Part shown: positions 1 through 64,000 of the stretch, in pieces
Numbering within the stretch: the stretch's first letter is position 1
How the letters are laid out: every line of letters starts with the position of its first letter
Assembly: GCA_018175275.1 (NCBI GenBank)
Contig: GCA_018175275.1_4531.1
Strand: one strand, 5' to 3'
DNA from: a phage
DNA length: 64,000 nt
Notes under the pieces: model-generated
Told to the model about the DNA's origin: nothing
The model's input: the letters and a program-made list of their open reading frames with translations, nothing else
Databases searched by the model: none
Translations under genes and position numbers: made by a program

Positions 1-127
1 AGATCTGATTCAGGATGCCTTTTGTTTGTTAAAAAACCAGCTTCGATTTGAACTTGTTCAAGGTCCATCATCTTTTTGATAATGGTTTCCCAATCCGTAT
101 CATCACCTGGTAAGATCTCACTTTCCA

Positions 128-676
128 TTATTTGTCCCTACGATAAAAAGAAACAGGTCCGTAATTTCGCAAATAATTAACGTTGCGTGTATTACGATCA
201 ACACTTGCAACATTACCAAGACCATTTACAGAGTTAGGATCGCTGTTTACTCGATCAATCTCACGAGCATCAACACCACCAATAAGAACTTTACTGGTTG
301 CTCCTCGTCCTGCCGTGCACCCAGGAATAACCATAAGACCATTTAAATAGTTATGATAAATATCTTCCCACGGAGACTTATAAGTTACTTGACCGTTGTT
401 AAATTTAACTTCAACTTCGACTTCACCCATCTTTTCTCTGCGGGACATAGCTCCTCCTGTTTGAGTATTGTTATTAAGAACATCGTTGTTCCATAAATAC
501 TCTAAAACAGAAATCAAGCTGTTCCACAATACTGCACACTTATCCTTATCTTCATTCCCTATGATATCAATCCAAGTCTGGATGATCTGAATCAGCATTG
601 CATCTGGCAATACTTCTTGAGAAGGGTTATAAACAAGAATTCGGATCAGTGGTGCCAACTCTACCGCATTCAGCAT
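128..676 (-). CDS. hypothetical protein, head/packaging module
   Basis: 182-aa ORF, co-oriented and tightly packed after the capsid-like gene; no recognisable motif. Confidence 0.35.
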   Translation of the reverse strand: MLNAVELAPLIRILVYNPSQEVLPDAMLIQIIQTWIDIIGNEDKDKCAVLWNSLISVLEYLWNNDVLNNNTQTGGAMSRREKMGEVEVEVKFNNGQVTYKSPWEDIYHNYLNGLMVIPGCTAGRGATSKVLIGGVDAREIDRVNSDPNSVNGLGNVASVDRNTRNVNYLRNYGPVSFYRRDK

Positions 677-685
677 AAGCCCACC

Positions 686-1084
686 TTATTTTTTACGAAG
701 GGAACGTTTTTTAGCTGGAGTGTCTACCGCTTCTACTTTTAAAACTTCTTCTTTGATTTTTACAGGTGCATAATCTTCGTAACTTACAAGATAGTAACCC
801 ATGTGTTCTTCACTTGCAAAAGGATGCACAAGAATACCTGTTTCTTCTCTCAAACGTGTGAGGAAGTGAATGAAGTTTCCACCTAATGCAATACGACCAT
901 CTTTCAGATAGAAAGACATTGGTGGCGCAGATACTAATGTTTTATCAGCATCGATCAGTGGTGAAAGCGATTCGAAATCACGAATCATTTCGTGATAACT
1001 AAAGTAACGTTTCAATTCTGGGTTTGACATATCAATCTCCTCATTGTAAACTCTTGTTGTAAACAGAAAAGGCTCGCCCATCAC
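686..1084 (-). CDS. hypothetical protein, head/packaging module
   Basis: 132-aa ORF between capsid-like gene and the 182-aa ORF; position only. Confidence 0.35.
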   Translation of the reverse strand: MMGEPFLFTTRVYNEEIDMSNPELKRYFSYHEMIRDFESLSPLIDADKTLVSAPPMSFYLKDGRIALGGNFIHFLTRLREETGILVHPFASEEHMGYYLVSYEDYAPVKIKEEVLKVEAVDTPAKKRSLRKK

Positions 1085-1114
1085 GGACGAGCCTCTAATA
1101 TTAACAGAGTTCTG

Positions 1115-2116
1115 TTAAGCCGTAGTCAGTTTAACTACCAGTTCTGGACGAGTGTTAACTGCGAGCAGCGAGAATTCAGACTGAAGCTGAATGGTGCGGT
1201 GCTGGCTGATCATGAAGGTATACAGTTCACGAGCCTGGGTGTTAGCCAGTTCTGGAGTATCCGCAGGAGCGTAGTGCGCCTGGAACATACCTTCGATACC
1301 CATAGGCAGAACATATGCTTCACCAGCAGGGATGTTACCGTGGATATCTTCAATGTAAGTTACACCGTTCCATTCGAACACCTGAACATCCATGTTACCG
1401 CTAAGGCGGTCACGCAGAAGGTTAGGAGTTCCCTGGAAATACTGATACGCCTGGCGAACAAATGGAGAGTTAACCAGAGATGCGAAAAATTCACGAGAAC
1501 ACAGAGCTACGATACGAGTAGCGGTAGAGCCATCTTGTTTAGTATCGATGATGTAAGCACGAGCTTCTTGCTCGATAGTGGCTGCTGGAGAAACAGTGGT
1601 AGAAGCAAAGTCTACAGCAACAGATTTCTGGGTAGCACCCCATTCGGTATACCAGTTGTATGCAGAGTTAGCTGCACCACCTACGCCGTTATAGGCACGA
1701 CCCATAACTGCTTCTGCAAAGATTTTCTCTTTGGTTTTTGCTACGTCACGCAGAATCTGGGACATATAGCGGTTAACAACTTCAGCGTCTGTGCGCAGAG
1801 AGTCATTGATTCCTGCCATCGCAAAGCTACGGAAAGATTGAATATCTTGAGCTTTGATGTTTTTATCCAGAGGGAAGAACGGAATACGGAACGCTTTCAG
1901 TTCTGGATTTTTCATGGTCAGGAAGTTACGCTCACCACCACGCTCACGAGCGGAGATCAGAGCATCTTCAGCTTTTTCTTTACCGATTTCAATAGCGGTA
2001 GTTGAATGATAGTCAACGCTGAACAGATTCAGGCTGGCAATCAGTGTATCAGGGGAATCCTGAAGTTCGATCATAGGGCTGAAATCTACAACCTGATCTA
2101 AAATTACTGCTGGCAT
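1115..2116 (-). CDS. putative major capsid protein
   Basis: 333-aa ORF following the scaffold-like coiled-coil gene in the order terminase-portal-scaffold-capsid; call is positional, not motif-based. Confidence 0.4.
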   Translation of the reverse strand: MPAVILDQVVDFSPMIELQDSPDTLIASLNLFSVDYHSTTAIEIGKEKAEDALISARERGGERNFLTMKNPELKAFRIPFFPLDKNIKAQDIQSFRSFAMAGINDSLRTDAEVVNRYMSQILRDVAKTKEKIFAEAVMGRAYNGVGGAANSAYNWYTEWGATQKSVAVDFASTTVSPAATIEQEARAYIIDTKQDGSTATRIVALCSREFFASLVNSPFVRQAYQYFQGTPNLLRDRLSGNMDVQVFEWNGVTYIEDIHGNIPAGEAYVLPMGIEGMFQAHYAPADTPELANTQARELYTFMISQHRTIQLQSEFSLLAVNTRPELVVKLTTA

Positions 2117-2137
2117 TATATTAATCTCCTATTAAAA

Positions 2138-2536
2138 TTAAGAAGTGAAAACGACTTTTTCGGTCAGTTTCAGATCATGTGTTTCCAGTGCTGCTACGCC
2201 AGCGTCATCTACCAGGGAGCCATCTTTGTAGTATACTGCAAAGCGGTTCAGAGTAAGATCACGTACGCCAACAACTGCGGTGAAAGTGTCACCTACTGCT
2301 ACATCGTCAATACCGAACAGAGCATCAGTCCAAATCAGAACTTTAGCAGCATCGGCAGCTTCAGCTTTAGCAGCTTCAGTGTTGTCAGCTTTCAGGATAG
2401 AACCAATTTTCATGGTTGCTGTTTTAACCAGGTTAACTTCACGTACACAGTGTCCAAGGTCAGAGCTAAACACTCCACCCAGAACCAGGTGTCCGAATTC
2501 CTGGCGAGAGTTAGATAAAGTAATTCCTTTAGCCAT
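2138..2536 (-). CDS. hypothetical head-associated protein
   Basis: 132-aa ORF between scaffold-like and capsid-like genes. Confidence 0.3.
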   Translation of the reverse strand: MAKGITLSNSRQEFGHLVLGGVFSSDLGHCVREVNLVKTATMKIGSILKADNTEAAKAEAADAAKVLIWTDALFGIDDVAVGDTFTAVVGVRDLTLNRFAVYYKDGSLVDDAGVAALETHDLKLTEKVVFTS

Positions 2537-2555
2537 TTAATTTAATCTCCTAAGA

Positions 2556-3671
2556 TTATTGTTTCTGGGCTTTTTTAAGTTCAGCAGCTTTCTGACTAAT
2601 CAGTTCAGAAGAAGATTTAGCTACAGGTTGAGTATTGATCACATCAACACCACGTTCTGTTCCAAATTCTTTCTTAACTGCGTCCACTTCTGCACGTGCT
2701 TTTTCGAATGCTTTGACGATAGTTTCAGCGATATCTTTATTGTCTACCAGATATTTAACGAGAGCTTCAACTTTGTCTTCTTCTACGAAAGAATAGGATT
2801 TAACAACAGTTGTATATTCTTCTTCGATACGAGCTTGTTCAGCTTTACGAAGTTCTTCTGCTTCCTGTTCTGCCTTAGCAATTTTTTCCTGTGCTTCAAG
2901 TTCTGCGGCTGCACGTGCATCTGCGGCTGCTTTTTCTACAGCTTCAGCGATCTGTGCTTTCATCAGTTCTTGGAATTCAGCAGATTTCAGGAATTCTTCT
3001 TTGTTGATATTTTCCAAAGGGGTTTCTCCTTTATTGATTCCAGTTGTGTTTGCAGATTTATCACCTGCGGGGTTAGCCTCTGCATCCACAGAGTTTGTAT
3101 TAGCTTTAGCGTGAGCTTTCACTAAATAATCTTTAACTTGACTTTGTTTCAAGGAACTCTTAACGAGATTACTCAAAGCATCGTCTAAAACGTCCTCAAA
3201 GAAATCAATGGAGATCATTACATCACCATCAACAACTTGATAATCAGTAACACGAACAACAGGTTTAGCAACCTCTTCAACTTCAACATTCAGTCCGTCA
3301 ACTTTAAAGCCAACAGAGAACATGCCGTTATCTGAACAGAAAATTGCAACGTTCGCATCGAAGTCAGCATCAATAACGTAAACCCAATCCCAACCAGCTT
3401 CAAATTTTTCACGCACTTTTTCAGAGATGCGATCCATCACTTGTTGAATATAGCTTTTACGTAACTCTGTAACATCTTCTCCCATTTTAGTGAGAGCTTC
3501 TAACTTTTCAAAAGTTATGTCTGGAGATCCGTCTGACTTAAATAAAAGGGGGGTATTATAACCAGATGCTGCTCCACCTTGAAAATCGAAAGTGTAAGCA
3601 ATATGAGCACCTAGTGACTCTTCCGTAGCTTTTCCTGAAAAGTCTACGTTAGTTAAATATGTATTTGCCAC
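2556..3671 (-). CDS. putative scaffolding protein
   Basis: 371 aa; C-terminal Ala/Glu/Lys-rich coiled-coil segment (AAADARAAAELEAQEKIAKAEQEAEELRKAEQARIEEE); lies between portal-like and capsid-like genes. Confidence 0.4.
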   Translation of the reverse strand: MANTYLTNVDFSGKATEESLGAHIAYTFDFQGGAASGYNTPLLFKSDGSPDITFEKLEALTKMGEDVTELRKSYIQQVMDRISEKVREKFEAGWDWVYVIDADFDANVAIFCSDNGMFSVGFKVDGLNVEVEEVAKPVVRVTDYQVVDGDVMISIDFFEDVLDDALSNLVKSSLKQSQVKDYLVKAHAKANTNSVDAEANPAGDKSANTTGINKGETPLENINKEEFLKSAEFQELMKAQIAEAVEKAAADARAAAELEAQEKIAKAEQEAEELRKAEQARIEEEYTTVVKSYSFVEEDKVEALVKYLVDNKDIAETIVKAFEKARAEVDAVKKEFGTERGVDVINTQPVAKSSSELISQKAAELKKAQKQ

Positions 3672-3673
3672 GA

Positions 3674-4153
3674 TTAGTCCTTCTTGACTTTAACGCCCAT
3701 TGCGCCTATACTCAAACCTTTAAGAACGCCGTCTTTACGAGCTTGATATAATTCAGGGTCGTTGAATTGGATTTTAACGAGGGGAGTTCCTTCCACAACG
3801 AGTTCGTCACCAATGTAACAATCGACTTCATTTACCCAAGCTTTAATTGGAGAAAACTTATCGGTGTTCTTCATGTGACCAAGATTACCGCTAATGTTGG
3901 TAATATTCTCATTGAAGTTGTCAACCATCTTCCTGATTTCCAAATCAGACATGCGCTCTCCGTGGAGATCGTCTTCTTCAGGTGGACAATACAAGACCTC
4001 AATAACCTGCATCTTTTCTTCATCAAATTTATTTTGTTTGACTAAAGTTTCAGGTTTTTGAGATGGTATAGAATCTTGTTGGGATTCAGAATTCTCTTTA
4101 AAACCAGCGAAGGTTTTGAAGAGTTCCCACAGTGTATCTTTATTGAGTTCCAT
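3674..4153 (-). CDS. hypothetical protein, head morphogenesis region
   Basis: 159-aa ORF immediately downstream of the portal-like gene. Confidence 0.35.
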   Translation of the reverse strand: MELNKDTLWELFKTFAGFKENSESQQDSIPSQKPETLVKQNKFDEEKMQVIEVLYCPPEEDDLHGERMSDLEIRKMVDNFNENITNISGNLGHMKNTDKFSPIKAWVNEVDCYIGDELVVEGTPLVKIQFNDPELYQARKDGVLKGLSIGAMGVKVKKD

Positions 4154-4189
4154 TTGAAACCTCTTAAAAACAGATATCCCATAAATCTT

Positions 4190-4218
4190 AGTCTACAGGA
4201 TATTTGTTGTTTTGTCAA
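4190..4218 (-). promoter_or_regulatory. sigma70-like promoter (TTGACA-N17-TAGACT) upstream of the 159-aa head gene
   Basis: minus-strand TTGACA at 4213-4218 within the recurring CTATTGACA context; weak -10. Confidence 0.3.
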
Positions 4219-4246
4219 TAGAAAAATTAAAAAATATTAAATATTT

Positions 4247-5812
4247 TTAATTCGACAGGTTTTGTGCTGAAGGATCTAAAGCAGAAACAGTATCAGATGT
4301 TCCAGTACCTGCTGTAGCTAAACCATCTCCTGATCGTGAAGTTTTGTCAGGCATATAGTTATCCATGAATTCAAAGAATTTCTCTTTATTGGCAACAATA
4401 TCGTCAGGGATGCGATATTCGAAACCAATTTTTTCAAGGAACTCGTTAATAACTTCTGGGGTTAAAGGTATTGCACCAGAGGCTACCAACTGCTGAATAG
4501 CTTTAGCATTTACTTCAATATCAGGATCACCCATTTCACCACTGACAAACTTAGGCATATCTTCATCAGAAAGGAAGATATTGTTTAGTCGTAGTGTTTG
4601 AGGGATCAGTTGAGAGTTTATAGCTTCTACAACAATATCTACATCTCGCTCAATAAAATGAGACAATAGTGTTTGTTTGTTGTCAGAAAGCGCAAAACTT
4701 CCTGCATCACCATCACCCATAATCAACACACCCGCACCAAAGCGGTTATAAATATCCAGTTTGCGTTGTTTGATTAGTGCTTGAGTGTCAAACTGTTTAC
4801 CCGTGCCATCAACACCTTGGAATACAAGATCGTATTGACGCATCACTGTGCCTTCATAAACGTCCGAAGGCAATACCATGTAGGCTTGCTCACCAGAGTG
4901 CAGGTTAGCGATGTTGGCTTGGAGAACTCGAAGAGATTGTGCTTCATCCCCAGCAGGATCTAAAGACGCCCTGTTTAGAATGTCACTAGGAACCTTAAGA
5001 ACTGGCATACCGCCTAAATCTTTAGATACCCCAATAACCTCAAATTCCTGAATAAGAGATTTTTCACGCCAGCTACGATATACAGCTAAAAGCGGACTAA
5101 CTCCTAGTGGGTTATTCTCTGTAATGTTGCTACCAACAAATAAAACTTTACTGAAAGGAATTTCTTTAATACCAGTTTCTAAAGTTGTATTACCTGGGGC
5201 TAACATTGTATTGGTGATATTCTGGTTAACAGACAAGATAGAACGTCCGTCTGCCGAATATGTAAAAGGTTGAGCCATATGAAGAGTATCTTGTGGTCTA
5301 AAAGCCAGCTTAGTTAATCGCCAATACCCAAAGTAAGGACTCTTAGGATCTTCATCCAACTCATAAACTTTTTCTGCGAATGCAAACCCATATTGCTTAT
5401 ATGTCAAAAGTGATCTAACATATTGACGTAGAGGGGCTTGCATATTACGTAACATATAATCAATAAACTTAGCAGCTTTTCTTGACTTTGCTGAGCTTAC
5501 ATTGTATTTTATCTTAAAATCAAAGAATGCTCTATCTACAAAGATATACGTAGCATCAAGAGCAGTAGCTACATCAGGGTCTTCACCCATCTCTTTAAAA
5601 GTTCGAATACATTCTGGGAAACGAGTCTCATAAGGTTGCATGAAATTCGTAAATGCTTTGATTGAGTTTAATCCGATCGTTCCTATTTCAGGTGACAGGA
5701 GTAACGTTTTCTCTTTCTCTGCTTCTTTTGTTGGAGAGAGAGCAGCTTTATTTGCAGCACCTTTGTCCCAGTATTCTGACTTTTTAGTGTACGTTCTTTT
5801 TCCTGTTGACAC
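4247..5812 (-). CDS. putative portal protein
   Basis: 521-aa ORF directly downstream of the large terminase gene; size and position typical of portal. Confidence 0.45.
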   Translation of the reverse strand: MSTGKRTYTKKSEYWDKGAANKAALSPTKEAEKEKTLLLSPEIGTIGLNSIKAFTNFMQPYETRFPECIRTFKEMGEDPDVATALDATYIFVDRAFFDFKIKYNVSSAKSRKAAKFIDYMLRNMQAPLRQYVRSLLTYKQYGFAFAEKVYELDEDPKSPYFGYWRLTKLAFRPQDTLHMAQPFTYSADGRSILSVNQNITNTMLAPGNTTLETGIKEIPFSKVLFVGSNITENNPLGVSPLLAVYRSWREKSLIQEFEVIGVSKDLGGMPVLKVPSDILNRASLDPAGDEAQSLRVLQANIANLHSGEQAYMVLPSDVYEGTVMRQYDLVFQGVDGTGKQFDTQALIKQRKLDIYNRFGAGVLIMGDGDAGSFALSDNKQTLLSHFIERDVDIVVEAINSQLIPQTLRLNNIFLSDEDMPKFVSGEMGDPDIEVNAKAIQQLVASGAIPLTPEVINEFLEKIGFEYRIPDDIVANKEKFFEFMDNYMPDKTSRSGDGLATAGTGTSDTVSALDPSAQNLSN

Positions 5813-5881
5813 TTGTTCCTCCAGTCAGGTATAAAATCGTTAAGGCAAGGCTGTATTATATACAACCTCACCTATCTAGTT

Positions 5882-5910
5882 ATAATACACTTTAAAGTGA
5901 CTTTTGTCAA
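5882..5910 (-). promoter_or_regulatory. sigma70-like promoter (TTGACA-N17-TATTAT)
   Basis: minus-strand -35 TTGACA (plus 5905-5910) and -10 TATTAT (plus 5882-5887), between terminase and portal genes. Confidence 0.45.
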
Positions 5911-5913
5911 CAA

Positions 5914-7989
5914 TTATCTTTTACGGACACTATACGGTTGGTGAAATCCGCTGTTCATTCTACTGTATCCTGTAGGAGCATTTGTTGTTGCAGGGATAGC
6001 TACTGCCTTGAAAGTATTCTCTTTTGACAGAGTATTGAAACAAGAAGCAGCAGCATCGGGAATGTCATCTTTAATAGTGGCTGTAGATCTTTCACCATTG
6101 AAAGATTCCAATTCTTTATAAAAGTGGGTTAGAGTTTCCACATTAGGGAAAGAATCTTCAACAATATAAACAAAACCATTTTGACACGCACTACTAAAAG
6201 GCATAAAACGCTGAAGCTTTTTCTTGTTACCTGGCATAGCATCTGGTTTAACAACAAAACCTTCTAGAATAAGTTTCTTTGCAGACTCTGTATATTCTAT
6301 TGTCCCAGCGCCAGATGGGTCTTTAGGAAGCACTACTGTAACTTCTGGTCCATCAATCTTACATTGATTAAGAATCAGATTATCCCTTTCCCCAGGTAGT
6401 CTTCTAAACCTTCCGAAAATTTTACTTTTCTCATCCACAGCGTCATAGTCATAGTCACCAAAGATGTAGATATTACCATCTTGATCTTTACCCATTTTGA
6501 CAGACGTTGTATAGTCTGGATAACGATAAGTTTCTGTAGGAACTGAAACAGCTTTATCCCAGGCTCGCATTAGTTTAAGATTGTTAGGAACATCTTTATA
6601 AGATATTTTATGTAACCATTCACGTTGAAAGAAAGATTCTTTCTGAATACGTGCAAACCAACAACCATCCAGAAGCTGTGCTCTTTTAATTGCTGTTTGT
6701 GATTTAAGCTGTGCTAAGTAATTAGGGTTAAGCCTAATCAGTTCTGGGTTATCAAATATTGTCCCACCAATAAATACGAAAGTTTGTGGTTCAATAACAA
6801 CTGTCTCCCCTGTATTAGGGTTTTCCATGAAACAGTTTTCTGGATATTTTTCTTTCAGTTCTTCAGGTGTGTCAGCAAAAACAGGTTCATCGTTAACAAT
6901 GATGAAATATTTTTGTTTACCACACATATCTTCTCTAGGATAACCACCCTCATCAAGATAAGGTAACACCCAATTCAAAACCCAACTATCTGCATCGGGG
7001 TTACATGTGCACAACATGAAGCTTGTTTCTGATTCTGAACGCATACGTCCCAGAAGATAGAGCATTTCATATTGCGTGAAGTGGGTTAACTCGTCAAAAC
7101 CTACCATTGAATACTGTGTACCCTGATGGTTTGTTTCTGCTGTTACGTTATCATTTTCCAAATGGTCGAATTTGAGGGTTCCACCACCAGTGGCTTCAAA
7201 AATGATATCCATTGTACTTTCTTTTACGTGCGGTTGTAAAGGAAGATACAAACGTTTTGCTTCTGTAAACAGACCACCTGGTTTACGGTGAGCAGTGGTG
7301 TTCTTACGGAAAAGTATTCCACCAAACAAAGGATCTTTGTAGGCGTATTTTAAAGCTTTCAGCAATAGCAGACGAGACTTGCCGCTATTCCCAGTAACGA
7401 AGCAGTGATCGCCACGTCTAAAGACAATATAGCTGCTTGGAGTCTCAAAACAATATTTCTTATCATCTGTTGAAATAACCTCGTGTATTTTTAAGTAAGT
7501 GCTCTTTTTACCAGGTATGTTAAAAGGAACACGTTTACCGAATGGATTTTCTACATAACCTTGAAGGGGTTTTCCTATTTGCTGTAATGCAATAAGATCT
7601 CCTACAAGAATCTCAAAATGTTTCTTTGATTTCTTTTTCTTATAGAATACAAAACGGTGTTCCATACTAAGTTCTTGGAACAACCCTACACCATTTGTTA
7701 TTCTGTATAGGTTATCTCCATTTAAATCGTATTCTACAAAATAAGGTGTTACCAATTCTAAACGCTTATTCTTAGGGTTGTATTGGTAAATATCTTCTCC
7801 CGAATATTCACTAATCTGTCTCCAACCATCTTTTGTAAGATATTCCGTTTCAGCAGAAACACATCCAGCGGCACCACCATAAATCATAACTTCTGGCATT
7901 AAATCCATTGCAAGAGTCTGTTTACCTGGTTGAGCCTTTACTTCAATATCTACTCCAGCTAAACTACCTGCTGCCTTTTTCTTTGCCAC
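5914..7989 (-). CDS. terL: terminase large subunit, interrupted by a mini-intein
   Basis: 691 aa; Walker B-like VGFDELTHF and downstream LCTCNPDADSW; N-terminal GGAAG and GKSR halves of a P-loop separated by a 159-aa insert with intein block A/B signatures. Confidence 0.6.
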   Translation of the reverse strand: MAKKKAAGSLAGVDIEVKAQPGKQTLAMDLMPEVMIYGGAAGCVSAETEYLTKDGWRQISEYSGEDIYQYNPKNKRLELVTPYFVEYDLNGDNLYRITNGVGLFQELSMEHRFVFYKKKKSKKHFEILVGDLIALQQIGKPLQGYVENPFGKRVPFNIPGKKSTYLKIHEVISTDDKKYCFETPSSYIVFRRGDHCFVTGNSGKSRLLLLKALKYAYKDPLFGGILFRKNTTAHRKPGGLFTEAKRLYLPLQPHVKESTMDIIFEATGGGTLKFDHLENDNVTAETNHQGTQYSMVGFDELTHFTQYEMLYLLGRMRSESETSFMLCTCNPDADSWVLNWVLPYLDEGGYPREDMCGKQKYFIIVNDEPVFADTPEELKEKYPENCFMENPNTGETVVIEPQTFVFIGGTIFDNPELIRLNPNYLAQLKSQTAIKRAQLLDGCWFARIQKESFFQREWLHKISYKDVPNNLKLMRAWDKAVSVPTETYRYPDYTTSVKMGKDQDGNIYIFGDYDYDAVDEKSKIFGRFRRLPGERDNLILNQCKIDGPEVTVVLPKDPSGAGTIEYTESAKKLILEGFVVKPDAMPGNKKKLQRFMPFSSACQNGFVYIVEDSFPNVETLTHFYKELESFNGERSTATIKDDIPDAAASCFNTLSKENTFKAVAIPATTNAPTGYSRMNSGFHQPYSVRKR
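7387..7863 (-). other. candidate mini-intein (Hint domain) within terL
   Basis: insert begins Cys (CVSAETEYLTKDGWRQISEY, block A-like), contains LSMEHRFVF (block B-like S/T-x-x-H), ends ...VTGN followed by Ser; excision gives YGGAAG|SGKSRLL = GxxxxGKS. Confidence 0.5.
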
Positions 7990-7998
7990 ATTCCCTCC

Positions 7999-8343
7999 TT
8001 ATTCAGAAATAATACCTTTCTCTTGCAGTGTTTTAATATATGTTTGTAAACCTAAAACCTTTCGTCTATCTTGCTCCCAAAGAGCATTGTTTTGAGTTTG
8101 GTTGTTAACAACTTCAGATCTACTAACCCCTTTTGCAATTTGATTTTTAGTGTATGGCACAGGTGTCGATACTTTATCCATCAAATCAGAATCTGGACCT
8201 CTAACCTTTTCTATTGCTACGGCCTTACACTCATCAATAAGAACTGGGGAAACTTTTGTTGATGATGAACAACCCGTCATCATTAGGGGCAAAGCAAGAC
8301 ATACTGCCAGAATTAGTTTTTGCATAATTCGTTGTATCCTCAT
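7999..8343 (-). CDS. putative o-spanin (Rz1-like outer-membrane lipoprotein)
   Basis: 114 aa; signal peptide plus lipobox-like LMMTGC; overlaps the 3' part of the Rz-like gene in another frame. Confidence 0.5.
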   Translation of the reverse strand: MRIQRIMQKLILAVCLALPLMMTGCSSSTKVSPVLIDECKAVAIEKVRGPDSDLMDKVSTPVPYTKNQIAKGVSRSEVVNNQTQNNALWEQDRRKVLGLQTYIKTLQEKGIISE

Positions 8344-8626
8344 TGATCATTTGTTTCTTCTTCTCTAAATCTGCTTTTAATTGTGCATTGTTTTTAGACA
8401 AGCTATTTATTTGGGTATTTAATAATGCTCTTTCTTCATCTGCTCTTTTTTGAAGAACATTAAAATCCTGTTTTGCTTTTGCTTGGGCTGCTTGATATAA
8501 TTGTGTTTGATAGGCAACACCATCTTTGTAGCCAGACTCACGTATCTTGTTATAAGCAAACATTCCGGCAAAAATAAGAACAACAATTAAAACAAAACCT
8601 AACACAGTTTTAGTCTTTAGATTCAT
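8234..8626 (-). CDS. putative i-spanin (Rz-like)
   Basis: 130 aa; N-terminal transmembrane helix (VLGFVLIVVLIFAGMFAY) followed by Gln/Ala/Lys-rich coiled coil; overlaps the lipoprotein ORF. Confidence 0.5.
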   Translation of the reverse strand: MNLKTKTVLGFVLIVVLIFAGMFAYNKIRESGYKDGVAYQTQLYQAAQAKAKQDFNVLQKRADEERALLNTQINSLSKNNAQLKADLEKKKQMINEDTTNYAKTNSGSMSCFAPNDDGLFIINKSFPSSY

Positions 8627-8905
8627 TATCTTCTACTTCCTCGTAAAATTTTATTTTAGGAAGAGAAGGGGCATTATTAACTATCTTCTTCACTTCCATT
8701 GGTTGAGATTCCGCTAGGATCTCTTCCCACGTCTTCTCTATCATCATAGAGTTCTTCCTCCAAATTCCAAACACGTGTGTAATCATTCTTTTTATCTTTA
8801 TGATAAGAAGAGCGGTTAAAGTCATTTTTAACTACAAAATTGCGCATATTTTATCCTCCTCATATCTGATCTTATCATAAAATGATATACAATTGCAAGC
8901 ATTAA

Positions 8906-8940
8906 AAATAAAAAAGCCCCTAACCTTTCGGAGAGGGGTG
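8906..8940 (-). terminator. rho-independent terminator-like hairpin plus T-run (minus strand)
   Basis: CCCCT...AGGGG stem followed by T-run on the minus strand, after the 98-aa gene. Confidence 0.4.
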
Positions 8941-8984
8941 TTAAAAATAACAAGGAGGGGCAAAGCCCCAAGAGAGGAGAGGGA

Positions 8985-9281
8985 TTAGATTACGATCTTT
9001 TTAGGAACGTCATCTGTATTCTGCACGGCAGGGGTTTCTTCTTCCATAGCTTCATAATGTTCTTCTAACCATTCTTCTACTTGCTCTTTAATAGCTTTAG
9101 CTGCTTGGAAGCGGAGAGGTTTTGCTGCATCCTTATCATTAACAAGTTCAACAATATACCGCATAGCTTCTAAATAATGCTCTGCAAATAATTCTTTTAC
9201 ACTTGCTTGCGCCGCATCCATTGCGTAAATCTGTTGCATTTCGGCTGTTGGTCTTCCACGACCACGTTTTAGTTTAGGCAT
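8985..9281 (-). CDS. hypothetical small basic protein (possible DNA-binding)
   Basis: 98 aa; N-terminal KRGRGRP motif; AGGAGG RBS upstream. Confidence 0.4.
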   Translation of the reverse strand: MPKLKRGRGRPTAEMQQIYAMDAAQASVKELFAEHYLEAMRYIVELVNDKDAAKPLRFQAAKAIKEQVEEWLEEHYEAMEEETPAVQNTDDVPKKIVI

Positions 9282-9350
9282 AATAAAATCCTCCTAAACT
9301 TTATCTTAACATATAAAAAATAATAAGTCAAGTTTTATTCAATAGATAGC

Positions 9351-9372
9351 AAAAAGCCTCCAATAAGGAGGC
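9351..9372 (-). terminator. rho-independent terminator downstream of the tRNA cluster
   Basis: minus-strand hairpin GCCTCC-TTATT-GGAGGC followed by TTTTTG. Confidence 0.45.
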
Positions 9373-9488
9373 CAATAAATACTGTTAATTTGAAATGTTT
9401 TATTATGATTGTGCGTTAAGGAGTCGCACCCCTCCATCTTAGAAGGAACCAGGCAAGGTCTTCAAAGATACCGCTGGCAAGCGATATT

Positions 9489-9567
9489 TGGAGGCGGGAA
9501 TTGGATTTGAACCAATGATCTCCAGCATATGAAACTGGCGAGGACGACCAGACTCCTCTATCCCGCT
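9489..9567 (-). tRNA. tRNA-Met(CAT): tRNA-Met/Ile2 (CAT)
   Basis: acceptor AGCGGGA/TCCCGCC (1:72 mismatch), D-stem GAGG/CCTC, anticodon loop TT-CAT-AT, T-arm ATTGG-TTCAAAT-CCAAT, CCA encoded. Confidence 0.5.
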
Positions 9568-9645
9568 ATTATGTATCCCGTGCTGGATTCGAACCAGCGT
9601 CACAATAAATTGTGGATCTCTTATCCTGTAAGTCTAACGGGAAAC
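9568..9645 (-). tRNA. tRNA-like element, anticodon arm not resolvable (possible degenerate tRNA)
   Basis: canonical T-arm GCTGG-TTCGAAT-CCAGC and 6/7 acceptor complementarity, but no canonical 7-nt anticodon loop found by eye. Confidence 0.25.
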
Positions 9646-9719
9646 TGGTTGTTTCGACAAGAATCGAACTTGTATCTCACGATTATCAGTCGTGGGTTCT
9701 ACCATTGAACTACGAAACA
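9646..9719 (-). tRNA. tRNA-Ile(GAT): tRNA-Ile (GAT)
   Basis: acceptor TGTTTCG/CGAAACA, D-stem GTTC/GAAC, anticodon stem CACGA/TCGTG with loop CT-GAT-AA, T-arm ACAAG-TTCGATT-CTTGT, CCA encoded. Confidence 0.7.
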
Positions 9720-9782
9720 TTTAAAAGAATATCTCACGTCTGATACAGACTAACCTTTTGTCTGACGCATGAAATATTTAAT

Positions 9783-9859
9783 TGGTCGGAATTGCAGGAT
9801 TCGAACCTGCGACCCTACGCTCCCAAAGCGTATGCTCTACCAAACTGAGCTAAATTCCG
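9783..9859 (-). tRNA. tRNA-Pro(TGG): tRNA-Pro (TGG)
   Basis: acceptor CGGAATT/AATTCCG, D-stem GCTC/GAGC, anticodon stem TACGC/GCGTA with loop TT-TGG-GA, T-arm GCAGG-TTCGAAT-CCTGC; 5' end overlaps the stop of the HNH gene. Confidence 0.7.
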
Positions 9860-10368
9860 TTATTAATGTGCTTCCATGTGGTGTAAGTAACAATATCCTG
9901 TATTGTCCATCTTGAAACTTCATACTTTTTTGCCAATGCTCGTTGACTAATTTTAGTAGTCTCATACTCCATACGGATTTGAATAACATCTTTTTCTGAT
10001 AACTTGGCTTTATTATTTTCTTCCCCTTTAGGATTAACAAGTAATCCTGTGCTAACAGCGTGTGTCATATTCTCATGCTGTGTCGCCCACTCCACGTTAT
10101 CCTTGTGGTTGTTAAGCTTGTTACCATCTTTGTGATTAACAGATTTCTTGTTTTCAGGATTAGGATGAAAAGCTTTACAAACCAAACGGTGAATCTTAAA
10201 ACAAATACTTTTTCCTTTTCTACCGCCAATTTTTGTTGCGTGGGTATAGTAACCTGTTTTAGATATGGTTTGGGATAGTATCTTATTAGTTCTCTTACTT
10301 CTTAATCTTCCGAGGTCACTTATTTGGAAGTAATTCTCATAACCAGCTACATCACGCCATTCTTCCAT
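9850..10368 (-). CDS. HNH homing endonuclease (NUMOD4-like N-terminus) inside the tRNA cluster
   Basis: 172 aa; N-terminal EEWRDVAGYENYFQISDLGRLRS; HNH core HRLVCKAFHPNPENKKSVNHKDGNKLNNHKDNVEWATQHEN; AAGGAGG RBS. Confidence 0.6.
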   Translation of the reverse strand: MEEWRDVAGYENYFQISDLGRLRSKRTNKILSQTISKTGYYTHATKIGGRKGKSICFKIHRLVCKAFHPNPENKKSVNHKDGNKLNNHKDNVEWATQHENMTHAVSTGLLVNPKGEENNKAKLSEKDVIQIRMEYETTKISQRALAKKYEVSRWTIQDIVTYTTWKHINNGI

Positions 10369-10494
10369 TTATACCTCCTTATACCTGAATAAAACAATAA
10401 ACCATTTAATGAAGGGCAACCAGAAGAAGTGTGAGAGAAGGAGAAAACCATGAGTAAAAGAGAAAGTTTTCTGGCAACCCTTTATTAAATAATT

Positions 10495-10571
10495 TGGAGC
10501 GTTATATCGGATTCGAACCGATGCCACCGACTTGGAAGGACGGGATGCTGAACCGCTAACACTAATAACGC
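10495..10571 (-). tRNA. tRNA-Gly(TCC): tRNA-Gly (TCC)
   Basis: perfect acceptor GCGTTAT/ATAACGC, anticodon loop CT-TCC-AA, T-arm ATCGG-TTCGAAT-CCGAT, CCA encoded; D-arm slightly irregular. Confidence 0.6.
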
Positions 10572-10588
10572 TTTGTATATATATATTT

Positions 10589-10618
10589 ACTATACTACAT
10601 TTTACTATCGAATGTCAA
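10589..10618 (-). promoter_or_regulatory. sigma70-like promoter (TTGACA-N18-TATAGT) driving tRNA-Gly
   Basis: minus-strand TTGACA (plus 10613-10618) and TATAGT (plus 10589-10594), about 20 nt upstream of the tRNA 5' end. Confidence 0.5.
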
Positions 10619-10893
10619 TAGTTATTTAATAGGTGGGACAGTGACGAGTATCCCTTTGGGTGACTAGCCCTACGTTCGGTAAGCTAACTTAAAATAATAC
10701 AAAACCAAAGTCAAATATTATTCTTCGTTGCTGTCGATGGGAGAGCCGCTTCTCATTTTGCCCCATCCAACCCTACTCCGGTCAAGTTTCGGGTGACTCT
10801 TTTTGTGATCAACACAATACTAAGAACACTGTCTTTCGAGCAGACCTTGTGCACAGGATACGACGATCAATCACAGTGCTCTTAATGTTGTGT

Positions 10894-10968
10894 TGGTGCT
10901 CCCACACTGAATCGAACAGAGATCCACGGATTACAAAACCGTTGTAATAGCCATTATACTATAGGAGC
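10894..10968 (-). tRNA. tRNA-Thr(TGT): tRNA-Thr (TGT)
   Basis: acceptor GCTCCTA/TGGGAGC (one G-U), 3-bp D-stem, anticodon stem ACGG/CCGT with loop TT-TGT-AA, T-loop TTCGATT, CCA encoded. Confidence 0.5.
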
Positions 10969-10973
10969 AATGC

Positions 10974-11051
10974 TGGGACTCGGCAGGATTCGATACCTGC
11001 AATTCCAGAAGCCTATTGGCGACTGGGGGTTTACCTTAACTCTACAAGTCC
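10974..11051 (-). tRNA. tRNA-like element with 8-nt T-loop and non-canonical anticodon region
   Basis: T-arm GCAGG-TATCGAAT-CCTGC and acceptor complementarity GGACTTG/CGAGTCC; central region forms an extended hairpin instead of a standard anticodon arm. Confidence 0.25.
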
Positions 11052-11058
11052 ATAATTC

Positions 11059-11144
11059 TGGCGATGAGTATAGGATTCGAACCTATATTGTTCTTTCGAA
11101 CACGGATTAACAGTCCGCCGCTTAAACCATTCAGCCAACTCATC
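11059..11144 (-). tRNA. tRNA-Asn(GTT): tRNA-Asn (GTT) with unusually long variable region
   Basis: perfect acceptor GATGAGT/ACTCATC; anticodon arm GCGGA-CTGTTAA-TCCGT; about 14-nt variable hairpin GTTC-GAAA-GAAC; T-arm ATAGG-TTCGAAT-CCTAT. Confidence 0.5.
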
Positions 11145-11150
11145 TTAATT

Positions 11151-11238
11151 TGGTGGTGAGTGATGGAGTCGAACCACCCGAATCGCAATGATAACAGATT
11201 TACAGTCTGCCCCGCTACCCCTACGGAATTAACTCACC
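11151..11238 (-). tRNA. tRNA-Tyr(GTA): tRNA-Tyr (GTA), type II
   Basis: perfect acceptor GGTGAGT/ACTCACC, anticodon stem GCAGA/TCTGT with loop CT-GTA-AA, long variable arm, T-loop TTCGACT, CCA encoded. Confidence 0.6.
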
Positions 11239-11368
11239 TAAATACTAATATTTAAATTCTTTTTAAAATAGCCAGTGTTCACACCACTAACTATGAGTTA
11301 TCGGTAAAGTGGTTACCGCCACTTGCCGAAGATTTACTCTGCTAAAGTAAGCTACATTAAAAAGAACT

Positions 11369-11454
11369 TGGCGGTAGATGTAGGACTCGAACCTACACGC
11401 CGTTTCCGACTACAGTTTAGCAAACTGTCGTGGCTACCATTTCACCAATCTACC
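11369..11454 (-). tRNA. tRNA-Ser(GCT): tRNA-Ser (GCT), type II
   Basis: perfect acceptor GGTAGAT/ATCTACC, anticodon stem ACAGT/ACTGT with loop TT-GCT-AA, long variable arm, T-arm GTAGG-TTCGAGT-CCTAC, CCA encoded. Confidence 0.7.
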
Positions 11455-11459
11455 TAATC

Positions 11460-11550
11460 TGGCGGAAGGAGGGAGAGTCGAACTCCCAAGGCTCTTTCAA
11501 GCTCGGCGGTTTTCAAGACCGTTTTCGTCGCCACATCGATTTGCCCTTCC
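11460..11550 (-). tRNA. tRNA-Ser(TGA): tRNA-Ser (TGA), type II
   Basis: acceptor GGAAGGG/TCCTTCC, anticodon loop CT-TGA-AA, long variable arm GAGCTTGAAAGAGCCTT, T-arm GGGAG-TTCGACT-CTCCC, CCA encoded. Confidence 0.65.
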
Positions 11551-11559
11551 ATACTTATA

Positions 11560-11588
11560 ATCTAACATAAAATAATGTTTGTTGTCAA
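11560..11588 (-). promoter_or_regulatory. sigma70-like promoter (CTATTGACA -35, weak -10) upstream of tRNA-Ser
   Basis: minus-strand TTGACA (plus 11583-11588); -10 candidate TAGATT at 18-nt spacing. Confidence 0.35.
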
Positions 11589-11784
11589 TAGTTTTTTAAA
11601 ACATTTTACCATGAATGGTGACTCCACCAACCCCCGTTCTCCACGAACGGTGCTCTTCGAGCATTTATGTCTTCTAATATAACCGTGGCCTTTGTTTATA
11701 ATGTCTGACATACTTGCCTCATTCTCTGCCACCATGATCAGTAGTGGGTTCAAATCACTTGAGCTAATTCATGTTAAAATGTTC

Positions 11785-11859
11785 TGGTGTCTTTACAAGG
11801 AATCGAACCTTGACTAAGAGTTTAGAAGACTCCTGTGCTATCCATTACACCATAAAGAC
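11785..11859 (-). tRNA. tRNA-Arg(TCT): tRNA-Arg (TCT)
   Basis: perfect acceptor GTCTTTA/TAAAGAC, D-stem GTGT/GCAC, anticodon stem GGAGT/ACTCT with loop CT-TCT-AA, T-arm CAAGG-TTCGATT-CCTTG, CCA encoded. Confidence 0.7.
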
Positions 11860-11861
11860 TT

Positions 11862-11936
11862 TGGTGGCCCTGGCTGGTTTCGATCCAGCTACCTATCGGT
11901 TATGAGCCGACAGCTCTCCCATTGAGCTACAGGGCC
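11862..11936 (-). tRNA. tRNA-Met(CAT): tRNA-Met or Ile2 (CAT)
   Basis: perfect acceptor GGCCCTG/CAGGGCC, D-stem GCTC/GAGC, anticodon stem GTCGG/CCGAT with loop CT-CAT-AA, T-arm GCTGG-ATCGAAA-CCAGC, CCA encoded; acceptor resembles E. coli tRNA-Ile2. Confidence 0.65.
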
Positions 11937-12141
11937 ATAAATGTGGTAACAGAGACGCTGACGATTGTAGAGAACCGCTACATTCTCTAAGACCAAGCCC
12001 AACTTTCAGCGTAAAAGTTCTTGAGCCGAGACTGTTCCTTTTCCTCTTTGGTAGCTAACCTCTGAAGAAGTAGTCTCTAACACTATCCGCAGTGCAAGCC
12101 CCTCTTAACAAAAGTCAACGACCCTGTTACCACACTTGATG

Positions 12142-12176
12142 AACGTATCCTAACATATGAAGGATACGTTTGTCAA
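12142..12176 (-). promoter_or_regulatory. promoter -35 box plus 10-bp perfect palindrome (candidate operator) heading the tRNA cluster
   Basis: minus-strand CTATTGACA (plus 12171-12176) followed by AACGTATCCT-N9-AGGATACGTT inverted repeat (plus 12142-12170). Confidence 0.4.
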
Positions 12177-12183
12177 TAGTTAT

Positions 12184-12432
12184 TTAAGCATATTCTGCTA
12201 CTTCTTCACTATCTTTCTTTTCCAGAAGAGCAACAACCAAAGCTTCTGCGTTAAAAGTGTTAATTTCAAGATCCATCTCTCGCATCAGAGCCAAGAAATC
12301 AATAACTTTAACATCTTTAGTGATTACAATAGAAGTTGTACCATTGTTTTCAGATGTGTATTTTTCTGGATGGAAAAGAAAAACTGCATTGCCGTTACCA
12401 TCTTCAAACACGTGTTTTTCTAATAGAGACAT
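12184..12432 (-). CDS. hypothetical small protein
   Basis: ORF with AGGAGG RBS before ATG at 12432 (MSLLEKHVFEDGNG...); track ORF extends further upstream. Confidence 0.4.
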   Translation of the reverse strand: MSLLEKHVFEDGNGNAVFLFHPEKYTSENNGTTSIVITKDVKVIDFLALMREMDLEINTFNAEALVVALLEKKDSEEVAEYA

Positions 12433-12440
12433 TGTTCCTC

Positions 12441-12692
12441 CTAATCTGTTAGTTGTTCGTCCTCTACCAAGTTTGACACGAGAACGTCTGTTATACATTG
12501 ATGCTGATAAACCCTTTCGGGACTATCATCAAAAGCCAAACCTGTGCAAATAGAACAGAGGTCTGATTCCTTGATGACTCCATTTTTATCACGTCTGGAG
12601 TGGTTTGTCAAATGCCTATTACAAGCACGGCACCTAAAATAAAAACTATTTTGCATATATCCTTCGAACCCCAAATGGGGAGTGATCGGCAT
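12441..12692 (-). CDS. hypothetical Cys-rich small protein
   Basis: 83 aa with CRACNRH...CSIC cysteine pairs (possible zinc ribbon). Confidence 0.35.
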   Translation of the reverse strand: MPITPHLGFEGYMQNSFYFRCRACNRHLTNHSRRDKNGVIKESDLCSICTGLAFDDSPERVYQHQCITDVLVSNLVEDEQLTD

Positions 12693-12729
12693 CTCCTCAC
12701 TTCTAGTTTAGCACGAAGGATATCTTAAG

Positions 12730-12915
12730 TCAACTAGGAATAATTTTATCCTTTTTGGTTTCATAACCAGTCCAATCTAAATCCTCCCAGCCTTCATCAT
12801 CGTCTAACACATTGTCATCGTCATAAGATGCAATGTTATAAATAGAACGTGGATTACAAGACATACAATCTTTAATAGGCACATGATGCCATTTGCACGG
12901 ATTCTCACTAATCAT
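12730..12915 (-). CDS. hypothetical small protein
   Basis: 61-aa ORF, last gene of the minus-strand block before the strand switch. Confidence 0.3.
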   Translation of the reverse strand: MISENPCKWHHVPIKDCMSCNPRSIYNIASYDDDNVLDDDEGWEDLDWTGYETKKDKIIPS

Positions 12916-12942
12916 TGCACACCTCCATTCTTGTTAAGATGT

Positions 12943-13137
12943 TCCGTACTGTACTTCATACTAATCTATAGATCAAGTATTATTTATAATAATTTATTAT
13001 TTTATTTTTTAATTGATAGAAGTTGATCTGTACGTACCAGTTCTGATACACTGTACCTGTTTGTTAGATCTAATAATTATTTATTATTAATATTTAATAA
13101 TTATTAATCTAGTACGGAGTACAGTACTTGAGTACAG
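12943..13137. repeat. AT-rich strand-switch region flanked by inverted GTAC-rich repeats
   Basis: left CCGTACTGTACT (12943-12955) and right AGTACGGAGTACAGTACTTGAGTACAGAGTACT (13111-13143) are mutually inverted, enclosing about 140 bp of >85% A+T; genes diverge on both sides. Confidence 0.45.
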
Positions 13138-13397
13138 AGTACTACATCAACAACCTAAAACCTTAACTCGCTGCGCTCGTTAATAGATTTCTAGGGTAGC
13201 ATACTTCGAACACAAAAGTCAAGAGTTTTATTAAAATTATTTTCTGTGTGCAAAAAACCTTGCTTAAATAGGTAGCAATAGTATAGCCTATAACATAAGC
13301 TTCATAAGAGGCTCGTAGAGCAAGTTCACTTACTAGGTAAGGTGATTTATCATCTTATATATAAAAAGTGCGTCAGAGACGCGTTTAGGAGGCTAGA

Positions 13398-13721
13398 ATG
13401 AGATTTACAAGACAAGAGGTAGTTGTGCTGGACGAAGCAATGACAATGATCGTCTTTTACTACGAGGATATCTTCTGTGCAGCATATCATTTAAATGATA
13501 TTCAGATTGAATGGCAGCAGATAGCATTCCTGTTGGACAAGAGTAATCATTTGGATGGCTTTGAGTATTTGGAGTGGGATGGTGCAAAGGAAGTTAAAAT
13601 TGTAGGGTTAAATCACGATCAGATTGTTGACATGCAATGTAAGTTGTGTCATTATCAGTTCTCAAACAAAGTCAAACTCGAAAGGCAATTGGAGGTGGTT
13701 AAAGATGATAGCACTAATTAG
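13398..13721 (+). CDS. hypothetical protein (first gene of plus-strand block)
   Basis: 107-aa ORF with AGGAGG RBS. Confidence 0.45.
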   Translation: MRFTRQEVVVLDEAMTMIVFYYEDIFCAAYHLNDIQIEWQQIAFLLDKSNHLDGFEYLEWDGAKEVKIVGLNHDQIVDMQCKLCHYQFSNKVKLERQLEVVKDDSTN

Positions 13722-13817
13722 TGAGAACCCAATCCTGACAACAATTGTTCTGATTTTTGCCATGTGTGTGGTTCACGATGTTCTGGTAAGTTATTTTGAC
13801 AACAAAGGAGGTAAGAA

Positions 13818-14012
13818 ATGAAAGACGTTATTCAAATGGTATTCCGTGTCACCCTGGATGATATTCATGTTGTTAAAGGCACCCAGAACTACACAGAAGC
13901 GAAAGAACATTTCCTGGAATGGGTTGAGACGTTGAAGACACAAAACGTTTCCTACAACCGTGTGACGCTCACTGGCGACCATACCCCAATCATGGAGTAC
14001 GTAAAGAAATGA
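13818..14012 (+). CDS. hypothetical small protein
   Basis: 64-aa ORF, RBS AAAGGAGG, tightly packed. Confidence 0.4.
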   Translation: MKDVIQMVFRVTLDDIHVVKGTQNYTEAKEHFLEWVETLKTQNVSYNRVTLTGDHTPIMEYVKK

Positions 14013-14248
14013 GCAAATATCCAATTACAGGTGTAACCTATTCTTGTGTATCAAAAGGTGGCTTATATACGGTCGTGGAATTTCCAAAACCTGCCGGAAT
14101 ATCTAAAGTGTTTGATCCTGTTGTTATCTATGAAGATCTTAGAACAGGTCAACGTTATTGGAGATTTGTGAATGACTTTTTAGATCGTATGGAGGTAGTA
14201 AGTGGCGAAAACACCGAAGAAGTTATCAAAGCCAAAGAACGTTACTAA
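14009..14248 (+). CDS. hypothetical small protein
   Basis: 79-aa ORF, start overlaps previous stop. Confidence 0.4.
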   Translation: MSKYPITGVTYSCVSKGGLYTVVEFPKPAGISKVFDPVVIYEDLRTGQRYWRFVNDFLDRMEVVSGENTEEVIKAKERY

Positions 14249-14555
14249 GAAACCGAAAAACGAGGTTCTCAAAGTAGCCAAATCAGTTCCTAAGAAAGAT
14301 AAGTTTGATACGGAGGCATTCGTCTTTGACACACCAATCGAGAAGATTGAAGAAGCGTTGCAACGTCTTGAGGAGCAGGAGGCAGATCCAATGGCTGAAC
14401 CACTCACGGCAGACCAAATCTATTGGTGGGGAATATGGACTTTGCAACTGCCAGAAGCAAAAAGAAGAGGAATGACTTCAGTTCCTACTTGTGCAAAAGA
14501 AGCTGCTGTGTTAGGTTTGTATGAGAAATCTAAAAAGAGGAGCAAAAAGAAATGA
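14202..14555 (+). CDS. hypothetical lysine-rich protein (possible nucleic-acid binding)
   Basis: 117 aa; N-terminus KTPKKLSKPKNVTKKPKNEVLKVAKSVPKK; start uncertain (overlaps previous ORF). Confidence 0.35.
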   Translation: MAKTPKKLSKPKNVTKKPKNEVLKVAKSVPKKDKFDTEAFVFDTPIEKIEEALQRLEEQEADPMAEPLTADQIYWWGIWTLQLPEAKRRGMTSVPTCAKEAAVLGLYEKSKKRSKKK

Positions 14556-14833
14556 TCAAGACTTTCCTGAAGTGTGTAAAAGCAACAGATAGTGAGTGGT
14601 ACTCTGGATTATTCACTGTTGGCAAGAAATATGAGATCCTCAACGGGACAGGCAAGAAGTTTTCTCTCGTTGTAAACGATGAAGGCACGAAGCAAATGGT
14701 ATTTGCTGAAAGCTCTGTCTATGGTATCTTTGAAGTGGTGCAAGAAGGCTCTCCAATGATTCTGGAGTATCATGGCACTAATAAACCATATACTGCTATG
14801 GATGTTATCAACAACAAGAGGAATGCAAAATGA
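14552..14833 (+). CDS. hypothetical protein
   Basis: 93-aa ORF, overlapping-stop/start packing. Confidence 0.4.
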   Translation: MIKTFLKCVKATDSEWYSGLFTVGKKYEILNGTGKKFSLVVNDEGTKQMVFAESSVYGIFEVVQEGSPMILEYHGTNKPYTAMDVINNKRNAK

Positions 14834-15012
14834 TTTTGCTCTATTCCGGTAAGGCAAAATACATGCAAGGTGTTAAACGCGTAGAGGTTACTAGGACAGT
14901 AACAATAGGGAAATCTTTTATCGTTTATTGTTTCCTTGTTAATGGGAAGGAGTATGCTGTAGCAAAGACCTTGGTTGATAATGGTAAAACTTGGAAAGTG
15001 GAGGCACTATGA
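14830..15012 (+). CDS. hypothetical small protein
   Basis: 60-aa ORF in operon-like packing. Confidence 0.3.
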   Translation: MILLYSGKAKYMQGVKRVEVTRTVTIGKSFIVYCFLVNGKEYAVAKTLVDNGKTWKVEAL

Positions 15013-15206
15013 TCACTGTAGCTGGGTGGGTGGTATTGGCAACACTTAATGGGAATGTTACTGTGGAGACTAAAACCATCTTCAAAGCACCAGAAGATTG
15101 CTATAACTCCTTGGTAACTTGGCCTCGTGATGAGGATGATAAGGCAGAGTATCAGTGTTTTTACATTGAGGGTAAGCCTGTAGAATTTGAGGTGAGGGTG
15201 AAATGA
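14991..15206 (+). CDS. hypothetical small protein
   Basis: 71-aa ORF. Confidence 0.3.
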   Translation: MESGGTMITVAGWVVLATLNGNVTVETKTIFKAPEDCYNSLVTWPRDEDDKAEYQCFYIEGKPVEFEVRVK

Positions 15207-15688
15207 AAATAAAAATTACTAAAGCACATGTAGATAACCCACAATTCTTTTCTTTGAATACAAGCTACGATATTAAAAACGGAGATGAGTTTGATGTTGT
15301 TGATATTGTAACAGATTCCGATGGCGTGGATTTTGGATATATGATTGTTCCTCCTTGTGGCGGTAGTCCTATTGTTGTATTGCGTGACGAAGCTGTAGAA
15401 GTGAGTTATGATGAATCCCAATACGACAGTCCATATATGACAGAGTGGATCGTGGCTGTAGATGTTGGAGGTATGGTTTCTGTACTGAAAGCTCCAAATC
15501 TCCACCCTGGTTTTACAGAGAACGGTAAGACAGCTTTGGATTATGGGTTGCCAGAAGATGTTGAGAATACACCGCCAGGTATGTACCGTTGGATTTGCTC
15601 TTTCCATGAAGAGAAGGATTGGGAATCAGGGCTTGTGGAGGATTGGCATTTTGAAGTGGAGAGTTCTTTTTTAATCATGCCTGCTTAG
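15203..15688 (+). CDS. hypothetical protein
   Basis: 161-aa ORF. Confidence 0.4.
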   Translation: MKIKITKAHVDNPQFFSLNTSYDIKNGDEFDVVDIVTDSDGVDFGYMIVPPCGGSPIVVLRDEAVEVSYDESQYDSPYMTEWIVAVDVGGMVSVLKAPNLHPGFTENGKTALDYGLPEDVENTPPGMYRWICSFHEEKDWESGLVEDWHFEVESSFLIMPA

Positions 15689-15698
15689 AGGAGGTTAT

Positions 15699-16055
15699 AT
15701 GGGTACTATTATTTGGCTTGATGATTTACGTGATCCAAAAGATTATGGTTATCCAGATGCAATCTGGTTTAAAACATCACAGGAACTTCTTGCCTCTCGT
15801 TACATGAATGAGGTGCAGAAGGGTTATCGTTTTGTAGACGAGTGGCATTTTGACAACGATTTGGGTGAAGACTCTGATCGAGATGGGTATGATGTTTTCT
15901 TACATTTGGAAGAACTCCTGATGTTTGGTAAACCTTGTTTTGGTTCACCTACTATTTTCGTGCATACTTCTAATCCCTCCGCTGGGGATAAATTCATGCT
16001 TGCAAAAGAATCCATGCTGCGTTATGGTATTCAAATGAAGCGTGTTCACTATTAA
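15699..16055 (+). CDS. hypothetical protein
   Basis: 118-aa ORF with GAGGAGG RBS. Confidence 0.4.
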   Translation: MGTIIWLDDLRDPKDYGYPDAIWFKTSQELLASRYMNEVQKGYRFVDEWHFDNDLGEDSDRDGYDVFLHLEELLMFGKPCFGSPTIFVHTSNPSAGDKFMLAKESMLRYGIQMKRVHY

Positions 16056-16066
16056 GGAGAAACTTA

Positions 16067-16423
16067 ATGAGCAGTATTGATCAGAACATTTGTTACCAAC
16101 CTCTCGCTTGGATCGGTGAGGGGCATTATGCGCAACGTGTTATCGTCTGTGCTGCGAATAAGTATATTTTGAATAATGGTGAAGAATTAATTATTCCTTG
16201 CGTTAGACATGCAAATCCTGTATTATCTGCACAATTGAATGTATTGAAAGAAGCAGGTGTGCTTGATAAAGCGCATTGCCTTCCAAACAATCAAGGTTTT
16301 ATTGATCAATACTACAATTGGTGGAGTCGTGAAGATGCATACATCATTGCAAAACACGCAGACCAGATTGACTACGAACGTAATGGTCATGATCGTGACC
16401 TATTTAGCGAGGGATTATACTAA
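16067..16423 (+). CDS. hypothetical protein
   Basis: 118-aa ORF with AAGGAGA RBS, immediately upstream of the RNA-repair genes. Confidence 0.4.
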   Translation: MSSIDQNICYQPLAWIGEGHYAQRVIVCAANKYILNNGEELIIPCVRHANPVLSAQLNVLKEAGVLDKAHCLPNNQGFIDQYYNWWSREDAYIIAKHADQIDYERNGHDRDLFSEGLY

Positions 16424-16974
16424 TGTTTATTACAAGTGATTTGCATTTTATGCACAAACGTATACGAGAGTTTGCTCCTGAATATCGACCGTGGGAGGAT
16501 ATGGACCACATGACAGAAGCCTTGATCGAAGCATGGAACAAATGTGCTACTACTCCTGGTGTTAAGATGTGGCATTTGGGCGACTTCTGTTTCGGAACTG
16601 AAGAAGATACCCGTAAAATTGCTTCTCGTCTCCAAGGAGATATCACCTACTGTGTTGGGAACCATGACTACAGCAAACACCGAGAAGTGCTTGCAGAGTA
16701 TGGTGAAGTGGTGTATTATGACGAAGTGAAATATCAGAAGCTGTTCTTCGTCTTAAGTCATTACCCTATGGCCTCCTGGAACAAACAAGGTCGTGGATCA
16801 ATCATGCTACACGGGCATTCCCACGGATCTTTCCCTGATGAAGCTTATGGTAAAATGTTAGATGTGGGTTGGGATGCACACGGAAAAATCTTGCATTTTG
16901 ATGAGATAATTACTATGATGAGTAAACGAGATATCGTGACTGTAGACCATCACAAAATAATCAAAGGAGAGTAA
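16423..16974 (+). CDS. calcineurin-like metallophosphoesterase (candidate RNA end-healing phosphatase)
   Basis: 183 aa; motifs SDLHF, LGDFCFG, VGNHD, LHGHSHG; translationally coupled to the RNA ligase gene. Confidence 0.6.
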   Translation: MFITSDLHFMHKRIREFAPEYRPWEDMDHMTEALIEAWNKCATTPGVKMWHLGDFCFGTEEDTRKIASRLQGDITYCVGNHDYSKHREVLAEYGEVVYYDEVKYQKLFFVLSHYPMASWNKQGRGSIMLHGHSHGSFPDEAYGKMLDVGWDAHGKILHFDEIITMMSKRDIVTVDHHKIIKGE

Positions 16975-16975
16975 T

Positions 16976-17908
16976 GTGACTAAATTTAATTGCGACGATT
17001 TGGTTGAAAAAGGTTTAGTTCATAAGAAAACATATAAAGAAGGAGAGTATTCTGGTCTATCTGTTCTTAAGTATAAGAACAAAGTTTTCTGGGATAACCT
17101 GTGGAACATTGATTCTCGTCTTCTAGAATGTCGCGGAATCGTTGTTGACGCTGATGACAATGTTGTTATTTGGCCTTTCACTAAGATTTTTAATCGTTTT
17201 GAGAATGGCACAGATCTACCAGCGGATGAATTTGTAGATGTGGTTCGTAAAGTAAATGGTTTTATGGCCTCTGTAGGTGTATATAAAGGTCAACTTATTG
17301 TATCGACAACAGGAAGCCTTGAATCAGATTTTGCAAGTATTGCAAAGAATCATATTGTTTCAGAGTGTGATGACATAGAACATTTCATCAAATGGACAGA
17401 GAGTGCAAAAGCAACTTTCCTTTTTGAAATCTGTGATCCTTCTGATCCGCATATTGTCGAAGAAGAACCAGGTGCATACTTAATTGGTGCCAGAATTCAA
17501 AACCCTGATGGGACAAGTTTTATGTTACCTGAAGGTGCTCTTGATGGAATTGCTTCTGTCACCAAATTTAAGCGTCCTGAAGTTCATCCAATGGTTAAGT
17601 TTTCAGATGTTGTTGAAATGTCTAAACATTGTAAACACGAAGGGTTTGTAGTTCGTGAAACAAACTATCCGTTCAACTTACTTTTAAAAATTAAATCACC
17701 ACACTATCTTACTAAGAAGTTTCTTATGCGCGGTGGAGATAAAAAGTGGGATCTGATTTGGGATAATCCAAAAAATGCCAAACAAATGGTTGACGAAGAA
17801 TATTACGCTTTGTTAGAATGGATTCGAAATAATTTTACGAAGACTCAATGGGCTGCTTTAAATCAGCAAGAGCGACGTGAAAAAATCGAAAACTTTTTTG
17901 GAGGATAA
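16976..17908 (+). CDS. RNA ligase, T4 Rnl1-like
   Basis: 310 aa; LLECRGIVVDADDNV resembles T4 Rnl1 ALECRGIMFEMDGE; nucleotidyltransferase motifs KVNGF (I), EGFVVRE (IV), LLLKIKSP (V); GTG start with AAGGAGAG RBS. Confidence 0.6.
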   Translation: MTKFNCDDLVEKGLVHKKTYKEGEYSGLSVLKYKNKVFWDNLWNIDSRLLECRGIVVDADDNVVIWPFTKIFNRFENGTDLPADEFVDVVRKVNGFMASVGVYKGQLIVSTTGSLESDFASIAKNHIVSECDDIEHFIKWTESAKATFLFEICDPSDPHIVEEEPGAYLIGARIQNPDGTSFMLPEGALDGIASVTKFKRPEVHPMVKFSDVVEMSKHCKHEGFVVRETNYPFNLLLKIKSPHYLTKKFLMRGGDKKWDLIWDNPKNAKQMVDEEYYALLEWIRNNFTKTQWAALNQQERREKIENFFGG

Positions 17909-18313
17909 ATGAAACAACTTATCATTTTACGTGGCGTTTCAGGTGCTGGTAAATCTACAGTAGCAGAAATTATTTCTGAAGGTTATTGGCCTATCTGTGA
18001 GGCAGATCAATATCATTACACAGAGAGTGGTGTTTACGATTGGAAGCCAGAAAATGTAGGTAAAGCACACGCATGGTGTCAGGGTATTGTTCGTGATGCT
18101 ATGGCATCTAATCTTAACAAGATTATTGTTTCTAATACTTCAACCACAGAGAAAGAACTTAAACCTTATCTAGCTCTTGCTGAAGAGTTTGGTTATCAAG
18201 TTATCTCTTTAGTTGTTGAAAATAGGCACGGTAATGATTCAATTCACGAGGTTCCACAATATATCCGTGATCAGCAAGAGAAACGTCTTCGTGGTTCACT
18301 TAAACTTCAATAA
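17909..18313 (+). CDS. pnk: polynucleotide 5'-kinase (T4 Pnk kinase-domain-like P-loop kinase)
   Basis: 134 aa; MKQLIILRGVSGAGKSTVAEII resembles T4 Pnk [23 protein letters not shown]; Walker A GxxGxGKS. Confidence 0.55.
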   Translation: MKQLIILRGVSGAGKSTVAEIISEGYWPICEADQYHYTESGVYDWKPENVGKAHAWCQGIVRDAMASNLNKIIVSNTSTTEKELKPYLALAEEFGYQVISLVVENRHGNDSIHEVPQYIRDQQEKRLRGSLKLQ

Positions 18314-18322
18314 GGAGAAATA

Positions 18323-18649
18323 ATGCAGATTTATACAGATGATCGTAAATATGAGACAATTTTAGATGAAGATACTGGACGAATTACCGTTCTCCGTCAC
18401 GGTGAAGAGTGGCGTGATGAAACGGGAGACAATTATATCTTGTCTCTGATTCATCTTATTGAACAAATGCGTGATGATTACGCTGAACTGCATTATGAAA
18501 ATGAGGCTAATAAAGTAAAATTTGAAAATGAATTAGAAGAGAAAGAATCCGAAATGGTATATCTAAAAGAAGAGATCTCCCGTTTGGAGGAAGAGATTGA
18601 TGCTCTTCAAGAAGAGATTTACGAACTCAACAACGAACTGAACGCTTAA
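18323..18649 (+). CDS. hypothetical coiled-coil protein
   Basis: 108 aa; C-terminal heptad-like EEISRLEEEIDALQEEIYELNNEL. Confidence 0.4.
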   Translation: MQIYTDDRKYETILDEDTGRITVLRHGEEWRDETGDNYILSLIHLIEQMRDDYAELHYENEANKVKFENELEEKESEMVYLKEEISRLEEEIDALQEEIYELNNELNA

Positions 18650-18658
18650 GGAGGGATT

Positions 18659-18847
18659 ATGAAAAAAGATATCGTTGTTGGTTGGCTGACTTGCCCTTGT
18701 GGTAGTAATGACATAACTGTAAACACAGAGGGTGATAAAAATTATTTATTCTACGGGGATAAAATCACTTGCAATACCTGCGGACGTGTTGGTATTATAG
18801 AAACCGATGATTGTTGTGCTTTTGAATCTTGGGATGAAGAAGAATGA
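18659..18847 (+). CDS. hypothetical zinc-ribbon protein
   Basis: 62 aa; CPCG...CNTCG cysteine pairs. Confidence 0.4.
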   Translation: MKKDIVVGWLTCPCGSNDITVNTEGDKNYLFYGDKITCNTCGRVGIIETDDCCAFESWDEEE

Positions 18848-19065
18848 GTACTGCATTTTATGTTCGTAGCGGAGACGAGGATTTTCTGGCTACTTTTGAT
18901 GACGGTGATATTGAAGATATGTATGACGATATGCTTGACTATGCCAAAGGGCAAGGTTTCACAAGCATTGATTATATGTTGGCAACATCTACAACGTTAC
19001 TCGACGCAGATTTGGATGAAGTGTGTAACAGATTGAAAATTTCAGTTTTTAAATGGGAGGACTAA
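18844..19065 (+). CDS. hypothetical acidic small protein
   Basis: 73-aa ORF, Asp/Glu-rich. Confidence 0.35.
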   Translation: MSTAFYVRSGDEDFLATFDDGDIEDMYDDMLDYAKGQGFTSIDYMLATSTTLLDADLDEVCNRLKISVFKWED

Positions 19066-20180
19066 TGCAACAAACAAATCAAACGCTGTATGGTAAAGAT
19101 TCAAAAGGAAAACTTAAACAGTGGACAGTGTATACAGATGGTGCAGTTGTTACTGTAGCTCATGGAAGGGTAGGTGGAAAAATCACAGAAAAATCTTATA
19201 CAGCAGAAGCAAAAAACATCGGTCGTTCCAATGAAACAACACCGGAAGAACAAGCTGAACTTGAAGCTTTTGCCAAATGGACAAAACAGTTAAAGAATGG
19301 CTATTATAAAACAAAAGAAGAAGCTGAAAACCATGTTCCTTCTACACCAATGAAATGCCAGGATTATAAAGATTATCCTGAAAGGGTTGTGTTCCCTGGT
19401 TATGCACAATACAAACTGAACGGGTTACGTTCTATGATTAACATGAAAGGGGAGTGTTTATCAAAAGCTGGGGAAGTGTATAACCTGCCACCTCATTGGA
19501 AAGGTATTCCAAACTTTATTAGTGAAGTTGTTGGTCATCCTCTTGATGGTGAAGTGTTTGCTGGGTTAGGTGTCCTTAGTCTGCAACAAATTAATAGTGC
19601 CTGGAAGAAGCATAATGCAAATACACCTTTGCTGAATTATTACGTATATGATATTCCAGTTCCAGATCTACCGTTTGAAAAACGTGTTGATGTTCTTGCT
19701 GCTCTTAAGGCAGTAGTTGAAGATTATGGTCTTGATGAGCTTATTTGTGTAGTTCATACAGAGTATATTGAAAACCAAGAACAGTTTGATGCTTTCTATG
19801 AAAAAGCTTTACTTGAAAAGGCTGAAGGTGTAGTATATCGTAATGCTCGCGGAGTTTACGAATTTGATAAACGCTCTTATGACGTTATTAAACGTAAACC
19901 TCGTCATACTCTTGAAGTTAAAGTAACAAATTCAAAAAGTGATAAAAATGGTGATGGAGTGTTGACAGGCGAGATGGAAAATGGTAAAGTAGTCGAATTC
20001 TTAATGCGTAAAGATGCTCATGAGACTATCAATTATCGTAAAGCAGAGAATGCTTCTACCTTGATTAATCAGTTCGTTGAAATAGAATATGAAGAATTTT
20101 CAGATGAAGGTATTCCGACAAAACCTGTTGGTGTTCGTATTCGAGAAATGATCCCAGGCACTTGGGAACCAGCAGAGTAA
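19065..20180 (+). CDS. ATP-dependent nucleic-acid ligase (nucleotidyltransferase superfamily; DNA vs RNA ligase unresolved)
   Basis: motif I K-L-N-G-L-R (Asn where DNA ligases have Asp), motif IV EGVVYR, motif V VIKRK; ATG at 19065 with GGGAGGA RBS. Confidence 0.55.
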   Translation: MQQTNQTLYGKDSKGKLKQWTVYTDGAVVTVAHGRVGGKITEKSYTAEAKNIGRSNETTPEEQAELEAFAKWTKQLKNGYYKTKEEAENHVPSTPMKCQDYKDYPERVVFPGYAQYKLNGLRSMINMKGECLSKAGEVYNLPPHWKGIPNFISEVVGHPLDGEVFAGLGVLSLQQINSAWKKHNANTPLLNYYVYDIPVPDLPFEKRVDVLAALKAVVEDYGLDELICVVHTEYIENQEQFDAFYEKALLEKAEGVVYRNARGVYEFDKRSYDVIKRKPRHTLEVKVTNSKSDKNGDGVLTGEMENGKVVEFLMRKDAHETINYRKAENASTLINQFVEIEYEEFSDEGIPTKPVGVRIREMIPGTWEPAE

Positions 20181-20302
20181 GGAGGAAAAATGTTTTTAGC
20201 CATTCTAATCGTTTTCAGTGCGCTTTCTTTTTATTGTATGAATGCTTCGGAAAACTTTCCTAAGAATTCAAAGAAAAGAACCGTATGTGTTGCGATTGAT
20301 TC

Positions 20303-20563
20303 ATGTATGTCTGGAGTTGGGTATGCGGTAGTTTCTTGTTTCTTAGCTTATCATTGTGCAAAATACTTGGAGGCATTTTTATGATAATTTTAGCAACAAT
20401 TCTTATGATGTTGATAGCAATTGCTATTGTAATACTGGCATCTTTTCCAGCGGATAAATGGTATTTCAATATTCCACGTATGCTTGTTTTCGGTTTTGCA
20501 GGAATTTACATGGGTGAGTCTGTAGTAAATATTAGCAACTTTCTAGAAAGCTATTTTAAATAA
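20303..20563 (+). CDS. hypothetical small membrane protein
   Basis: hydrophobic stretch ILATILMMLIAIAIVILASF; start ambiguous (ATG near 20381 possible). Confidence 0.3.
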   Translation: MYVWSWVCGSFLFLSLSLCKILGGIFMIILATILMMLIAIAIVILASFPADKWYFNIPRMLVFGFAGIYMGESVVNISNFLESYFK

Positions 20564-20572
20564 GGAGTTATA

Positions 20573-21298
20573 ATGATCGAGAATTTTTTTAAAGATATTA
20601 AATTCGATACTGAATTTTTCAAAAATGCAGCAAAGCACGTGATTGATTGGAATGCTAAAGCGCGAGGTGGTGAACAACCTGAATTTACTCAAGAGCTATT
20701 TATGTCCCAAATCGGGTTCGTTCGTGAAGAACTTAAAGAGTATGAAACAGCCGCGAAAGTAAACGATCATGTAGAACTCTTGGACGCAGCAGCAGATATT
20801 TTTGTAGTATCCAGTTATCTGACTTACATGTTCTTTGGTGAAGAACATACGATGAATTTCTTGGACTATACTGTAGGTGATGTTTTTACTCCGACTGTGT
20901 ATACTGACTTTGATGCTTTGGAACAAACATTTACAGAGCCAGTTCAAATGGCACTAATGGCTGCTGGTATTATGCGTATGTCTCGTGACACTCTCATTCG
21001 TTCAAAATATCCAGAAAAGAAAATTATTAAAGAAGTATTGAAAAGTAACGATTCCAAGTATCCAACTAAACAACAGTTGCTGAAAACTTGGAAAACTTCA
21101 GATATCGATTCAGCCATTGCACAAGAATGCACTGCAATTGAAGAACGAAACGCCAATCGTCCAGAAGGAGCATACACGGGTGTTCATGCTGTTTATAATG
21201 AAAAACAGAAAGTGTATGTGTTCTTTGATGATAAAGGTAAGATCATGAAGTGGTCAGGTTTCATTAAACCCAACATTGCAGCTATTATCAAAAAATGA
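20573..21298 (+). CDS. putative MazG-like nucleotide pyrophosphohydrolase
   Basis: 241 aa; REELKEYETAAKVNDHVELLDAAADIFVV resembles the MazG EExxE...D helix pair; weak call. Confidence 0.35.
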   Translation: MIENFFKDIKFDTEFFKNAAKHVIDWNAKARGGEQPEFTQELFMSQIGFVREELKEYETAAKVNDHVELLDAAADIFVVSSYLTYMFFGEEHTMNFLDYTVGDVFTPTVYTDFDALEQTFTEPVQMALMAAGIMRMSRDTLIRSKYPEKKIIKEVLKSNDSKYPTKQQLLKTWKTSDIDSAIAQECTAIEERNANRPEGAYTGVHAVYNEKQKVYVFFDDKGKIMKWSGFIKPNIAAIIKK

Positions 21299-21936
21299 TA
21301 GGTTCAACAAAGGGAGATTTTAGAATCTCCCGTCTTTCTGAAACCAAGATTGACAATCAAACTACTTTTGTATGTTTATGCTTGGTATGCCAAAAAGAAA
21401 GTTTAAGAACATTGTCCAGTCTGAAAAGATCAAAGAGTCCGAAATGCATGTATTGTAGTAAGGGCGATGGCCTATCTAATAAGGAACGATATACTTACGA
21501 AAGTTATCGTAATATGCTACAAAGGTGTTATAATGAAAATTGTGAGCACTATGATAGATACGGTGGACGAGGAATTACTGTTTGTGATGATTGGAAGAAA
21601 TCATTTAACACTTTCTTGAAAGACATGGGTAAGCGACCTAAAAACCATAGTTTAGATCGTGTAAATGTTGATCTTGGTTACAGTAAAGAGAATTGCAGAT
21701 GGACAACACAAAGTGAACAGATTCGAAACAGAGGTAAAACAAAAAGCAAGTATTCAAATTTTAGGGGAGTCTCCTATGACAAAGCTAAAAATAAATGGCT
21801 GGCTTTTATTTGTTTCGATAAGAAAACAAAATATTTAGGAAGATATACTACAGAGTTGGAAGCGGCTGAAGCTTACAATCTCGAAGCATTAGAGTTAGGT
21901 ATGTCTAACTATTTTTTAAATACCCGTTTTAAATAG
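21295..21936 (+). CDS. HNH homing endonuclease with AP2-type DNA-binding domain
   Basis: 213 aa; DRVNVDLGYSKENCRWTTQSEQIRN (HNH-like) plus FRGVSYDKAKNKWLAFI...GRYTTELEAAEAYN (AP2-like). Confidence 0.55.
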   Translation: MIGSTKGDFRISRLSETKIDNQTTFVCLCLVCQKESLRTLSSLKRSKSPKCMYCSKGDGLSNKERYTYESYRNMLQRCYNENCEHYDRYGGRGITVCDDWKKSFNTFLKDMGKRPKNHSLDRVNVDLGYSKENCRWTTQSEQIRNRGKTKSKYSNFRGVSYDKAKNKWLAFICFDKKTKYLGRYTTELEAAEAYNLEALELGMSNYFLNTRFK

Positions 21937-21944
21937 GAGGAAAC

Positions 21945-22823
21945 ATGTTTGTAAAATCTTTTAAATCCGCTCTGCCTATGGTTGTTGGTGACAATGCTTC
22001 TGTAGCATCCCTTAACAGCATTACAGATATTCCTCTGGAATTTGTAACAGCAGAAGGCTCCCAGTCACACACTATCGGTCTTGTTCGTTTCGAAGATGAC
22101 TCTAAATTTGTAAAAGAGTTTTCAGATCTTGAACTGCTTAATGTAGGTCAATCTGTGAAGAAGGTAGATAAAAAGAAAGTTAAACGTATTCTGAATGAAC
22201 GTCTAGAAGAAATGCGTCAGGACATGGAGAGCGAAGGTAAAGAGTTTTATGTCGATAAAGAAGTAGTCAAAGCAATGAAAGAAGATATTGAATTTGCACT
22301 ATTGCCTGAAACAGAACCTGAAGATTTCTTTAACTATGTTGTCTTGGATAAAACTACGAATCTTCTTTATGTTCTTAATGGAAGTAAAAAGGTTGCAGAA
22401 GAGATTACTTCTTTCCTCCGTTCCGTTCTGGGGACTTTCCCTTCGGTAGGTTTTAGTGTGCACGAAGAAGCTATTGTAAAAGGTTTTGGTGAATTGCTGG
22501 AGAATCACGAAGCAGATCGTATTACTCTCGGAAATTATATCAAAATGGAGGATAGCGAGGGCGTTGTTGTTTGGAGTAAAGAATCCCTATACGAGTCTAA
22601 AGCTGTCGAACTAAAAGAAGATGGTAAAGATGTTGTTGCAATCGGTCTTGAATATGACGGTGTTGTAGATTTTGTAGTGGATAAAGAGTTTAAACTTTCT
22701 AAACTACGTTTTCCGAAATATTTTGCAGACGAAGAAGGTAGTATTGAAGCTTCAGTCCTTCTGTGCTTCAATGAGATTCGAGGTCTGATGGAAGATTTAA
22801 CCAAAGCAACAATCCTTAAATAA
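21945..22823 (+). CDS. putative RdgC-like recombination-associated protein
   Basis: 292 aa; GVVVWSKESLYESKAVELKEDGKDVVAIGLEYDGVVDFVVDKEFKLSKLRF aligns by eye with RdgC GGVIRAKKQDL...KVVTKLALDW...DGSLKRLKF. Confidence 0.4.
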   Translation: MFVKSFKSALPMVVGDNASVASLNSITDIPLEFVTAEGSQSHTIGLVRFEDDSKFVKEFSDLELLNVGQSVKKVDKKKVKRILNERLEEMRQDMESEGKEFYVDKEVVKAMKEDIEFALLPETEPEDFFNYVVLDKTTNLLYVLNGSKKVAEEITSFLRSVLGTFPSVGFSVHEEAIVKGFGELLENHEADRITLGNYIKMEDSEGVVVWSKESLYESKAVELKEDGKDVVAIGLEYDGVVDFVVDKEFKLSKLRFPKYFADEEGSIEASVLLCFNEIRGLMEDLTKATILK

Positions 22824-22827
22824 GTTC

Positions 22828-22856
22828 TTGACTTGCGGGATTAGTTATGATATTAT
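22828..22856 (+). promoter_or_regulatory. sigma70-like promoter (TTGACT-N17-TATTAT)
   Basis: -35 TTGACT 22828-22833, -10 TATTAT 22851-22856. Confidence 0.4.
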
Positions 22857-22889
22857 GCCTACCTACCTACTTAATGAGGTAGGCTTTTT
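22857..22889 (+). terminator. hairpin plus T-run (terminator or leader attenuator)
   Basis: stem GCCTACCT/AGGTAGGC with 12-nt loop followed by TTTTT; immediately after the promoter -10 and before the RBS of the next gene. Confidence 0.4.
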
Positions 22890-22899
22890 AGGAGGCGTT

Positions 22900-23109
22900 A
22901 TGAAAAAGATTCTGACAGTCGTTCTTTTAGCTTTTAGTTTCACAGTAGCAGCAGGTCAAATTACTTTAATCTTGTCTGATTCTGAAGTTAATGGCAACAC
23001 AAAATATTGCTACTATTCTAACGCTAACCAAGATGAAGTTATAGCAATCCCGAAAAGTCGTCAATGTCCGTATACTAAAACATTCTCAACAGAGGATGAC
23101 GATGAATAA
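22900..23109 (+). CDS. small secreted protein (signal peptide)
   Basis: about 69 aa from ATG 22900 with TAGGAGG RBS; MKKILTVVLLAFSFTVAAG signal-like N-terminus. Confidence 0.45.
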   Translation: MKKILTVVLLAFSFTVAAGQITLILSDSEVNGNTKYCYYSNANQDEVIAIPKSRQCPYTKTFSTEDDDE

Positions 23110-23121
23110 TTAGGGGGAAAT

Positions 23122-24240
23122 ATTAGCGGTTATATTTTAATTAAACCTGAAGATCTTCATTTATATGTCAACGAAGAAACAATAGCTGCAATTGATTATG
23201 ATCAGATCGCTTTCCAAGCAGCGTCTGCATTAGAGAAAAGAACAATCATTGCGAAGCACATCCCTTCAGGTGCTCAAAAGGAATTTAAAAATAAGACAGA
23301 GTTTTGGGGTAAAAGCAAGACTAAAATTGGAGGTTGGCTAGGAGACACAAATGCAGAAAGAGCCTCCAAAAACAAACGTCCCTTCACAAAGGAAGAGTTC
23401 GAAATTATTGATAAGCAATACCCGCCAGAAGATATCGGACACACCTTCCAAGCAGCTAAAACAAAAGTCTTAGGTATTCTAAAACATCTACGTTTAGAAA
23501 AATATTGCGGAGTTATTGGCGTAGGAAAAACTTTCAGACACGCCTTCAAAATGCCTGTAGAATATAAATCTGAACGATTAGATATCAAACCACTTCAGCT
23601 TTCAGAAACCAAAGATTATCTTGTGGAGTTTCACAATGGTGATGTTGTTACTGTAATAGAAGCTGATGATGAGTTAGAGAAGTATGGTTTCCAAGGTTAT
23701 AAAGATTATAAAAGGACGGGTAAATTTTCTTATATCGTAGTGTCTATAGATAAAGATAGTTTACATACTCCTAGTATCCTTTTTAATTTCTACAAAGAGG
23801 ATGGAGTATTTAAAAATCCAGATATAATTCTTATTGACGAGTCTATTGGCGATATATGGATCGTAGATAAAGGTAAAAAGAAAGAAGTTAAAGGTTGGGG
23901 CAGTTACTGGTTAGCATATCAGATGCTAATGGGAGATAAAACAGATAGTATCCGACCTTATCAAGATTTTGATATTAAGTTCGGAGATATTACTTGTTTT
24001 AATCTTCTTTCAGCTTGTAAAACTCAAGCAGAACTTTTCCAAACAGTTAAAGATACTTACTACTCATGGTTCCCAGATGGTGTTAATTTTACTTCTTGGG
24101 ATGGAGAAGAAGTCCATATGACAACAGATGAATGGATAGAAACAATTTTCCAGTTGGTATACATGAAACGCTGGGATAATGACGATACAACATTTGAGAG
24201 TATGCTTCAGTCATACATCTCGCAACAGGAGGCAGAGTGA
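23122..24240 (+). CDS. putative 5'-3' exonuclease / RNase H (T4 rnh-like), no canonical start codon
   Basis: frame open from 23110 with no in-frame ATG/GTG/TTG until 23551; region before 23551 encodes IAAIDYDQIAFQAASAL resembling T4 RNase H ICLIDFSQIALSTAL; AGGGGG at 23112-23117 precedes ATT 23122. Confidence 0.4.
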   Translation: MSGYILIKPEDLHLYVNEETIAAIDYDQIAFQAASALEKRTIIAKHIPSGAQKEFKNKTEFWGKSKTKIGGWLGDTNAERASKNKRPFTKEEFEIIDKQYPPEDIGHTFQAAKTKVLGILKHLRLEKYCGVIGVGKTFRHAFKMPVEYKSERLDIKPLQLSETKDYLVEFHNGDVVTVIEADDELEKYGFQGYKDYKRTGKFSYIVVSIDKDSLHTPSILFNFYKEDGVFKNPDIILIDESIGDIWIVDKGKKKEVKGWGSYWLAYQMLMGDKTDSIRPYQDFDIKFGDITCFNLLSACKTQAELFQTVKDTYYSWFPDGVNFTSWDGEEVHMTTDEWIETIFQLVYMKRWDNDDTTFESMLQSYISQQEAE

Positions 24241-25196
24241 GCAGATTAACAGAAGAGCAGAAAGCAGATATCCTTAGTATGAGTGCAGAGGGTATGTCTT
24301 CTCGCAATATTGCAGCAATTGTTTTAGGTAGTCCAACAAGAAAAAGCACAGTGAACGATTTCCTTGCACGATTCGGAGCAAGTAAACAAGAGCCAGTTAA
24401 AAAGAAACAACCAGTTATTAAAATTATTGATGTTGAAACTGCACCAGAGATTGCATATACTTTCCGTCGATTCAAAGCCTTCATTTCTCCAGATCAAGTA
24501 ATTCGTAGGGGTTATTTGTTATCTTACTCTTCTGCCGACCTGCATACTGGTGAAGTGGAAGGTAAGAATTTGTCTTCTTATCCTCTTTTTGATATTGATC
24601 ATACAGATGATTGGGAGCTTTGCCAAGATCTTTGGAACCTTCTGAATGAGGCAGATGTAGTTGTGGCACACAACGGGTATAAGTTTGACCGTGCATACAT
24701 TAACCAACGATTTGCATATCACGATATGGCTCCTCCTTCTAATTATGTAGTTGTTGATACATTGAAGGCAGCTAAGAAACAATTTGCACTTCCTTCCAAC
24801 TCCCTTAAAGAAATGGGAGCATATTTCGAAACAGAAAGTGAAAAACTGGATAACGAGGGGTTCCCTTTATGGAAAGCATGTTGTGAAGGTGATCGTGATG
24901 CTTTTGAACGTATGCAGATTTACAATGATGGTGATGTTGTTTCACTCCGTGATTTGTATATGAAAATCCTTCCGTGGATTCCACAGCATCCTAACTTATC
25001 CGCTTATTACCCAGATGAGAAGGTCCGTTGTTCTCGTTGTGGCAGTGATCACGTTCACGTTGTTACTGGTAAACAATACCACACTGCGGTAAGTTCTTTC
25101 GATATCATTCGTTGTGAATCTTGCGGCGGTTTGTCACGTAGTAGAGCAAACACCAGATCCAAGGATAAACGAGCAGCAACTATCATTGGAATCTAA
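24237..25196 (+). CDS. putative DnaQ-like 3'-5' exonuclease with N-terminal HTH and C-terminal zinc ribbon
   Basis: 319 aa; Exo I-like IIDVETAP, Exo II-like VVAHNGYKFDRAYI; N-terminal HTH-like segment; C-terminal CSRCGS...CESCGG. Confidence 0.4.
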   Translation: MSRLTEEQKADILSMSAEGMSSRNIAAIVLGSPTRKSTVNDFLARFGASKQEPVKKKQPVIKIIDVETAPEIAYTFRRFKAFISPDQVIRRGYLLSYSSADLHTGEVEGKNLSSYPLFDIDHTDDWELCQDLWNLLNEADVVVAHNGYKFDRAYINQRFAYHDMAPPSNYVVVDTLKAAKKQFALPSNSLKEMGAYFETESEKLDNEGFPLWKACCEGDRDAFERMQIYNDGDVVSLRDLYMKILPWIPQHPNLSAYYPDEKVRCSRCGSDHVHVVTGKQYHTAVSSFDIIRCESCGGLSRSRANTRSKDKRAATIIGI

Positions 25197-25202
25197 TAAT
25201 CA

Positions 25203-25226
25203 GGGAGCTTATTGCTCCCTTTTTTA
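25203..25226 (+). terminator. rho-independent terminator
   Basis: stem AGGGAGC/GCTCCCT with TTAT loop followed by TTTTTT. Confidence 0.55.
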
Positions 25227-25255
25227 TTGACAAAAATTTTATATTAGTGTATACT
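25227..25255 (+). promoter_or_regulatory. sigma70-like promoter (TTGACA-N17-TATACT)
   Basis: -35 25227-25232, -10 25250-25255, directly after the terminator. Confidence 0.5.
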
Positions 25256-25282
25256 CTGCTAACCACAATAAAAGGAGGAAAT

Positions 25283-25510
25283 ATGAGCATTACATTAACA
25301 GGTAACGAAATTTTCGAACTGTTTGAAATGTTAGGTTTGAACTATACCATCGAGAAAGACCCAGATTTACTTGATGTTGAAATAACAATTCAAGAAGATA
25401 CAGCAATCTACAATAATGATGGTGATGTTATCTATCAAGGTAGGGTAGCTTATTATACAGACTACCCAGAAGAAGGCGCAGTAGGAATTCAGGAGGAAAA
25501 TTATGTCTAA
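25283..25510 (+). CDS. hypothetical small protein
   Basis: ATG with AAGGAGGA RBS (MSITLTGNEIF...). Confidence 0.4.
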   Translation: MSITLTGNEIFELFEMLGLNYTIEKDPDLLDVEITIQEDTAIYNNDGDVIYQGRVAYYTDYPEEGAVGIQEENYV

Positions 25511-25904
25511 TGCTTTTGATAATCAGGTTGACGGTGATCACTACACAAAAATGGCAATGCAACCTATTGAACTAGCTTATTTGGTTGGTGGCACACCTTG
25601 TTTTTGCAAATTGGCAAAATATGCAACACGTATTAAAGGTGAACGTCAGATTAACCTAGATAAAGCTATTCATTGTATTGAACTAGAAAGAACCCTTATG
25701 CAAAATAACACGTATATGGTTCGTGAAAATTATCCATCTATGACAAATGCAGCTAAACATGATCAAGCTATGCTTCTTATTGATTTCTTCACAAAAGATC
25801 CTTTAATCCGAGTGGCACTGAAACACATGTATAACTCTTCTTATGTAGATGCAATCGAAGCTATTAAACAACTTAAGGAACGTATTAGTGGCGAGCAATA
25901 CTAA
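25503..25904 (+). CDS. hypothetical protein
   Basis: 133-aa ORF with GGAGGA RBS. Confidence 0.4.
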   Translation: MSNAFDNQVDGDHYTKMAMQPIELAYLVGGTPCFCKLAKYATRIKGERQINLDKAIHCIELERTLMQNNTYMVRENYPSMTNAAKHDQAMLLIDFFTKDPLIRVALKHMYNSSYVDAIEAIKQLKERISGEQY

Positions 25905-26071
25905 ACAATATGGAGCAGGAGAAGTTTATAAAATATTCAACCGAAAAGGTGATAAACTTTTACTAACTTTGACTATTCCAGAAACAATGTGCAAGGCGGG
26001 GTTAGACCGCCTTTTGTTTTTTAAACACAATATCCCACCAGGGGAATATACAGCTAAAAAGGTGAGCAATA

Positions 26072-26647
26072 TTGGCAGGTGAACCAAAAATAATGTGGGG
26101 TGAAGGAACACCCTGGAAAACACAAGCGGAATTTTATACTTATCTTAGAGGATGTTTTAGAAAAGCATGGATGAGACACCCTAATAAAATTAAGGTTATC
26201 AATGCAAGGCGTTTTAAAGTTGATCGCGTAGATAAAGACGGCAATGTGATGATAGACAAGAAAACTGGAAAACCAAAACAAGTTTGGAATTGTGAGTGCG
26301 AAATATGTGGACATAGAGGAGGAATGAAAGACTTCCAAGTGGATCATATTCACGCAGCAAAACAACTTCAATGTTTTGATGATATTCCTCTTTTTGTTTT
26401 CCGTTTAATCTATGTGAAAGAAGAAGATTTGCGAATGGTTTGTAAATTGTGCAACTCTATTCTTGCTTATGCAGACAAGCAAGGCATATCTTTTGAAGAA
26501 GCGAAAGCTGAAAAAGAAGCAATAGCTTTGTGTAGAGCTAAGAAAGATAAAGCTTGGTTGAAGAAGCGTAAAATAGAACCTGAAAGCACAGTAGCAAAAC
26601 GCCGTAAACAAATAGTCAAAATCCTATTGCAGGAAATTGAAAGTTAG
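26072..26647 (+). CDS. putative HNH endonuclease
   Basis: 191 aa; CECEICGHRGGMKDFQVDHIHA ... LCNSIL fits the His-Me finger pattern. Confidence 0.45.
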   Translation: MAGEPKIMWGEGTPWKTQAEFYTYLRGCFRKAWMRHPNKIKVINARRFKVDRVDKDGNVMIDKKTGKPKQVWNCECEICGHRGGMKDFQVDHIHAAKQLQCFDDIPLFVFRLIYVKEEDLRMVCKLCNSILAYADKQGISFEEAKAEKEAIALCRAKKDKAWLKKRKIEPESTVAKRRKQIVKILLQEIES

Positions 26648-26683
26648 TATAAGATAACTATACTGAAAGAGAGAGGAGGTTTT

Positions 26684-27292
26684 ATGCAGATAGTATGTGA
26701 TTGGGATTTAGTTGTGGCTCCATTAGATGTTGCTTGGTTAGAATGGTTGAATAAGATTAGTGGACTTGGTGTTAAGATAGACACATTCACAAAAAATGCA
26801 GACTATGATCTTACCAACTACTTTCCTGGTTTCAGGGAGGAGTTCAATATAGATCCTTACGGATTTCTGGATAATCCTCATCTCTATGATACAATGGGTT
26901 TTGTTCCAGGTATGCCAGATTTCTTAAAGTATGTTTCAAGGAAAGGTAGCAATCTTTTGATCGCAAGTGTGACAAAAGGTGGTCACTTAAGTTCTAAACA
27001 TAAGCATGTTTTAAGAACGTTAGATACGATTGATTTTAGCAAAGGATCTGGTAACGGCTTTTTTGCTACGAAAGAAAAATACTTATTGCCTTGTGATATA
27101 GCAATAGATGACAGGGCTGATAACCTACTATATTTTCCAGATGAAGTGGTTAAAATATATTTTAATACGCCTTATAAAGATAACCATCTAGAAGAACTAA
27201 AGAAAAAACCAAATGTTGTGATCACAGGTTTAGAAGATCAGTGGCTAACATGTTTGGATGTTTTTAACACTTTGAACAATTTTAAAAACTAA
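26684..27292 (+). CDS. hypothetical protein (weak HAD-like nucleotidase resemblance)
   Basis: 202 aa; N-terminal IVCDWDLVVAPLD and internal AIDDRAD loosely resemble HAD motifs; not convincing. Confidence 0.3.
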   Translation: MQIVCDWDLVVAPLDVAWLEWLNKISGLGVKIDTFTKNADYDLTNYFPGFREEFNIDPYGFLDNPHLYDTMGFVPGMPDFLKYVSRKGSNLLIASVTKGGHLSSKHKHVLRTLDTIDFSKGSGNGFFATKEKYLLPCDIAIDDRADNLLYFPDEVVKIYFNTPYKDNHLEELKKKPNVVITGLEDQWLTCLDVFNTLNNFKN

Positions 27293-27301
27293 GGAGAAAA
27301 A

Positions 27302-28300
27302 ATGACAAAACAGATTTCGGCTAGTATTATTGCGCATTCCATCACTGAAGACGGAAAAGAGATTGTAACTTTTGAACTGGAATATCCACGTATTATTCAT
27401 TCAGAACTGATGACTCACCGCCTGTTCAGTCGTAATGCTGCTTCTAGCCGTGCTATACCTGTTAAAACACTGATTGAAATGGTGCGAAATCAACCTGCTC
27501 GTCCTTATCGTTTTGGGGCTAACCAACCTGGTATGCAGGATAAAGGTGTTGATCATGACGCTCTTATTGATGCAGGTTATACTGCTCAAGAGTGGTGGGA
27601 TCTTGCCGCGCTTAGTGCAGCACGTTTTGCAGAAGAATTCTCTTTGGCAGGGTACCACAAACAAGTTGCAAACCGTCTTCTGGAACCTTTCCAACGAATT
27701 AAAACAGTTCTGACAGCAACAGAATATGAAAATTTCTGGTGGCTACGTGATGACAAAGAAGCCGATCCTACTATCGAAGCTTTGGCTAAAGAGATGCACA
27801 AAGAGTATGAAGAATCTACACCAGAAGTGCTGAAACCAGGGCAATGGCACACACCTTATGTAGACCATTTCTATGATAATATTGGCACAGAAGGTGACGA
27901 TCATTTTGTTTTTGGTGGATACTACGTTCAAGATGAATCTGGAGAAGTTGTTGTGCTTACTTTGGAAGAAGCCAAAGCTATTTCAGCTTCGTGTTGTGCA
28001 CAGGTTAGCTATCGTCGTTTAAATGCAACTAAAGATAAAGCTTTAGATATCTATGGTCGTTTGCTGACTGGGCGTAAGGTTCATGCTTCTCCGTTTGAAC
28101 ATCAAGCTACTCCAATGCAAGAAACATGCGAACAATACGGAGAGAACTGTTTTGAAGATTTGTTTATCAATGCTCCTTGGGATTTTAACTCTTGGGAACC
28201 AGGTATTACCCATGTAGATCGTAATGGTAAGTTTTGGTCTGGCAATTTCAAAGGTTGGATTCAACATCGTCAACTTTTAACAAATCATACTAAATGGTGA
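27302..28300 (+). CDS. thyX: flavin-dependent thymidylate synthase ThyX
   Basis: 332 aa; ThyX signature R-H-R-x7-S-x-R present as MTHRLFSRNAASSRAIP. Confidence 0.65.
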   Translation: MTKQISASIIAHSITEDGKEIVTFELEYPRIIHSELMTHRLFSRNAASSRAIPVKTLIEMVRNQPARPYRFGANQPGMQDKGVDHDALIDAGYTAQEWWDLAALSAARFAEEFSLAGYHKQVANRLLEPFQRIKTVLTATEYENFWWLRDDKEADPTIEALAKEMHKEYEESTPEVLKPGQWHTPYVDHFYDNIGTEGDDHFVFGGYYVQDESGEVVVLTLEEAKAISASCCAQVSYRRLNATKDKALDIYGRLLTGRKVHASPFEHQATPMQETCEQYGENCFEDLFINAPWDFNSWEPGITHVDRNGKFWSGNFKGWIQHRQLLTNHTKW

Positions 28301-28316
28301 TCTGTTTAAATAGTTA

Positions 28317-28344
28317 TTGACTTTAGTATTAGTTTTAGTATAAT
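28317..28344 (+). promoter_or_regulatory. sigma70-like promoter (TTGACT-N16-TATAAT)
   Basis: -35 28317-28322, -10 TATAAT 28339-28344; followed by a GGGAGGA...TCCTCCC hairpin in the leader. Confidence 0.5.
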
Positions 28345-28398
28345 ATAGCACAATACTGGGAGGAGGTGAGTCCTCCCATTCAAAACGAAGGAGAAAAT

Positions 28399-28809
28399 AT
28401 GTCATTAGTAAATACTACAACTTGGGCTACCGTAAGCATGTCTACTGTAATGTCTACCCCTATCTGGAAACTAGAATCAAATAAACACAATGGCAATATC
28501 CCACACGAGAAACAAAATGCTGTTATTAGAGCGTCGCTTGTAATGCTGGGTATGGCTGAAGATTCACACTATTCTGTTGAGCGTAATGTGAATATCCGAA
28601 GCAATAACGATAAGCGAGTAGTGTTTGCAAATACAACGCTTTTCACTTTCCCTGTTTCACCTAATTGTGGTTTTAAACGAATCTATCAAGAAAATGATAT
28701 TTTTCATTTTGGTGATGAAGAATTTACAGGTTGGGGTGCGTCACATATTAAGATGGATGATTTCGGTAACTCTTATGATCCTGCGAAAGCAGATGATACT
28801 AATCAATGA
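28399..28809 (+). CDS. hypothetical protein
   Basis: ATG 28399 with GAAGGAGAAAAT RBS (MSLVNTTTW...). Confidence 0.4.
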   Translation: MSLVNTTTWATVSMSTVMSTPIWKLESNKHNGNIPHEKQNAVIRASLVMLGMAEDSHYSVERNVNIRSNNDKRVVFANTTLFTFPVSPNCGFKRIYQENDIFHFGDEEFTGWGASHIKMDDFGNSYDPAKADDTNQ

Positions 28810-29060
28810 GAGGGACAATGACTGATAATAAATATGAAGGCTGTGAAATCGAAGTCTATTTTGATGAAACTATTGGTTGTAATGTAACTGTAATTCTAGA
28901 CACTTCAAAACGTTTATCTCCTAAAAGACAAGAAGCAGATCGTCGAGCAAAAGCAAAAGGGTTTGATGACATAACTCATTTTGAAGGTTTTCTATATGCT
29001 AATGGACTTTTTAATGAAATGAAGTTCGGTTATGATGTAGATGTTTTGAATATGCATTAA
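28806..29060 (+). CDS. hypothetical small protein
   Basis: 84-aa ORF immediately upstream of nrdA. Confidence 0.35.
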   Translation: MRGTMTDNKYEGCEIEVYFDETIGCNVTVILDTSKRLSPKRQEADRRAKAKGFDDITHFEGFLYANGLFNEMKFGYDVDVLNMH

Positions 29061-29076
29061 TAATAGGGAGGAGAAG

Positions 29077-31320
29077 TTGATTCGTTTTGTAACTAAATCT
29101 AATGGTAAGACAGAGGAGTTTAACCCAGAAAAACTTCGCAAGTGGTCTGAATTTGCAGCAGGTAAACTAAACTGGTCTGAAATTGAATTAGAAGCTGTGA
29201 AGCGGTGTTATGACGGTGTGTCTACACGTGATCTGCATAAAGCAATGATTGCAGCGTGTATTGACAAGAAAACACAAGCTTACAGTGATATGGCAGGAAG
29301 ACTTCTTCTGGGTATGATTTACAAACAGGCTCATGGGGGATACCACAGTATCCCTTCACTGAATACCTTTTATCATGATATGGTAGAACGTGGTCATTGG
29401 GCTAAAATGGATTATACTGATGAAGAGATCAAAGAAATCGGTAAGATTGTAAAGCATAATAAAAATCTAACTTATGGTTATTCTGTTTTACGTCAAATGG
29501 TGGATAAATATCTTATTCGAGATGCAGTAAACGATGTGGTGCATGAGTCTCCACAGTTCCTTTTCATTGGTATCGCAATGAAGGTTATGGAGATCCAACC
29601 AAAAGAACGCCGTATAGAAGATATTAAAAAACTTTATACTTATGTCAGCGATCTTAAGATTAATCTGCCATCGCCATATCTGACAACTCTACGAACTCCA
29701 ATCAAAGGAAGTGCGTCTTGTTGTTTATTCCGTGCAGACGATACGGCAGAGTCTTTAGCCATTGCTAATTACTTAGCTCATGAGTATACGTTGAATAACG
29801 CAGGTATTGGTGTTAATCTTCAAACTCGTGCCACAGGTCAAGGTGTTAAGAATAATCGTATTATTCACGGTGGTCTTCTTCCGTATCTGAAATGGATGGA
29901 AGATAGTGTTGGAGCTTCAAAGCAAGCAAGCCGTGGAGGTAGTGCTACAGTTACCTTTACCATACTTGAACCAGACTTCGACGATCTGATTCGACTGAAG
30001 AATCCAACAACACCTATAGATAAACGAGTGGATAAACTAGATTATTCTATTGTTGTTAACCGTTCGTTCTTGCGTCGAGCAGCAAAAAACGAAGACTGGA
30101 TGTTAGTTAGTTGTGATGATGCTCCTGAACTTTATGAAGCTTTATATAAAAGTGAAGAAGAGTTTGATGCAGTTTATGACAAAGTAAGTCGTCGTCGCAT
30201 TAAGAAAAAATTTGTTAAGGCTCGTGATCTTCTGACAGAGATTATTGTTCAACGTGCAGAAACAGGACGTATTTACATGTTCTTTGCTGACAACGTTAAC
30301 AACCATACACCTTTCTTGGATACGGTGTATCAATCAAACCTGTGTCAAGAGATCTTCTTACCAACTAAAGCTTTTCACAGTATGCCGGATCTCTTTACTG
30401 GTGAAAATACAGAAGATCAAGAATTGGCTTTATGTTTCTTATCTTCTATTGTTGCTGGTCGTGTATTACCTGAAGAATATGAGGATGTTGCATACTACAC
30501 TGTATTGACAATTGACAACGTTATTGAAACAATGGATTATCCATTTAAACATAACGAAATAACTGCTAAAGCACGTAGATCTATTGGTGTAGGCATTACA
30601 AACTTAGCACATTACTTGGCAAGTAATTTTGTAAATTATTCAGATGATTATGCTAAAAAATTAATGCATGAACTTGCAGAACGTCATTACTTTTGGTTGG
30701 CAAAAGCCTCTTTGCGTCTGGCTAAGGAAAAAGGTAATGCAGAATGGATCGATAAGACCAAATGGCCTCAAGGTTGGCTACCGATTGACACCTATGCTAA
30801 AGCAGTAGATAGTGTCGGTAACTTTGATCTTAAAATGGACTGGGAAGGTTTACGTGCTGAAATCATTGAACAAGGTGGTATCCGTAATAGTGTCTTGGCT
30901 GCTATTGCACCTAATGAGTCCAGCAGTTTGGTAAGCAATACTACTAACTCTCTGTACCCTGTTCGTGATACTATTATGTATAAACAAAGTCAGAAAGGTA
31001 GTGTATTATTTATTGTTCCAGACTACGAAAAACTGAAAATGTTCTACCAATCCGCCTGGGATACTCCGGCTAAAGACCTTGCAGAAATGTATGGTATCTT
31101 TACCAAGTTTACAGACCAAGGAATTTCTTGTGATTCTTGGCTAGATTATTCTAAATTGGTAGGTGGACGTTTATCAGTGAAAGCCGAGATGCAGTTTATT
31201 CTGAATTTTGCTAGATTGGGTGGCAAGTCGTTGTATTATCTTAACAGTAGAACAAAATCAGCAGATTCTTTAGCACAAGAAGATTCTGAAGACGAAGGGT
31301 GTAGTGCCTGTAAAATGTAG
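29077..31320 (+). CDS. nrdA: ribonucleotide reductase class Ia large subunit NrdA
   Basis: 747 aa; N-terminal ATP-cone-like segment, active-site N-L-C-Q-E motif, C-terminal Cys pair EGCSACKM; TTG start with GGGAGGAG RBS. Confidence 0.7.
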   Translation: MIRFVTKSNGKTEEFNPEKLRKWSEFAAGKLNWSEIELEAVKRCYDGVSTRDLHKAMIAACIDKKTQAYSDMAGRLLLGMIYKQAHGGYHSIPSLNTFYHDMVERGHWAKMDYTDEEIKEIGKIVKHNKNLTYGYSVLRQMVDKYLIRDAVNDVVHESPQFLFIGIAMKVMEIQPKERRIEDIKKLYTYVSDLKINLPSPYLTTLRTPIKGSASCCLFRADDTAESLAIANYLAHEYTLNNAGIGVNLQTRATGQGVKNNRIIHGGLLPYLKWMEDSVGASKQASRGGSATVTFTILEPDFDDLIRLKNPTTPIDKRVDKLDYSIVVNRSFLRRAAKNEDWMLVSCDDAPELYEALYKSEEEFDAVYDKVSRRRIKKKFVKARDLLTEIIVQRAETGRIYMFFADNVNNHTPFLDTVYQSNLCQEIFLPTKAFHSMPDLFTGENTEDQELALCFLSSIVAGRVLPEEYEDVAYYTVLTIDNVIETMDYPFKHNEITAKARRSIGVGITNLAHYLASNFVNYSDDYAKKLMHELAERHYFWLAKASLRLAKEKGNAEWIDKTKWPQGWLPIDTYAKAVDSVGNFDLKMDWEGLRAEIIEQGGIRNSVLAAIAPNESSSLVSNTTNSLYPVRDTIMYKQSQKGSVLFIVPDYEKLKMFYQSAWDTPAKDLAEMYGIFTKFTDQGISCDSWLDYSKLVGGRLSVKAEMQFILNFARLGGKSLYYLNSRTKSADSLAQEDSEDEGCSACKM

Positions 31321-31389
31321 TAGGAGAACAGATGAAGAAGGGTAAACGTAAAGTTACCGTTCTCACAGAGAGGGGAGAAATCCCCTTGA

Positions 31390-31989
31390 TTGTGGATGTT
31401 GAACGTAGATTGTGGGAAGGTGGTGTTATCAATGGAAAAAAGGGTTAATACATTCATAGATCCTTCCTATGCAGCTTGGAAAGGCATGTTTAATCGCGCA
31501 TATCGTATGGAAAACATTAGACCAGGTTATAAAGATGTTACCGTGTGTGATGCTTGGTTCACCTTTTCAAACTTTGATAACTGGTATCAAGAACATAACG
31601 TGGAAGGCTTTGTTTTAGATAAAGATCTTGTTCTTGAAGGAAATACTGTTTACTGTCCTGAATATTGTAGGTTTGTTCCTCCTTACATAAATACACTCTT
31701 AAGTTATGCTAAGAGGTATGAAAGAAAATACTTACTAGGAGCACATGTTAGGAAAGATGGTAAGATTTATGCCAAAGCTTCTGGGAGCAAAGGTAAGCAT
31801 TTAGGTTACTTCGCTACAGAGGAAGAGGCACACTTCGCTTGGCTAAAGGATAAAGCTAAGTCAATCAGGGAAACAGCGGATCGTTACAAAGAGGAAGAAC
31901 ATTTTTATCAAGAGGTGTACAACACTCTTGTAAACAAGGCGGATTTCTATTGGCATCTGGCTGAAACAAAAACAGTGTTTCGAGGCTAA
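31390..31989 (+). CDS. HNH-AP2 homing endonuclease between nrdA and nrdB
   Basis: VTVCDAWFTFSNFDNW and HLGYFATEEEAHFAW are paralogous to the HNH-AP2 protein at 21295-21936; start may be ATG 31432. Confidence 0.5.
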   Translation: MWMLNVDCGKVVLSMEKRVNTFIDPSYAAWKGMFNRAYRMENIRPGYKDVTVCDAWFTFSNFDNWYQEHNVEGFVLDKDLVLEGNTVYCPEYCRFVPPYINTLLSYAKRYERKYLLGAHVRKDGKIYAKASGSKGKHLGYFATEEEAHFAWLKDKAKSIRETADRYKEEEHFYQEVYNTLVNKADFYWHLAETKTVFRG

Positions 31990-31995
31990 ATATAA

Positions 31996-32016
31996 AGGGG
32001 CTTCGGCCCCCTTTTT
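31996..32016 (+). terminator. GGGGC-TTCG-GCCCC hairpin terminator
   Basis: tetraloop hairpin followed by TTTTT. Confidence 0.5.
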
Positions 32017-32033
32017 ATCGAGGAGAATTTTAA

Positions 32034-33122
32034 ATGGCAGCAATTAATTTACACAATGAAGTTTACAAAACAGGAAAATATCCAGTATTTTTAGGGGAAC
32101 AATTAGGGATCTTTGATTCTGTTAACGTGACTTATCCAGAAATGCACAAACTCTACAAACTTCAAAAAGCACAAGATTGGGATGAAAACGAAGTTAACTT
32201 GGATCAGACACGTAAAGATTTCGTAGCTTGTTCTAAAAACAACTATGATGTTATGATTAAAAACTTATCGTTCCAATGGGAAAATGATTCTCTTGCAAAA
32301 TCAATCATCACTTTGTTCTCTCCATTCTTGAGTAACAATGAAGCCTGTGCTATGATGATGAAGCAGAGTGAAATGGAAGTTCTCCATGCGTTAACGTATT
32401 CTGAAATAATCCGTCAATGTACTCCAGATCCAATCGAAGTCATCAATCAGATTATGATTAATGATAAAATTTTCAATCGTATGGGTATCATTGCTGATAT
32501 CATGGGTCAGTTGGAAGAAGCTGGTCATAAGTATGCTCTAGGATTGATTGAAGCTAACGATGAACTTCGACTGCTGATTCTTAAAGGGATGGTAGCCCTG
32601 ATTGGGTTAGAAGGTATTCAGTTTATATCTTCCTTCTCTGCTACTTTTGCTATGGCAGAACAACAACTGTTTGTTGGAGCTTGTAAACTGATCCAGAAAA
32701 TTATGCTAGATGAAATCTTGCATGTTAAGATGGATTATGCTGTAATTGATGCATTGATGCATGACCCAATTTGGCGTAAAATTTACGAAGACAATATCGA
32801 AGAGTTGACTTTGATTCTCGACACTGTTGTTGAACAAGAGGAACAGTGGTGTGACTACCTGTTTAGTGAAGGGCGTTTTATTGTAGGTCTTAACGCCGAA
32901 TTGTCTAAACAATGGGTTTATTTCAATGCTGCTCCTATTTATCGTCGATTGAAAATGAAAGCCAAGTTTAAAGCACCTAAACATAGTCCTTTAGCTTGGA
33001 TGGAAAAATGGTTGAATCCTGATTTGATTCAGTCAGCAGCCCAAGAGATTCAGTTAACTAACTACAAATTAAATTCAGCTAACAAAGATCTCTCTGATGA
33101 TGAGGAGCTTGACTTCGAATGA
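32034..33122 (+). CDS. nrdB: ribonucleotide reductase class Ia small subunit NrdB
   Basis: 362 aa, size and position after nrdA; ferritin-like helical protein with Glu/His-rich segments. Confidence 0.6.
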   Translation: MAAINLHNEVYKTGKYPVFLGEQLGIFDSVNVTYPEMHKLYKLQKAQDWDENEVNLDQTRKDFVACSKNNYDVMIKNLSFQWENDSLAKSIITLFSPFLSNNEACAMMMKQSEMEVLHALTYSEIIRQCTPDPIEVINQIMINDKIFNRMGIIADIMGQLEEAGHKYALGLIEANDELRLLILKGMVALIGLEGIQFISSFSATFAMAEQQLFVGACKLIQKIMLDEILHVKMDYAVIDALMHDPIWRKIYEDNIEELTLILDTVVEQEEQWCDYLFSEGRFIVGLNAELSKQWVYFNAAPIYRRLKMKAKFKAPKHSPLAWMEKWLNPDLIQSAAQEIQLTNYKLNSANKDLSDDEELDFE

Positions 33123-33328
33123 TTTTGAAATGTGTTGGTATAATCGACACATTCAAAGACGTTTTTGATAAAGGGGCTTCTTATGAAGCCTCTGAAATGA
33201 AGAATGGTTTTTGTGATGTATTCGGTAAACGCCTGAAGAAAAACGGCGATCCTTGGCTAGGAGTTATGTCTTGTGGTCATATTATTGTAAATGGTGTTGC
33301 CAAGTTTGAAATAATTAAGGAGGAATAA
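33119..33328 (+). CDS. hypothetical small protein
   Basis: 69-aa ORF. Confidence 0.3.
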   Translation: MILKCVGIIDTFKDVFDKGASYEASEMKNGFCDVFGKRLKKNGDPWLGVMSCGHIIVNGVAKFEIIKEE

Positions 33329-33481
33329 TGGCTGAAAAACTTATTTTTTGTCCTGTGTGTGGTGGGACTGGACAAATGGAAGTGGAAATTATGGTAACAT
33401 TTCCTTGCCTGAATTGTCATGGTGAGGGGCGAGTAGTAGTCTTTGAAAAAGAAGGGTTGGAGGTAGAAGATGGAGAGTGAA
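33329..33481 (+). CDS. hypothetical DnaJ-type zinc-finger mini-protein (not in ORF track)
   Basis: 50 aa; MAEKLIFCPVCGGTGQ...CLNCHGEGRVV, two CxxCxGxG repeats; AAGGAGGA RBS. Confidence 0.35.
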
Positions 33482-33623
33482 AAAGAGTATGTCCGCATTC
33501 CACGAGAATTAACAGATCACATTGCAGAAGCAATAGCTTTCGAAGCTAGATGTTGTGGAGGTATTGCTTACGATATTTATGAAGCAATTATTAAAGCTGC
33601 TCAAGAAGAGGAGGAGATGAATA

Positions 33624-33950
33624 ATGGGTATTGATATCGAATGGCGTATGTTACAGGGTGCACCATATGATAAATGGAAAGAAATATTTGGAGACGACCC
33701 ACAAGTTGAAGACCAGTTCGATGGGGACTTTAATTGGTTTCTCTGCGAAGGTTTGGGCTTGGAAAACATTTCCCCGTGGTACGATGCAGATCCTGAAGAT
33801 TGTGTCTTCGGTGTCAAGCTGTGTAGCGGCTGTGGTGCTTGTGCCATAGACCTCACAAGCTTAAATAAAAAAGCGAATGAGATCTATTTTGAACTGCTTA
33901 ATAAGTATAATATTGAAACTGAAACATTAGTATCACAAAACGTCTGGTAA
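33624..33950 (+). CDS. hypothetical protein
   Basis: 108-aa ORF with GAGGAGGAG RBS. Confidence 0.4.
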   Translation: MGIDIEWRMLQGAPYDKWKEIFGDDPQVEDQFDGDFNWFLCEGLGLENISPWYDADPEDCVFGVKLCSGCGACAIDLTSLNKKANEIYFELLNKYNIETETLVSQNVW

Positions 33951-33959
33951 GGAGAACTG

Positions 33960-34952
33960 ATGCGCTATCTGGTAACAGGTGGTCTTGGTTTTATTGGGAG
34001 TGCCGTGGTGCGCTCTCTTTGTCAAGATCCTAATAACGAAGTTTTTGTCGTTGATAAGATGAGCTATGCAGCAGATATTGAGAATGTAGGCGATATCACT
34101 CACGTTAAACTAAGCATGACAGATTTGGCAAACGAAGCCCAAGTAAAAAGTTTAGTAGTAGAGTGCAATCCCGATTTCATCATTCACTTAGCGGCAGAGA
34201 GTCATGTGGATAATTCTATCAAGAATCCACGAGTTTTCATCGACTCCAATATTATTGGTACATACAATTTATTGGAAGCTGCAAGGCTCCTCCCAAAGAA
34301 TAAACTGAAGATGTTCGTACACGTCTCCACAGACGAAGTGTACGGCGATATGGCAGACTCTGGCGTTCCCTTTACCGAAGAGACAGCTTATGCCCCTTCA
34401 AGCCCATACAGTGCGTCTAAGGCAGCATCTGACCATCTTGTGAAAGCTTGGCACCGTACCTACGATTTGCCTGTTGTGATAACCAACTGCTCCAATAACT
34501 TTGGACCCTATCAACATCCAGAAAAGCTGATCCCAAAAATCATCACAAGTATCTTGACGAATAAAGAGATTCCGGTGTATGGTAAAGGCGATCAGGTGCG
34601 AGACTGGCTTTTTGTTGAGGATCATGCGCGAGCTATTCTTCAAGTGGCAACAGGTGGAGAACCAGGTAAAACGTATAATGTGGGAACACGTAATCCCAAA
34701 ACCAATATGGAGATCATCTATATGGTTTGTGACTACATGGATGCTGTACATCCAGAAGCAGGAACCTACCCTTCTTCCAACTTGATAACTTTTGTTGAAG
34801 ATCGTAAAGGGCATGACTTGCGTTATGAAATCAATCCTTCTAAGATAGAGTCTGAACTGGGTTGGAGTGCAAACTCTACATTTGAACAAGATCTCTACTC
34901 AACGATTGAATGGTACTTAAACAACCCTCAATGGTGGAGTGGGAAGATTTAA
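33960..34952 (+). CDS. rmlB: dTDP-glucose 4,6-dehydratase (RmlB/RfbB)
   Basis: 330 aa; N-terminal TGGLGFIGS Rossmann motif, catalytic YSASKAA (YxxxK). Confidence 0.7.
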
Positions 34953-34960
34953 GGAGGGCT

Positions 34961-35839
34961 ATGAAAGGTATTATTTTGGCGGGAGGAAGTGGAACCCGCC
35001 TTCATCCGGTAACACGCAGTGTGAGCAAGCAATTGCTCCCTGTGTATGACAAACCCATGATCTACTACCCTTTATCGGTATTGATGTTGGCTGACATTAA
35101 GGATATCTTAATCATCACCACACCAGGCGATCAGGAAGACTTTGAGTATCTTCTCGGAGATGGGTCTATGTTTGGGATAAAACTCACTTACGCAATCCAA
35201 TCCGAGCCGCGAGGTCTTGCGGACGCTTTCATCATCGGTAAAGATTTTATCGGAGAAGACTCTGTTGCTCTTATTTTAGGTGACAACCTATTCTTCGGAC
35301 AAAGCTTTGGTAAACTACTGATTAACGCCAGTGAGATGGTAGATGTTTGTGGCGGAGCTTGTATCTTCGGGTATTTGGTGAAAGATCCTGAACGATTCGG
35401 TGTGGTTGAATTTGGGAGTAATCGTCAAGCTATTTCTATTGAAGAGAAACCTGAAAATCCTAAATCAGATTATGCTGTCACAGGTTTGTATTTCTATGAT
35501 AACTCTGTTGTTCAACGTGCATTAGAAGTAACCCCTTCCGCGCGTGGAGAACTGGAGATCACAGATATCAATCGCAGCTACCTCGAAGACAGGAAGTTAC
35601 AAGTGGAAGTTCTCGGACGAGGATTTACTTGGCTTGACACAGGAACACACGCCAGTCTGATGGAAGCTGGTCAATTCGTGCAGACTATTGAGAACCGTCA
35701 AGGGTTGAAGATTGCGTGCCTGGAAGAAATTGCTTTCAAAAAAGGGTGGATTTCTTTAGAGACTTTGGTATATCATGGAAACTCACTGAAGAAAACAGAG
35801 TACGGGCAATACCTACTCAAATTAGCGGAGAGAAAATGA
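34961..35839 (+). CDS. rmlA: glucose-1-phosphate thymidylyltransferase (RmlA/RfbA)
   Basis: [18 protein letters not shown] signature; start taken at ATG 34961 after AAGGAGGG (track ORF begins 34910). Confidence 0.7.
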
Positions 35840-36402
35840 AAGTAGAAAAAACAAAAATTGAAGGTGCGGTAATTATCAAACCAGACGTTTATAAAGATGA
35901 TCGTGGTTTCTTTTTAGAAACATATAATGAACAAAAATACGAAGATATCATCGGTAGACAAACTTTCGTTCAAGATAACATGTCTAAATCAAACTTCGGT
36001 GTTTTGCGAGGAATGCACTTTCAAACAAATAATCCGCAAGGTAAGCTTGTTCGTTGTGTAAGTGGGGAAGTATTGGATTTCGCTGTAGACCTACGTAAAG
36101 ATAGTCCTACTTACGGTGCTTGGGACGGTGTTGTTCTTCGTGCACGACACCATACACAGTTCTGGCTTCCACCTGGTTTGGCGCATGGTTTTATAGTGTT
36201 GAGTATGGATGCTATCTTCGAATACAAATGCACAACTCCATACGACCCTTCCAGCGAACAAAGTTTACGTTGGGATGATCCTGATATAGGGATTGATTGG
36301 GGCTTCGATATGATTTTTGACGAAGATTTTAAACCTATCTTATCAACAAAAGATGCAATGGCTAAGTCTTTTCAACAGCTACGTAGCGAGGGTGTATGCT
36401 AA
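35836..36402 (+). CDS. rmlC: dTDP-4-dehydrorhamnose 3,5-epimerase (RmlC/RfbC)
   Basis: 188 aa from ATG 35836 overlapping the rmlA stop (ATGA); cupin-type epimerase motifs; gene order B-A-C-D. Confidence 0.6.
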
Positions 36403-37238
36403 CATATCTGGTATTGGGTGGTAATGGACAACTGGGACAAGCTTTACGTAAAGTGGCTCCTTCAAATGTGTCTTTAATTTATCCTAAAGAACGTGTAGAT
36501 ATTACAAATTTTGAAGCTGTGCGAAACGCTATTGTTGAAGATTATGTAGATGGTGTTATTAATTGCGCTGCTTATACGGCTGTAGATAAAGCAGAACAGG
36601 ATTTTGCTACTGCTTTGGCTGTTAATGCCTATGGCCCTGCAAATATTGCGGCAGTGTGCAGCAAACTTAAAATTGATTTTGTGCATATTTCTACAGACTA
36701 TATTTTTAATTATTCTCATCCTATTTTTGAAGACACTACACCTAACCCGATAAACAATTATGGGTATACGAAAGAACTCGGTGAAAAAATGGTGCGAGGA
36801 GTTAACCCAAACGCATATATTATTCGAACAGCGTCTGTATATAGTGAATTTGGAAATAACTTTCTAAAAACCATGTTGTCTCGCTATAATGATGGACAAC
36901 GTGATTTTATTATTGTTGCTGATCAGTTCTCTTGTCCAACATATGCCCCAGATTTAGCAGAAGCTATTTTTGAAGTATTAAAAACAGGTTGGTCAAGATC
37001 TGTAAAGACTTACCATTTTGCAGGAAGCCATCTTATTTCTTGGGCGGAGTTTGCGGAAAAGATCTTGACACAGATGCCAGAACCTGTTAAGATATCGGCG
37101 GTATCAGCTTCAACCTATAATGCTCCAGCAGCACGTCCGGTGAAGTCACAATTAGTAACCAGTCACTATCTTACAAAATCAGATTTAAATAAAGGTATTG
37201 AACGGTCTTTAGCAGTATTACTTAATAAGGAGAGGTAA
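36396..37238 (+). CDS. rmlD: dTDP-4-dehydrorhamnose reductase (RmlD/RfbD)
   Basis: 280 aa; N-terminal LVLGGNGQLGQAL Rossmann motif; last gene of rml set. Confidence 0.6.
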   Translation: MLTYLVLGGNGQLGQALRKVAPSNVSLIYPKERVDITNFEAVRNAIVEDYVDGVINCAAYTAVDKAEQDFATALAVNAYGPANIAAVCSKLKIDFVHISTDYIFNYSHPIFEDTTPNPINNYGYTKELGEKMVRGVNPNAYIIRTASVYSEFGNNFLKTMLSRYNDGQRDFIIVADQFSCPTYAPDLAEAIFEVLKTGWSRSVKTYHFAGSHLISWAEFAEKILTQMPEPVKISAVSASTYNAPAARPVKSQLVTSHYLTKSDLNKGIERSLAVLLNKER

Positions 37239-37498
37239 TGGAATTTGTAATTTTTGGTAAACCTAACTGTCAATTTTGCGAAATGTCAAAACAACTATTA
37301 ACCATGCGCAATAAACAGTTTGAATATTTAAGTCTTGACCAAGACTACGATTTAGAATCAATGACTAAAACAGTTGTTGATCTTACCGGAGTTCCTCCAC
37401 GCACATTTCCACAAATTCTGTCTGAAGTGAACGGGGAGGTAACATACGTAGGCGGTTTTACCGAACTGCGTGATCTCATGGCTCAAATTGCGGAGTAA
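37238..37498 (+). CDS. glutaredoxin-like protein (NrdC/NrdH-type)
   Basis: 86 aa; CxxC active site in GKPNCQFCEM; thioredoxin-fold size. Confidence 0.55.
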   Translation: MEFVIFGKPNCQFCEMSKQLLTMRNKQFEYLSLDQDYDLESMTKTVVDLTGVPPRTFPQILSEVNGEVTYVGGFTELRDLMAQIAE

Positions 37499-37660
37499 CA
37501 ATTATGAAAAGTAAACAGAAACGTAAGATCTTTTCTCGTGCTTTGGCAAATGAGCTGAAGTCCAACATAAAGAAAACGAAACCAAAACGTGAAACTTCTC
37601 CAGAACACCTGTTGTTTAACGAGTTGGATCACGGAGTAGGAGATGACGAATAGGAAGTAA

Positions 37661-38161
37661 ATGGCTAAAGTAGTAGATGAGTTTGATATGCTACGAGTCG
37701 ATGAAGGACTGAAGCTTACTGTTTATCAAGACCATCTTGGTTATTGGACAGTCGGCATAGGACACCTTCTGACTAAAATAAAAGATAAAGCAAAGGCTAT
37801 TCAAATCTTAGATAATCTCCTTGGTCGTAAGACCAATGGAGTTATCACAGAAAAAGAAGCCCGTCAAATCTTTGCTGACGATGTTGCAAAAGTGAAGAGA
37901 GACATAAAAAACAGTGCTATCTTATCACCAATCTATGATAAGGTGAGTGATACTCGTAAATTGGGAATAATCAACATGGTTTTCCAGTTGGGGTTAAAAG
38001 GTGCTGAAGGGTTTAAAAATAGCTTGACTTTAATCAGCAATGCATATTATACTCAAGCAGGTAAAAACATGCGTAAAAGCCGATGGTATAGCCAGACGCC
38101 AAACCGTGCTGAACGAGTAATTAAAGTTCTGACTTCTGGAACTTTAGATGCTTACAACTAA
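37661..38161 (+). CDS. endolysin, T4-type lysozyme (GH24)
   Basis: 166 aa, near full-length similarity by eye to T4 lysozyme: LRVDEGLKLTVYQDHLGYWTVGIGHLLTK, KTNGVITEKEA, INMVFQLG, SRWYSQTPNRAERVI. Confidence 0.8.
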   Translation: MAKVVDEFDMLRVDEGLKLTVYQDHLGYWTVGIGHLLTKIKDKAKAIQILDNLLGRKTNGVITEKEARQIFADDVAKVKRDIKNSAILSPIYDKVSDTRKLGIINMVFQLGLKGAEGFKNSLTLISNAYYTQAGKNMRKSRWYSQTPNRAERVIKVLTSGTLDAYN

Positions 38162-38163
38162 TA

Positions 38164-38180
38164 AAGGGGCTTCGGCCCCT
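38164..38180 (+). terminator. GGGGC-TTCG-GCCCC hairpin (weak T-run)
   Basis: second copy of the tetraloop hairpin, directly after the lysozyme stop. Confidence 0.35.
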
Positions 38181-38197
38181 TCTAAAAGGAGTGCTAC

Positions 38198-38957
38198 TAT
38201 GGGAAATAAAACCGCAGCTAAAACACAACGGCAGAAACTGGCTAATTCAGCAAAGATTGAAAGCCGTTATGCAGCAAAAGCGGTAGGTAATGACGATTAC
38301 CGTTTAGATGAATTTATGCCTGAAGGGGACCAAAATAAGATTGTTCAAAGCATGATTTGGAATGATCTGACTGTTGTAAATGCTCCGGCAGGGACTGGTA
38401 AAACCTCTGTTGCTTTATGGAAAGCTTTGCAGATGCTTCGTTCAGGAGACTTCCGTAAACTACTTTTTATCAAGAACCCTACTGAAGTCGGAGATGACCA
38501 GATTGGTTTCTTGTCTGGGGATAAAACAGATAAACTAGCAGCACACTACGAATCTACAAAACGTATTTTCCAGCAATTCATGACAGCCAATAAATTGGAA
38601 AATGATATTGGATCAGGTAAGATCGAATTGAATATTCCTAACTATTTGTTGGGAGCTACCCTGGATAATACAATTGTCATTATTGACGAAGCACAACTTA
38701 TGTCAACAGAAACACTTAAACTTCTTATTGAACGTGCAGGTATTAATACGCATGTTATTGTATTAGGCGATGTTCGCCAGACATATGCAATTAAAAAACG
38801 TAGCAATGGTCTGCATCAAATTTTGGAACTTTTATATCCAGAAAATGAAGAAGGTGTTCGTGAGCCAATTGTAGATTTTATTGGATATGTTGAACTGACA
38901 ACGGACGATAATAAACGTGGACGTTTGTCTAAACTGATTACTGAAGTGTTTATTTAA
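38198..38957 (+). CDS. phoH: PhoH-like ATPase
   Basis: Walker A NAPAGTGKTSVAL, Walker B-like IVIIDEAQ; ATG 38198 with AAAAGGAG RBS (track ORF starts 38148). Confidence 0.65.
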
Positions 38958-38989
38958 TAACGTGGCAGGGAAGCCATTTATAAGGAGGA

Positions 38990-39493
38990 TTGATGGGTGT
39001 AGCAACAATAGCTATCGGAAGAAGTGGTATAGATGAGTGCTATCAAACGGGACTCGTAAAACCTAACGAATTTCGTCAAATTTGTGTAAACCATATTGAA
39101 AAAGAGATTGCTCTTACTTTAGAGAATATGACCCTCCGAGATAAACTGGAAATGTTTAAATGTTGGTGTCTAGGAGAAGATTGGCTTTTAAACCATTTTC
39201 AAGAACTTTCTGATAGTAAAGAAAGCTTGTTTGATTGTATAATAGGAATAGCTGGCTCCGATCCTAGCCTTCTGCACATAACAGAAGAAGAGGCGAAGTT
39301 ACTGTTCTTAAGTAATTTGTTTAATAAGAAAGCACTGCTTGTTCGTGATTGCAGTGATCTTCTTAATAACCCGCTCGCAACGTCTGATCAAATTTTTGTT
39401 GACAAAGAGACACTACGTGCGATAGAATACATCTGCAAATATGTGAATGGCGGGAAAGCGGTTCTTAAAACATTAACAGAGGAGGAAGAATAG
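38990..39493 (+). CDS. hypothetical protein
   Basis: 167-aa ORF with AAGGAGGA RBS. Confidence 0.4.
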   Translation: MMGVATIAIGRSGIDECYQTGLVKPNEFRQICVNHIEKEIALTLENMTLRDKLEMFKCWCLGEDWLLNHFQELSDSKESLFDCIIGIAGSDPSLLHITEEEAKLLFLSNLFNKKALLVRDCSDLLNNPLATSDQIFVDKETLRAIEYICKYVNGGKAVLKTLTEEEE

Positions 39494-40185
39494 TGACGAC
39501 AATTATTGCAACCAAGAATAAGATTTTGAGTGATGGTAAGGTAACTTTTGGCGGACGTGTAGATTCTATTAATTTCAAAAAGGTCCGAAAAATTGGAGAT
39601 TACCTTGTAGGTGGTGCTGGTCGTCTGACCTCCGTGCTTTCTTTCTTTCAATGGTTTGAACAAAACCTACAGTGCGAAGCAGCACGTGATGCTGTCCCTG
39701 GTTTGATGATTCATTCTGATCCAGATAAAGAAGATGAAGAGTTTATTGCGCTTGTTGTTCATCCAGACGGACGTATTTTCCTGCACGAAGGTAACAATCC
39801 AACACGTGCATATCCGATTGATGAAGAATATTATGCAGTAGGAAGTGGGTCAGACTTTGCTTTAGCTGCTCTTGATGCAGGGGCAACACCAGAACAAGCT
39901 ATGGAAGTAGCTAAAAAGCGAGATGCTTTTTCTGGTGGTGAAACATTTATTGAAGAACAAGACGAGATTATTGAATTAACAGACGATGATTTAGAAAACT
40001 TCTCCAAAGAAGAATTAATCAATCTTTTGAAATTCGGTAATCCCTACGGTGAAGAAGAACCTCGTAACGTGGCAGGTAACGAGGCGGACACTGAAGAAAA
40101 ATCTGTTGCAGAAAACAACTTGACTTCTAAATCTGAAAATATTAATCTCGTAAATGTGGCGGATTTCGAAGGAACCGCTATTTAA
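39493..40185 (+). CDS. HslV-like N-terminal-nucleophile peptidase with acidic C-terminal extension
   Basis: 230 aa; N-terminus M-TTIIA (Thr at 2), VGGAG, YAVGSGSDFALAALDAG parallel HslV TTIVSV/GFAGG/IAIGSGGPYAQAAARA; about 70-aa acidic tail. Confidence 0.5.
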   Translation: MTTIIATKNKILSDGKVTFGGRVDSINFKKVRKIGDYLVGGAGRLTSVLSFFQWFEQNLQCEAARDAVPGLMIHSDPDKEDEEFIALVVHPDGRIFLHEGNNPTRAYPIDEEYYAVGSGSDFALAALDAGATPEQAMEVAKKRDAFSGGETFIEEQDEIIELTDDDLENFSKEELINLLKFGNPYGEEEPRNVAGNEADTEEKSVAENNLTSKSENINLVNVADFEGTAI

Positions 40186-40190
40186 CAAAC

Positions 40191-40212
40191 TGCCCCTTCG
40201 GGGGCATTTCTT
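40191..40212 (+). terminator. rho-independent terminator
   Basis: stem TGCCCC/GGGGCA with TTCG loop followed by TTTCTT. Confidence 0.45.
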
Positions 40213-40230
40213 AAACATAGGAGATTAATA

Positions 40231-40665
40231 ATGTTACAAGTTCCTGCTAAGTTTGTTGAAGGCGCTATCCACTCTTACCGTCAAACATGTAAGAGGGCAA
40301 GAAACTGTTTAGATGGTCTGGTGGCAAAAACCTATACTGTTGAAAAGAAGAAACGTTGGTTTGGCAAAGATGTTTACGAAGTTAATATTTTTGGTGAACA
40401 TAAACTAAACCACGATACTCCTGAAAACATGTTAGAAATATTTCTAAGAGATGACAAAATATCTCCTATGGATTACCAACTTTTAAAATTTTATGATTCT
40501 TCTTTGGCTATTGATAAGTTTGTTGAGGATATTTTGTCTAGAAAAACAGATAAAAACACTTATCCTCTAGAGGCTGATCAAATAGGATTATTAAACGAGA
40601 TTTCATCTTTTAAAGAGTTGGATAATATTACAAAAGAGGAGATTTTAGATGGCATTAGATTATGA
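40231..40665 (+). CDS. hypothetical protein
   Basis: 144-aa ORF with AGGAGA RBS. Confidence 0.4.
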   Translation: MLQVPAKFVEGAIHSYRQTCKRARNCLDGLVAKTYTVEKKKRWFGKDVYEVNIFGEHKLNHDTPENMLEIFLRDDKISPMDYQLLKFYDSSLAIDKFVEDILSRKTDKNTYPLEADQIGLLNEISSFKELDNITKEEILDGIRL

Positions 40666-41158
40666 TCGCCCAACGAGCGATTATTATCCTACACCGCAAA
40701 AAGCAATCAATAGTTTGTTTAGTGTTATAGATTTCAAAAATCTAAAGGAAGAAGGTTGGGTTTTTGCAGAACCTTGCAGAGGTGAAGCTGAAGCGATTTA
40801 TCGCCATTTTCCTGAAGGTTCAGAATATTGTGAACTTGAAGAAGGTAAGGATTATTTTAGTCACGAGTGGGAAAATCGTCCCGACATTATAATCACAAAC
40901 CCTCCATTTAAGTTAGCAATGGAGTTCTTGGAAAAGAGCTTAAAAGAGGCGGATGTTTGTATTTATCTTCTTCGGTTGGGCTTCTTGGAGTCAAAGAAAC
41001 GACGAGAGTTCCATCAAAAGAATCCACCGACAAACCTTATAGTTCTTTCAGAACGGCCTTCGTTTGTTGCAGGTGGAACAGATAAGACAGCATACGCTTG
41101 GTATGTATACGACCCAAAGAATCGTTTGGGCCTCTCTCAACCATTTTATTTTGTTTAA
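40649..41158 (+). CDS. putative methyltransferase-like protein (NPPF motif)
   Basis: 169 aa; IIITNPPFKLAMEF resembles N6-adenine/N4-cytosine methyltransferase motif IV; too short for a complete enzyme. Confidence 0.35.
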   Translation: MALDYDRPTSDYYPTPQKAINSLFSVIDFKNLKEEGWVFAEPCRGEAEAIYRHFPEGSEYCELEEGKDYFSHEWENRPDIIITNPPFKLAMEFLEKSLKEADVCIYLLRLGFLESKKRREFHQKNPPTNLIVLSERPSFVAGGTDKTAYAWYVYDPKNRLGLSQPFYFV

Positions 41159-41170
41159 GGAGTGTGAACT

Positions 41171-41407
41171 ATGGGTAAACTAATTATGACAGTGGCTATT
41201 GATTTTGATGAAGTAGATGAAAGCCTCAACCTTTCACTTTCTACTGATGTAGAGGGTGAAATGGATAATATTGAAGCAGCTACTGCTCTTTTCTTCAAAA
41301 AAGCTATTGAAGTTTATGCCGAACATGCTGCAAACCAAGCAGTAGACTATGGCGGCATCGTGCGAGCTTTGGTTCACTCTACCGAGAACAATGACTGGGA
41401 AGACTAA
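41171..41407 (+). CDS. hypothetical small protein
   Basis: 78-aa ORF. Confidence 0.35.
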   Translation: MGKLIMTVAIDFDEVDESLNLSLSTDVEGEMDNIEAATALFFKKAIEVYAEHAANQAVDYGGIVRALVHSTENNDWED

Positions 41408-41610
41408 TGGCTTACAATTATTACTGCATTTATGCACATGAAAAGAAAAAAGGTGACACTGGGACTAACGTTTATGCGGAGTCTGAATCTCATGCAAAAG
41501 AGATTGGTGCTATCCTTCTATCACGCTGGACTGGAAATAATTACAGTGCAGAAGATATGTTTGCAGAAGTGGATTCTGGTATCCAAGAAGACAACATAAC
41601 AACTACGTGA
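41407..41610 (+). CDS. hypothetical small protein
   Basis: 67-aa ORF. Confidence 0.35.
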   Translation: MAYNYYCIYAHEKKKGDTGTNVYAESESHAKEIGAILLSRWTGNNYSAEDMFAEVDSGIQEDNITTT

Positions 41611-41618
41611 TATACTTA

Positions 41619-41645
41619 TACTCCCTTCTCGGAGGGAGTATTTTT
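41619..41645 (+). terminator. rho-independent terminator
   Basis: stem TACTCCC/GGGAGTA followed by TTTTT. Confidence 0.5.
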
Positions 41646-41656
41646 AAGGAGGGATT

Positions 41657-41851
41657 ATGCAGAGCGGAGAAGAACTTTTAGAGAAACAATTCTCAACGCG
41701 TCAACAAGCTTTAAGTTATATGGTTTTTCTAAGTAATCTTGATGTGAATGAGATACTTTTACGGCGCGAAGGTAATTTCTGGAGCGTTAAATATCATGCA
41801 ACAAGGTCTGTAATCTACCTGGAAGAGGCGGAATTCTCTTTGGTAGAATGA
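41657..41851 (+). CDS. hypothetical small protein
   Basis: 64-aa ORF with AAGGAGGGA RBS. Confidence 0.35.
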   Translation: MQSGEELLEKQFSTRQQALSYMVFLSNLDVNEILLRREGNFWSVKYHATRSVIYLEEAEFSLVE

Positions 41852-42438
41852 TCCGAGGAGTAGTTATGCGTTCAACTTTCACTGGCAAAATAAACGCTGG
41901 TTTGATTTTTACCGCAGTAAGCATTCTTAGCAAAAAGTTTAAAGTTGTTAACTTACCTGTGTGTGTCGATTTCGATCATGTTTTTGATCCTTCGAACCCC
42001 ACTCGTTGCATAGTAAGGAGTAATGTTGAAAACCCAACAGAAAATCTTTTTTATGTAACAAAACCATCTCAAAGCATACTTAACCAGGTTGAGGCGAAAT
42101 TGATACCTAACGGTAAATATTACTCCTTTTTACCTTGTAAGTCGGTTGAAGTAGAGAATAGCAGTACTTTCGCTAACAACTTGTCTGTATTCGTTTTCTT
42201 TGTTTCGCACGAAGATGAAACAGATGAAATGGTAGCAACAGTGAGATCACTTTATGACTCTTTAGGGGTTGTTTATAGACAACAAGTGTGCGAAAATAAT
42301 AAAGCCTGTGTAGATTTCATTATCAACGGTATTTGTGTTTGTAGAGTAGAATCTTTTTGGCTGCACGATACATATGTGACTGTAGCAGAGGTTATATCTG
42401 AACCAAAATTTAGTCATGCGGTTTCGTTAATAATTTGA
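41848..42438 (+). CDS. hypothetical protein
   Basis: 196-aa ORF. Confidence 0.4.
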   Translation: MIRGVVMRSTFTGKINAGLIFTAVSILSKKFKVVNLPVCVDFDHVFDPSNPTRCIVRSNVENPTENLFYVTKPSQSILNQVEAKLIPNGKYYSFLPCKSVEVENSSTFANNLSVFVFFVSHEDETDEMVATVRSLYDSLGVVYRQQVCENNKACVDFIINGICVCRVESFWLHDTYVTVAEVISEPKFSHAVSLII

Positions 42439-42448
42439 GGAGGAAGGA

Positions 42449-42778
42449 ATGGAAATTACTACAGAACAAGCCCTTATCGACGAGGGTCGTAAAATCTTAG
42501 AAAAGCATTTAGGGGAGATTCATAAAACTCCTGGCTATTTGGGTTGGAGAATTGTTGAAGCTGTAGATTTCCTTCCTCGTAACAGTAAAAGCGTCGAAAT
42601 GCGATCTCTTTTCTTATTAGTAAAGGTGGATGGGGATACACCTTTTAAAGATGCCGCAGAGCATATTGAAAAAGTTGAAGAGAAAGCTTATGCAGAATTT
42701 GCCGATCTTGTTTTAGAACAAAAGATTGAAGGAAAGGTGAATATTTTTATTTTCTTAGATTTTGAGGAGGATAAGTGA
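42449..42778 (+). CDS. hypothetical protein
   Basis: 109-aa ORF with GAGGAGGAAGG RBS. Confidence 0.4.
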   Translation: MEITTEQALIDEGRKILEKHLGEIHKTPGYLGWRIVEAVDFLPRNSKSVEMRSLFLLVKVDGDTPFKDAAEHIEKVEEKAYAEFADLVLEQKIEGKVNIFIFLDFEEDK

Positions 42779-43518
42779 TCATACATAGAGAAATTACTGT
42801 TAAAAGCGATCAAGATCTTTTTATAATTGGAGATCTACACGGTTGTTATAATTTGTATGAAAAAGGAAAGGCAAAGTTAGGTATCCGAGATACAGATGTA
42901 GTTGTATCTTTAGGAGATCTTACTGACCGTGGAAAGCAAAACTTTCGTTGTGTTTTAGAATTTACTCGTAAACACAACCGCTACGCTATTCGTGGAAATC
43001 ATGAAGACATGATGATTAAAGGTATGCTGGAAGGAGATCGTAGCTACTTCGAGTGTTGGTATCAAAATGGAGGATATACAGTCCTTGAAGAATGTGGTGA
43101 AGAAGGAGCTACAGCCTTAGCAATGATGACAGAAGATTTACCTGTTGTTCTCATTGTTAACTACAGAGGCATGAAACTTGCGTTTATTCATGGTGGGTAT
43201 CCATCTTCTTTGGAATATCTCCCTGTAACAGATATTCCAGAATACACTTTGAAGATGACAAAAACACAGGAAAACCGTTTTGCTGAAGCACTTATGTGGG
43301 ACAGAGATATGGTGGACTGTGCTAAAGAGGGAATGAAACTTCCTGTTGTGATGGGTGTGGACTATGTGTTTCATGGACACTCTTATGTAAAAACACCTAT
43401 TATCAATGCGAATCGTGTTTATATGGATACTGGATCTGTGTTCAATAATAACTTAACATTTGCTTATTTCGATATGGACGGTGGTCTTCAATTTTATTCA
43501 ACTCTTGAGGAGGATTAA
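42775..43518 (+). CDS. Ser/Thr protein phosphatase (PPP-family metallophosphatase)
   Basis: 247 aa; GDLHG, GDLTDRG, RGNHE motifs in canonical order. Confidence 0.65.
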   Translation: MIIHREITVKSDQDLFIIGDLHGCYNLYEKGKAKLGIRDTDVVVSLGDLTDRGKQNFRCVLEFTRKHNRYAIRGNHEDMMIKGMLEGDRSYFECWYQNGGYTVLEECGEEGATALAMMTEDLPVVLIVNYRGMKLAFIHGGYPSSLEYLPVTDIPEYTLKMTKTQENRFAEALMWDRDMVDCAKEGMKLPVVMGVDYVFHGHSYVKTPIINANRVYMDTGSVFNNNLTFAYFDMDGGLQFYSTLEED

Positions 43519-43829
43519 TGTATAAGATTACAATTATTCAAAGTGTAGGTAATATCCGTAAAGAAGTTATCTTAGAAACAGAAGATGTTAATCTTGTTCG
43601 TGAGATTGTTTTTAAGGAAGATGACCTGCAAGCTGTAGAATCGGATGCACCGAATCTTATGGTGGATCAAGAATATTCTGAACTTCGTCGTATTTTTGAA
43701 GAGATTCAGAAGAAAGAAACACAACCTACCATAAAACCTTTTGGTCCTTATGATCCGAGCAATCCTAGCAGTCCTTGGATCATGAGAAATACGGAACCCT
43801 ATTATGCACCTTTTGAAATTACTTGCTGA
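43518..43829 (+). CDS. hypothetical protein
   Basis: 103-aa ORF, translationally coupled to the phosphatase. Confidence 0.4.
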   Translation: MYKITIIQSVGNIRKEVILETEDVNLVREIVFKEDDLQAVESDAPNLMVDQEYSELRRIFEEIQKKETQPTIKPFGPYDPSNPSSPWIMRNTEPYYAPFEITC

Positions 43830-43836
43830 GGTGTTT

Positions 43837-44418
43837 ATGGCAGAATTGTTTTATACGGGAGTTGGAAGTAGAGACATCTCCAAAGAAGAGTGGGCTTTGA
43901 TGGTAGGCATAGGGAAATGGCTTTCCAACCTTGGATTTAAATTAAGGTCTGGGAAGGCAGAGGGTAGTGATTCTGCTTTTGAAACAGGTGTCCAAGAGTC
44001 TGAAAATCCTAGCAACAAGGAGATTTATGTACCTTGGGAAAATTTCAAAGGTAATCAGATTCCAGGTGATGTTATTGTTCTTGCAAAACCAGATACAATG
44101 AACTATGCTATCTCTGTGCAATGGATCAAAGATGTTCACCCAGCTTATGAAAAGCTTAAGCAGGGCGCTAGAAAATTGCACCAACGTAATGTGCATCAGG
44201 TGTTAGGTAAAGATTTGGAGAATCCTGCTCCATCATGTTTCTTGTTGGCTTGTGCCGATACTGATAAACATGGAGATGCAAAAGGTGGAACAGCTACGGC
44301 TTGGAAGATAGCTAAAGCCAATAATGTTCCTTGTTTAAACATTCGTGGGAAAACAAAACAAGAGATTTACGATTTTCTACGACCTTTGGTAATGAGGGCA
44401 ATAACAAGTGATTCCTAA
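43837..44418 (+). CDS. hypothetical Rossmann-like protein (DprA/SLOG-type motif)
   Basis: GVGSRDIS ... LRSGKAEGSDSAFETG resembles the GxGxR...SGxAxGxD pattern of DprA/LOG-like folds; start set at ATG 43837. Confidence 0.3.
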   Translation: MAELFYTGVGSRDISKEEWALMVGIGKWLSNLGFKLRSGKAEGSDSAFETGVQESENPSNKEIYVPWENFKGNQIPGDVIVLAKPDTMNYAISVQWIKDVHPAYEKLKQGARKLHQRNVHQVLGKDLENPAPSCFLLACADTDKHGDAKGGTATAWKIAKANNVPCLNIRGKTKQEIYDFLRPLVMRAITSDS

Positions 44419-44920
44419 ACGTAAACGTGGTGAACAAAGAACAAACTTGGCAGAAATCTTAGATTACAACATGGTTAATGATGTGACAAAAGAAATTCTG
44501 CCTGTTGTAGAAGATATTCTTCAAAGAGGGTTACGATTCTGCTCGGATCGGGTGCATTTCATGTGGACACATAAAAGTGACTCCGCTTTGAATTTCTATC
44601 CTTTGGACTATACTCTGAACAATACGGAGATGAAAGATATCAACAAATACTTAATGGGATATAAAGATATAACAGAAACTGTTCTTGGAGAATTGGCAGA
44701 AATCTTGGCTAACGATATCCTTAGAAATATTAATAAGGCTCTTGACAGAAGCCCAGCAGGAGTAGTAGTATCTTTTGCTGTGCCAGATATGGTTAAATAT
44801 GAGTCTACAATACCTAATAAAGCTTATGCCTTTCTTCGGAGAGACGTTCGTGGAAATGTGTTGGAGATGGAGTCAAACTACAAGATTGAGGAGGTTTTAT
44901 GGCAGAGTTCGGATCAGTAA
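44408..44920 (+). CDS. hypothetical protein
   Basis: 170-aa ORF. Confidence 0.4.
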   Translation: MIPKRKRGEQRTNLAEILDYNMVNDVTKEILPVVEDILQRGLRFCSDRVHFMWTHKSDSALNFYPLDYTLNNTEMKDINKYLMGYKDITETVLGELAEILANDILRNINKALDRSPAGVVVSFAVPDMVKYESTIPNKAYAFLRRDVRGNVLEMESNYKIEEVLWQSSDQ

Positions 44921-45189
44921 CAAGTTTTGAAAGTAACTTCGTTACCGCTTGGGAAGCTTGGGATGAAATGGGTGTTGGGGAACTTTATTTTTACAATGTA
45001 ACACTACGTCCAGAGTATGCTTACCTGGTACCAGAAGGAACAGTTCAAATTGGCATGTATTTGTCTTCTCAAGACGGTGTTGTTCAATTTGAGTTTTATT
45101 CTAACACAACGGACAACGAATTTACATACCGCGCATTTCATGTCAACATGTCTTTAGGAGAGGAGAAATTTTATGACGACCAAGTTTAA
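44899..45189 (+). CDS. hypothetical protein
   Basis: 96-aa ORF. Confidence 0.35.
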   Translation: MAEFGSVTSFESNFVTAWEAWDEMGVGELYFYNVTLRPEYAYLVPEGTVQIGMYLSSQDGVVQFEFYSNTTDNEFTYRAFHVNMSLGEEKFYDDQV

Positions 45190-45370
45190 AACAGTAGAAG
45201 AAGCCGTAAAAGCAGCTTATGATGCTTTAGCGGAAGCAGAGCAGTTAGCAGACGAGACTGGAGAAGGTTTCCATTTCTCCCCTGAATATGGGATGGGTGG
45301 TTATTATGATCCAGAAGATGAAAATGAGAATACTGGGACAAATTGGCATCCATCTTCTTTAAGTTGTTAA
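45173..45370 (+). CDS. small acidic protein with C-terminal W-H-P-S-S-L-S-C tail (family member 1)
   Basis: 65 aa, AGGAGAGGAG RBS; C-terminus NWHPSSLSC. Confidence 0.5.
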   Translation: MTTKFKTVEEAVKAAYDALAEAEQLADETGEGFHFSPEYGMGGYYDPEDENENTGTNWHPSSLSC

Positions 45371-45381
45371 TAGGAGGTAAA

Positions 45382-45657
45382 GTGGGAATCGAAGATATCA
45401 AAGGTTATAAGGCGCATACTGACGATAAGATTGGCAAGGTTAACGCTATTAAAGATGCAGAAGAGCGTTTAGGTTTAATCTTCAAAGCTTTAGAGGAAGA
45501 GTATTGTGAAGCATATCATGGGTCTTTTGACGGCACAGAAAAAGAATTAGATGTTGCATACGAGCGTATTGATCAAATCCGTTGTGCTATTAAACATTTA
45601 AAAGAAGCTAGTATGTGGGCTTGTCGTTCAGTTTTCCAACCGGAGGAGAAATACTAA
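45382..45657 (+). CDS. hypothetical protein between tail-motif family members
   Basis: GTG 45382 after TAGGAGGTAAA; about 92 aa. Confidence 0.35.
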   Translation: MGIEDIKGYKAHTDDKIGKVNAIKDAEERLGLIFKALEEEYCEAYHGSFDGTEKELDVAYERIDQIRCAIKHLKEASMWACRSVFQPEEKY

Positions 45658-45875
45658 TGAGTGATCGTAATGTTGAAGAATTAACTGAAAAAGCCCAAGC
45701 TATTATGGCTTTAGTGGACGAACTTACAAAAGAAGCTGAAGATGCTGGTTTTGGTCTTAGTTTAGAAGATAACGCAATCTGTTTTGAAGATTGGCAATCC
45801 TCTTCTTGTTATGGTGAAGGTGATGATGGTTTTGTCGTTAATTCTCAAGGTGTTTGGCATAGTAGTAGCTGTTAA
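45656..45875 (+). CDS. small acidic protein with internal DWQSSSC and C-terminal VWHSSSC (family member 2)
   Basis: 73 aa from ATG 45656 with GGAGGAGAAA RBS. Confidence 0.5.
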
Positions 45876-45884
45876 GGAGAGATT

Positions 45885-46157
45885 GTGGAGTCTGAAGGCG
45901 AACTGCTGATAAAAAAGAAAGTTAAAGAGATGGAACAAGCACAGAGAAAGTTTCGTAAGGAAATTGAAGAACTTTGTGAACAGTTTCAGGAACAAGCTTG
46001 GATAGGTGACTACGGCAACGGAGAAACTTATTACCCTACAGGAACGCCAGCCGCAGATCACTATATTGATTTCATTTGTGAAGATTATGGTGTAGAGTTG
46101 GATGAAAATGGTTTAACCACAAGAGGTGTTTGGATCTCTTCTTCCTCAATGTGTTAG
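45885..46157 (+). CDS. small acidic protein with C-terminal VWISSSSMC tail (family member 3)
   Basis: 90 aa, GTG start with AAGGAGAG RBS; followed by terminator. Confidence 0.5.
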   Translation: MESEGELLIKKKVKEMEQAQRKFRKEIEELCEQFQEQAWIGDYGNGETYYPTGTPAADHYIDFICEDYGVELDENGLTTRGVWISSSSMC

Positions 46158-46165
46158 TAAATAAT

Positions 46166-46187
46166 AACCCGCTTCGGCGGGTTTTTT
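46166..46187 (+). terminator. rho-independent terminator
   Basis: stem CCCGC/GCGGG with TTCG loop followed by TTTTTT. Confidence 0.55.
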
Positions 46188-46188
46188 A

Positions 46189-46217
46189 TTGACAGGAATC
46201 TGGAAGCTTGATAAACT
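46189..46217 (+). promoter_or_regulatory. sigma70-like promoter (TTGACA-N17-TAAACT)
   Basis: -35 46189-46194, -10 46212-46217, directly after the terminator. Confidence 0.45.
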
Positions 46218-46247
46218 TAACCTATCAACCAATAGAGGAGAAATATT

Positions 46248-47189
46248 ATGGTGTTAATTGGTAGCCGTGCATTACAAATTCATGCTATGGACATGGGAAA
46301 AGACTTGTATCGCCCTTGTGTAGATTTAGATTATCTCTGTACAGAACAAGAGTGGGAAGAATTATCAAAAATGTTCTCTCAAGACGAGTTTGTTGAACTT
46401 GTAGAACGTAAAGGGAACAAAGGCCATGTCAAAATGATAGCTGGTGCACATTTGGAATACGATATTGCTTCTCAAGGAGATAGCACAGAAGCTTTGATTA
46501 GTTATTGTGAAGATTCTGATGATGTTCGTCGAACTTACGCTGGACATGTTGTTGCTCCTTTAGATGTGCTCTACCTTCTTAAAATGAGTCATCGTTTTAA
46601 AAAGGATAGTCCTCACTTCTTTAAAACTATGAAAGATATTCATTTCATGCGGTCACTGGGCGCAAAGATCCCAGAAAATCTTAAGAGTATTTATGAGTTG
46701 CGTGAGAAAGAAACATACACTTACTCTCATCCGAACTTAAACGTAAAAAGTAAAGAGTTCTTTAAAGGTGACGAGGTTCCGTATGTTTATGATCATGATT
46801 CTATCCATGAAGCAATCGCGTTAATGGATGCTCCAGCATATAAATCTTATATGAAAGATGGAAGTGAAGTTATGACCAGCAAAGAAAAGTTTTTTGCTCA
46901 ACCAAAACATGTGCGGCTGTTAGGTGTTTATGAAGAAGCGTGTGTTTTGGCTTTGGAACGTTCACAAATTCCTTTCGGTGAAGAGATCGGAGGTCCAACC
47001 CCTAAGCAAAGTTTTATAATGGCTTTATCTAAAGTCTGCACATCCATCACTAGTGGTTGGTTTAGGGAATATGCTTGGGAAAACTTTTATGTTGTTATTA
47101 AGCTATATGAAAACATGGGCGAAAACGACTATGTTGAACGTTTTAAAGCTAATCAACATGTAGTAAAGCCTTTTGAAGGAGGTTATTAA
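46248..47189 (+). CDS. hypothetical protein (possible nucleotidyltransferase fold)
   Basis: 313 aa; N-terminal LIGSRALQIH...CVDLDYL loosely fits the GS...DxD pattern of pol-beta-type nucleotidyltransferases; unverified. Confidence 0.3.
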   Translation: MVLIGSRALQIHAMDMGKDLYRPCVDLDYLCTEQEWEELSKMFSQDEFVELVERKGNKGHVKMIAGAHLEYDIASQGDSTEALISYCEDSDDVRRTYAGHVVAPLDVLYLLKMSHRFKKDSPHFFKTMKDIHFMRSLGAKIPENLKSIYELREKETYTYSHPNLNVKSKEFFKGDEVPYVYDHDSIHEAIALMDAPAYKSYMKDGSEVMTSKEKFFAQPKHVRLLGVYEEACVLALERSQIPFGEEIGGPTPKQSFIMALSKVCTSITSGWFREYAWENFYVVIKLYENMGENDYVERFKANQHVVKPFEGGY

Positions 47190-47586
47190 TATGTGTGGAT
47201 ATCTTTCAGAAAGTTATTTCAAAGTGACGCATGAGGATTTAGAAAAAGCACGATTGAAACTGACAGCTATTATTGAATACTCTAATACTGTTGAACACAG
47301 ATTAAAGACTACTAAAGTATCTGTTCCTTGTTGGTTAGGTTTACGGCATAAAATAATGTCTCAACATGACCATGTTGTTCGAGAGATGCATGGTTGGTGT
47401 TGGTTTCACGATGTGGCTCTGCATTTTGGTTATATTACAGAAGAAGAGCATAGATTCTGTGAACTAACATATCGTATTCCAACCCTTCACGATTTAGATT
47501 TGTGGAAGAAAGCAAACGAGATTTTTCTTACAGAAAGTGATTGGCGTAAAGTTATGGCTTGTCTTGAATGGAGGGGTAATGAGTAA
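47173..47586 (+). CDS. hypothetical protein
   Basis: 137-aa ORF. Confidence 0.4.
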   Translation: MKEVINMCGYLSESYFKVTHEDLEKARLKLTAIIEYSNTVEHRLKTTKVSVPCWLGLRHKIMSQHDHVVREMHGWCWFHDVALHFGYITEEEHRFCELTYRIPTLHDLDLWKKANEIFLTESDWRKVMACLEWRGNE

Positions 47587-48262
47587 AACAGTTTTGTCTA
47601 TGTTTGACGGATCTGGGATCATGGTGTTACGTTATGCCGAAGCAGGTCACAAGTGTTTTTGTGTAAACGCTGATGAAGGGGATCACGGTAAATACGAGGT
47701 TAGGATGGAGCACCCAAACATAACCTATGTGAATGCTTGGATAGATTCTACATTCAACCCTGAAGATCATGGGATACCTAAACCCGATATTATTTTTGGA
47801 TTTCCACCTTGCACTATGTTAGCAGGTAGTGGTAGCAAACACGAACGCAGCACAGAGGAATTGGATGAAGCTTTAGCTAATATTCGTGTAGTGGAAGCTT
47901 TGGGTAACAAATATAATGTTCCTTGGATGATTGAGAACCCAGTAGGTAAACTTTCAACCTTATGGCGTAAACCCGATTTTTACTTTGATCCTTATGAGTA
48001 TGGTGGGTATTTGTTTGAAGAGGAAGGAAGCTTTCATCCTAAAATGCCTACCCGTGATGGGTATACAAAGAAAACTTGTATTTGGCACGGCAATGGTTTT
48101 GTTCAACCAGTGAAGAAACCAGTAGATCATATAGGCTGCTTCTGGGGTTGGAAAAGCTTAGGTGGAGCTAGTGCAAAAACAAAACAACTTAGATCCCTAA
48201 CCGCACGTGGTTTTGCTCGTGCCGTGTTTTTGTCTAACAATCTTCTAGATAAGGAGAAATAA
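47579..48262 (+). CDS. C5-cytosine-methyltransferase-like small protein
   Basis: motif I LSMFDGSG, Pro-Cys motif GFPPCT, ENV-like MIENPVG; about 227 aa, no obvious target-recognition domain; start set at ATG 47579. Confidence 0.4.
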   Translation: MSKTVLSMFDGSGIMVLRYAEAGHKCFCVNADEGDHGKYEVRMEHPNITYVNAWIDSTFNPEDHGIPKPDIIFGFPPCTMLAGSGSKHERSTEELDEALANIRVVEALGNKYNVPWMIENPVGKLSTLWRKPDFYFDPYEYGGYLFEEEGSFHPKMPTRDGYTKKTCIWHGNGFVQPVKKPVDHIGCFWGWKSLGGASAKTKQLRSLTARGFARAVFLSNNLLDKEK

Positions 48263-48912
48263 TGTCAAATTCAAAACCAGTAGTTGCTTATCAAGTAGAT
48301 CGTAATGATGGTGAAGGAAGTGTTGTTATTTTCAGTACACACGGTCTTGAGGCTCGTCGAAAAGGTGCATATCGTTTAGAATGTGAGTTTGAAGACTGCA
48401 CAAGCCACCGTGTCAAACAATTCGATCAATATGCTGATAAAGGCTTCGTCCCTATCAAAGCCTTACTGGAAGATGGTTGGTGGGTATATTCTGCTTTTGA
48501 TGGTGTTAGACTCGACGAACCTGTAGGAGGTCTTGAGGCAGATTTTGACGAATGCGAAGATGGCTTGTATATTGAAGAGGATCTTGTATTTTCCCTTGAC
48601 GAGAAAAGCGTGTGGAAGAACTGGGAAGAAATGGAACGTCACGCGCATTTTATCAACAATGCTTTGATTCGTAAAGCTTGGTTTATGGAGGCGGTGAAGG
48701 TAGCGTATCCGCAGTTCACCTTTACAGAGGTTTGGGGCGGTCCACACCACATCACCCATACAGCATTTTTCGACTTCCCTGGTTCACGTTACAAAGGTAA
48801 TATAATGTGGGACTGGGATGAGAATAAACAACCTTCGGCTCAAGACTTCCGTTGTTATGTTTGCCAAGGCGATCAAGAAGCCCTTGACAAATACCTACAA
48901 AGTCTGGTATAG
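48262..48912 (+). CDS. hypothetical protein
   Basis: 216-aa ORF. Confidence 0.4.
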   Translation: MSNSKPVVAYQVDRNDGEGSVVIFSTHGLEARRKGAYRLECEFEDCTSHRVKQFDQYADKGFVPIKALLEDGWWVYSAFDGVRLDEPVGGLEADFDECEDGLYIEEDLVFSLDEKSVWKNWEEMERHAHFINNALIRKAWFMEAVKVAYPQFTFTEVWGGPHHITHTAFFDFPGSRYKGNIMWDWDENKQPSAQDFRCYVCQGDQEALDKYLQSLV

Positions 48913-48970
48913 TGCCAGCATCTGAACAAAGCCTCCTGTTTCAGGGGGCTTTTCTTTTATGGGAGGAAAT

Positions 48971-49462
48971 ATGTTTCAAGTAGAAATTCATGTGCACAAC
49001 AGTTGTTCAAATTGCGAAACTTGTGGTTACAATAGTTCAACCATGATCACTATTAGCGGAGACTTAGGAGATGCCAAGTTTGGCGAAGTTGCAAGCTGCT
49101 TCAGCGGAGAGGATGCAGATTGGCATGATATTGCACACTGGTTGGTGAGCAAACTAAAAGAAAAAGAGAAACCATTTCCTGCTCTGCTTGATCGTTCTCT
49201 TGTGGAAGATGCAGGTAAAGCATATGCAGACTATGCATATGCAGACGGGAAATATTTGGAAGATGATAAGGCTAACCATTTGCTTTATGTTTACTATGAA
49301 GCTGAATCTGCCTACGATAATTATTACAGCATGTCCAACATTCTACGTTTGTTTGCGGAGTTTGATATTTACTTTGAAGTGAGTTATTCTCAAGACGAAG
49401 TGCACGATTTGGATGACGAAGATTATGATGATTATGAGGAGGAAGAATGCCAAGACGATTAA
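48971..49462 (+). CDS. hypothetical highly acidic protein
   Basis: C-terminus DEVHDLDDEDYDDYEEEECQDD; ATG 48971 with GGGAGGAAAT RBS. Confidence 0.4.
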   Translation: MFQVEIHVHNSCSNCETCGYNSSTMITISGDLGDAKFGEVASCFSGEDADWHDIAHWLVSKLKEKEKPFPALLDRSLVEDAGKAYADYAYADGKYLEDDKANHLLYVYYEAESAYDNYYSMSNILRLFAEFDIYFEVSYSQDEVHDLDDEDYDDYEEEECQDD

Positions 49463-50247
49463 TAGTGATCAGCGGCGCTGGCTTAAGCGCCGATAGCGGT
49501 GTTCGTACTTTCCGCACTGACACAGAAAGTGGCAAAGCTTTGTGGGATGAATACGACCTTTCTGAAGTGTGCGACATTTTCAACTTCCGTGCTGGATACC
49601 AACAAGAACAGTGTGTTCCTGGGGCTGTTGGCGGATTAGATGCAGAGGGATACAACCTCTACCGTAAAACTCATGACTTCTACAATAAACGTCGCGTAGA
49701 GATGGATAGTGTAACTCCTAACGCTGCGCATTACCAGATCGCGGAATGGTTTCAAGAGTACGGCTGTGATCGTGTTATCAACATCACGACAAACGTAGAT
49801 GATCTTCTGGAACAAGCGGGTGTTGTTCATGAAGATGTTCTACATGTTCACGGCTTCCTGCCTGAAGTGATCGTAGACAATAGAATCATCAAAGATGTTG
49901 GCTATGCTGCTATCGATGTGGATGATTACAAGTATGTGAAGCCCAATGTAGTGTTCTTTGGGGAGACTGCCCCATTGTATAACGATATGTACCACATCTT
50001 AGACGGCTTGACGGCTCAAGATATGGTGATTGTAGTGGGTTGCTCTAATCAAGTTATCAATTTTAACTGGGAGCTTTTTCCTGCTCTTAATAGCGGGACA
50101 AAAATGGTTGTAGTTAACCCTGGAGTTAATTACGAAGAAACACTTCTCTATGAAGATCGTGGAGTTTTTGTTTACCGAGAAAAAGCTGCAACAGCCTTCA
50201 GCAATGAAGGTTTCATTAAAATGGTCGAAGACCACTTAAACAAATAA
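49447..50247 (+). CDS. Sir2-family (sirtuin-like) NAD-binding protein
   Basis: 266 aa; GAGLSADSGVRTFR, ITTNVDDL, HVHG, VVFFGE motifs; no CxxC...CxxC zinc ribbon. Confidence 0.6.
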   Translation: MPRRLIVISGAGLSADSGVRTFRTDTESGKALWDEYDLSEVCDIFNFRAGYQQEQCVPGAVGGLDAEGYNLYRKTHDFYNKRRVEMDSVTPNAAHYQIAEWFQEYGCDRVINITTNVDDLLEQAGVVHEDVLHVHGFLPEVIVDNRIIKDVGYAAIDVDDYKYVKPNVVFFGETAPLYNDMYHILDGLTAQDMVIVVGCSNQVINFNWELFPALNSGTKMVVVNPGVNYEETLLYEDRGVFVYREKAATAFSNEGFIKMVEDHLNK

Positions 50248-50256
50248 ACCACTCAA

Positions 50257-50276
50257 GGGGCTTCGGCCCCTTTCTT
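50257..50276 (+). terminator. GGGGC-TTCG-GCCCC hairpin terminator
   Basis: third copy of the tetraloop hairpin followed by TTTCTT. Confidence 0.45.
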
Positions 50277-50290
50277 ATTAGGAGAATAAA

Positions 50291-50563
50291 ATGACTGAAG
50301 AAATCCGTGATTACTACCTTGCACATTACGTTTACTACTTTGCTAATGCTACACAAAAAGGGGAAGGTAATCTTTACTTGGCAACAGGACATGGAACAGG
50401 CGTTAGGAAATCAAATATTGATAATGCCTTGGCTCAAGTGGCTGCGGGGCTAGAAGATAAACTTCAAACACCTGTAGTTGTAGTGATGCAAAATATAAGT
50501 TACCTAGCAAGTTGTACTGAAACCGAATTTAACGCGTCTGAGACGCAATCTAACGAAGAATAA
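50291..50563 (+). CDS. hypothetical protein (last plus-strand gene)
   Basis: 90-aa ORF with AGGAGAA RBS. Confidence 0.4.
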   Translation: MTEEIRDYYLAHYVYYFANATQKGEGNLYLATGHGTGVRKSNIDNALAQVAAGLEDKLQTPVVVVMQNISYLASCTETEFNASETQSNEE

Positions 50564-50567
50564 AACA

Positions 50568-50597
50568 AAGGCACCCAAGTGGGTGCCTTTTCTATTT
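50568..50597. terminator. bidirectional terminator at the convergence of plus and minus blocks
   Basis: stem GGCACCC/GGGTGCC (AAGT loop) flanked by A-run upstream and TTTTCTATTTT downstream. Confidence 0.55.
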
Positions 50598-50632
50598 TAG
50601 AGCGTCTCTGTTCGATTTAGGTGGGTTCTAGC

Positions 50633-50863
50633 TTACTTGTGCAGTGCTCTCTCGTATAACTCGATGATCAATTCATCCTCTACTGTAATACGCGCCATTT
50701 GATCCGTCTTGAGTATTGTTGGTTGGTAGTGGTGCATTTCACTATTGATACTACAATCCCATTCGTCATAACCTAAATACTCTCCTACATGGACCTTAAC
50801 CATAAAGGGAAACGGGTTATCTACCAAAAATGCCATACAACCTTCTTCGATTTTATTTAACAC
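50633..50863 (-). CDS. hypothetical small protein
   Basis: 76-aa ORF. Confidence 0.35.
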   Translation of the reverse strand: MLNKIEEGCMAFLVDNPFPFMVKVHVGEYLGYDEWDCSINSEMHHYQPTILKTDQMARITVEDELIIELYERALHK

Positions 50864-50888
50864 ACGACCTCCTATTGCTACAGATATG

Positions 50889-50908
50889 AAAAAACCCGCC
50901 GAAGCGGG
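50889..50908 (-). terminator. rho-independent terminator (minus strand)
   Basis: minus-strand stem CCCGC/GCGGG with TTCG loop followed by T-run. Confidence 0.45.
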
Positions 50909-50954
50909 TTCTATTGCTACGATAGGATCACTATCCTATAGTATTGTTTCTGTG

Positions 50955-51236
50955 TCAAGCCTTAGCGTAGAAAAACTTCTCATATTCAGATTTTGTTACG
51001 ATTGTGGGGCAACCTTTTGTTCCATCCTCGATAACAGGGGCTTCTACCATTCTGGTGTTGAATAAGCAATAAGTTCCACGCATGTAAATACCCAGTTTTG
51101 TTTCTACGATGTGCTCTTTACTTACGCTTGAAAACTTAATCTCACCATCGGAGTCTCTTATAGCAATAAGCGCATGTTCGGGCCAATCTTTTCCTTTTGC
51201 TCCTAAAGCATTATACAATTCTTGAACGAGTTCCAT
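50955..51236 (-). CDS. hypothetical protein
   Basis: 93-aa ORF. Confidence 0.4.
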   Translation of the reverse strand: MELVQELYNALGAKGKDWPEHALIAIRDSDGEIKFSSVSKEHIVETKLGIYMRGTYCLFNTRMVEAPVIEDGTKGCPTIVTKSEYEKFFYAKA

Positions 51237-51248
51237 ATGACCTCCTTA

Positions 51249-51449
51249 TTAAATAACAAATTTTTCTTCTTCTGGCTTATCGTAATCTGGAGAATAAACA
51301 TGTGCGGGATTAAAACCTTTAAAATTTCCGCGACCTTTACGTGGACAGTTGAATGTGCGAGCTTGATGATCCCCAAAAGATTTCCCACAATGCATACATT
51401 TAAAATCAGTGCGTTTAGTCATGCCATATCTCCTTTTAAAAGGCTGCAC
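51249..51449 (-). CDS. hypothetical zinc-finger small protein
   Basis: 66 aa; CMHCG...NCPRKG cysteine/histidine pattern. Confidence 0.35.
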   Translation of the reverse strand: MQPFKRRYGMTKRTDFKCMHCGKSFGDHQARTFNCPRKGRGNFKGFNPAHVYSPDYDKPEEEKFVI

Positions 51450-51585
51450 CTATTGAAGATGCAGCTTTGATAGATTATTTAGATGAGTCTAAAATGTCTT
51501 TTACTTTTGCCGTGATAACGTCTTGATATTTGTTAATAAGATAGCCTACAACTACACCTACGATAAATGAAACCATTATTTCTCC

Positions 51586-52194
51586 TTATTTAAGTGGTGA
51601 GAGAACAATCTCTCGGTTTTTTAAGAACCAAAGCATGTCATCTTGATCATAGTCTGATCCCTCTGTAGTAGAATTTTTGATAGAATCAAAAAACCAACGA
51701 GGTATACCAAAACAACTTCCAGATGACTGCATGTCTTTCTGCGACATTTTAAATGTGATTGGAAAATCACAATTATCAATCTCTCGTATATCTGCTGAAG
51801 ATAAGATTGTAACTTCAACCAGTTCGTCGTTAGATGTAGTATCGTTGTCTTCCTGAATAATGTCAAATGCTTTTTGCACATCTTTTGCATCTAATGTTAA
51901 ACCTGTGGCTTTCTGAAAAGCCGAAACAAAAATTAGAGCTTCTTCAGAGCAAGGGGCTTCCAGCAAATGAGCCATAATAGGTGACAAGCAAATGTTAAGA
52001 TCTTTGTCATACCAACGAACAATCCACACAGGCGTTGCTCCGTTTTGTTTGTCACGAGCCAAAATTGTAACGTGCTGACCTTCTTCTGGTATATGATACA
52101 AACCAGAAAAACCAGGGCCTGTAGTAGATTTTTTGACACGTGCTACGTGTCCAACTTCTAAAGGATCTTTACCATCCCAAATCTTCTCTTCCAT
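51586..52194 (-). CDS. hypothetical protein
   Basis: 202-aa ORF. Confidence 0.4.
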   Translation of the reverse strand: MEEKIWDGKDPLEVGHVARVKKSTTGPGFSGLYHIPEEGQHVTILARDKQNGATPVWIVRWYDKDLNICLSPIMAHLLEAPCSEEALIFVSAFQKATGLTLDAKDVQKAFDIIQEDNDTTSNDELVEVTILSSADIREIDNCDFPITFKMSQKDMQSSGSCFGIPRWFFDSIKNSTTEGSDYDQDDMLWFLKNREIVLSPLK

Positions 52195-52202
52195 ATAACC
52201 TC

Positions 52203-52466
52203 CTAAATAACATCTTTGAAATAGTGAATCACTTCAATATTATGGTACAAAGTGCTTCGCTCTTTTGTGTACTCTGTTTTAGTAACAAACACTTTTGCAA
52301 TACCGTACTTATGTGCTGGTAGGTTTGGATTGGTTTGCATAATTTCTTTCACTACACTTATAGTTTCGTGCTCGGATTCCCAATAAGTGAAGTAACCCTC
52401 ACTATCAACGATTAAAGACTCGTTTTCAAGATCTACAAAACAGAAAAATATTGACGGATGGCTCAT
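52203..52466 (-). CDS. hypothetical protein
   Basis: 87-aa ORF. Confidence 0.35.
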   Translation of the reverse strand: MSHPSIFFCFVDLENESLIVDSEGYFTYWESEHETISVVKEIMQTNPNLPAHKYGIAKVFVTKTEYTKERSTLYHNIEVIHYFKDVI

Positions 52467-52626
52467 TCTTTTTCTTCAACCTTCTTCAAAGCTTTTTGAT
52501 CGAATATAGCGTGTTGCAACTCCCCGTTTTCATCAAACCAAGTTACTTTACAAGATTCACCATAACTTTCTATTACTGTCATTTGTTTGTTTGCACCTTT
52601 AAGACAAACCACATCACCTACTTGCA

Positions 52627-53076
52627 TCATGATTGAGTTCCTTTTTGTTTTTCAATAGCTGCACGAATTTCTGCTAAAGGCTCTGCTACCAGATCTTCAA
52701 CTTCTTGGATTTGTTCATTCATTACGTCACGAACCATTTGAATCCGCTCTTCAAGGGAAACAGCAAGTTCATCTGCATAAGCCATATTAAGAACGTGGTA
52801 GAAATTTTCTTGTGCACTTAAAGCACCAGATAACAAATAATCCTGATCTTCCTCTGGTAAAAGCATGTGTTGCTCATATTCAGCAAAAGTGTTTTTGTTA
52901 ATCTCAAGCAAAGCACCCATCATAACATCATACTGATAATCTTTATGACCAGGATTGTTTAAAATAACATCTTCAAAGATATTAAGAAGAATCTTAGTAA
53001 CAAAAGCATTGTTTTCGGCACCTTCCATCTGACGGATTACTGTGATTACTTCTTTTTCTTTAGCGTTTTGGCTCAT
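52627..53076 (-). CDS. hypothetical protein
   Basis: 149-aa ORF. Confidence 0.4.
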   Translation of the reverse strand: MSQNAKEKEVITVIRQMEGAENNAFVTKILLNIFEDVILNNPGHKDYQYDVMMGALLEINKNTFAEYEQHMLLPEEDQDYLLSGALSAQENFYHVLNMAYADELAVSLEERIQMVRDVMNEQIQEVEDLVAEPLAEIRAAIEKQKGTQS

Positions 53077-53266
53077 AGTGTTTCTCCTCTGATTCTATTT
53101 GGATATAACCTGTGGTTTTGCACGGGTTACACTCGTAAATTTGACCTACATCCGCCATAACATATCCTGCACCACCACAATAGGGGCAAGGCATAGGAGG
53201 ACAAGGTATGGACGTAGTGATTGTTACGACATTATCAATTTTCAACATTTTCGCCATTATTACCAT
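53060..53266 (-). CDS. hypothetical zinc-ribbon small protein
   Basis: 68 aa; CPPMPCPYCGGAG ... CNPCKTTG. Confidence 0.35.
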   Translation of the reverse strand: MVIMAKMLKIDNVVTITTSIPCPPMPCPYCGGAGYVMADVGQIYECNPCKTTGYIQIESEEKHYEPKR

Positions 53267-53305
53267 TCCGCTATTAACGTCAAACCAAGTGCATCGTTAA
53301 AACGC

Positions 53306-53509
53306 TCAACATTTGAGTATAGGTATGGAGGGGGTTATTTGCTCTAAAATTTGTGCTGCTTCCACTTGGTGCTCTATGTTTTGAGAAGTTCGGGCATAAA
53401 CTAAGACACCCATTTTATTCAAAATAAAAACAGAATCAGACCCATCCAGCTTATCAACGGCTGCATACATTTTAGTCATATCTTCTCCTGGATTACCACT
53501 CAGCAACAA
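53306..53509 (-). CDS. hypothetical small protein
   Basis: 67-aa ORF. Confidence 0.3.
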   Translation of the reverse strand: MLLSGNPGEDMTKMYAAVDKLDGSDSVFILNKMGVLVYARTSQNIEHQVEAAQILEQITPSIPILKC

Positions 53510-53708
53510 GACTAGGATTCATAGCAAAAGCTTTGAAAGTTGTTATATCATGACTAACATTAAAACTAACACCTTTTACTTTCTCTAGTATTTGAACTTT
53601 CGTCTCTCCGTCCCACGGTAGGATGATAACACCATCTGCTGTGATCAACCACCAATGGTTCTCTCCATCTCGTGAATCTTTTGCTTTGTATAGAAAATTG
53701 GAACTCAT
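53493..53708 (-). CDS. hypothetical small protein
   Basis: 71-aa ORF; first gene downstream of the 360-bp non-coding region. Confidence 0.35.
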   Translation of the reverse strand: MSSNFLYKAKDSRDGENHWWLITADGVIILPWDGETKVQILEKVKGVSFNVSHDITTFKAFAMNPSLVAEW

Positions 53709-54068
53709 TCTTCCTCCTGTTCGGTATTATTCACTTGTGAGACACAATGTAACATAAGCTTTGTGAGTTTGTCAAGGATCTAATTACATTCTACAGAAGA
53801 AGAGGGTTAATAACTATAGGAATAGTCTTACTATAGGTGCAATACTAGTTAAGAGTTAGATTGATAGGTAAGACTTATCTTAAACAGATAATTGATAGGT
53901 GAATCAGCATTGACTTTTTCAAAAAAATATGGTACCCTAAACATATGTTTACGAGCGATAGCGAGTAGTAGATTTCTATATAATAATGTTTCATGTTACT
54001 CACGATAGTGAGGTATGAAACGTAAGTGAAGGTAGATAAACTATGATCATCTATCTACCATCTATTAA

Positions 54069-54278
54069 TCAATATAGATCTAATGTTAGACTAACAGTTA
54101 TCCAACAAACAATAGCAGTCCATATAACAAGTAATGATCTACAAACTACATCCCATTCAAATACATTGTATGTTAACCATTCTCCCATCACAACAGAAGA
54201 ACCCAACCAACATCCAACAACAACTATAATCCAATAAAAGAATCCTACAGTAGAGTATACAGCAAAAGCTTTTAACAT
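54069..54278 (-). CDS. hypothetical small hydrophobic membrane protein
   Basis: 69 aa, largely hydrophobic (FFYWIIVVVGCWLG...); GGAGGAAA RBS before ATG 54278. Confidence 0.4.
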   Translation of the reverse strand: MLKAFAVYSTVGFFYWIIVVVGCWLGSSVVMGEWLTYNVFEWDVVCRSLLVIWTAIVCWITVSLTLDLY

Positions 54279-54691
54279 CTTTCCTCCAGAAGTTGTTCAA
54301 CAGTTTGACGAGTATGATTGTCCCAGTAAACCTTAGTGAAGTCAAGAGTTCCTTGTTCGTTTCTCTTAGTTTCGAAGAAGTATCCGCCTTCTCTTTCTAC
54401 TCTGTCTCTAATGTGCTCTATGAGGTGCTTTTTACAAGATGCTGATAAACAATAGTCATACTCCCCACGAAGCAATGCTATAGCTGCAAGTCTGTTATCA
54501 CCAACTTGAGATATTGTCCAAGAAAGCATACTACCTTTTATACCTAAAGGTGTTTGTCGAATGGAATATCCACCATGCCGACTGATAGAAATTATGGCAA
54601 GTGGTTCTCCTGTTAGAGATCTTCCTAATGCACCTTCTGTTGGACTTCCTTCGATAATACGTTTGAAAAAGGCTTTGATCTTACCTAACAT
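54272..54691 (-). CDS. hypothetical protein
   Basis: 139-aa ORF. Confidence 0.4.
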   Translation of the reverse strand: MLGKIKAFFKRIIEGSPTEGALGRSLTGEPLAIISISRHGGYSIRQTPLGIKGSMLSWTISQVGDNRLAAIALLRGEYDYCLSASCKKHLIEHIRDRVEREGGYFFETKRNEQGTLDFTKVYWDNHTRQTVEQLLEERC

Positions 54692-54835
54692 AAGTCCCCC
54701 TTAAAAATTTACTTGTTTAAAGTATCTCTTACTTGTTCTGCTTGACGTTTAGTAATAAAAGTCCCAACCGAAACGTTAAACTCATTGACTACAGAGAACG
54801 ATCCATCACGGTTCTCACGAATATTAAACAATTTC

Positions 54836-55039
54836 TTACTCATTTCTACCTCCTTCAATGCTTTGTGCCGTACCATCCCAAGCCATTAGAATGTTTTCCA
54901 ATAGTTCACGAGGATCTTTAAACCAAACTTCCATTTCATCAAGGATCTCGTCCGTGTCGTAAGTATAACCTGGAACACCAAGTTCACATTTCTTAAGATA
55001 GCTTTCTAACCAGCGGTGATAATTCTTAACCCCATTCAT
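54836..55039 (-). CDS. hypothetical small protein
   Basis: 67-aa ORF. Confidence 0.3.
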   Translation of the reverse strand: MNGVKNYHRWLESYLKKCELGVPGYTYDTDEILDEMEVWFKDPRELLENILMAWDGTAQSIEGGRNE

Positions 55040-55412
55040 ACTGTGCTACCTTTTCTTTTACCCAATCTACACGATCTTTATCATAATGTTGAGTGCCAAG
55101 GAAAAGACCATTGTGGAAACTTTCCTCACCGAAAGGATAAATTGGATCTAAACCATCTTCTTCAAATAACATTTTTAATCTGTTTGATGTAGATTTCTTA
55201 GTTTCTGAATTGTAGTTTGTGGTTATAAGCCAATCTTCCAAACAACGACACAAACCTTGACGAGAATCCCAAGGAAAAACACAATCTCCGACAGGAGCTT
55301 GTTCCGCCCATTTCAACCAGCCTTTAAAAAAGTTATACAGTATGTAGTCTTCAGTGTAATACATTATCTCCTCCTTTACGTATACAATAACACCCCGAAG
55401 AACGGGGTGCAA
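55026..55412 (-). CDS. paralog-family protein A (W-L ... G-L-C ... Y-P-F ... R-V-x-W-V-K/R)
   Basis: shares the conserved motif series with ORFs at 56304-56702, 59739-60065 and 62971-63285; likely start ATG 55364 after AGGAGG. Confidence 0.45.
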   Translation of the reverse strand: MHPVLRGVIVYVKEEIMYYTEDYILYNFFKGWLKWAEQAPVGDCVFPWDSRQGLCRCLEDWLITTNYNSETKKSTSNRLKMLFEEDGLDPIYPFGEESFHNGLFLGTQHYDKDRVDWVKEKVAQYEWG

Positions 55413-55415
55413 CTG

Positions 55416-56027
55416 TTATTTAATCTGTTTGAAAATTTCGTTTGGAACGGTACCGTTTAAAATACCTTCTACGATCTCTTGTGCAGATGTGTAAGAGAGT
55501 CCAAAAGAAGCTACGCCTAAAATTGCCTCCTTCAAAGGATCTGGCAGGGGTTCAAAATTACCTGCAACAAAGCCACCTGCACAAGCAGCGCCTTCATCAT
55601 CCCAGAAAACAACTGCTACATCGTTACCATGCGAAGTTGTGCGATGTGCAATAACTTCAACTTCGGTGCCTTCTTTAGGAACAGAATAAGAACTGTCCCA
55701 AGAATATCTTTCTAAATCAGGAACAAAGATAACCTTTTCACCTACTGGCGGCAGTTCACAACGATAATACCAAGAATTTTTTTCGTTCATTGCTCTATTT
55801 TCCTCCACGTCTTCAAAAGTAACGATCCAATCGTAGCCGTAAGAAAACGGATATTTTAGATCTAAAGAATAAGTTTGACCTAGATCGTCCTCAACAAGAA
55901 CCATCTTGTCAAAGTTTGCGATGTTAGGATTATGTTTAATGACAGGGTATGTTTCCCCTACAGTAAATTGTCCTAAATGGTAAAGTTCATCTCTCCAAGT
56001 AATTTGGATATGAGTGCATTGAATCAT
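55416..56027 (-). CDS. hypothetical protein
   Basis: 203-aa ORF. Confidence 0.4.
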   Translation of the reverse strand: MIQCTHIQITWRDELYHLGQFTVGETYPVIKHNPNIANFDKMVLVEDDLGQTYSLDLKYPFSYGYDWIVTFEDVEENRAMNEKNSWYYRCELPPVGEKVIFVPDLERYSWDSSYSVPKEGTEVEVIAHRTTSHGNDVAVVFWDDEGAACAGGFVAGNFEPLPDPLKEAILGVASFGLSYTSAQEIVEGILNGTVPNEIFKQIK

Positions 56028-56031
56028 AAAA

Positions 56032-56304
56032 TCACCCCCAAGAAATATTTATATATCTTACAATGTTTGCACTGTCTAAAGCCATGTTTGCACCACACCC
56101 ACGCTCGCGCCAGTAACTAACAATACCTTCACAGATACTCTCTTGTATCTTCTTATCACTTGGCATTTCTAGTATAAGACTTGGGTTGTGGATGTTTATG
56201 TTATAATACCCTTCCTCTGCTGCTTGAGCTACCAATTTACTTACTTTTTCAAAGTACGGGGAATTAGTGGCATCTGCCATTGTTTTTAAGGTTTGTCTAT
56301 CCAT
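56032..56304 (-). CDS. hypothetical protein
   Basis: 90-aa ORF. Confidence 0.35.
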   Translation of the reverse strand: MDRQTLKTMADATNSPYFEKVSKLVAQAAEEGYYNINIHNPSLILEMPSDKKIQESICEGIVSYWRERGCGANMALDSANIVRYINISWG

Positions 56305-56702
56305 TATTCTGCCTCATCATAGAAGAAATCCAACTCTTGTTCCAGTTGTTTAACTTGATCCTTAACCCACTGTACACGTTTTTCATTAAACATGCAACGT
56401 TTTTCCTTACACTCTTGCTCAAAAGATTTTGCTGTGTTAAACGGGAAAGTTGTATCTAAACCAGCATTTTCAAAACTGGCTAATTGCATACCATAAACAG
56501 AATATGCTAAAGAATGATCGGCTCGAAATTCATCACTTATATACATACGTAGACCTCGGCATAAGCCAACATCAGCGTAACCACTTTCTCGTGGAAAGAG
56601 ACGGAGGTGTTCTAACCAATTATTATAGAAATCTAAAAGAATCCTCTTACACTTCAAATCAATTGTCATAAAAAGTTTCTCCTTCATCGAACAAGTTGGC
56701 AA
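56304..56702 (-). CDS. paralog-family protein D
   Basis: FYNNWLEH...VGLCRGL...TFPFN...KRVQWVKDQV matches the family pattern; start probably ATG 56669. Confidence 0.45.
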   Translation of the reverse strand: MPTCSMKEKLFMTIDLKCKRILLDFYNNWLEHLRLFPRESGYADVGLCRGLRMYISDEFRADHSLAYSVYGMQLASFENAGLDTTFPFNTAKSFEQECKEKRCMFNEKRVQWVKDQVKQLEQELDFFYDEAE

Positions 56703-57069
56703 GATTGTTCACCGCAATTTGGGTGGAAAGAAGACAACTGTTTGCAGACACATAAGCACGAGCTATTTTGTAAACATAGGCTTTCGTATTACAATTATCT
56801 AGGATCGGAAGACTTTCGTCGATAGCATCTATAACACTAAACATCACATCTAAAACTTTAATGGTGAGTGTTGTATTTGTATCTTCGTAACCTTTTTCAA
56901 TCCGACCTGAATAGAAAGCATAGTCCTCAACAGTTCGTCGTTTAAACTGGCGCATAAAATCGGAACCATCTGTAGCAGAATTGAACAAATTTTCAAAAAA
57001 TACGTCCCATCCGGCAAAAAGGGCTGACAGCATGATTAAGTGATCTATAGATTCATTTTCTTGTTTCAT
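56659..57069 (-). CDS. hypothetical protein
   Basis: 136-aa ORF. Confidence 0.4.
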   Translation of the reverse strand: MKQENESIDHLIMLSALFAGWDVFFENLFNSATDGSDFMRQFKRRTVEDYAFYSGRIEKGYEDTNTTLTIKVLDVMFSVIDAIDESLPILDNCNTKAYVYKIARAYVSANSCLLSTQIAVNNLANLFDEGETFYDN

Positions 57070-57077
57070 ATCCTCTC

Positions 57078-57755
57078 CTATTTAATGTTCAGTCTGGCAC
57101 ACAAACGAGAAACAGTTTTAGCATCCCATTTACCACCACGTGCTGTTGCTATTTTCTTACTATTGAATTTTTCAGCAATAGTTTTGTAAGGTGTATTTAA
57201 ATCTCTAAGGATCTCCAAGCGTTCACGGAATGTCTCTGCAAAAGCGTCTGCTTTAACAGAGTTGTATTCCATTTTTCCTTTTCTACGTGCAGCGGCAGTT
57301 TTAGGATTAGCACTGCCTAATAAAACACCTTTGCTTTTTGCTACAGCAAGCCCCTTTTTAATACGATCAGCAATACCTCTAACTTCTTGTTCAGCCAGAA
57401 CAGACAGAAGCTGTATAACCATTTTATCTGCGTCTGGCATGATGGCTATCTTAACATCAATCATTTCTAGAAGAGTTGCTACGGAGGCGTTGTTACGACC
57501 CAAGCGGTCAACTTTAGCTACCAATAAAGTTGCTCCGGTAGCTTTACACATTTCAACCGCTTTAACCAGTTCCTTACGTTGCTTCCAATCGCCCTTACCC
57601 GAATAGTATTCAGAAAATTGACCAATAACTTCCGCATCAGGCACAGAGTCTAAGAAGTAACGGATATCATTCTCTTGGCTCTCCATACCATATTGTGCCT
57701 CACCTTTTTTCTGTTTAGAAAGACGACTGTAAACAACAAACTTTTTCATAACCAC
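57078..57755 (-). CDS. serine recombinase (resolvase/invertase family)
   Basis: 225 aa; N-terminal VVYSRLSKQ (catalytic Ser context), VAKVDRLGRN motif, C-terminal HTH-like segment. Confidence 0.55.
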   Translation of the reverse strand: MVMKKFVVYSRLSKQKKGEAQYGMESQENDIRYFLDSVPDAEVIGQFSEYYSGKGDWKQRKELVKAVEMCKATGATLLVAKVDRLGRNNASVATLLEMIDVKIAIMPDADKMVIQLLSVLAEQEVRGIADRIKKGLAVAKSKGVLLGSANPKTAAARRKGKMEYNSVKADAFAETFRERLEILRDLNTPYKTIAEKFNSKKIATARGGKWDAKTVSRLCARLNIK

Positions 57756-57819
57756 TCCTAAACCATTGCTGTATTCTCACTTTACAAAACGAATAAACAC
57801 TTGTCAAGGTATTTATTAT

Positions 57820-58032
57820 TTACAGCCATTCTACTCTTAAGCAGTATTCCTCGACATGTTGTTTACGCTTGTTTTTGTCTATGTAAGTGTATTCAACAAA
57901 TGTCCCAAGATAGTCCTTGTCTACATTGTGTGGGCTATTGATTGGACATTTAGTACGACAAACCCGTTGCCACTGACGAAGAATTACGGCTTTGTTTTTA
58001 GGATCAAAGGGATGAGGGTAATGTACCTTCAT
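57820..58032 (-). CDS. hypothetical small protein
   Basis: 70-aa ORF. Confidence 0.3.
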   Translation of the reverse strand: MKVHYPHPFDPKNKAVILRQWQRVCRTKCPINSPHNVDKDYLGTFVEYTYIDKNKRKQHVEEYCLRVEWL

Positions 58033-58356
58033 TCACGCCTCCTGTTTTAGTCGAAAAATATTTTGAATAACTAGAGATGTATAGTTATCACTTAGTCCCA
58101 TAAGTTCTACTTCCAAGTTTCGAATATCTTCCACCGTAGGAGGATATGTTGGTAAAAATGCTTGAGCATTGCCAGATCCAACCTCATTGCTGTAAGCAGT
58201 TGTAAAATTGTAAGATACAAAACATGAAACACCTTTTTGTCGGTACCCGATTAATCGACGAATACACCAGATAAGAGCCAAACCTATGAGAACACCTCCT
58301 AAACCAGCTAACAAGAAGGATAAGTTCATAATAGCTTCGTTAACAACTGCTTGCAT
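58033..58356 (-). CDS. hypothetical membrane protein
   Basis: 107 aa; hydrophobic segment LSFLLAGLGGVLIGLALIWCI. Confidence 0.4.
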   Translation of the reverse strand: MQAVVNEAIMNLSFLLAGLGGVLIGLALIWCIRRLIGYRQKGVSCFVSYNFTTAYSNEVGSGNAQAFLPTYPPTVEDIRNLEVELMGLSDNYTSLVIQNIFRLKQEA

Positions 58357-58366
58357 TCTTTTCTCC

Positions 58367-58714
58367 TTAGTTGTGTAAACCCAAATGTGCTACAACTTCT
58401 CTACGATAAGATAACTGCATAGCGATTTTATAGCCAGGATGAAAACCATTTACATCAATGTCATCAAACCAAACCTCAAATGAACCGTGTTTAAGAGTCA
58501 TTAAGTTAATATACCATTCAATAGTATAATGATCGTTAGCAATACCTTCGATGTAAAATTCTCGACAACAGTGAGATAAATCTTCACTTGTTTCACGTTT
58601 CCAGTCTTTGATAGCACCCTTCTCTTTGGCTTTATTCAGAATGTGGATCAGGTCTTCAACTTGCATATTCTCTCCTTTAGTTCCAACTAATAATAATGTG
58701 TTTGATAATCCCAA
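58367..58714 (-). CDS. hypothetical protein
   Basis: 115-aa ORF. Confidence 0.4.
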   Translation of the reverse strand: MGLSNTLLLVGTKGENMQVEDLIHILNKAKEKGAIKDWKRETSEDLSHCCREFYIEGIANDHYTIEWYINLMTLKHGSFEVWFDDIDVNGFHPGYKIAMQLSYRREVVAHLGLHN

Positions 58715-59231
58715 AAATACTGTGCTCTGCGGTTGCCAATGTTACATCCAAACCTTTTGCACGTAGCATTGTAGCTACAACATTTGCCCCTCTTTTCTGT
58801 TCACTTATCTGTTCATAAGAAGAAGGGTTATTGCACAAACCAAAACTGGAAGGTTCAAAGTATTTTTCAAACTTCCCTTGTTCCGCACAATCTTCAATCT
58901 CTAATAGAACGGCGTCTACCATTTCAGTAAAATGGGAATTTGCTTGCAGTGCTTTATTACGCAGTTTATCACGTAAACTTCCCGTAGATTCTTCCTGCTC
59001 TTCTGTCTGTCCATCTTCACAGAAAGGATGAAGTTCAGCCCAGTCCCAAGCATCTCCTTCTAAAGCAAATGGAGTGTTGTAATTGAAGAAAGTGCAGCGC
59101 GGATATTCCCCGTTGAAAGAATCTTTCAGCAGAATATATTTCTTACCGTTTGCATGGAAGAGTTCTCCTTTGATAACCTTACCTACAAGGATATCACTGT
59201 TAGTGGAACGGGTGCAAATAAATTTTTTCAT
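58677..59231 (-). CDS. hypothetical protein
   Basis: 184-aa ORF. Confidence 0.4.
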   Translation of the reverse strand: MKKFICTRSTNSDILVGKVIKGELFHANGKKYILLKDSFNGEYPRCTFFNYNTPFALEGDAWDWAELHPFCEDGQTEEQEESTGSLRDKLRNKALQANSHFTEMVDAVLLEIEDCAEQGKFEKYFEPSSFGLCNNPSSYEQISEQKRGANVVATMLRAKGLDVTLATAEHSIFGIIKHIIISWN

Positions 59232-59293
59232 GATTTTCTCCTCTTTGTTTCGATGAGATGATTATGACAAAGACAGATCCTTCTGTCAACTAT

Positions 59294-59515
59294 TTATTTC
59301 CATTCCCCTTGGTGTTCTTTGATCTCATAAGAGTAGTATTCGAACATGCTCATACAAACCACACCAGACATTTCTAAACAAAGAGGTTTACTATTATAAA
59401 AGGCACTTATCATTCTTCCAGCTTTATCTGCTGACTCTTTAGTATCACATCCACAAACTGTTCTCACCCAAGGATCAGGGCCATCATATTTAAGACGCAC
59501 AATCCACATGATCAT
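59294..59515 (-). CDS. hypothetical small protein
   Basis: 73-aa ORF. Confidence 0.3.
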   Translation of the reverse strand: MIMWIVRLKYDGPDPWVRTVCGCDTKESADKAGRMISAFYNSKPLCLEMSGVVCMSMFEYYSYEIKEHQGEWK

Positions 59516-59739
59516 TCTTCCATCTCAAACCATTCAGGGAACACTTTGCGGAAGACCCGCGTGTTTTCTAAGAGAAATTCCAACTCTTTTTCCAAATCTG
59601 CGTTCCAACCGTTTATTTTAACACGGATTGCCAATGCACTTGCACGGCGACTCAATTCTTGACAGATTGGATCACGCAGAACTATTGAGTCATAAAACTG
59701 ACAAACAGCCTCAAGTTCATACCAGTTATAATCCGACAT
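59512..59739 (-). CDS. hypothetical small protein
   Basis: 75-aa ORF. Confidence 0.3.
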   Translation of the reverse strand: MSDYNWYELEAVCQFYDSIVLRDPICQELSRRASALAIRVKINGWNADLEKELEFLLENTRVFRKVFPEWFEMEE

Positions 59740-60065
59740 TATTCATCCTCCTCTGCAATACGATCTCTTACCCAATTAATCCTGTCCACGTTCAGGTGAC
59801 ATACCTCTGCATCTGATTCTAAGACATATGCATCGTAGTTCTCATTGAAAGGGAGTGCTTGACTCAACCCTTTGTGGTAAAACTGTGCGTGCATTTCATC
59901 TGACAAGGTTGTTATAAGGGGATTGTAATTACCTCTGTGCACATAATCGAACAAGTTGGCACACAAACCACAATCCCGCCGAAAAGGTTTACCATCAGGA
60001 GCACCAACATCAATCCATGCTAGATAAATTTTATAAAACTCCATCAACCTTGTGCTTGTTTTCAT
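59739..60065 (-). CDS. paralog-family protein B
   Basis: FYKIYLAWIDVGAPDG...CGLCANL...ALPFNENYD...DRINWVRDRI matches the family pattern. Confidence 0.45.
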   Translation of the reverse strand: MKTSTRLMEFYKIYLAWIDVGAPDGKPFRRDCGLCANLFDYVHRGNYNPLITTLSDEMHAQFYHKGLSQALPFNENYDAYVLESDAEVCHLNVDRINWVRDRIAEEDE

Positions 60066-60303
60066 TTAGCCACCTCGTTAGTTTTTCTTGCTCTTTGTTT
60101 GCGCGTTCTAAGCTTCTGAACTTTAAACAGAGGGAACGAGAATCCCTACCCATGCACAAGCTTTCATCTAAGCTGTGCTCCCCAACCAACCAAAGAGAGT
60201 ATGTTTGAACATCTAACCCATAGTTTCTGTCTTTCCATAATCTCACCCCAAGAACATCAAAAGGAGCTTCCGCGACTAAAGAAAGAAACCGATCTTTATT
60301 CAT
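60031..60303 (-). CDS. hypothetical protein
   Basis: 90-aa ORF. Confidence 0.35.
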   Translation of the reverse strand: MNKDRFLSLVAEAPFDVLGVRLWKDRNYGLDVQTYSLWLVGEHSLDESLCMGRDSRSLCLKFRSLERANKEQEKLTRWLNENKHKVDGVL

Positions 60304-60365
60304 ATTACACCACCTTGCTCACGTTGATAATGTATGTATACCATACATAAAATAAATGTCAAGGC

Positions 60366-60566
60366 TTATCGACACAGATAGTTGTAACGATCTGCTTTAT
60401 CCTCGGCTTCAGCAAAGTCAGCAATCAAGGAAGTTTTGAGTTCTTCCAACTCTTTCACCCAAGAGTCGTAATCGTTCTGTGTTTCTCCAATAGTTTGGAG
60501 AAAACAATCGTCGTAGCCAATAGACATGGCTAACTCGATAATACGTTCCAGTTTTTCTTCCATCAC
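60366..60566 (-). CDS. hypothetical small protein
   Basis: 66-aa ORF. Confidence 0.3.
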   Translation of the reverse strand: MMEEKLERIIELAMSIGYDDCFLQTIGETQNDYDSWVKELEELKTSLIADFAEAEDKADRYNYLCR

Positions 60567-61057
60567 TTCTCTCCTTCTACAGACTTCTGTTTAACATAAA
60601 AGTAAGCACCACGAGCAAGATACAAATCATGTTCAATATCGCTCACAGGAAAACCATCTGGATTTTTAAAACCGTCTTCTACAGCCAAAATGAGAGATCG
60701 TAAACTGATAGCTAACAACTCCATTTGATCTTGTAGTTTTCTATTTTCTGCATAAAGGTTTTTGCATTTTTGTTCTGCATTTTTCCATTGTTCTAATGCA
60801 TGATCATAGTTTCGCATAAGGATAGCTTTTTCTTGTTCACGTTTAAAAGTTTCTTCACAAATGAAACCCGTGCCTAAACCAGTTTCTTCATCTTTGACAA
60901 ACACTTCAACAAAATCTTTAGACATATTATCTCCTATTTGCTTTTGGATACTCCCAACCCTCTGGGAGATCTTCTTTACACATCCACTCAAAAGGCCAGC
61001 GACAATAACTGTGCCACTTTCCATCGAGATACAAGCAATCTTCATCCACTGGTCCAC
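60563..61057 (-). CDS. hypothetical protein
   Basis: 164-aa ORF. Confidence 0.4.
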   Translation of the reverse strand: MDQWMKIACISMESGTVIVAGLLSGCVKKISQRVGSIQKQIGDNMSKDFVEVFVKDEETGLGTGFICEETFKREQEKAILMRNYDHALEQWKNAEQKCKNLYAENRKLQDQMELLAISLRSLILAVEDGFKNPDGFPVSDIEHDLYLARGAYFYVKQKSVEGEK

Positions 61058-61194
61058 AAGGGTTGATAACTACAACACACCCTTTTGCTCGCCAATATTG
61101 AACTATTTCAGGGTAAAAACAAGAAACGTCGGTCCACTCCCAAATACGTTCATCATTCAAACGGTATGCTGCTGGCAATGTCTCTTTCATATTA

Positions 61195-61641
61195 TTAAAC
61201 CTCTGTCAAAGAGAAACGCCAATCCTTACTACTACCTACACCAAGGAAGATATAGTCTCCGGTACTAACGGAATATCTCCAAGCGGGAATCCAATCAGGA
61301 ATCTCTGGCTTATGGCTGTAGCCATAACGCTCGCCACTCGAATCTGTTGCAATATAATTAACAAATTCAGGAACCTCTAAAGTTTCACCTTGATACTCTA
61401 CACGCTTGAAGCCATCTTCCACTTCTTTCTCACCTTCTACCAGAAGGGCAAGAAGTTTGATGTGAGGGCAAGTGAAATCTTGTCCTGGATAACGTGAACG
61501 GATATCTGTTAACAATGCGACTACAGCATCCGATAACTCTTTATAATCCTCATATCTTACAAATGTGCCTTCTGTCGGATCATCAGGACACAAACGCCAA
61601 ACATCGTTGCAGTTTACAGCGTAATGTCTCATTTTAGTCAT
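61195..61641 (-). CDS. hypothetical protein
   Basis: 148-aa ORF. Confidence 0.4.
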   Translation of the reverse strand: MTKMRHYAVNCNDVWRLCPDDPTEGTFVRYEDYKELSDAVVALLTDIRSRYPGQDFTCPHIKLLALLVEGEKEVEDGFKRVEYQGETLEVPEFVNYIATDSSGERYGYSHKPEIPDWIPAWRYSVSTGDYIFLGVGSSKDWRFSLTEV

Positions 61642-61650
61642 AAATCCCCC

Positions 61651-62049
61651 TTATCGTTGCGTACAATCAGCTTCTAGAGTAAGAACATTCGTTATTGTTT
61701 TATCATTTTTTAGAAATGCAAACCAAGCCAAAGTGTCTCGATACTCTGTGCGCATCATTACTACTTCAGTAGTGCCAATAAATTGTTGTGAACCGTACAT
61801 AGCACTACCATCTTTACTTTTTTCTCCTGTGTATTGCAGAATGCCACTCATCAAAGCACCACCTGAATTTTTAAGGATAAAGGAGTTATCTTTATTAATG
61901 ACAACAGAAGCCATTTTCTTAGGACCAGAAATCACTTCACCTTTCAGATTTTTAACAACCACATCTGACACACACTCATAAACTTGAGACGCATTTGCTG
62001 TTCCAAGTGATGCAACGAGTAGCAATAAACCTACAATGATCTTTTTCAT
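61651..62049 (-). CDS. hypothetical secreted protein (signal peptide)
   Basis: 132 aa; MKKIIVGLLLLVASLGTANA signal-like N-terminus; AGGAGAG RBS. Confidence 0.45.
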   Translation of the reverse strand: MKKIIVGLLLLVASLGTANASQVYECVSDVVVKNLKGEVISGPKKMASVVINKDNSFILKNSGGALMSGILQYTGEKSKDGSAMYGSQQFIGTTEVVMMRTEYRDTLAWFAFLKNDKTITNVLTLEADCTQR

Positions 62050-62144
62050 ATAAACTCTCCTCTTTATTTACCCGACGCGCCCCTGTTGGGCAGAAAGGGT
62101 TGTACGCAAAATTTTTAGCTCCAATCGTCGGGTGTCCCGACTCC

Positions 62145-62351
62145 TTACGCTTTTAATGTTTTAATAGAATGACAAGCTTTGCAAACCATAACCGGAACAA
62201 GTTCGTCTCCACTATCCGCATAAATCACTGTTTTCTTCATCCTGCCACCACATGAACAATACTCCGTATGATCTGCTGGAATATTAAATATTCCGTAATC
62301 ACTTTCATACTGTTTCTTACATATGGACACTGCTTTTGTAAAACAAGACAT
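62145..62351 (-). CDS. hypothetical zinc-ribbon small protein
   Basis: 68 aa; CSCGG ... CKACH. Confidence 0.35.
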   Translation of the reverse strand: MSCFTKAVSICKKQYESDYGIFNIPADHTEYCSCGGRMKKTVIYADSGDELVPVMVCKACHSIKTLKA

Positions 62352-62353
62352 AC

Positions 62354-62575
62354 CTACTCCGAAAGAACATTCACTTCATCAGAGAAAAATACGTAATCAC
62401 AACCTTCCCAAACATCTTCTTCAAACCACTCCCATCCCTCAACTTTGGACATTTCTTCTATCGTAACAAAGAATGTTGTCATGTCATCGCTAACAAGATG
62501 TGCTTCAACAACAAAAGGAATCTGAACATTCTCAAAACCAACATAACCCAATACATCACAAACTCTAATTTTCAT
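62354..62575 (-). CDS. hypothetical small protein
   Basis: 73-aa ORF. Confidence 0.3.
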   Translation of the reverse strand: MKIRVCDVLGYVGFENVQIPFVVEAHLVSDDMTTFFVTIEEMSKVEGWEWFEEDVWEGCDYVFFSDEVNVLSE

Positions 62576-62576
62576 A

Positions 62577-62777
62577 TTATGCTCCTTTGTAGATTATGTT
62601 GGTGCGTTCACACTCTGCCACCAGCAAGCGATTAGCGATGTTGTCCATAGGAACATCAATCTCTACGCTCCAGGCATTGATATACACTTCTTCAATCTTT
62701 GCTCCAAGCGTTTGTGCGATCAGGGCAACAGCCCCAGCATATTCAAGTTTAATCTCTATTACCATTTTGCACCTCAA
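62577..62777 (-). CDS. hypothetical small protein
   Basis: 66-aa ORF. Confidence 0.3.
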   Translation of the reverse strand: MRCKMVIEIKLEYAGAVALIAQTLGAKIEEVYINAWSVEIDVPMDNIANRLLVAECERTNIIYKGA

Positions 62778-62779
62778 GG

Positions 62780-63016
62780 TTATTTATCTTGCTTGTATCT
62801 TACAAGGCGATCACACTCCAGGTCAAGAAATTTCTCCGCATTTCGTTCATGTTTGAGCACAATACATTGTTCTTTCCAGTCTGTAGCTCTTTGCTGCGCT
62901 GCTCCTGGGTCAAAATCCCAAAGCCATGCCGCGAAAAGAACAACCATAACAATTACCAAGAAACTAAACACTATTGGCATTGCACATCCTCCTGTGTAGC
63001 ATGATCTTTTACCCAT
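62780..63016 (-). CDS. hypothetical small membrane protein
   Basis: 78 aa; hydrophobic segment PIVFSFLVIVMVVLFAAWLW. Confidence 0.35.
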   Translation of the reverse strand: MGKRSCYTGGCAMPIVFSFLVIVMVVLFAAWLWDFDPGAAQQRATDWKEQCIVLKHERNAEKFLDLECDRLVRYKQDK

Positions 63017-63285
63017 TTTATACGGGCAGCATTCAAATGTAGCAGCCCGTTTCTTTGTGCAAAATCATATTTAAACCAATCCCCATCATCAAACGGGTAT
63101 TCTTCAGACAAACCTGCTTCGCGGAATTGCATTTGCATTTCATAATTTAGGTCATCATAACCACCAGACCAAAGATAGAGGCAACTACATAATCCTTTAT
63201 CATGCCAGAAAGGATTATTATCTGGAGCACCAGCTAACAGCCAGTTATGATATGCCTGATAAAATTCTTTAAGTTCCTCTGACAT
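62971..63285 (-). CDS. paralog-family protein C
   Basis: FYQAYHNWLLAGAPDN...KGLCSCL...EYPFDDGD...ARIKWVKDHA matches the family pattern. Confidence 0.45.
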   Translation of the reverse strand: MSEELKEFYQAYHNWLLAGAPDNNPFWHDKGLCSCLYLWSGGYDDLNYEMQMQFREAGLSEEYPFDDGDWFKYDFAQRNGLLHLNAARIKWVKDHATQEDVQCQ

Positions 63286-63498
63286 TTAACCTCCTGTATA
63301 CAGTGTTGAAAGATACGCAGCAAAAGCATTCTCGGCTGTTTTCACCTCCTCTTCAAGATCTTCACGCTCTGCTGGCGTTAATGCATTCCGCACAGCAGCG
63401 TCTGCTTCTCGGATTTTTCTTACTAAACGTGAAACATCTTTCAGTTGTTGAAAAGTAGCCATAATCTTTCTCCTAGAATCTTTGTGATTTCACTTTTT

Positions 63499-63717
63499 TC
63501 AATTAGTCTGATTTTCATATCGTACTTCCTTCAATGCGAGTAATGCATTCACCAGATTATCAACACCTTGATCATCCAGTGCAATAACATCAAAGTTAAA
63601 CCCTGTATCAGTTGGGACTTTACGTTTTATGGTGTAATAGTCTCCTTCATGACGTTCAACATACGCGTATGGGTAACTGCTGTTTGGATCATGTTTCACG
63701 CGAATAGATGTTTTCAT
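63499..63717 (-). CDS. hypothetical small protein
   Basis: 72-aa ORF. Confidence 0.3.
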   Translation of the reverse strand: MKTSIRVKHDPNSSYPYAYVERHEGDYYTIKRKVPTDTGFNFDVIALDDQGVDNLVNALLALKEVRYENQTN

Positions 63718-63732
63718 GTTTTGTTCTCCTCT

Positions 63733-63984
63733 TTAGTCAAACCAGTCGTATTCAGAAGGGTAACGAGCGTAGTTTGGCTTGTACCCCAGCCTTTCCATCT
63801 TAACAGACATACGAGTGAAGCCAAAGGTTGTTTTGCCCTTAGACATAAACTTCTTCCCACTCTTCATTGGCTTCTTAGGGTCTTTGATCGTCTGGTGTAA
63901 CGCTCGCGCAAGCCACAAAGTGTATGCGCTCGGCACTTGATTAACTTTCATCTTGTTACCTTTCATCATTTCACCTCGGACCAA
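63733..63984 (-). CDS. hypothetical basic small protein
   Basis: 83-aa ORF, Lys/Arg-rich. Confidence 0.3.
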   Translation of the reverse strand: MVRGEMMKGNKMKVNQVPSAYTLWLARALHQTIKDPKKPMKSGKKFMSKGKTTFGFTRMSVKMERLGYKPNYARYPSEYDWFD

Positions 63985-64000
63985 TCAATAGTGATCCACT

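Follow-up and report, generated by a model that had tools for sequence, protein, structure and literature searches.

The best-described relative of the larger of the two proteins considered here is the Dcm-like enzyme of phage K42, whose genome is 95.4% identical to that of KarlJaspers (Bas06), a member of the Drexlerviridae. The 711-bp dcm gene of K42 was mutated in four of four phages that had escaped the retron Ec86 (Eco1), and the gene raised the level of 5mC on the msDNA of this retron, as seen by LC-MS with a product matching the 5mC standard, and triggered defence; with a C82A/E128A/K175A/K176A quadruple mutant, no rise in 5mC on msDNA was seen (bioRxiv 10.1101/2023.08.16.553469). Superposition on DNMT3A placed K175 and K176 of the K42 enzyme in its active site, and mutating the CC of the msDNA sequence CCTGG abolished Ec86 defence (bioRxiv 10.1101/2023.08.16.553469). 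Any motif that overlaps the CC would be lost in such mutants of the msDNA. The K42 experiments were performed in dcm+ MG1655, with CCWGG as an assumed rather than mapped target; the host Dcm of this strain did not by itself trigger Ec86, and the authors considered that Dcm itself is likely to be toxic when overexpressed (bioRxiv 10.1101/2023.08.16.553469).

Here we describe two small methyltransferase genes in a stretch of phage DNA of 64,000 nucleotides (the window). The window is from a Phapecoctavirus, a phAPEC8-like E. coli myophage, with 99.2% identity to Escherichia phage SKA64. In our reading, both products are full-length and probably active orphan methyltransferases of this lytic phage, the larger (227 aa) a cytosine-C5 enzyme and the smaller (169 aa) an enzyme of the gamma class. 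Both genes are already annotated in public phage records, and it is a relative of the cytosine enzyme that has been characterised experimentally. A first-pass annotation of the window had described both proteins as methyltransferase-like and unusually small, which PHROG matches, motifs and fold bear out; the ORF list and translations also place both reading frames and the motifs it named where it had put them.

A predicted cytosine-C5 methyltransferase of 227 amino acids

The 227-aa gene and its recognisable elements are as follows:

47579..48262, + strand: predicted compact, solitary DNA cytosine-C5 methyltransferase gene of 227 aa ('Dcm-like', phrog_757)
47603..47617, + strand: motif I, F-D-G-S-G, SAM binding (aa 9-13; D10, G11, S12 and G13 invariant in 30 homologues)
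47801..47815, + strand: motif IV, F-P-P-C-T, with catalytic Cys78 (aa 75-79; F75, P76, C78 and T79 invariant)
47933..47950, + strand: motif VI, E-N-P-V-G-K (aa 119-124; E119, N120, P121 and G123 invariant)
48062..48085, + strand: putative motif VIII equivalent, Y-T-K-K-T-C-I-W (aa 162-169; Y162, K164 and T166 invariant)
48086..48187, + strand: putative minimal target-recognition region, H170-Q203, about 34 aa, between the motif VIII equivalent and motif IX
48188..48226, + strand: motif IX/X equivalent, L-R-S-L-T-A-R-G-F-A-R-A-V (aa 204-216; L204, R205, S206, T208, G211 and A215 invariant)

The reading frame could also open earlier, at a GTG at 47537. Three observations favour the ATG at 47579: GGAGG stands 5 nt before it as a ribosome-binding site, phAPEC8 and ukendt are annotated with this start, and it fits the N-termini of homologues. 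The gene lies within a multi-gene + strand unit that runs from a DUF7275 gene to Sir2, and has no conserved neighbour in the KarlJaspers, DrSchubert and RB49 neighbourhoods or when the flanking ORFs of the window are compared with KarlJaspers by tblastn.

The protein matches phrog_757 ('DNA methyltransferase') with an E-value of 1.8e-84 over residues 1-225, and searches returned 870 homologues and 1,896 representative clusters at 50% identity. This compact C5-like family is held by 1,488 phage records (Drexlerviridae, Vequintavirinae, RB49-like phages and others), concentrated in phages of Escherichia, Klebsiella and Salmonella, which are enterobacteria with a host Dcm. Its members are nearly all of 210-250 aa and match end to end, and those of the second family discussed below are of 165-180 aa, so that neither protein is truncated, as it had looked at first pass. 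The KarlJaspers counterpart of the characterised enzyme is bas06_0055, a protein of 236 aa that is 50% identical to the 227-aa protein over its full length (E 1e-71). Across three Phapecoctavirus genomes, the gene has accumulated six synonymous and no non-synonymous substitutions, and the gene for the 169-aa protein ten and one, respectively. Given the numbers of homologues, the PHROG matches and this synonymous excess, neither reading frame is open by chance.

Names in phage records include 'Dcm', 'Dcm-like C5 cytosine methyltransferase' and 'DNA methyltransferase'; the counterparts of both genes of the window in phAPEC8 and ukendt are labelled 'DNA methyltransferase', 'Dcm' or 'putative DNA methyltransferase', and public phage records contain genes whose products have 100% identity to the 227-aa protein, some of these genes being labelled 'Dcm' or 'DNA methyltransferase'. 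Orthology to E. coli Dcm was considered and rejected, hhalign of the family profile pairing with that protein just the motif IX stretch (RPRRLTPRECARLM, residues 398-415; 17 columns, probability 1.9%, non-significant). 'Dcm' in these records is a functional label and does not denote orthology.

The first-pass annotation had reported FDGSG, Pro-Cys and 'ENV-like' motifs in the order found in cytosine-C5 methyltransferases. The order holds; the last of the three reads ENPV. Motif I pairs with FSGAG of M.HaeIII in alignment and motif IV with its PPC, the catalytic Cys being followed by Thr where Gln is usual. Cys78, Glu119 (the ENV glutamate), Lys164 and Lys165 align to C82, E128, K175 and K176 of the K42 enzyme, respectively, and the two lysines appear to stand where the arginines of a QxRxR motif VIII are usually found; that Y-T-K-K-T-C-I-W corresponds to motif VIII is suggested by our own reading together with the K42/DNMT3A superposition mentioned above. 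The homologue alignment holds 43 invariant columns, with all catalytic motifs among them.

In the predicted structure the nearest folds are DNA cytosine-C5 methyltransferases, with DNMT3B the top match and DNMT3A/3B the closest overall. Curated profiles are less informative: the Pfam PF00145 model reaches 11.6 bits where 22 are required (E 0.18, covering motifs I-IV only), NCBIfam gives no match and in Pfam and NCBIfam together nothing lies above threshold for either of the two proteins. Neither has a significant match among PDB sequences in single-sequence or profile searches, so that motifs and predicted fold are what connects them to solved enzymes.

From the chemistry of the family, SAM would be held by the FDGSG of motif I and the target cytosine flipped out of the helix, whereupon Cys78 would attack C6 with Glu119 of ENPV protonating N3, and the methyl group would pass to C5. 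Lys164 and Lys165 would replace the usual motif VIII arginines in this scheme. DNA would be read by the conserved segment of about 34 residues, a situation like that of DNMT3A/B with their small TRDs. The assignment of aa 170-203 as the recognition region is suggested by its position. It had been said that the protein leaves no room for a target-recognition domain and, at about 34 residues, the space is indeed slight; the segment itself is strongly conserved rather than missing or variable, with P177, W189, W191, G195, T201 and K202 invariant and a pLDDT of 74-97.

The 169-aa NPPF protein

The second gene lies upstream on the same strand:

40649..41158, + strand: predicted gamma-class (M.TaqI-like) amino-methyltransferase catalytic domain of 169 aa, lacking a recognition domain (phrog_799)
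40682..40696, + strand: putative motif X equivalent, Y-Y-P-T-P, N-terminal (aa 12-16; T15 invariant, Y13 and P16 nearly so)
40769..40795, + strand: motif I, E-P-C-R-G-E-A-E-A (aa 41-49; E41, P42 and C43 invariant, G45 nearly so)
40898..40909, + strand: motif IV, N-P-P-F, the catalytic amino-methyltransferase motif (aa 84-87; N84, P85 and P86 invariant)

Its product matches phrog_799 (E 2.8e-59) and has 247 homologues, all within the narrow size range given above, in 544 phage records. Named by pattern, its motifs follow the order X, I, II, III, IV (YYPTP at 12-16, EPCRG at 41-45, E62, D68-Y69 and NPPF at 84-87). We take Y-Y-P-T-P to be motif X from its pattern and the layout of M.TaqI. The family consensus for motif I is EPCRGxGA, whereas the members from the Phapecoctavirus clade are one residue longer here and are missing the second Gly. 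The protein ends about 30 residues past an RPSF motif, without a C-terminal recognition domain.

Profile evidence centres on the NPPF region, the site of matches to Pfam EcoRI_methylase/MTS (weak, below threshold) and to PADLOC MTase_II; PADLOC returns just weak matches, to type II and DruM methylases, within the N-terminal half, and no NCBIfam or other curated family was matched. The AF2 model (pLDDT 89) finds lmo1582, a type I M subunit, M.TaqI and CamA in Foldseek, with E-values of 2e-4 to 4e-4 and TM-scores of 0.5-0.6. Small RNA methyltransferases (PH1948, TrmM, KsgA/Erm) score similarly.

No gene next to it is conserved in Vequintavirus, Mydovirus or a Vibrio siphovirus, and comparison of its contexts in MaxBurger, KpS8 and the Vibrio phage yields a PhoH-protease pairing within the rV5 supergroup as the sole shared synteny. 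In relatives the gene is found a few genes away from that for a tRNA nucleotidyltransferase.

Most likely, the 169-aa protein would make N6-methyladenine in DNA, possibly with relaxed specificity. All public annotations of the family are as a DNA N6-adenine methylase ('putative N6 adenine methyltransferase' in the BASEL phages), and the related Vequintavirinae phage CB7, annotated with both an N6-adenine methylase and a cytosine methylase, gives a ClaI digest pattern that suggests Dam-type methylation.

Another reading takes the protein off DNA altogether, either as an RNA amino-methyltransferase producing m6A or m2G on tRNA or rRNA (in the manner of TrmN6/TrmM or METTL5/PH1948) or as a PrmC-like protein glutamine methyltransferase. 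These enzymes share the NPPF/Y chemistry and are comparably small. The lack of any recognition domain would fit such a role, as would the top Foldseek TM-scores, which go to PH1948, a putative RNA methyltransferase of 200 aa (TMq 0.57-0.60), with TrmM, KsgA and Erm also represented; a PDB profile search with the family gave only weak matches, METTL5 and an rRNA methyltransferase among them, and the phage encodes tRNA genes of its own, and the tRNA nucleotidyltransferase gene is nearby in relatives. Against this, the lowest Foldseek E-values belong to the DNA enzymes and the YtxK-like lmo1582, and the weak PADLOC matches and the annotations point to DNA, although none of this evidence is experimental. 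We consider an action away from DNA unlikely, and retain adenine methylation of DNA as the preferred role.

Target sites and alternative readings

The 227-aa enzyme would most likely methylate the DNA of the phage, and of its host, at a motif that is short and fixed. The K42/KarlJaspers homologue suggests, by analogy, that this may be CCWGG, a host-like Dcm site, in which case the enzyme would maintain full methylation of phage DNA during replication. The window has 62 CCWGG sites where 73 are expected and 278 GATC sites where 297 are expected; neither is avoided, while site-avoidance statistics show many other restriction sites to be strongly avoided. The retention of CCWGG and GATC is compatible with methylation but is not decisive, as the host's own Dam and Dcm would explain it equally well. 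Whatever the two enzymes methylate, broad protection is not conferred.

The enzyme may instead be active on C5 without being a CCWGG 5mC methylase, either reading another or relaxed short motif (a di- or trinucleotide, perhaps as a DNMT3-like dimer) or performing carboxymethyl transfer in the manner of CmoX. Several points lean this way: the recognition segment is about 34 aa, the nearest folds are those of DNMT3B/3A, likeness to the recognition domain of E. coli Dcm is not detectable and, in the K42 work, CCWGG was assumed, MG1655 Dcm failed to trigger Ec86 and Dcm was held likely to be toxic on overexpression. Set against these are the match of the K42 product to the 5mC standard, the loss of defence on mutation of CC in the msDNA CCTGG, the concentration of the family in phages of Escherichia, Klebsiella and Salmonella and the retention of CCWGG in the window. 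On balance, we think this reading unlikely. We are similarly doubtful of a broader version, in which both proteins would be minimal nucleic-acid methyltransferases whose targets differ from their database names, the C5 enzyme reading a very short or relaxed motif other than CCWGG (possibly as a DNMT3-like dimer) and the 169-aa core being a non-specific adenine methylase or a tRNA/rRNA methyltransferase.

Modification of DNA is the most likely role of both proteins, in line with the first-pass annotation. Its suggestion that nucleotides might be modified found no evidence, the fold matches of both proteins all being enzymes that act on nucleic-acid polymers. It had also raised the possibility of inactive decoys, and one or both proteins could in principle be truncated remnants or bind DNA or SAM without methylating, given their small size, the lack of matches to curated Pfam and NCBIfam models and the absence in this clade of the second glycine from motif I of the 169-aa protein. 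We regard this as very improbable: small size is a family-wide property, the catalytic Cys, the ENV Glu and NPPF are invariant, as the cofactor-binding motifs largely are, substitutions are almost all synonymous and the 50%-identical homologue from KarlJaspers has in K42 a close relative whose activity in vivo requires the corresponding residues.

Least probable of all is the proposed link to the rml pathway, in which both enzymes would act with the phage dTDP-rhamnose genes in hypermodification of DNA or nucleotides: a complete rmlBACD set does lie at 33960-37238 on the strand shared with both methyltransferase genes, and rhamnose glycosylation of hydroxymethylated bases has been the subject of speculation (Olsen et al.), but unrelated genes (glutaredoxin, lysozyme, PhoH and an HslV-like peptidase) separate the loci, the annotated gene of thymidylate-synthase type nearby resembles ThyX and not a hydroxymethylase, some 1,500 phages carry the C5-like family, among them siphoviruses of 45-50 kb such as KarlJaspers, in whose annotation rml does not appear, and relatives with such sugar genes stay highly RM-sensitive.

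Comparison with known enzymes

Both families are among the smallest nucleic-acid methyltransferases, and in the literature we found no direct mapping of a target motif for either (for the compact C5-like family, no specificity mapped for any member, genome-wide or otherwise), no assay of either protein in this phage or genus and no Phapecoctavirus or Vequintavirus methylome. Retron Ec86 is known to be triggered by the family of the cytosine enzyme, and this could matter for the choice of host when phAPEC8-like phages are used therapeutically: since the retron senses 5mC on its own msDNA, 5mC activity would be a liability in Ec86 hosts.

The 169-aa protein shares with M.TaqI, CamA, type I HsdM and YtxK (lmo1582) the X-I-II-III-IV motif order, the NPPF motif and a likeness in catalytic-domain fold. 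Unlike these enzymes, it lacks a recognition domain or specificity subunit, and its motif I is atypical; the resemblance is at the level of fold (E about 1e-4).

The 227-aa protein would share with E. coli Dcm and M.EcoRII (472 aa, CCWGG) the chemistry, a recognisable motif IX stretch and, by the assumption of the K42 authors, the same target site, but it is half as long, without the N-terminal extension and without the large TRD. It resembles the catalytic domains of DNMT3A and DNMT3B (PDB 6u8p, 4u7t) in predicted fold, at 14-20% identity. The DNMT3 enzymes differ further in working as dimers or tetramers with regulatory domains and in reading CpG, and the recognition segment of the phage enzyme is shorter still. 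The Dcm-like proteins of KarlJaspers and K42 are its nearest described counterparts. These are encoded by siphoviruses rather than by a phAPEC8-like myovirus and in another gene neighbourhood; in common with the protein of the window, they belong to the compact family, carry the catalytic Cys, Glu and Lys-Lys residues and are the products of solitary genes in lytic E. coli phages.

The 227-aa protein and its family

The window comes from a phAPEC8-like E. coli myophage of the genus Phapecoctavirus; over nt 46000-50500, identity is 99.2% to phage SKA64 and 96% to phAPEC8. Both methyltransferase genes considered here belong to known, annotated families, and both proteins are likely to modify DNA. 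To this extent the first-pass annotation, which described two small, possibly DNA-modifying methyltransferases, holds, whilst its suggestions that they are truncated, inactive decoys or linked to the dTDP-L-rhamnose (rml) genes do not. The ORF encoding the 227-aa protein is present as proposed, with a GGAGG ribosome-binding site 5 nt upstream of its ATG and overlaps of 8 nt with the upstream gene and 1 nt with the downstream gene. It lies in a plus-strand unit running from the DUF7277/DUF7275 gene to Sir2, and predicted terminators flank the counterpart of this DUF7275-to-Sir2 unit in phAPEC8.

46248-47189, +, DUF7277 plus DUF7275 protein, function unassigned (E 1.2e-75), same unit as the C5-like gene
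47579-48262, +, C5-like gene, 227 aa
49447-50247, +, phage Sir2-family protein (E 6.5e-20), same unit as the C5-like gene

The match to phrog_757 ('DNA methyltransferase') covers the full length of the protein (E 1.8e-84). Searching 5.8 billion proteins gave 870 relatives, the best 120 having 60-99% identity and lengths of 210-267 aa, and a profile run against 1.84 billion representatives returned 1,896 clusters. As nearly all of these are 200-260 aa and aligned end to end, small size is the norm for the family and the protein is full-length. By tblastn, the gene is found in 1,488 of 50,697 phage records, including T1-like Drexlerviridae, Vequintavirinae, RB49-like Straboviridae, Kagunavirus and Dhillonvirus, and in 65 records the encoded product reaches 99% identity or more. 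The gene is annotated as 'hypothetical protein' in some records and as 'DNA methyltransferase', 'Dcm' or 'Dcm-like C5 cytosine methyltransferase' in others, and databases thus already list it as a methyltransferase.

The three motifs reported previously are found in the order claimed:

aa 9-13, FDGSG
aa 75-79, FPPCT
aa 119-124, ENPVGK

Alignment of 30 diverse members gives 43 invariant columns, among them D10-G11-S12-G13, P76, C78-T79, E119-N120-P121, K164 and a C-terminal block, L-R-S-x-T-x-x-G-x-x-x-A. Judged by these conserved motifs, the protein looks catalytically competent. The Pfam PF00145 match is confined to motifs I-IV and reaches 11.6 bits, below the threshold of 22; the NCBIfam search gave no match and PDB sequence searches none that was significant. 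Y-T-K-K-T-C-I-W (aa 162-169) is the probable equivalent of motif VIII, and L-R-S-L-T-A-R-G-F-A-R-A-V (aa 204-216) would be motif IX. With these motifs so placed, ~34 residues (aa 170-203) are left for target recognition, and the earlier view that a normal target-recognition domain would not fit is essentially right. Because this stretch is strongly conserved, with P177, W189, W191, G195, T201 and K202 invariant, it suggests a single specificity common to the whole family.

The 169-aa protein and gene neighbourhoods

The second ORF also exists as described, with NPPF at aa 84-87, and its product is normal-sized, not truncated, for a family whose members are mostly 165-180 aa.

39493-40185, +, HslV-like peptidase gene, downstream of PhoH and ~460 nt upstream of the 169-aa gene
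40649-41158, +, 169-aa protein

The protein matches phrog_799 ('DNA methyltransferase', E 2.8e-59), and the gene is present in 544 phage records, the BASEL phage annotations calling it 'putative N6 adenine methyltransferase'. The invariant residues T15 (YYPTP), E41-P42-C43, Y69, N84-P85-P86, R136-P137 and W151 suggest a gamma-class amino-methyltransferase with motifs X, I, III and IV in the order of M.TaqI but no C-terminal recognition domain. In Phapecoctavirus and the closest clades, motif I (window 40769-40795) is EPCRGEAEA against a family consensus of EPCRGxGA, one residue more and with the second Gly gone.

The likeliest activity of the protein is N6-adenine methylation of DNA. Using a confident structure model (pLDDT 89), Foldseek recovers lmo1582, a type I M subunit, M.TaqI and CamA with modest scores (E 2e-4 to 4e-4, TM 0.5-0.6). 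Action on RNA is a serious alternative, since the small RNA methyltransferases PH1948, TrmM, KsgA and Erm score about as high as these DNA enzymes. We found no experimental test of any family member.

Homologues P0158, P0171, P0190, P0225 and P0235 in the family alignment carry a 25-30 residue Cys-rich insert (columns about 170-205) between the RPxF and G-TD motifs. Its zinc-ribbon-like pattern, C...CxxxxxxxxC...CxC-GG, may mark an accessory element that binds nucleic acid; the window protein has no such insert.

Comparison of contexts in relatives revealed no conserved partner outside the rV5 supergroup for either methyltransferase gene. The neighbours of the C5-like gene are completely different in KarlJaspers, DrSchubert and RB49, and synteny of the 169-aa gene with Vequintavirinae is limited to PhoH-protease. 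Vequintavirus and Mydovirus loci have a ClpP-like protease at the HslV-like position, so that the PhoH-protease-methyltransferase order is conserved whilst the protease type differs. In the window, a 144-aa ORF separates the peptidase and 169-aa genes. An extra 441-aa 'putative N6 adenine methyltransferase' (879-2204 in DrSchubert) is also encoded by Vequintavirus phages; its gene lies amid replication genes, ~1.3 kb upstream of the Dcm-like one.

Site avoidance, rml genes and decoys

Many restriction sites are strongly avoided in the window.

Restriction-site counts, window 1-64000 (observed / expected)
CTGCAG: 0 / 14
GGATCC: 0 / 8.6
CAGCTG: 0 / 8.2
GCATGC: 0 / 6.2
CCATGG: 0 / 5.5
GTAC: 61 / 178
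CCGG: 17 / 51
GGCC: 23 / 60
CTAG: 63 / 137
CTSAG (CTCAG, either strand): 5 / 52
CCSGG: none in window
GATC: 278 / 297, not avoided
CCWGG: 62 / 73, not avoided

The pattern agrees with narrow, host-like methylation, of phage or of host origin alike, combined with passive avoidance of sites. It also agrees with the exceptional sensitivity to restriction-modification systems that the BASEL work found in Vequintavirinae and their relatives.

Other genes in the window include:

26684-27292, +, NT5C-like deoxynucleotidase, preceding the ThyX-like gene
27302-28300, +, ThyX-like protein, 332 aa, partial Thy1 model match (E 1.6e-8, profile positions 59-191)
33960-37238, +, rmlB, rmlA, rmlC and rmlD, a complete dTDP-L-rhamnose set with strong Pfam matches

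We see no link between the rml set and the methyltransferases: unrelated genes separate it from both, and the C5-like family is also common among small siphoviruses, for instance KarlJaspers, in whose annotation no rml genes are listed. Decoys fare no better. Among three Phapecoctavirus orthologues, synonymous and non-synonymous differences number 6 and 0 in the C5-like gene and 10 and 1 in the 169-aa gene, small counts that speak against decay.

Comparison with Dcm and the K42 enzyme

Orthology to E. coli Dcm was rejected: hhalign detects no sequence relationship, pairing only the motif IX stretch (RPRRLTPRECARLM), and that not significantly. 'Dcm' in phage records is a functional label, not one of orthology. 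A closer comparison is KarlJaspers bas06_0055, 50% identical to the 227-aa protein over its full length (E 1e-71). The dcm gene of the related phage K42 triggers retron Ec86, in work of which a Cell Reports version reportedly appeared in 2024. The K42 genome is 95.4% identical to that of KarlJaspers, its Ec86 escape mutations all fall within the 711-bp dcm gene, and dcm expression causes growth arrest in Ec86-carrying cells (bioRxiv 10.1101/2023.08.16.553469). By LC-MS, the wild-type enzyme gave more 5mC on msDNA than a C82A/E128A/K175A/K176A mutant; the CCWGG target was borrowed from E. coli Dcm, not mapped, and the strain was dcm+ (bioRxiv 10.1101/2023.08.16.553469). The mutated residues C82, E128, K175 and K176 align with C78, E119, K164 and K165 of the 227-aa protein, and the cytosine enzyme of the window has in K42 an experimentally characterised relative.

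Follow-up and report, generated by a model that had tools for sequence, protein, structure and literature searches.

A phage-specific, zinc-less sirtuin gene overlapping the gene of a small acidic protein in a phAPEC8-like Escherichia coli phage

The locus described here lies in a 64,000-nt stretch of phage DNA, referred to below as the window, which belongs to a Phapecoctavirus with 98.8% identity to Escherichia phage SKA64 and 93.7% to phAPEC8. Two genes on the + strand, one for a strongly acidic protein (48971-49462, 163 aa) and one for a Sir2-like protein (49447-50247, 266 aa), share 16 nt, and both were found where the original prediction had placed them. A Sir2-like annotation of the second gene is already present in phAPEC8-type phages, and the exact sequence of the window protein is already public (P0001, 100% identity); the locus is a standard, annotated Sir2-like gene such as virulent E. 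coli phages of the phAPEC8 type carry, and the family is a known one. The earlier proposal, that the pair forms a host-manipulation or anti-defence unit built around a defence-type NAD-consuming protein and a DNA mimic, was sound as an observation, but its interpretation found support in part only and for the most part was not supported. The features of the locus are as follows.

48884..48913, +: candidate promoter, TTGACA, 18 nt, TATAGT with an upstream TG (extended -10), matching the consensus at 11 of 12 positions
48928..48952, +: GC-rich hairpin with a T-run, resembling an intrinsic terminator, 11-bp stem, placed after the upstream gene and before the acidic gene
48971..49462, +: gene of the acidic protein, 163 aa, phrog_9509 (E=7e-63), with a conserved start
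49013..49099, +: CxxCG ... G..A.C motif (Cys15, Cys18 and Cys43, counted from 48971), invariant
49388..49459, +: acidic tail SQDEVHDLDDEDYDDYEEEECQDD, by composition; disordered in the model
49447..49462, +: 16-nt gene overlap, read from the sequence
49447..50247, +: gene of a zinc-less phage sirtuin, 266 aa, phrog_2162 (Pfam SIR2, PHROG, AF2, Foldseek)
49474..49515, +: NAD-binding motifs GAGLS (residues 10-14) and SGVRTFR (17-23), with invariant residues
49681..49692, +: Y79-N-K-R82, the class III YxxR pair, aligned to CobB Y92/R95
49786..49800, +: TTNVD, a variant of the sirtuin TQNID motif, aligned to CobB VTQNID
49849..49854, +: catalytic His135-Gly136 (HVHG at 133-136), aligned with the catalytic HG of CobB; invariant
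49855..49938, +: cysteine-free stand-in for the zinc ribbon, residues 137-164 (composition, model, homologues)
49948..49965, +: VVFFGE (168-173), substrate and NAD-ribose loop with the FGE motif; V168, F170, F171 and E173 invariant
50255..50272, +: terminator-like hairpin directly 3' of the Sir2 stop, 7-bp stem, 5 of the pairs being GC, then a T-rich tail

The overlapping gene pair and its acidic member

The candidate promoter, which runs over the stop codon of the upstream gene, is the best consensus match in a 6-kb scan; phi92 and EmilieFrey retain its TGGTATAGT/TGGTATAAT block, but the same block encodes the C-terminus of the upstream protein. The hairpin that follows folds at -16.4 kcal/mol (z=-3.7), none of 200 shuffled sequences folding as well, and its stem is retained in phi92 through altered bases, while the one behind Sir2 gives a weak signal (-13.1 kcal/mol, z=-1.8). 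For the acidic protein the program-listed ORF begins at 48959, and the start codon that is conserved is an ATG at 48971 with a GGAGGA ribosome-binding site ahead of it. Where the two genes meet, Sir2 uses GAGGAGGAA as its ribosome-binding site, 1 nt ahead of its start codon, and the Sir2 ATG shares its TG with a cysteine codon of the acidic tail. This shared codon accounts for the invariance of the tail cysteine, which was for the same reason rejected as a fourth metal ligand. The arrangement is the same in phi92, with an overlap of 13 nt, and so is conserved between Phapecoctavirus and Justusliebigvirus even though the acidic protein of phi92 is only 37% identical.

Outside these phages the two genes largely go their separate ways. 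Sir2 of this family occurs in 979 phage records and the acidic protein in 140, about 85% of the Sir2 records having no acidic protein, and pairing of the two is conserved only in the Stephanstirmvirinae. In jumbo phages 29-37 kb separate Sir2 from the homologues of the acidic protein, which invariably follow a DUF5856 gene, and no acidic-protein gene was seen among the neighbours of Sir2 in T5, rV5-like phages, KVP40, SE131 or the jumbo phages. In FKP3 a homing-endonuclease gene sits between the acidic gene and Sir2, and a gap of similar size occurs in muut. The idea that the acidic protein provides a zinc module in trans was dropped, since the Sir2 proteins of T5, rV5-like phages, KVP40 and SE131 are equally zinc-less and lack such a neighbour. 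The suggested pairing thus holds locally, by the overlap, the flanking hairpins and the conservation in phi92, but not as a general association. Judged from these sequence signals, the acidic gene of the Stephanstirmvirinae is predicted to be co-transcribed and translationally coupled with Sir2, and the enzyme family appears independent of the acidic protein. A Pfam search of the flanking ORFs (48262-48912, 48971-49462 and 50291-50563) gave no match at all, and no RNA-repair genes are present among the immediate neighbours of Sir2 in the window.

The acidic protein carries a net charge of -30 (pI 4.08), and Asp or Glu make up 15 of its final 24 residues, SQDEVHDLDDEDYDDYEEEECQDD, in agreement with the acidic, Asp/Glu-rich end described originally. 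Its AF2 model (pLDDT 77) has a folded N-terminal domain and a tail below 50, the final 24 residues being modelled as disordered at about 40. The family is small, with only 22 clusters among 5.8 billion proteins. A tail rich in D, E and Y is found in every member, even where Sir2 is not adjacent (RaK2, 121Q, GAP32, FKP3), which indicates selection at the protein level and rules out the tail being a mere by-product of the purine-rich ribosome-binding site of Sir2. Cys15, Cys18 and Cys43 are the only cysteines invariant across the homologues of Stephanstirmvirinae and jumbo phages; in the model, strands 6-19 and 23-34 (in 167-aa numbering) flank the CxxC, so that the motif may be a metal knuckle at the turn of a beta-hairpin.

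Profiles from Pfam, NCBIfam and the PDB gave no match for the acidic protein, and BFVD returned uncharacterised phage proteins only. The DNA mimicry attributed to it at first is not borne out, given the lack of any profile match, the lack of sequence or structural similarity to known mimics, and the disorder of the modelled tail. Several other leads were also discarded. The label 'putative aminoacyl-tRNA synthetase' on the Bas61 homologue found nothing to back it in profile searches; a link to NADAR was limited to two metagenome contigs and was absent from a third contig and from RaK2, 121Q, GAP32 and BF; a 173-aa gene between NMNAT and NAMPT of pEa_SNUABM_47 proved not to be a related BFVD match; and the genes preceding Sir2 in T5 and slur16 are not remote homologues (hhalign probability <1%). 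Confined to a few large phage groups, the acidic protein is small and distinct from Sir2, with a putative Cys3 knuckle and a tail of D, E and Y that is predicted to be disordered.

A zinc-less branch of CobB/SIRT5-like sirtuins

Membership of the Sir2 family, as originally predicted, was confirmed by a Pfam SIR2 match (PF02146, E=6.5e-20, 72.3 bits against a cut-off of 24), by the match to phrog_2162 (E=5.9e-102), and by the GAGLS, VVFFGE and HG motifs. Among 40 homologues of 54-92% identity, the NAD-binding residues G10, A11, G12, S14, S17, F22 and R23 are invariant, as are T115, N116, V117 and D118 of TTNVD, where Thr115 replaces the Gln of TQNID across the whole clade and Asn116 and Asp118 are kept. 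Y79 and R82 are likewise invariant in this set, the numbering of CobB used in the alignment having been verified with the help of the mutants named A76 and I131 in 6rxm/6rxq, and FYNxRR is found in the proteins of T5, slur16, phi92, KVP40, SSE121 and SE131. In CobB and SIRT5 the Tyr/Arg pair holds a negatively charged acyl group. The catalytic set together with Y79/R82 is also common to T5, rV5-like phages, phi92, KVP40 and SE131.

The AF2 model of Sir2 (pLDDT 91.8, pTM 0.88) has what is a complete predicted sirtuin fold, with a Rossmann domain and a small domain. Foldseek placed CobB, Sir2Af1 and SIRT5 first, at probability 1.00 and TM 0.7-0.85; all of the top 50 neighbours are canonical deacylases (CobB TM 0.72/0.85), and the best PDB matches by sequence are CobB, Sir2Af2 (1ma3), SIRT5 and Sir2Af1. 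Going by its conserved residues, Sir2 is apparently an active CobB/SIRT5-like enzyme. Other invariant residues are specific to the clade (W33, C42, T115 for Gln, C199 for the Thr of GTS, D(V/I)GY, KPN and NFNWELFP), which suggests that the substrate site may have changed. The protein has a net charge of -19, the median of the clade being -13.

The absence of zinc-ribbon cysteines, the starting point of the original prediction, was confirmed: the 28 residues from HG to KPNVVFFGE (137-164) contain none, while C..C...CxxC stands in the aligned stretch of E. coli CobB. Of 107 close homologues, not one has at least two cysteines in this module, and the ~25 nearest clusters (at 50% identity) contain no cysteine there at all. 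The strands of the small domain, 136-143 and 147-150, are nevertheless kept in the model with pLDDT >92, and a D(V/I)GY motif is conserved within the cysteine-free module. More distant relatives retain CxxC...CxxC together with the IGY and KPN motifs, and since they belong to the same branch, the zinc site was evidently lost within a deacylase-like lineage. The loss had been read as the mark of a defence-type NADase, and this does not stand: the protein matches PF02146 and not SIR2_2, its fold is that of deacylases, and the loss took place inside a deacylase-like lineage. The zinc ribbon is a structural feature and not a catalytic one. The zinc-less form of phage Sir2 has in any case been published; Skliros et al. 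2016 (PMC5107563) modelled a KVP40-type phage Sir2 on CobB, with salt bridges replacing the zinc ligands, and argued for deacetylase activity.

The phrog_2162 records come from phages that include T5, rV5, phi92, KVP40 and jumbo phages, and a search of 5,426 complete E. coli genomes detected no copy of the gene. Known members are T5p100 of T5, the Sir2 of rV5/slur16, gp038 of phi92 and KVP40.0043, and the window protein shows 68% identity to phi92, 53% to T5, 50% to the rV5-like slur16 and 36% to KVP40. NCBIfam equivalog models of CobB (NF040867, NF001755 and others) scored 99.5 bits against a cut-off of 243, 81.9 against 320 and 71.9 against 318, values so far below the cut-offs that the window Sir2 is not a CobB orthologue. 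It belongs to a phage-specific, zinc-less branch of the CobB/SIRT5-like (class III) sirtuins. No published experiment on any phage member of the family was found in the searchable literature.

Possible functions of the enzyme and of its companion

The explanation preferred here, albeit tentatively, is that Sir2 is an active enzyme of the NAD+-dependent deacylase type, as the conserved motifs suggest. With NAD+ bound in the Rossmann cleft, a substrate oxygen would attack C1' of the nicotinamide ribose with release of nicotinamide, and His135 would next activate a ribose hydroxyl so that the intermediate could be resolved. The favoured substrate would be an acyl-lysine on host or phage proteins, the acyl group being probably acidic (succinyl, malonyl) or acetyl, and the phage would in this way bring an NAD+-dependent deacylase of its own into the early/middle stage of infection, that of nucleotide metabolism. 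Against this reading, the E. coli host already has CobB, which makes the benefit to the phage hard to see. A further difficulty comes from three other phage lineages, where Sir2 is found beside predicted RNA-end-processing genes, a setting that counts against a deacylase and favours a role in RNA repair.

Such a role was predicted by Iyer, Burroughs, Anantharaman and Aravind 2022 (PMC9503650, section 3.7.3), who named phage V5 (rV5) and T5-like phages, and the window Sir2 falls in the same phage clade by sequence (50% to slur16, 53% to T5, same PHROG). The protein would then be a Tpt1/KptA-like NAD+-dependent remover of RNA 2'-phosphates, a function that is possible but, on balance, doubtful. 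The 2'-phosphate of a cleaved or religated tRNA would attack NAD+, nicotinamide would leave, and the ribose hydroxyl activated by the histidine would free 2'-OH RNA and ADP-ribose 1'',2''-cyclic phosphate, with Tyr79/Arg82 holding a phosphate rather than a succinyl carboxylate. Together with the RNA ligase, kinase, phosphoesterase and cREC of the phage, this might reverse damage of the anticodon-nuclease type. The sirtuin catalytic set and the anion-binding pair are equally compatible with this chemistry, and gene order lends it some weight: RNA ligase, a cREC-like gene, Sir2 and MazG in the rV5-like slur16; phosphoesterase, RNA ligase, a kinase-type ATPase, Sir2 and DNA ligase in the Seunavirus SSE121; a Nudix-cREC fusion directly after Sir2 in jumbo phage pEa_SNUABM_47, with NAMPT and NMNAT (NAD+ salvage) 1-4 kb upstream; and, in T5, a HAD_SAK_2 'RNA repair' phosphatase three genes downstream. 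The window itself holds a full set, with cREC (15699-16055), phosphoesterase (16423-16974), Rnl1-type ligase (16976-17908) and kinase (17909-18313), but Sir2 lies 31 kb from these RNA-repair genes (15.7-21.3 kb). The phyletic patterns match only in part, Salmonella-phage records numbering 289 for Sir2 and 15 for the RNA ligase, and records of the ligase number 175 for Pseudomonas phages and 78 for Streptomyces phages, whereas Pseudomonas is not listed among the ten commonest genera in the Sir2 search. The functions of cREC and HAD_SAK are themselves predictions, and the early regions of lytic phages are so packed with nucleic-acid enzymes that adjacency counts for less than it does in a bacterial operon. 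The strong acidity of Sir2 (net -19) is a poor argument against RNA binding, because the ligases of the phage are acidic too. We know of no sirtuin that acts on RNA. Somewhat more doubtful again is the combined proposal that Sir2 could be the first RNA-acting sirtuin and that the acidic, tyrosine-rich tail of its companion acts, in the Stephanstirmvirinae, as a nucleic-acid-like regulator of the Tyr79/Arg82 site; its first part is already predicted in print, and the part concerning the tail, taken alone, is speculation and by far the less likely.

Sirtuins can ADP-ribosylate, and a side activity of this kind, or as an NADase, would be compatible with the present evidence for Sir2. Defence Sir2 domains are NADases without a zinc ribbon (PMC9503650), and the jumbo-phage Sir2 stands next to NAD+ salvage and Nudix genes, as would fit any NAD+-consuming enzyme. 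It is nonetheless very improbable that Sir2 serves mainly as a free NADase, as an ADP-ribosyltransferase acting on proteins or DNA, or as an inactive decoy, whether directed at host NAD+ or at NAD+-based defences such as Thoeris, DSR or Sir2-HerA. PADLOC gave as its best match PDC-S65, at E=3e-4 over 39 residues (86-124), Pfam reported PF02146 alone, and the structural neighbours are deacylases throughout; on these three lines of evidence a defence-type NADase was rejected. There is no adjoining macrodomain gene of the kind that accompanies SirTM-type transferases, and depletion of NAD+ by a lytic phage would oppose its own needs, related phages carrying genes for NAD+ synthesis. The decoy that had been suggested is made unlikely by the catalytic His, Asn and Asp, all of them invariant.

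As for the acidic protein, it might be a dedicated partner of the sirtuin, either a regulator or pseudo-substrate whose acidic tail would occupy the anion-binding site of Sir2, a targeting subunit, or the DNA-mimic, anti-restriction half of an anti-defence pair. The overlap, kept despite the divergence of the acidic protein between Phapecoctavirus and Justusliebigvirus, the hairpins that bracket just these two genes, the family-wide D/E/Y tail and the high negative charge all point this way. A dedicated partnership is improbable even so, as Sir2 is without this neighbour in T5, rV5-like phages, KVP40, SE131 and jumbo phages, the upstream genes of T5 and slur16 are unrelated by hhalign, the jumbo-phage homologues are encoded tens of kilobases (29-37 kb) away, the two genes are parted by an insertion in FKP3 and by a gap of similar size in muut, and BFVD gave matches to uncharacterised phage proteins only. 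A simple electrostatic complex is unlikely because both proteins are strongly acidic.

The Sir2 family is present in about a thousand sequenced phages, including the model phage T5 and many therapeutic-candidate phages of E. coli, Salmonella and Klebsiella. If Sir2 is a plain deacylase, as preferred here, large lytic phages would reset the acylation of host proteins; if it acts in RNA repair, sirtuins would gain a new class of substrate and phages a new counter to tRNA-cutting defences. The present locus adds little beyond the known family except for the conserved coupling to a tiny family of acidic Cys3 proteins, and it shows that Sir2 is separable from the RNA-repair cluster.

Comparison with known systems

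Ocr and ArdA resemble the acidic protein in that it is small, strongly acidic and encoded in an early/middle region, but it has no sequence or structural similarity to these mimics, and its charge is predicted to reside mostly in a disordered tail and not on a rigid, DNA-shaped surface. To our knowledge, its invariant Cys3 motif is missing from both.

The defence Sir2 NADases (ThsA, DSR1/DSR2, Sir2-HerA and the Sir2 associated with short pAgo) share with the window protein the Rossmann-type NAD+ superfamily and the lack of a zinc ribbon. They differ in that no sequence or fold match was found, and in that the window Sir2 is a single domain of 266 aa, without a SLOG, HerA, pAgo or long C-terminal partner domain either fused or adjacent, and comes from a virulent phage rather than from a bacterial defence island. 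The adjacent macrodomain gene typical of SirTM is not seen either, the flanking ORFs being without a Pfam match. With Tpt1/KptA the likeness would be one of functional analogy only, with NAD+ passing ADP-ribose to an anionic oxygen as nicotinamide is lost; the fold and family are unrelated, and there is no homology.

The closest solved relatives are E. coli CobB and human SIRT5, both by sequence (1.8e-15) and by fold (TM 0.72-0.85), and the window Sir2 has their catalytic His, Asn and Asp, the FGE motif and the YxxR pair. It differs from them in overall identity (~26%), in lacking any zinc-binding cysteines, and in having Thr for the Gln of TQNID and Cys for the Thr of GTS; an insertion of ~30 residues at 43-71 is unmatched in more distant relatives. 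Closer still are the Sir2 proteins of T5, rV5-like phages, phi92 and KVP40, which have the zinc-less module and FYNxRR as in the window Sir2; TTNVD and GCS are common to those of T5, rV5-like phages and phi92, and were not found in KVP40. Compared with other phage Sir2 proteins there is no essential difference in the enzyme, and genomic position alone sets it apart: the window Sir2 stands at the end of an operon, coupled to the acidic gene, whereas elsewhere it lies inside an RNA ligase/kinase cluster.

Identity and active site of the sirtuin

The Sir2-family gene encodes a phage sirtuin that is already known and widely annotated; both its zinc-less form and a possible role in RNA repair have appeared in the literature. 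The gene and its motifs are:

49447-50247, plus strand: Sir2 ORF, 266 aa
Protein positions 10-14, 17-23, 114-118, 133-136, 168-173 and 198-200: Sir2 motifs GAGLS, SGVRTFR, TTNVD, HVHG, VVFFGE and GCS, respectively

The protein is 100% identical to the public-database entry P0001, scores 72.3 bits against Pfam SIR2 (threshold 24), with no Pfam family other than PF02146 reported, and matches phrog_2162 at E = 5.9e-102. The surrounding DNA (48262-50600) matches Escherichia phage SKA64 at 98.8% identity and phAPEC8 (Stephanstirmvirinae, Phapecoctavirus) at 93.7%, and the gene is labelled in these phages 'putative Sir2-like protein' or 'Sir2 (NAD-dependent deacetylase)'. Its closest solved relatives by sequence are E. 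coli CobB (1.8e-15), Sir2Af2, SIRT5 and Sir2Af1; orthology to CobB was rejected, the NCBIfam equivalog scores lying far under their cut-offs. The AlphaFold model is confident (pLDDT 91.8, pTM 0.88), and its best 50 Foldseek matches in the PDB, headed by CobB (TM 0.72 query, 0.85 target), are all canonical deacylases, with no defence Sir2 among them. PADLOC models gave nothing beyond one 39-residue match (E = 3e-4).

Residues G10, A11, G12, S14, S17, F22, R23, Y79, R82, R83, N116, D118, H135, G136, F170, F171 and E173 are invariant in all 40 homologues compared (54-92% identity). In the alignment to CobB, Y79 and R82 fall on Y92 and R95 (the mutant names A76 and I131 in the 6rx* entries confirm the numbering). 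They correspond to SIRT5 Y102 and R105, which bind succinyl- or malonyl-lysine through its carboxylate. The motif FYNxRR is common to the Sir2 proteins of T5, slur16, phi92, KVP40, SSE121 and SE131. On these residues the enzyme looks active, with a site suited to holding an anionic group; the proposed decoy role was ruled out on the invariance of the full catalytic set. Fixed residues specific to the clade include W33, C42, Thr115 (usually Gln), Cys199 (for the Thr of GTS), D(V/I)GY, KPN and NFNWELFP.

The lack of zinc-ribbon cysteines was confirmed. A CobB stretch of 40 protein letters faces the cysteine-free PEVIVDNRIIKDVGYAAIDVDDYKYVKPNVVFFGE in the HMMER alignment, none of 107 close homologues has at least two cysteines in the zinc module, and the strands of the module are retained at high confidence in the model. 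Among 1.84 billion cluster representatives searched, the approximately 25 closest clusters also have the module without cysteine, while many remoter ones (E about 1e-33 to 1e-18) retain CxxC...CxxC together with the IGY and KPN motifs shared by both groups, a pattern indicating that the zinc site was lost inside a deacylase-like lineage. Convergence on defence-type Sir2 was ruled out, since the remoter relatives still carry CxxC...CxxC. For the Sir2 of KVP40-type phages, a replacement of the zinc ligands by salt bridges had been described earlier (Skliros et al. 2016, PMC5107563).

The protein is present in 979 of 50,697 phage records (tblastn), including Phapecoctavirus, Justusliebigvirus (phi92), T5 and relatives (53%), Vequintavirinae (about 50%), Mydovirus, Moazamivirus, KVP40-like phages (36%) and several jumbo-phage genera; no sequence similar to this protein was found in 5,426 complete E. 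coli genomes. The host labels of several MG0656xx 'Campylobacter phage' records (B15, C12, D1, A110a and others) look doubtful; their Sir2, acidic-protein and RNA-ligase genes share 50-86% protein identity with the corresponding genes of the window.

Organization of the two-gene unit

Both ORFs were recovered in the window, and the true start of the upstream gene is 48971, as had been described, where homologues begin MFQV and a GGAGGA ribosome-binding site precedes the ATG. The elements of the unit are:

48971-49462, plus strand: acidic-protein gene
Within 48884-48952, plus strand: near-consensus sigma-70-like site with extended -10 (TTGACA, 18 nt, TGGTATAGT)
48928-48952, plus strand: strong hairpin with T-run (-16.4 kcal/mol, z = -3.7)
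50255-50272, plus strand: weaker hairpin directly after Sir2

The genes overlap by 16 nt, and the Sir2 ribosome-binding site and start codon sit within the purine-rich 3' end of the acidic gene (GAGGAGGAAGAATGCC). A seemingly 'invariant' Cys near the end of the acidic tail arises because the Sir2 ATG takes its TG from this codon. In phi92 the arrangement is the same (overlap 13 nt), with Sir2 68% identical and the acidic protein only 37%. The sigma-70-like site overlaps the stop codon of the preceding gene and lies before the hairpin, which is retained in phi92 by way of changed bases; both are conserved in phi92-like phages. A transcript from this putative promoter would need to pass a terminator-type hairpin immediately afterwards, and the arrangement could act as an attenuator or stabilise the 5' end. 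Given the overlap, the flanking hairpins and the promoter-like site, the two genes resemble a small, separate cassette.

Both genes are located towards the end of a long block of plus-strand genes (DNA ligase, MazG, exonucleases, thymidylate synthase, ribonucleotide reductase, dTDP-sugar genes, PhoH, methyltransferases), just before two transcription directions converge. At that junction is a strong bidirectional terminator hairpin (50567-50590, both strands; -17.5 kcal/mol, z = -4.7), coinciding with a GC-skew sign change near 50 kb. Upstream, 47537-48262 (+) encodes a 241-aa protein (phrog_757) with C5-cytosine-methyltransferase-like motifs (FDGSG, FPPC, ENPVG), no Pfam match, weak PADLOC MTase matches and a length too small for a target-recognition domain. 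In Salmonella phage SE131 (Moazamivirus) a homologue with 42% identity immediately precedes and overlaps Sir2, and in phi92 a larger methyltransferase occupies the equivalent position. Further upstream, a protein of 313 aa that carries the domains DUF7277 and DUF7275 (46248-47189, plus strand; E = 1e-75) follows a terminator-then-promoter arrangement (hairpin 46166-46183, TTGACA at 46189). Inside the replication block, 21295-21936 (+) is probably a homing-endonuclease-type gene (213 aa; C-terminal AP2 DNA-binding domain, E = 5e-7).

The acidic protein and its coupling to Sir2

The 163-aa upstream protein is as acidic as had been described, with a net charge of -30 and Asp or Glu at 15 of its last 24 residues, all of which are modelled as disordered. 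It has no match among Pfam, NCBIfam, PADLOC or PDB profiles. Its model (pLDDT 77) combines four helices with a long beta-hairpin and a final strand, and the tail is disordered; BFVD matches were only uncharacterised proteins from phage ukendt, Erwinia phage pEa_SNUABM_47 and RaK2; DNA mimicry, as originally proposed, is a guess without structural support. Among 5.8 billion proteins, 9 clusters were found by single sequence and 22 by family profile, all small stand-alone phage proteins. In Stephanstirmvirinae as well as in the jumbo phages RaK2, 121Q and GAP32, CxxCG, G..A.C and one Leu are invariant and a D/E/Y-rich tail ends every member; the three invariant cysteines suggest a metal knuckle.

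The jumbo-phage homologues always lie behind a DUF5856 gene, at 29-37 kb from Sir2. In Klebsiella phage FKP3 (L007 2980-3630) the two genes are separated by an HNH homing-endonuclease gene, inserted at the very site where they overlap in other phages, and the acidic protein retains EEEECQE as a relic of the overlap and extends past it; in muut (MN850573.1) the genes are about 0.8 kb apart at the same site (gap about 49977-50773). Coupling to Sir2 is therefore real but specific to one subfamily, and the proposed pairing stands to that extent.

Public records disagree on the acidic protein, and their labels have no support: 'putative aminoacyl-tRNA synthetase' in Bas61 (EmilieFrey, L013 2435-2965) and JohannJBalmer, 'major head protein' in Shigella phage SF1-1 (PQ571307.1, 53913-54335) and EF1-1. 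In Serratia phage BF (L015, NC_041917.1, 1498-2025) the homologue contains one in-frame stop and carries two short gene annotations, and it is a pseudogene unless the stop is a sequencing error; tblastn matches in pEa_SNUABM_19 and pEa_SNUABM_50 cover only the same first 71 residues. Two jumbo-phage metagenome contigs (L017 2480-2983, L018 1836-2339) carry a NADAR (ADP-ribose-processing) gene two genes downstream of the homologue, the intervening protein likewise having an acidic tail; no NADAR gene occurs at the equivalent position in RaK2, 121Q, GAP32 or BF.

Proposed functions: deacylation or RNA repair

Overall, the original observation is confirmed and its interpretation partly supported. 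Homology and the complete residue set lead us to favour, tentatively, a protein deacylase; to our knowledge, every characterised enzyme with this full set is a lysine deacylase. Activity as an NADase or ADP-ribosyltransferase, proposed because the zinc ribbon is missing, is improbable given the deacylase folds, the single Pfam family and the one short PADLOC match. A Tpt1-like enzyme removing RNA 2'-phosphates is less likely than a deacylase but a serious alternative. Iyer et al. (2022, PMC9503650) predicted that role for this particular phage clade from its gene neighbours, and both the chemistry of sirtuins and the Tyr/Arg pair are compatible with a lysine-acyl as well as an RNA substrate. 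Their neighbourhoods were reproduced in slur16 (RNA ligase, cREC-like gene, Sir2, MazG), SSE121 (phosphoesterase, RNA ligase, kinase-type ATPase, Sir2, DNA ligase), pEa_SNUABM_47 (NMNAT, NAMPT, then Sir2 and a Nudix-cREC fusion) and T5 (HAD_SAK_2 phosphatase three genes downstream of Sir2). No experimental paper on a phage sirtuin was found in the literature searched. The window itself carries the same set, including DNA ligase and MazG, and a complete predicted RNA-repair cluster lies within 15699-21298 (plus strand):

15699-16055, plus strand: cREC_REC domain protein
16423-16974, plus strand: calcineurin-like phosphoesterase
16976-17908, plus strand: T4 Rnl1-type RNA ligase
17909-18313, plus strand: P-loop kinase
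19053-20180, plus strand: ATP-dependent DNA ligase, after the cluster
20573-21298, plus strand: MazG-like pyrophosphohydrolase, after the cluster

However, Sir2 lies 31 kb away from this set, and phyletic patterns only partly overlap: 289 Salmonella-phage records have Sir2 and 15 the window's RNA ligase, which also occurs in 175 phage records for Pseudomonas and 78 for Streptomyces, Pseudomonas not being among the ten commonest genera listed for Sir2. The roles of cREC and HAD_SAK are predicted as well, and nucleic-acid enzymes cluster in lytic-phage early regions regardless. The substrate is a question for the whole family, for which this locus is no more testable than T5 or the BASEL phages. 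The window's RNA-repair cluster resembles that of Seunavirus SSE121 in the order kinase, DNA ligase, then MazG, but differs in that Sir2 is absent between kinase and DNA ligase.

Follow-up and report, generated by a model that had tools for sequence, protein, structure and literature searches.

The four family members in the window

The window, the whole 64,000-nucleotide stretch of DNA analysed here, comes from a Phapecoctavirus, a phAPEC8-like myophage infecting E. coli. Four minus-strand ORFs of one protein family were found in it (Table 1), ending at the stop codons reported in a preliminary description. The upper ends reported there for the first two ORFs, 55412 and 56702, did not stand. 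They mark the longest TTG-started ORFs, and the likely starts are ATG codons downstream. Copy 1 likely begins at the ATG at 55364 rather than at 55412, since this start is annotated in relatives and a terminator-like hairpin lies inside the extension. The likely ATG of copy 2, at 56669, has a GGAG upstream of it. The hairpin itself lies upstream of copy 1, within the over-long version of the ORF.

Table 1. Family members and nearby features in the window, with their phAPEC8 orthologues and PHROG matches.
Feature	Position	Strand	Description
Family copy 1	55026..55364	-	112 aa, MYYTEDY...; orthologue of phAPEC8_0054; PHROG 2510, E 6e-27
Terminator-like hairpin	55390..55410	-	GC-rich GCACCCCG-TTCTT-CGGGGTGT, then a T-rich tail; pattern match only
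Family copy 2	56304..56669	-	121 aa, MTIDLK...; orthologue of phAPEC8_0051; PHROG 2510, E 4e-26
Short intergenic gap	59232..59293	.	Site of an extra copy (phAPEC8_0044) in phAPEC8, Ro121lw, BI-EHEC and phiWec188
Family copy 3	59739..60065	-	108 aa; orthologue of phAPEC8_0041; PHROG 2510, E 5e-32
Family copy 4	62971..63285	-	104 aa; orthologue of phAPEC8_0030; PHROG 2510, E 9e-29

All six pairs of copies were similar in BLASTP. Copies 3 and 4 were the closest pair (40% identity, E 6e-20), and the other pairs ranged from 3e-8 to 7e-5. The matches of copy 1 to the other copies spanned that range, while copy 2 matched each of the others at about 5e-6. When the 672 stop-to-stop ORFs of the window were searched, each copy retrieved the other three alone, the next matches having E >0.1, and an HMM built from the four detected no fifth copy in the window. 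All four matched PHROG 2510 (E about 1e-26 to 1e-32) over ~105 of ~110 residues. These pairwise similarities and the common PHROG match bear out the suggestion that the ORFs are paralogues.

In a four-way alignment the shared motif series (FY/FF..W/Y-L, GLC..L, PF, R(V/I)xWV(K/R)(D/E)) was in register, with 16 invariant columns. The motifs agreed with the preliminary description except that the C-terminal motif of copy 1 is WVKE, not WVKD, and that the proposed P-(D/R) element was weak. Copy 2 was the most divergent, lacking the His of an HxN motif and having an acidic C-terminal tail. That the resemblance arose by chance, or that the ORFs are not genes, has a practically negligible probability given pairwise E-values down to 6e-20, thousands of homologues, dN/dS far under 1 and a confidently predicted fold. 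It is near certain that the four are real, functional genes of a duplicated family.

Copy number among close relatives

The family has four members in the window, as had been described, but not in the phage group, since relatives carry more. Copy number ranged from 4 to 9 across close relatives, with seven copies in phAPEC8 and nine in phiWec188, and in the early gene block of phAPEC8-like phages amplification has brought the family to six, seven or more copies. The region was kept at >=80% coverage in 62 of 71 related genomes. Close relatives possessed a tandem pair of copies ~2.4-3.1 kb past the point corresponding to the right end of the window. A further difference lies at the short intergenic gap, where the window has no copy; HMM matches were found at 8790-9119 in relatives L015 and L014 and at 8792-9136 in L016. 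The same HMM approach detected no counterpart of phAPEC8_0044 in the window, L001 or L013. The minus-strand block of small ORFs contained every Phapecoctavirus copy; in the relative Ro121c4YLVW none occurred in the first 50 kb, which lie outside the window. The proposal of repeated duplication is upheld, with copy-number turnover in close relatives and arrays in unrelated phages too.

The wider family

The family comprised 2,075 clusters at 50% identity, and it was located at 643 places in 260 phage records. It was almost confined to phages of Proteobacteria, occurring in N4-like, T1-like, rV5/phAPEC8-like and jumbo phages with alpha-, beta- and gammaproteobacterial hosts. Only one plasmid carried it. 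A sequence pattern that gave no chance matches in the window found only 3 matches in 185,579 species genomes, and one of these suggests a prophage, as it adjoins a CI-like S24 repressor. The pattern RIQWVKDH found no bacterial relatives. Tandem arrays and two- or three-domain fusions of the domain were frequent; the architectures among the top 167 proteins consisted only of one to three domain copies with short extensions.

Annotation was uninformative throughout. PHROG 2510 and the related phrog_6418, phrog_27059 and phrog_2176 are all labelled "unknown function", and homologue searches returned only names of the form "hypothetical protein", with no Pfam domains or Pfam fusions. Scans of the four copies against Pfam, NCBIfam and PADLOC gave nothing significant, and PDB sequence searches with 4-sequence and 121-sequence profiles gave nothing (best E 0.13). 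In the literature searched, no description was found of genomes carrying 4-9 copies, of tandem arrays or fused proteins, or of the conservation pattern. Searches on phAPEC8 early genes, phrog_2510, Phapecoctavirus transcriptomes, N4 gp3 and Stephanstirmvirinae anti-defence likewise yielded nothing on the family.

Conservation, predicted fold and selection

Among 189 domains with mutual identity <50%, four residues were nearly invariant (C35 99%, P72 100%, F73 99%, R95 99%). N92 (89%) and H90 (74%) were less strict, and nine aromatic positions were conserved. Cys35 lies at the N-terminus of helix 2. The loop between helices 2 and 3 was hypervariable, with high entropy and a length of 10 to 32 residues. 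The near-absolute invariance of the Cys, the Arg and the Pro-Phe pair points, at the level of sequence, to a common biochemical site and not to purely divergent binders.

Copy 3 was modelled with AF2 as five helices (pLDDT 92.7, pTM 0.85), and each copy is predicted to be a soluble five-helix domain of ~100 residues. For a two-domain homologue the prediction was a single rigid body (pLDDT 93.8, pTM 0.78). No fold match was found in the PDB. The window copies had a pI of 4.5-5.3; the family median was 5.6, and 15% of domains were basic (pI >8).

Diversifying selection had been proposed for the copies and is contradicted by the orthologue comparisons. Against five relatives, dN/dS for copies 1-4 was 0.09, 0.35, 0.34 and 0.00 (the median of the block is near 0.13), which shows every copy to be under purifying selection. 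Copy 4 differed from its relatives by 1 nonsynonymous and 58 synonymous changes. The sole hint of faster change came from the copy 3 orthologues, where 8 of the 16 variable residues fell within the loop 43-53.

Neighbouring genes

Each copy had also been described as followed by an unrelated small gene, and the pairs as possible two-gene modules. The block is crowded with about 34 small genes, so the presence of a small gene after each copy is trivial. The idea that a copy and its downstream neighbour form an effector/partner or toxin/antitoxin module gains something from the way their coding regions overlap briefly or meet stop to start, which suggests translational coupling, but such overlaps are the rule throughout the block. 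The downstream neighbours are mutually unrelated and fall in separate lineage-restricted PHROGs, and no neighbour family recurred across phage lineages. The ten flanking genes belonged to unrelated PHROGs labelled "unknown function". Among 40 members at 15 loci, neighbours were unlike across lineages, and a family copy most often had another copy beside it. Modules of this kind are very improbable, and as a family-wide property they are largely refuted by these sequence comparisons.

Probable early-region position and coliphage N4 gp3

An HMM built from the window copies and their relatives matched an ORF of coliphage N4, gp3 (ABK54374.1 / YP_950481.1), at E 2.6e-20 over nearly the full domain. 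In the reverse direction, tblastn of gp3 recovered the copies of Phapecoctavirus (E 1e-6 to 1e-8). N4 gp3 was about 31-33% identical to copy 3 and possessed the same GLC, PF and R..W motifs as the window copies. Unlike the phAPEC8-like phages, N4 has a single copy. Functions are assigned to gp1, gp2, gp15 and gp16; gp3 is not known to have one, and the papers searched gave it none.

Counted from the left end of the N4 genome, gp3 is the third gene, and it lies upstream of the RNAPII gene. The left-end genes of N4, of which gp1, gp2, gp15 and gp16 are named, are described as the early class transcribed by vRNAP (PMC4496689). From its position between gp1, gp2 and gp15, gp16 we infer that gp3 is early. 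In another N4-like contig four copies directly followed a gp2 homologue, and in Ea9-2 a copy lay 2.4 kb from the left end of the genome; an early-region position was seen in N4, Jura, Ea9-2 and L021. The window copies were previously assigned to an early minus-strand block. They do lie among small genes that are probably early, and the position of N4 gp3 agrees with this. Judged solely by the small-ORF block and gene layout, the copies are probably early themselves. A promoter scan was at chance level (40 found against 37.9 expected).

Possible functions

As a whole mechanism we tentatively favour an array that serves as a panel of early host-directed binders, combining a common site with copy-specific loops. 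The proteins would be made early in infection and would act on the host and not in the virion. Each copy would work as a small binder, probably as a homo- or heterodimer, an idea suggested by the common two- and three-domain fusions and by the rigid-body prediction for the two-domain homologue. Conserved aromatics arranged as a belt would make up the common site together with Cys35, Pro72-Phe73, Arg95 and Asn92/His90, and the hypervariable loops (between helices 2 and 3, and residues 75-89) would suit the copies to different variants of one target. On this view the phage would deploy a series of related proteins that inhibit or modulate a host factor conserved across Proteobacteria, in takeover or counter-defence. 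The role in host takeover or anti-defence put forward in the preliminary description fits the early-region location and is a candidate role, as is recognition of a different target by each copy. Similarity to known anti-defence or takeover proteins was found neither by sequence nor by fold.

Binders engaged in an arms race do not usually show such strong purifying selection or polar residues so nearly invariant; these features suit an enzyme or ligand-binding role equally well. The family could consist of small-molecule binders, for example sponges for host immune signalling nucleotides, or of minimal thiol-dependent enzymes, which we regard as unlikely. The Cys at the helix N-terminus, the Arg, the Asn/His and the aromatics would line a ligand or catalytic pocket, which may sit between the subunits of a dimer, and the paralogues would differ in their ligand. 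The 99-100% invariance of Cys35, Arg95 and Pro72-Phe73 and the nine conserved aromatics speak for this possibility, as do the predicted rigidity of the tandem fusions, expected of inter-subunit pockets, and the strength of purifying selection. The domain is also small and probably early, and its pI is not uniformly acidic, making a DNA mimic unlikely.

It is rather improbable that the proteins instead serve the phage programme, for example by acting in phage transcription or replication as cofactors or regulators, or by chaperoning other early proteins. Still less probable is a dimeric counter-immunity protein of a new fold class. Such a protein would be a sponge or thiol-reactive trap for host immune signals, or would use its Cys for covalent inhibition of a defence or housekeeping factor conserved among Proteobacteria, with the arrays and fusions giving one phage multi-specific coverage. 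If this counter-immunity reading were true, N4 gp3 would offer a first way into a family of >2,000 clusters.

What the window holds is an ordinary family of hypothetical proteins from a well-sequenced genus, not a demonstrated new mechanism. With >2,000 clusters at 50% identity, the family is nevertheless among the larger phage families lacking a Pfam model, a solved fold or a function. The near-invariant Cys, Arg and Pro-Phe, the arrays and fusions that it so often forms and the probable early position give experiments, which the family merits, a clearly defined target. Coliphage N4 and the BASEL phages offer tractable systems. Learning what one member does would allow thousands of genes to be annotated.

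Comparison with known systems

Several known classes were considered and rejected. HEPN RNases carry Rx4-6H at the start of the last helix in a four-helix fold; an R-x6-H reading of the family was rejected because neither its conservation nor the fold agreed with HEPN. Anti-restriction proteins that mimic DNA (Ocr, ArdA) were rejected because the pI of the family is spread, with basic members, and not uniformly acidic; there was also no Pfam or PDB match. The family had no fold similarity to the solved structures of cyclic-nucleotide sponges (Acb2, Tad1, Tad2), and the combination of a significant structural match and a basic recognition helix, expected of winged-helix or MarR DNA-binding proteins, was not found. 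No PADLOC-DB family matched at E up to 1, which rules out a defence-system identity and is a weak test of anti-defence, as the models represent defence-system proteins.

The window copies are like the structurally solved small helical inhibitors and sponges of phages, namely AsiA, Acb2 and mimics of the Ocr/ArdA type, in being of similar size, helical, mostly acidic and probably early. They differ from these in that their family has no sequence or fold similarity in the PDB and includes basic members. Amplified gene families in host conflicts are represented by the "gene accordions" of poxviruses, the MGFs of ASFV and clustered phage anti-defence genes. The family studied here differs from these in showing no positive selection among orthologues, and the analogy is one of genome dynamics only: tandem amplification, copy numbers that differ between close relatives, placement in an accessory block of mosaic make-up, and a conserved scaffold bearing a variable loop.

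Four copies of a small-protein family

The four minus-strand ORFs of the preliminary description (copies 1-4) were present, and the motifs that they had been said to share were in register, with 16 invariant columns in a four-way alignment. The duplication is real: in a BLASTP comparison of all 672 stop-to-stop ORFs in the window, each copy matched the other three and nothing else. Copies 3 and 4 matched at E 6e-20 (40% identity) and the remaining pairs at E 3e-8 to 7e-5 (27-30% identity). All four matched PHROG 2510 ("unknown function", E 6e-27 to 5e-32). Databases already list the genes as hypothetical proteins in this catalogued PHROG; they are new members of a known, uncharacterised family. 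No paralogues of other block genes were found, and an HMM built from the four copies detected no fifth copy in the window. The coordinates first proposed were sound except at the upper ends of the first two ORFs, where the longest TTG-started frames had been taken. Annotations in relatives point to ATG 55364 and ATG 56669 as the probable starts; a hairpin lies inside the over-long extension of the first ORF, and GGAG precedes the ATG of the second.

Features of the window and of related loci (positions refer to the window unless a locus is named)
Feature	Location	Strand	Details
tRNA cluster	9489-11936	-	nine tRNAs (Met x2, Ile, Pro, Gly, Thr, Asn, Ser, Arg)
Sir2-family protein	49447-50247	+	Pfam SIR2, E 6.5e-20; cobB or Sir2-like in relatives' annotation
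Hairpin	50567-50590	both	perfect 10-bp stem; terminator-like in either direction, at convergent plus/minus block junction
Copy 1	55026	-	dN/dS 0.09
Copy 2	56304	-	dN/dS 0.35
Serine recombinase/resolvase	57078-57755	-	Pfam Resolvase, E 5e-18; gin or resolvase in relatives' annotation
Sigma-70-like site, best of region	59261-59289	-	TTGACA, 17-nt spacer, TG, CATAAT; 11/12
Copy 3	59739	-	dN/dS 0.34
132-aa protein	61651-62049	-	signal-peptide-like N-terminus MKKIIVGLLLLVASLGTANA; no Pfam match
Copy 4	62971	-	dN/dS 0.00 (1 nonsynonymous, 58 synonymous)
Unannotated family copy	phage Bas79 (L019, PQ850629.1), 2450-2797	+	HMM E 4e-32
Six-domain dense array	L022 (Logan contig ERR9974861_4, 104 kb), 5001-7522		2.5 kb; two single-domain and two double-domain genes

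Genomic setting and copy number

The surrounding 8.5 kb shared 99.2% identity with Phapecoctavirus 536P1 and 96-98% with about 60 further phAPEC8-like E. coli myophages (Stephanstirmvirinae, ~150 kb). Records of Campylobacter phage A150/C3 and Acinetobacter phage vB_AbaM_ABPW7 were ~97% identical to E. coli Phapecoctavirus in the family region, and their host labels look doubtful, possibly through contamination or mislabelling. The block holding the copies runs on the minus strand from near 50.6 kb past the right window end and comprises ~34 small, tightly packed genes that abut or overlap. The junction hairpin coincides with a GC-skew sign change near 50 kb, and the Sir2-family gene ends the plus-strand block immediately ahead of the strand switch. 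The recombinase gene lies amid the small ORFs of a virulent myophage, with 0 nonsynonymous and 56 synonymous changes against five relatives. The 132-aa product, possibly an accessory protein that is secreted or exported to the periplasm, has no counterpart at the phiWec188 locus.

"Four-member" describes the window correctly and not the phage: an HMM based on 17 members of the family detected more copies in close relatives. A tandem pair occurs in Ro121c4YLVW (AVZ45467/68) and phAPEC8 (phAPEC8_0019/0018), ~2.4-3.1 kb past the window's right end. A further copy (phAPEC8_0044) is found in phAPEC8, Ro121lw and BI-EHEC, at a site represented in the window by a 62-nt gap (59232-59293). Together these bring phAPEC8 to seven copies. 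The sigma-70-like site sits inside this gap, overlapped by a small hairpin (59272-59287). phiWec188 had nine copies within 24 kb, and the HMM found none in the first 50 kb of Ro121c4YLVW, a region outside the window. Copy number thus varies among phages otherwise 96-98% identical.

Each copy had also been suggested to form a two-gene module with the gene that follows it. We compared the genes up- and downstream of 40 family members at 15 loci and found no similarity among neighbours across lineages, which speaks against such modules. The commonest neighbour was another family copy. The ten flanking window genes fell into ten separate PHROGs of unknown function, mostly with end-to-end matches, and contained no Pfam domains.

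Selection and history of the copies

Diversifying selection had been proposed for the copies but found no support. Pooled Nei-Gojobori comparisons of the window genes with five relatives gave dN/dS of 0.00-0.35, none near 1 (median for the rest of the block about 0.13). All four copies are maintained by purifying selection, somewhat relaxed in two. Of the 16 residues of copy 3 that differ among close relatives, 8 sit in loop 43-53. Compared with phiWec188, which is more distant, the block was mosaic throughout, many genes being 30-60% identical or missing; family copies were 28-83% identical. In a rough neighbour-joining tree without support values, copies 3 and 4 and phAPEC8_0044 fell among copies of unrelated phages, and a deep Phapecoctavirus group united copies 1 and 2 with the tandem pair. 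From this placement the duplications are old, and some exchange of copies between phages is possible.

Distribution of the family

When 1.84 billion cluster representatives were searched exhaustively with HMMER, 2,075 proteins matched at E <=1e-3 and 1,295 at E <=1e-10; most were ~95-115 aa long. About 25 of the best 150 matches were two-domain fusions and one had three domains. By tblastn the family occurred at 643 places in 260 phage records, including Phapecoctavirus, Justusliebigvirus, Drexlerviridae, phages of Klebsiella, Salmonella and Ralstonia, and N4-like Schitoviridae of Escherichia, Erwinia, Achromobacter, Delftia and Rhizobium. Structural matches in BFVD, all "uncharacterized", added Burkholderia (including jumbo), Pectobacterium and Pseudomonas phages. 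Only one plasmid record carried the family. A specific degenerate pattern that fits copy 3, and that gave no chance match in the window, found three members in bacterial and archaeal genomes (one per species, 185,579 species). One, on an 807 kb Paraburkholderia contig, is probably in a prophage, as a CI-like S24 peptidase adjoins it.

Tandem arrays were common elsewhere, with three copies in PTXU04, three at the homologue locus L009 and, in an N4-like contig (L021), four immediately 3' of an N4-gp2 homologue. The L022 array adjoins head-tail joining genes and does not lie in an obvious early region. The Bas79 record places a CDS (Bas79_0090) on the opposite strand over the family copy, probably a mis-call.

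Predicted structure and possible function

An AlphaFold2 model of copy 3 with 17 homologues was confident (pLDDT 92.7, pTM 0.85) and predicted five helices (5-19, 34-42, 50-64, 77-85 and 93-107), confidence dropping in loop 41-50. A natural two-domain homologue was predicted as a single compact body (pLDDT 93.8, pTM 0.78), which suggests that single domains may pair. Over 189 domain instances, mostly <50% identical to one another, conservation was highest at Pro72 (100%), Cys35, Phe73 and Arg95 (99% each), followed by Phe10, Trp17 and Gly33 (97% each), Trp98 (95%), Asn92 (89%) and His90 (74%). The connection between helices 2 and 3 (10 to 32 residues) and positions 75-89 had high entropy. All window copies have an acidic pI (4.5-5.3); across the family the median is 5.6, and 15% of the domains are basic, which makes DNA mimicry unlikely.

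As homology gives no function, the mechanism can only be inferred. We tentatively suggest that the proteins may be early, host-directed binders, paralogues having one conserved site in common and specificity that would differ by copy. Location, restriction to phages, accessory-like changes in copy number, a small stable domain and variable loops all fit such binders. The near-absolute conservation of Cys, Arg and Pro-Phe under purifying selection fits equally well a ligand-binding or catalytic pocket formed by these residues, which we consider unlikely. A regulatory role internal to the phage is still less probable, as the family spans phages with unrelated transcription and replication machinery and variable copy number fits it poorly. 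An anti-defence role is a reasonable hypothesis rather than a finding.

Relationship to N4 gp3

Enquatrovirus Jura has a homologue that carries the annotation gp3, and gp3 of coliphage N4 (EF056009.1, 1214-1528) matched the family HMM at E 3e-20. We found no assigned function for it in the literature searched. N4 early genes are transcribed by an injected virion RNA polymerase, their products including gp1, gp2, gp15 and gp16 (PMC4496689). Counted from the left end, gp3 comes third. It lies upstream of the RNAPII genes and past a terminator located 3' of gp1-gp2, and its position among these early genes suggests that it too is early. The family matters because it is large and has no structural match, and because N4 gp3 makes it accessible to experiment.
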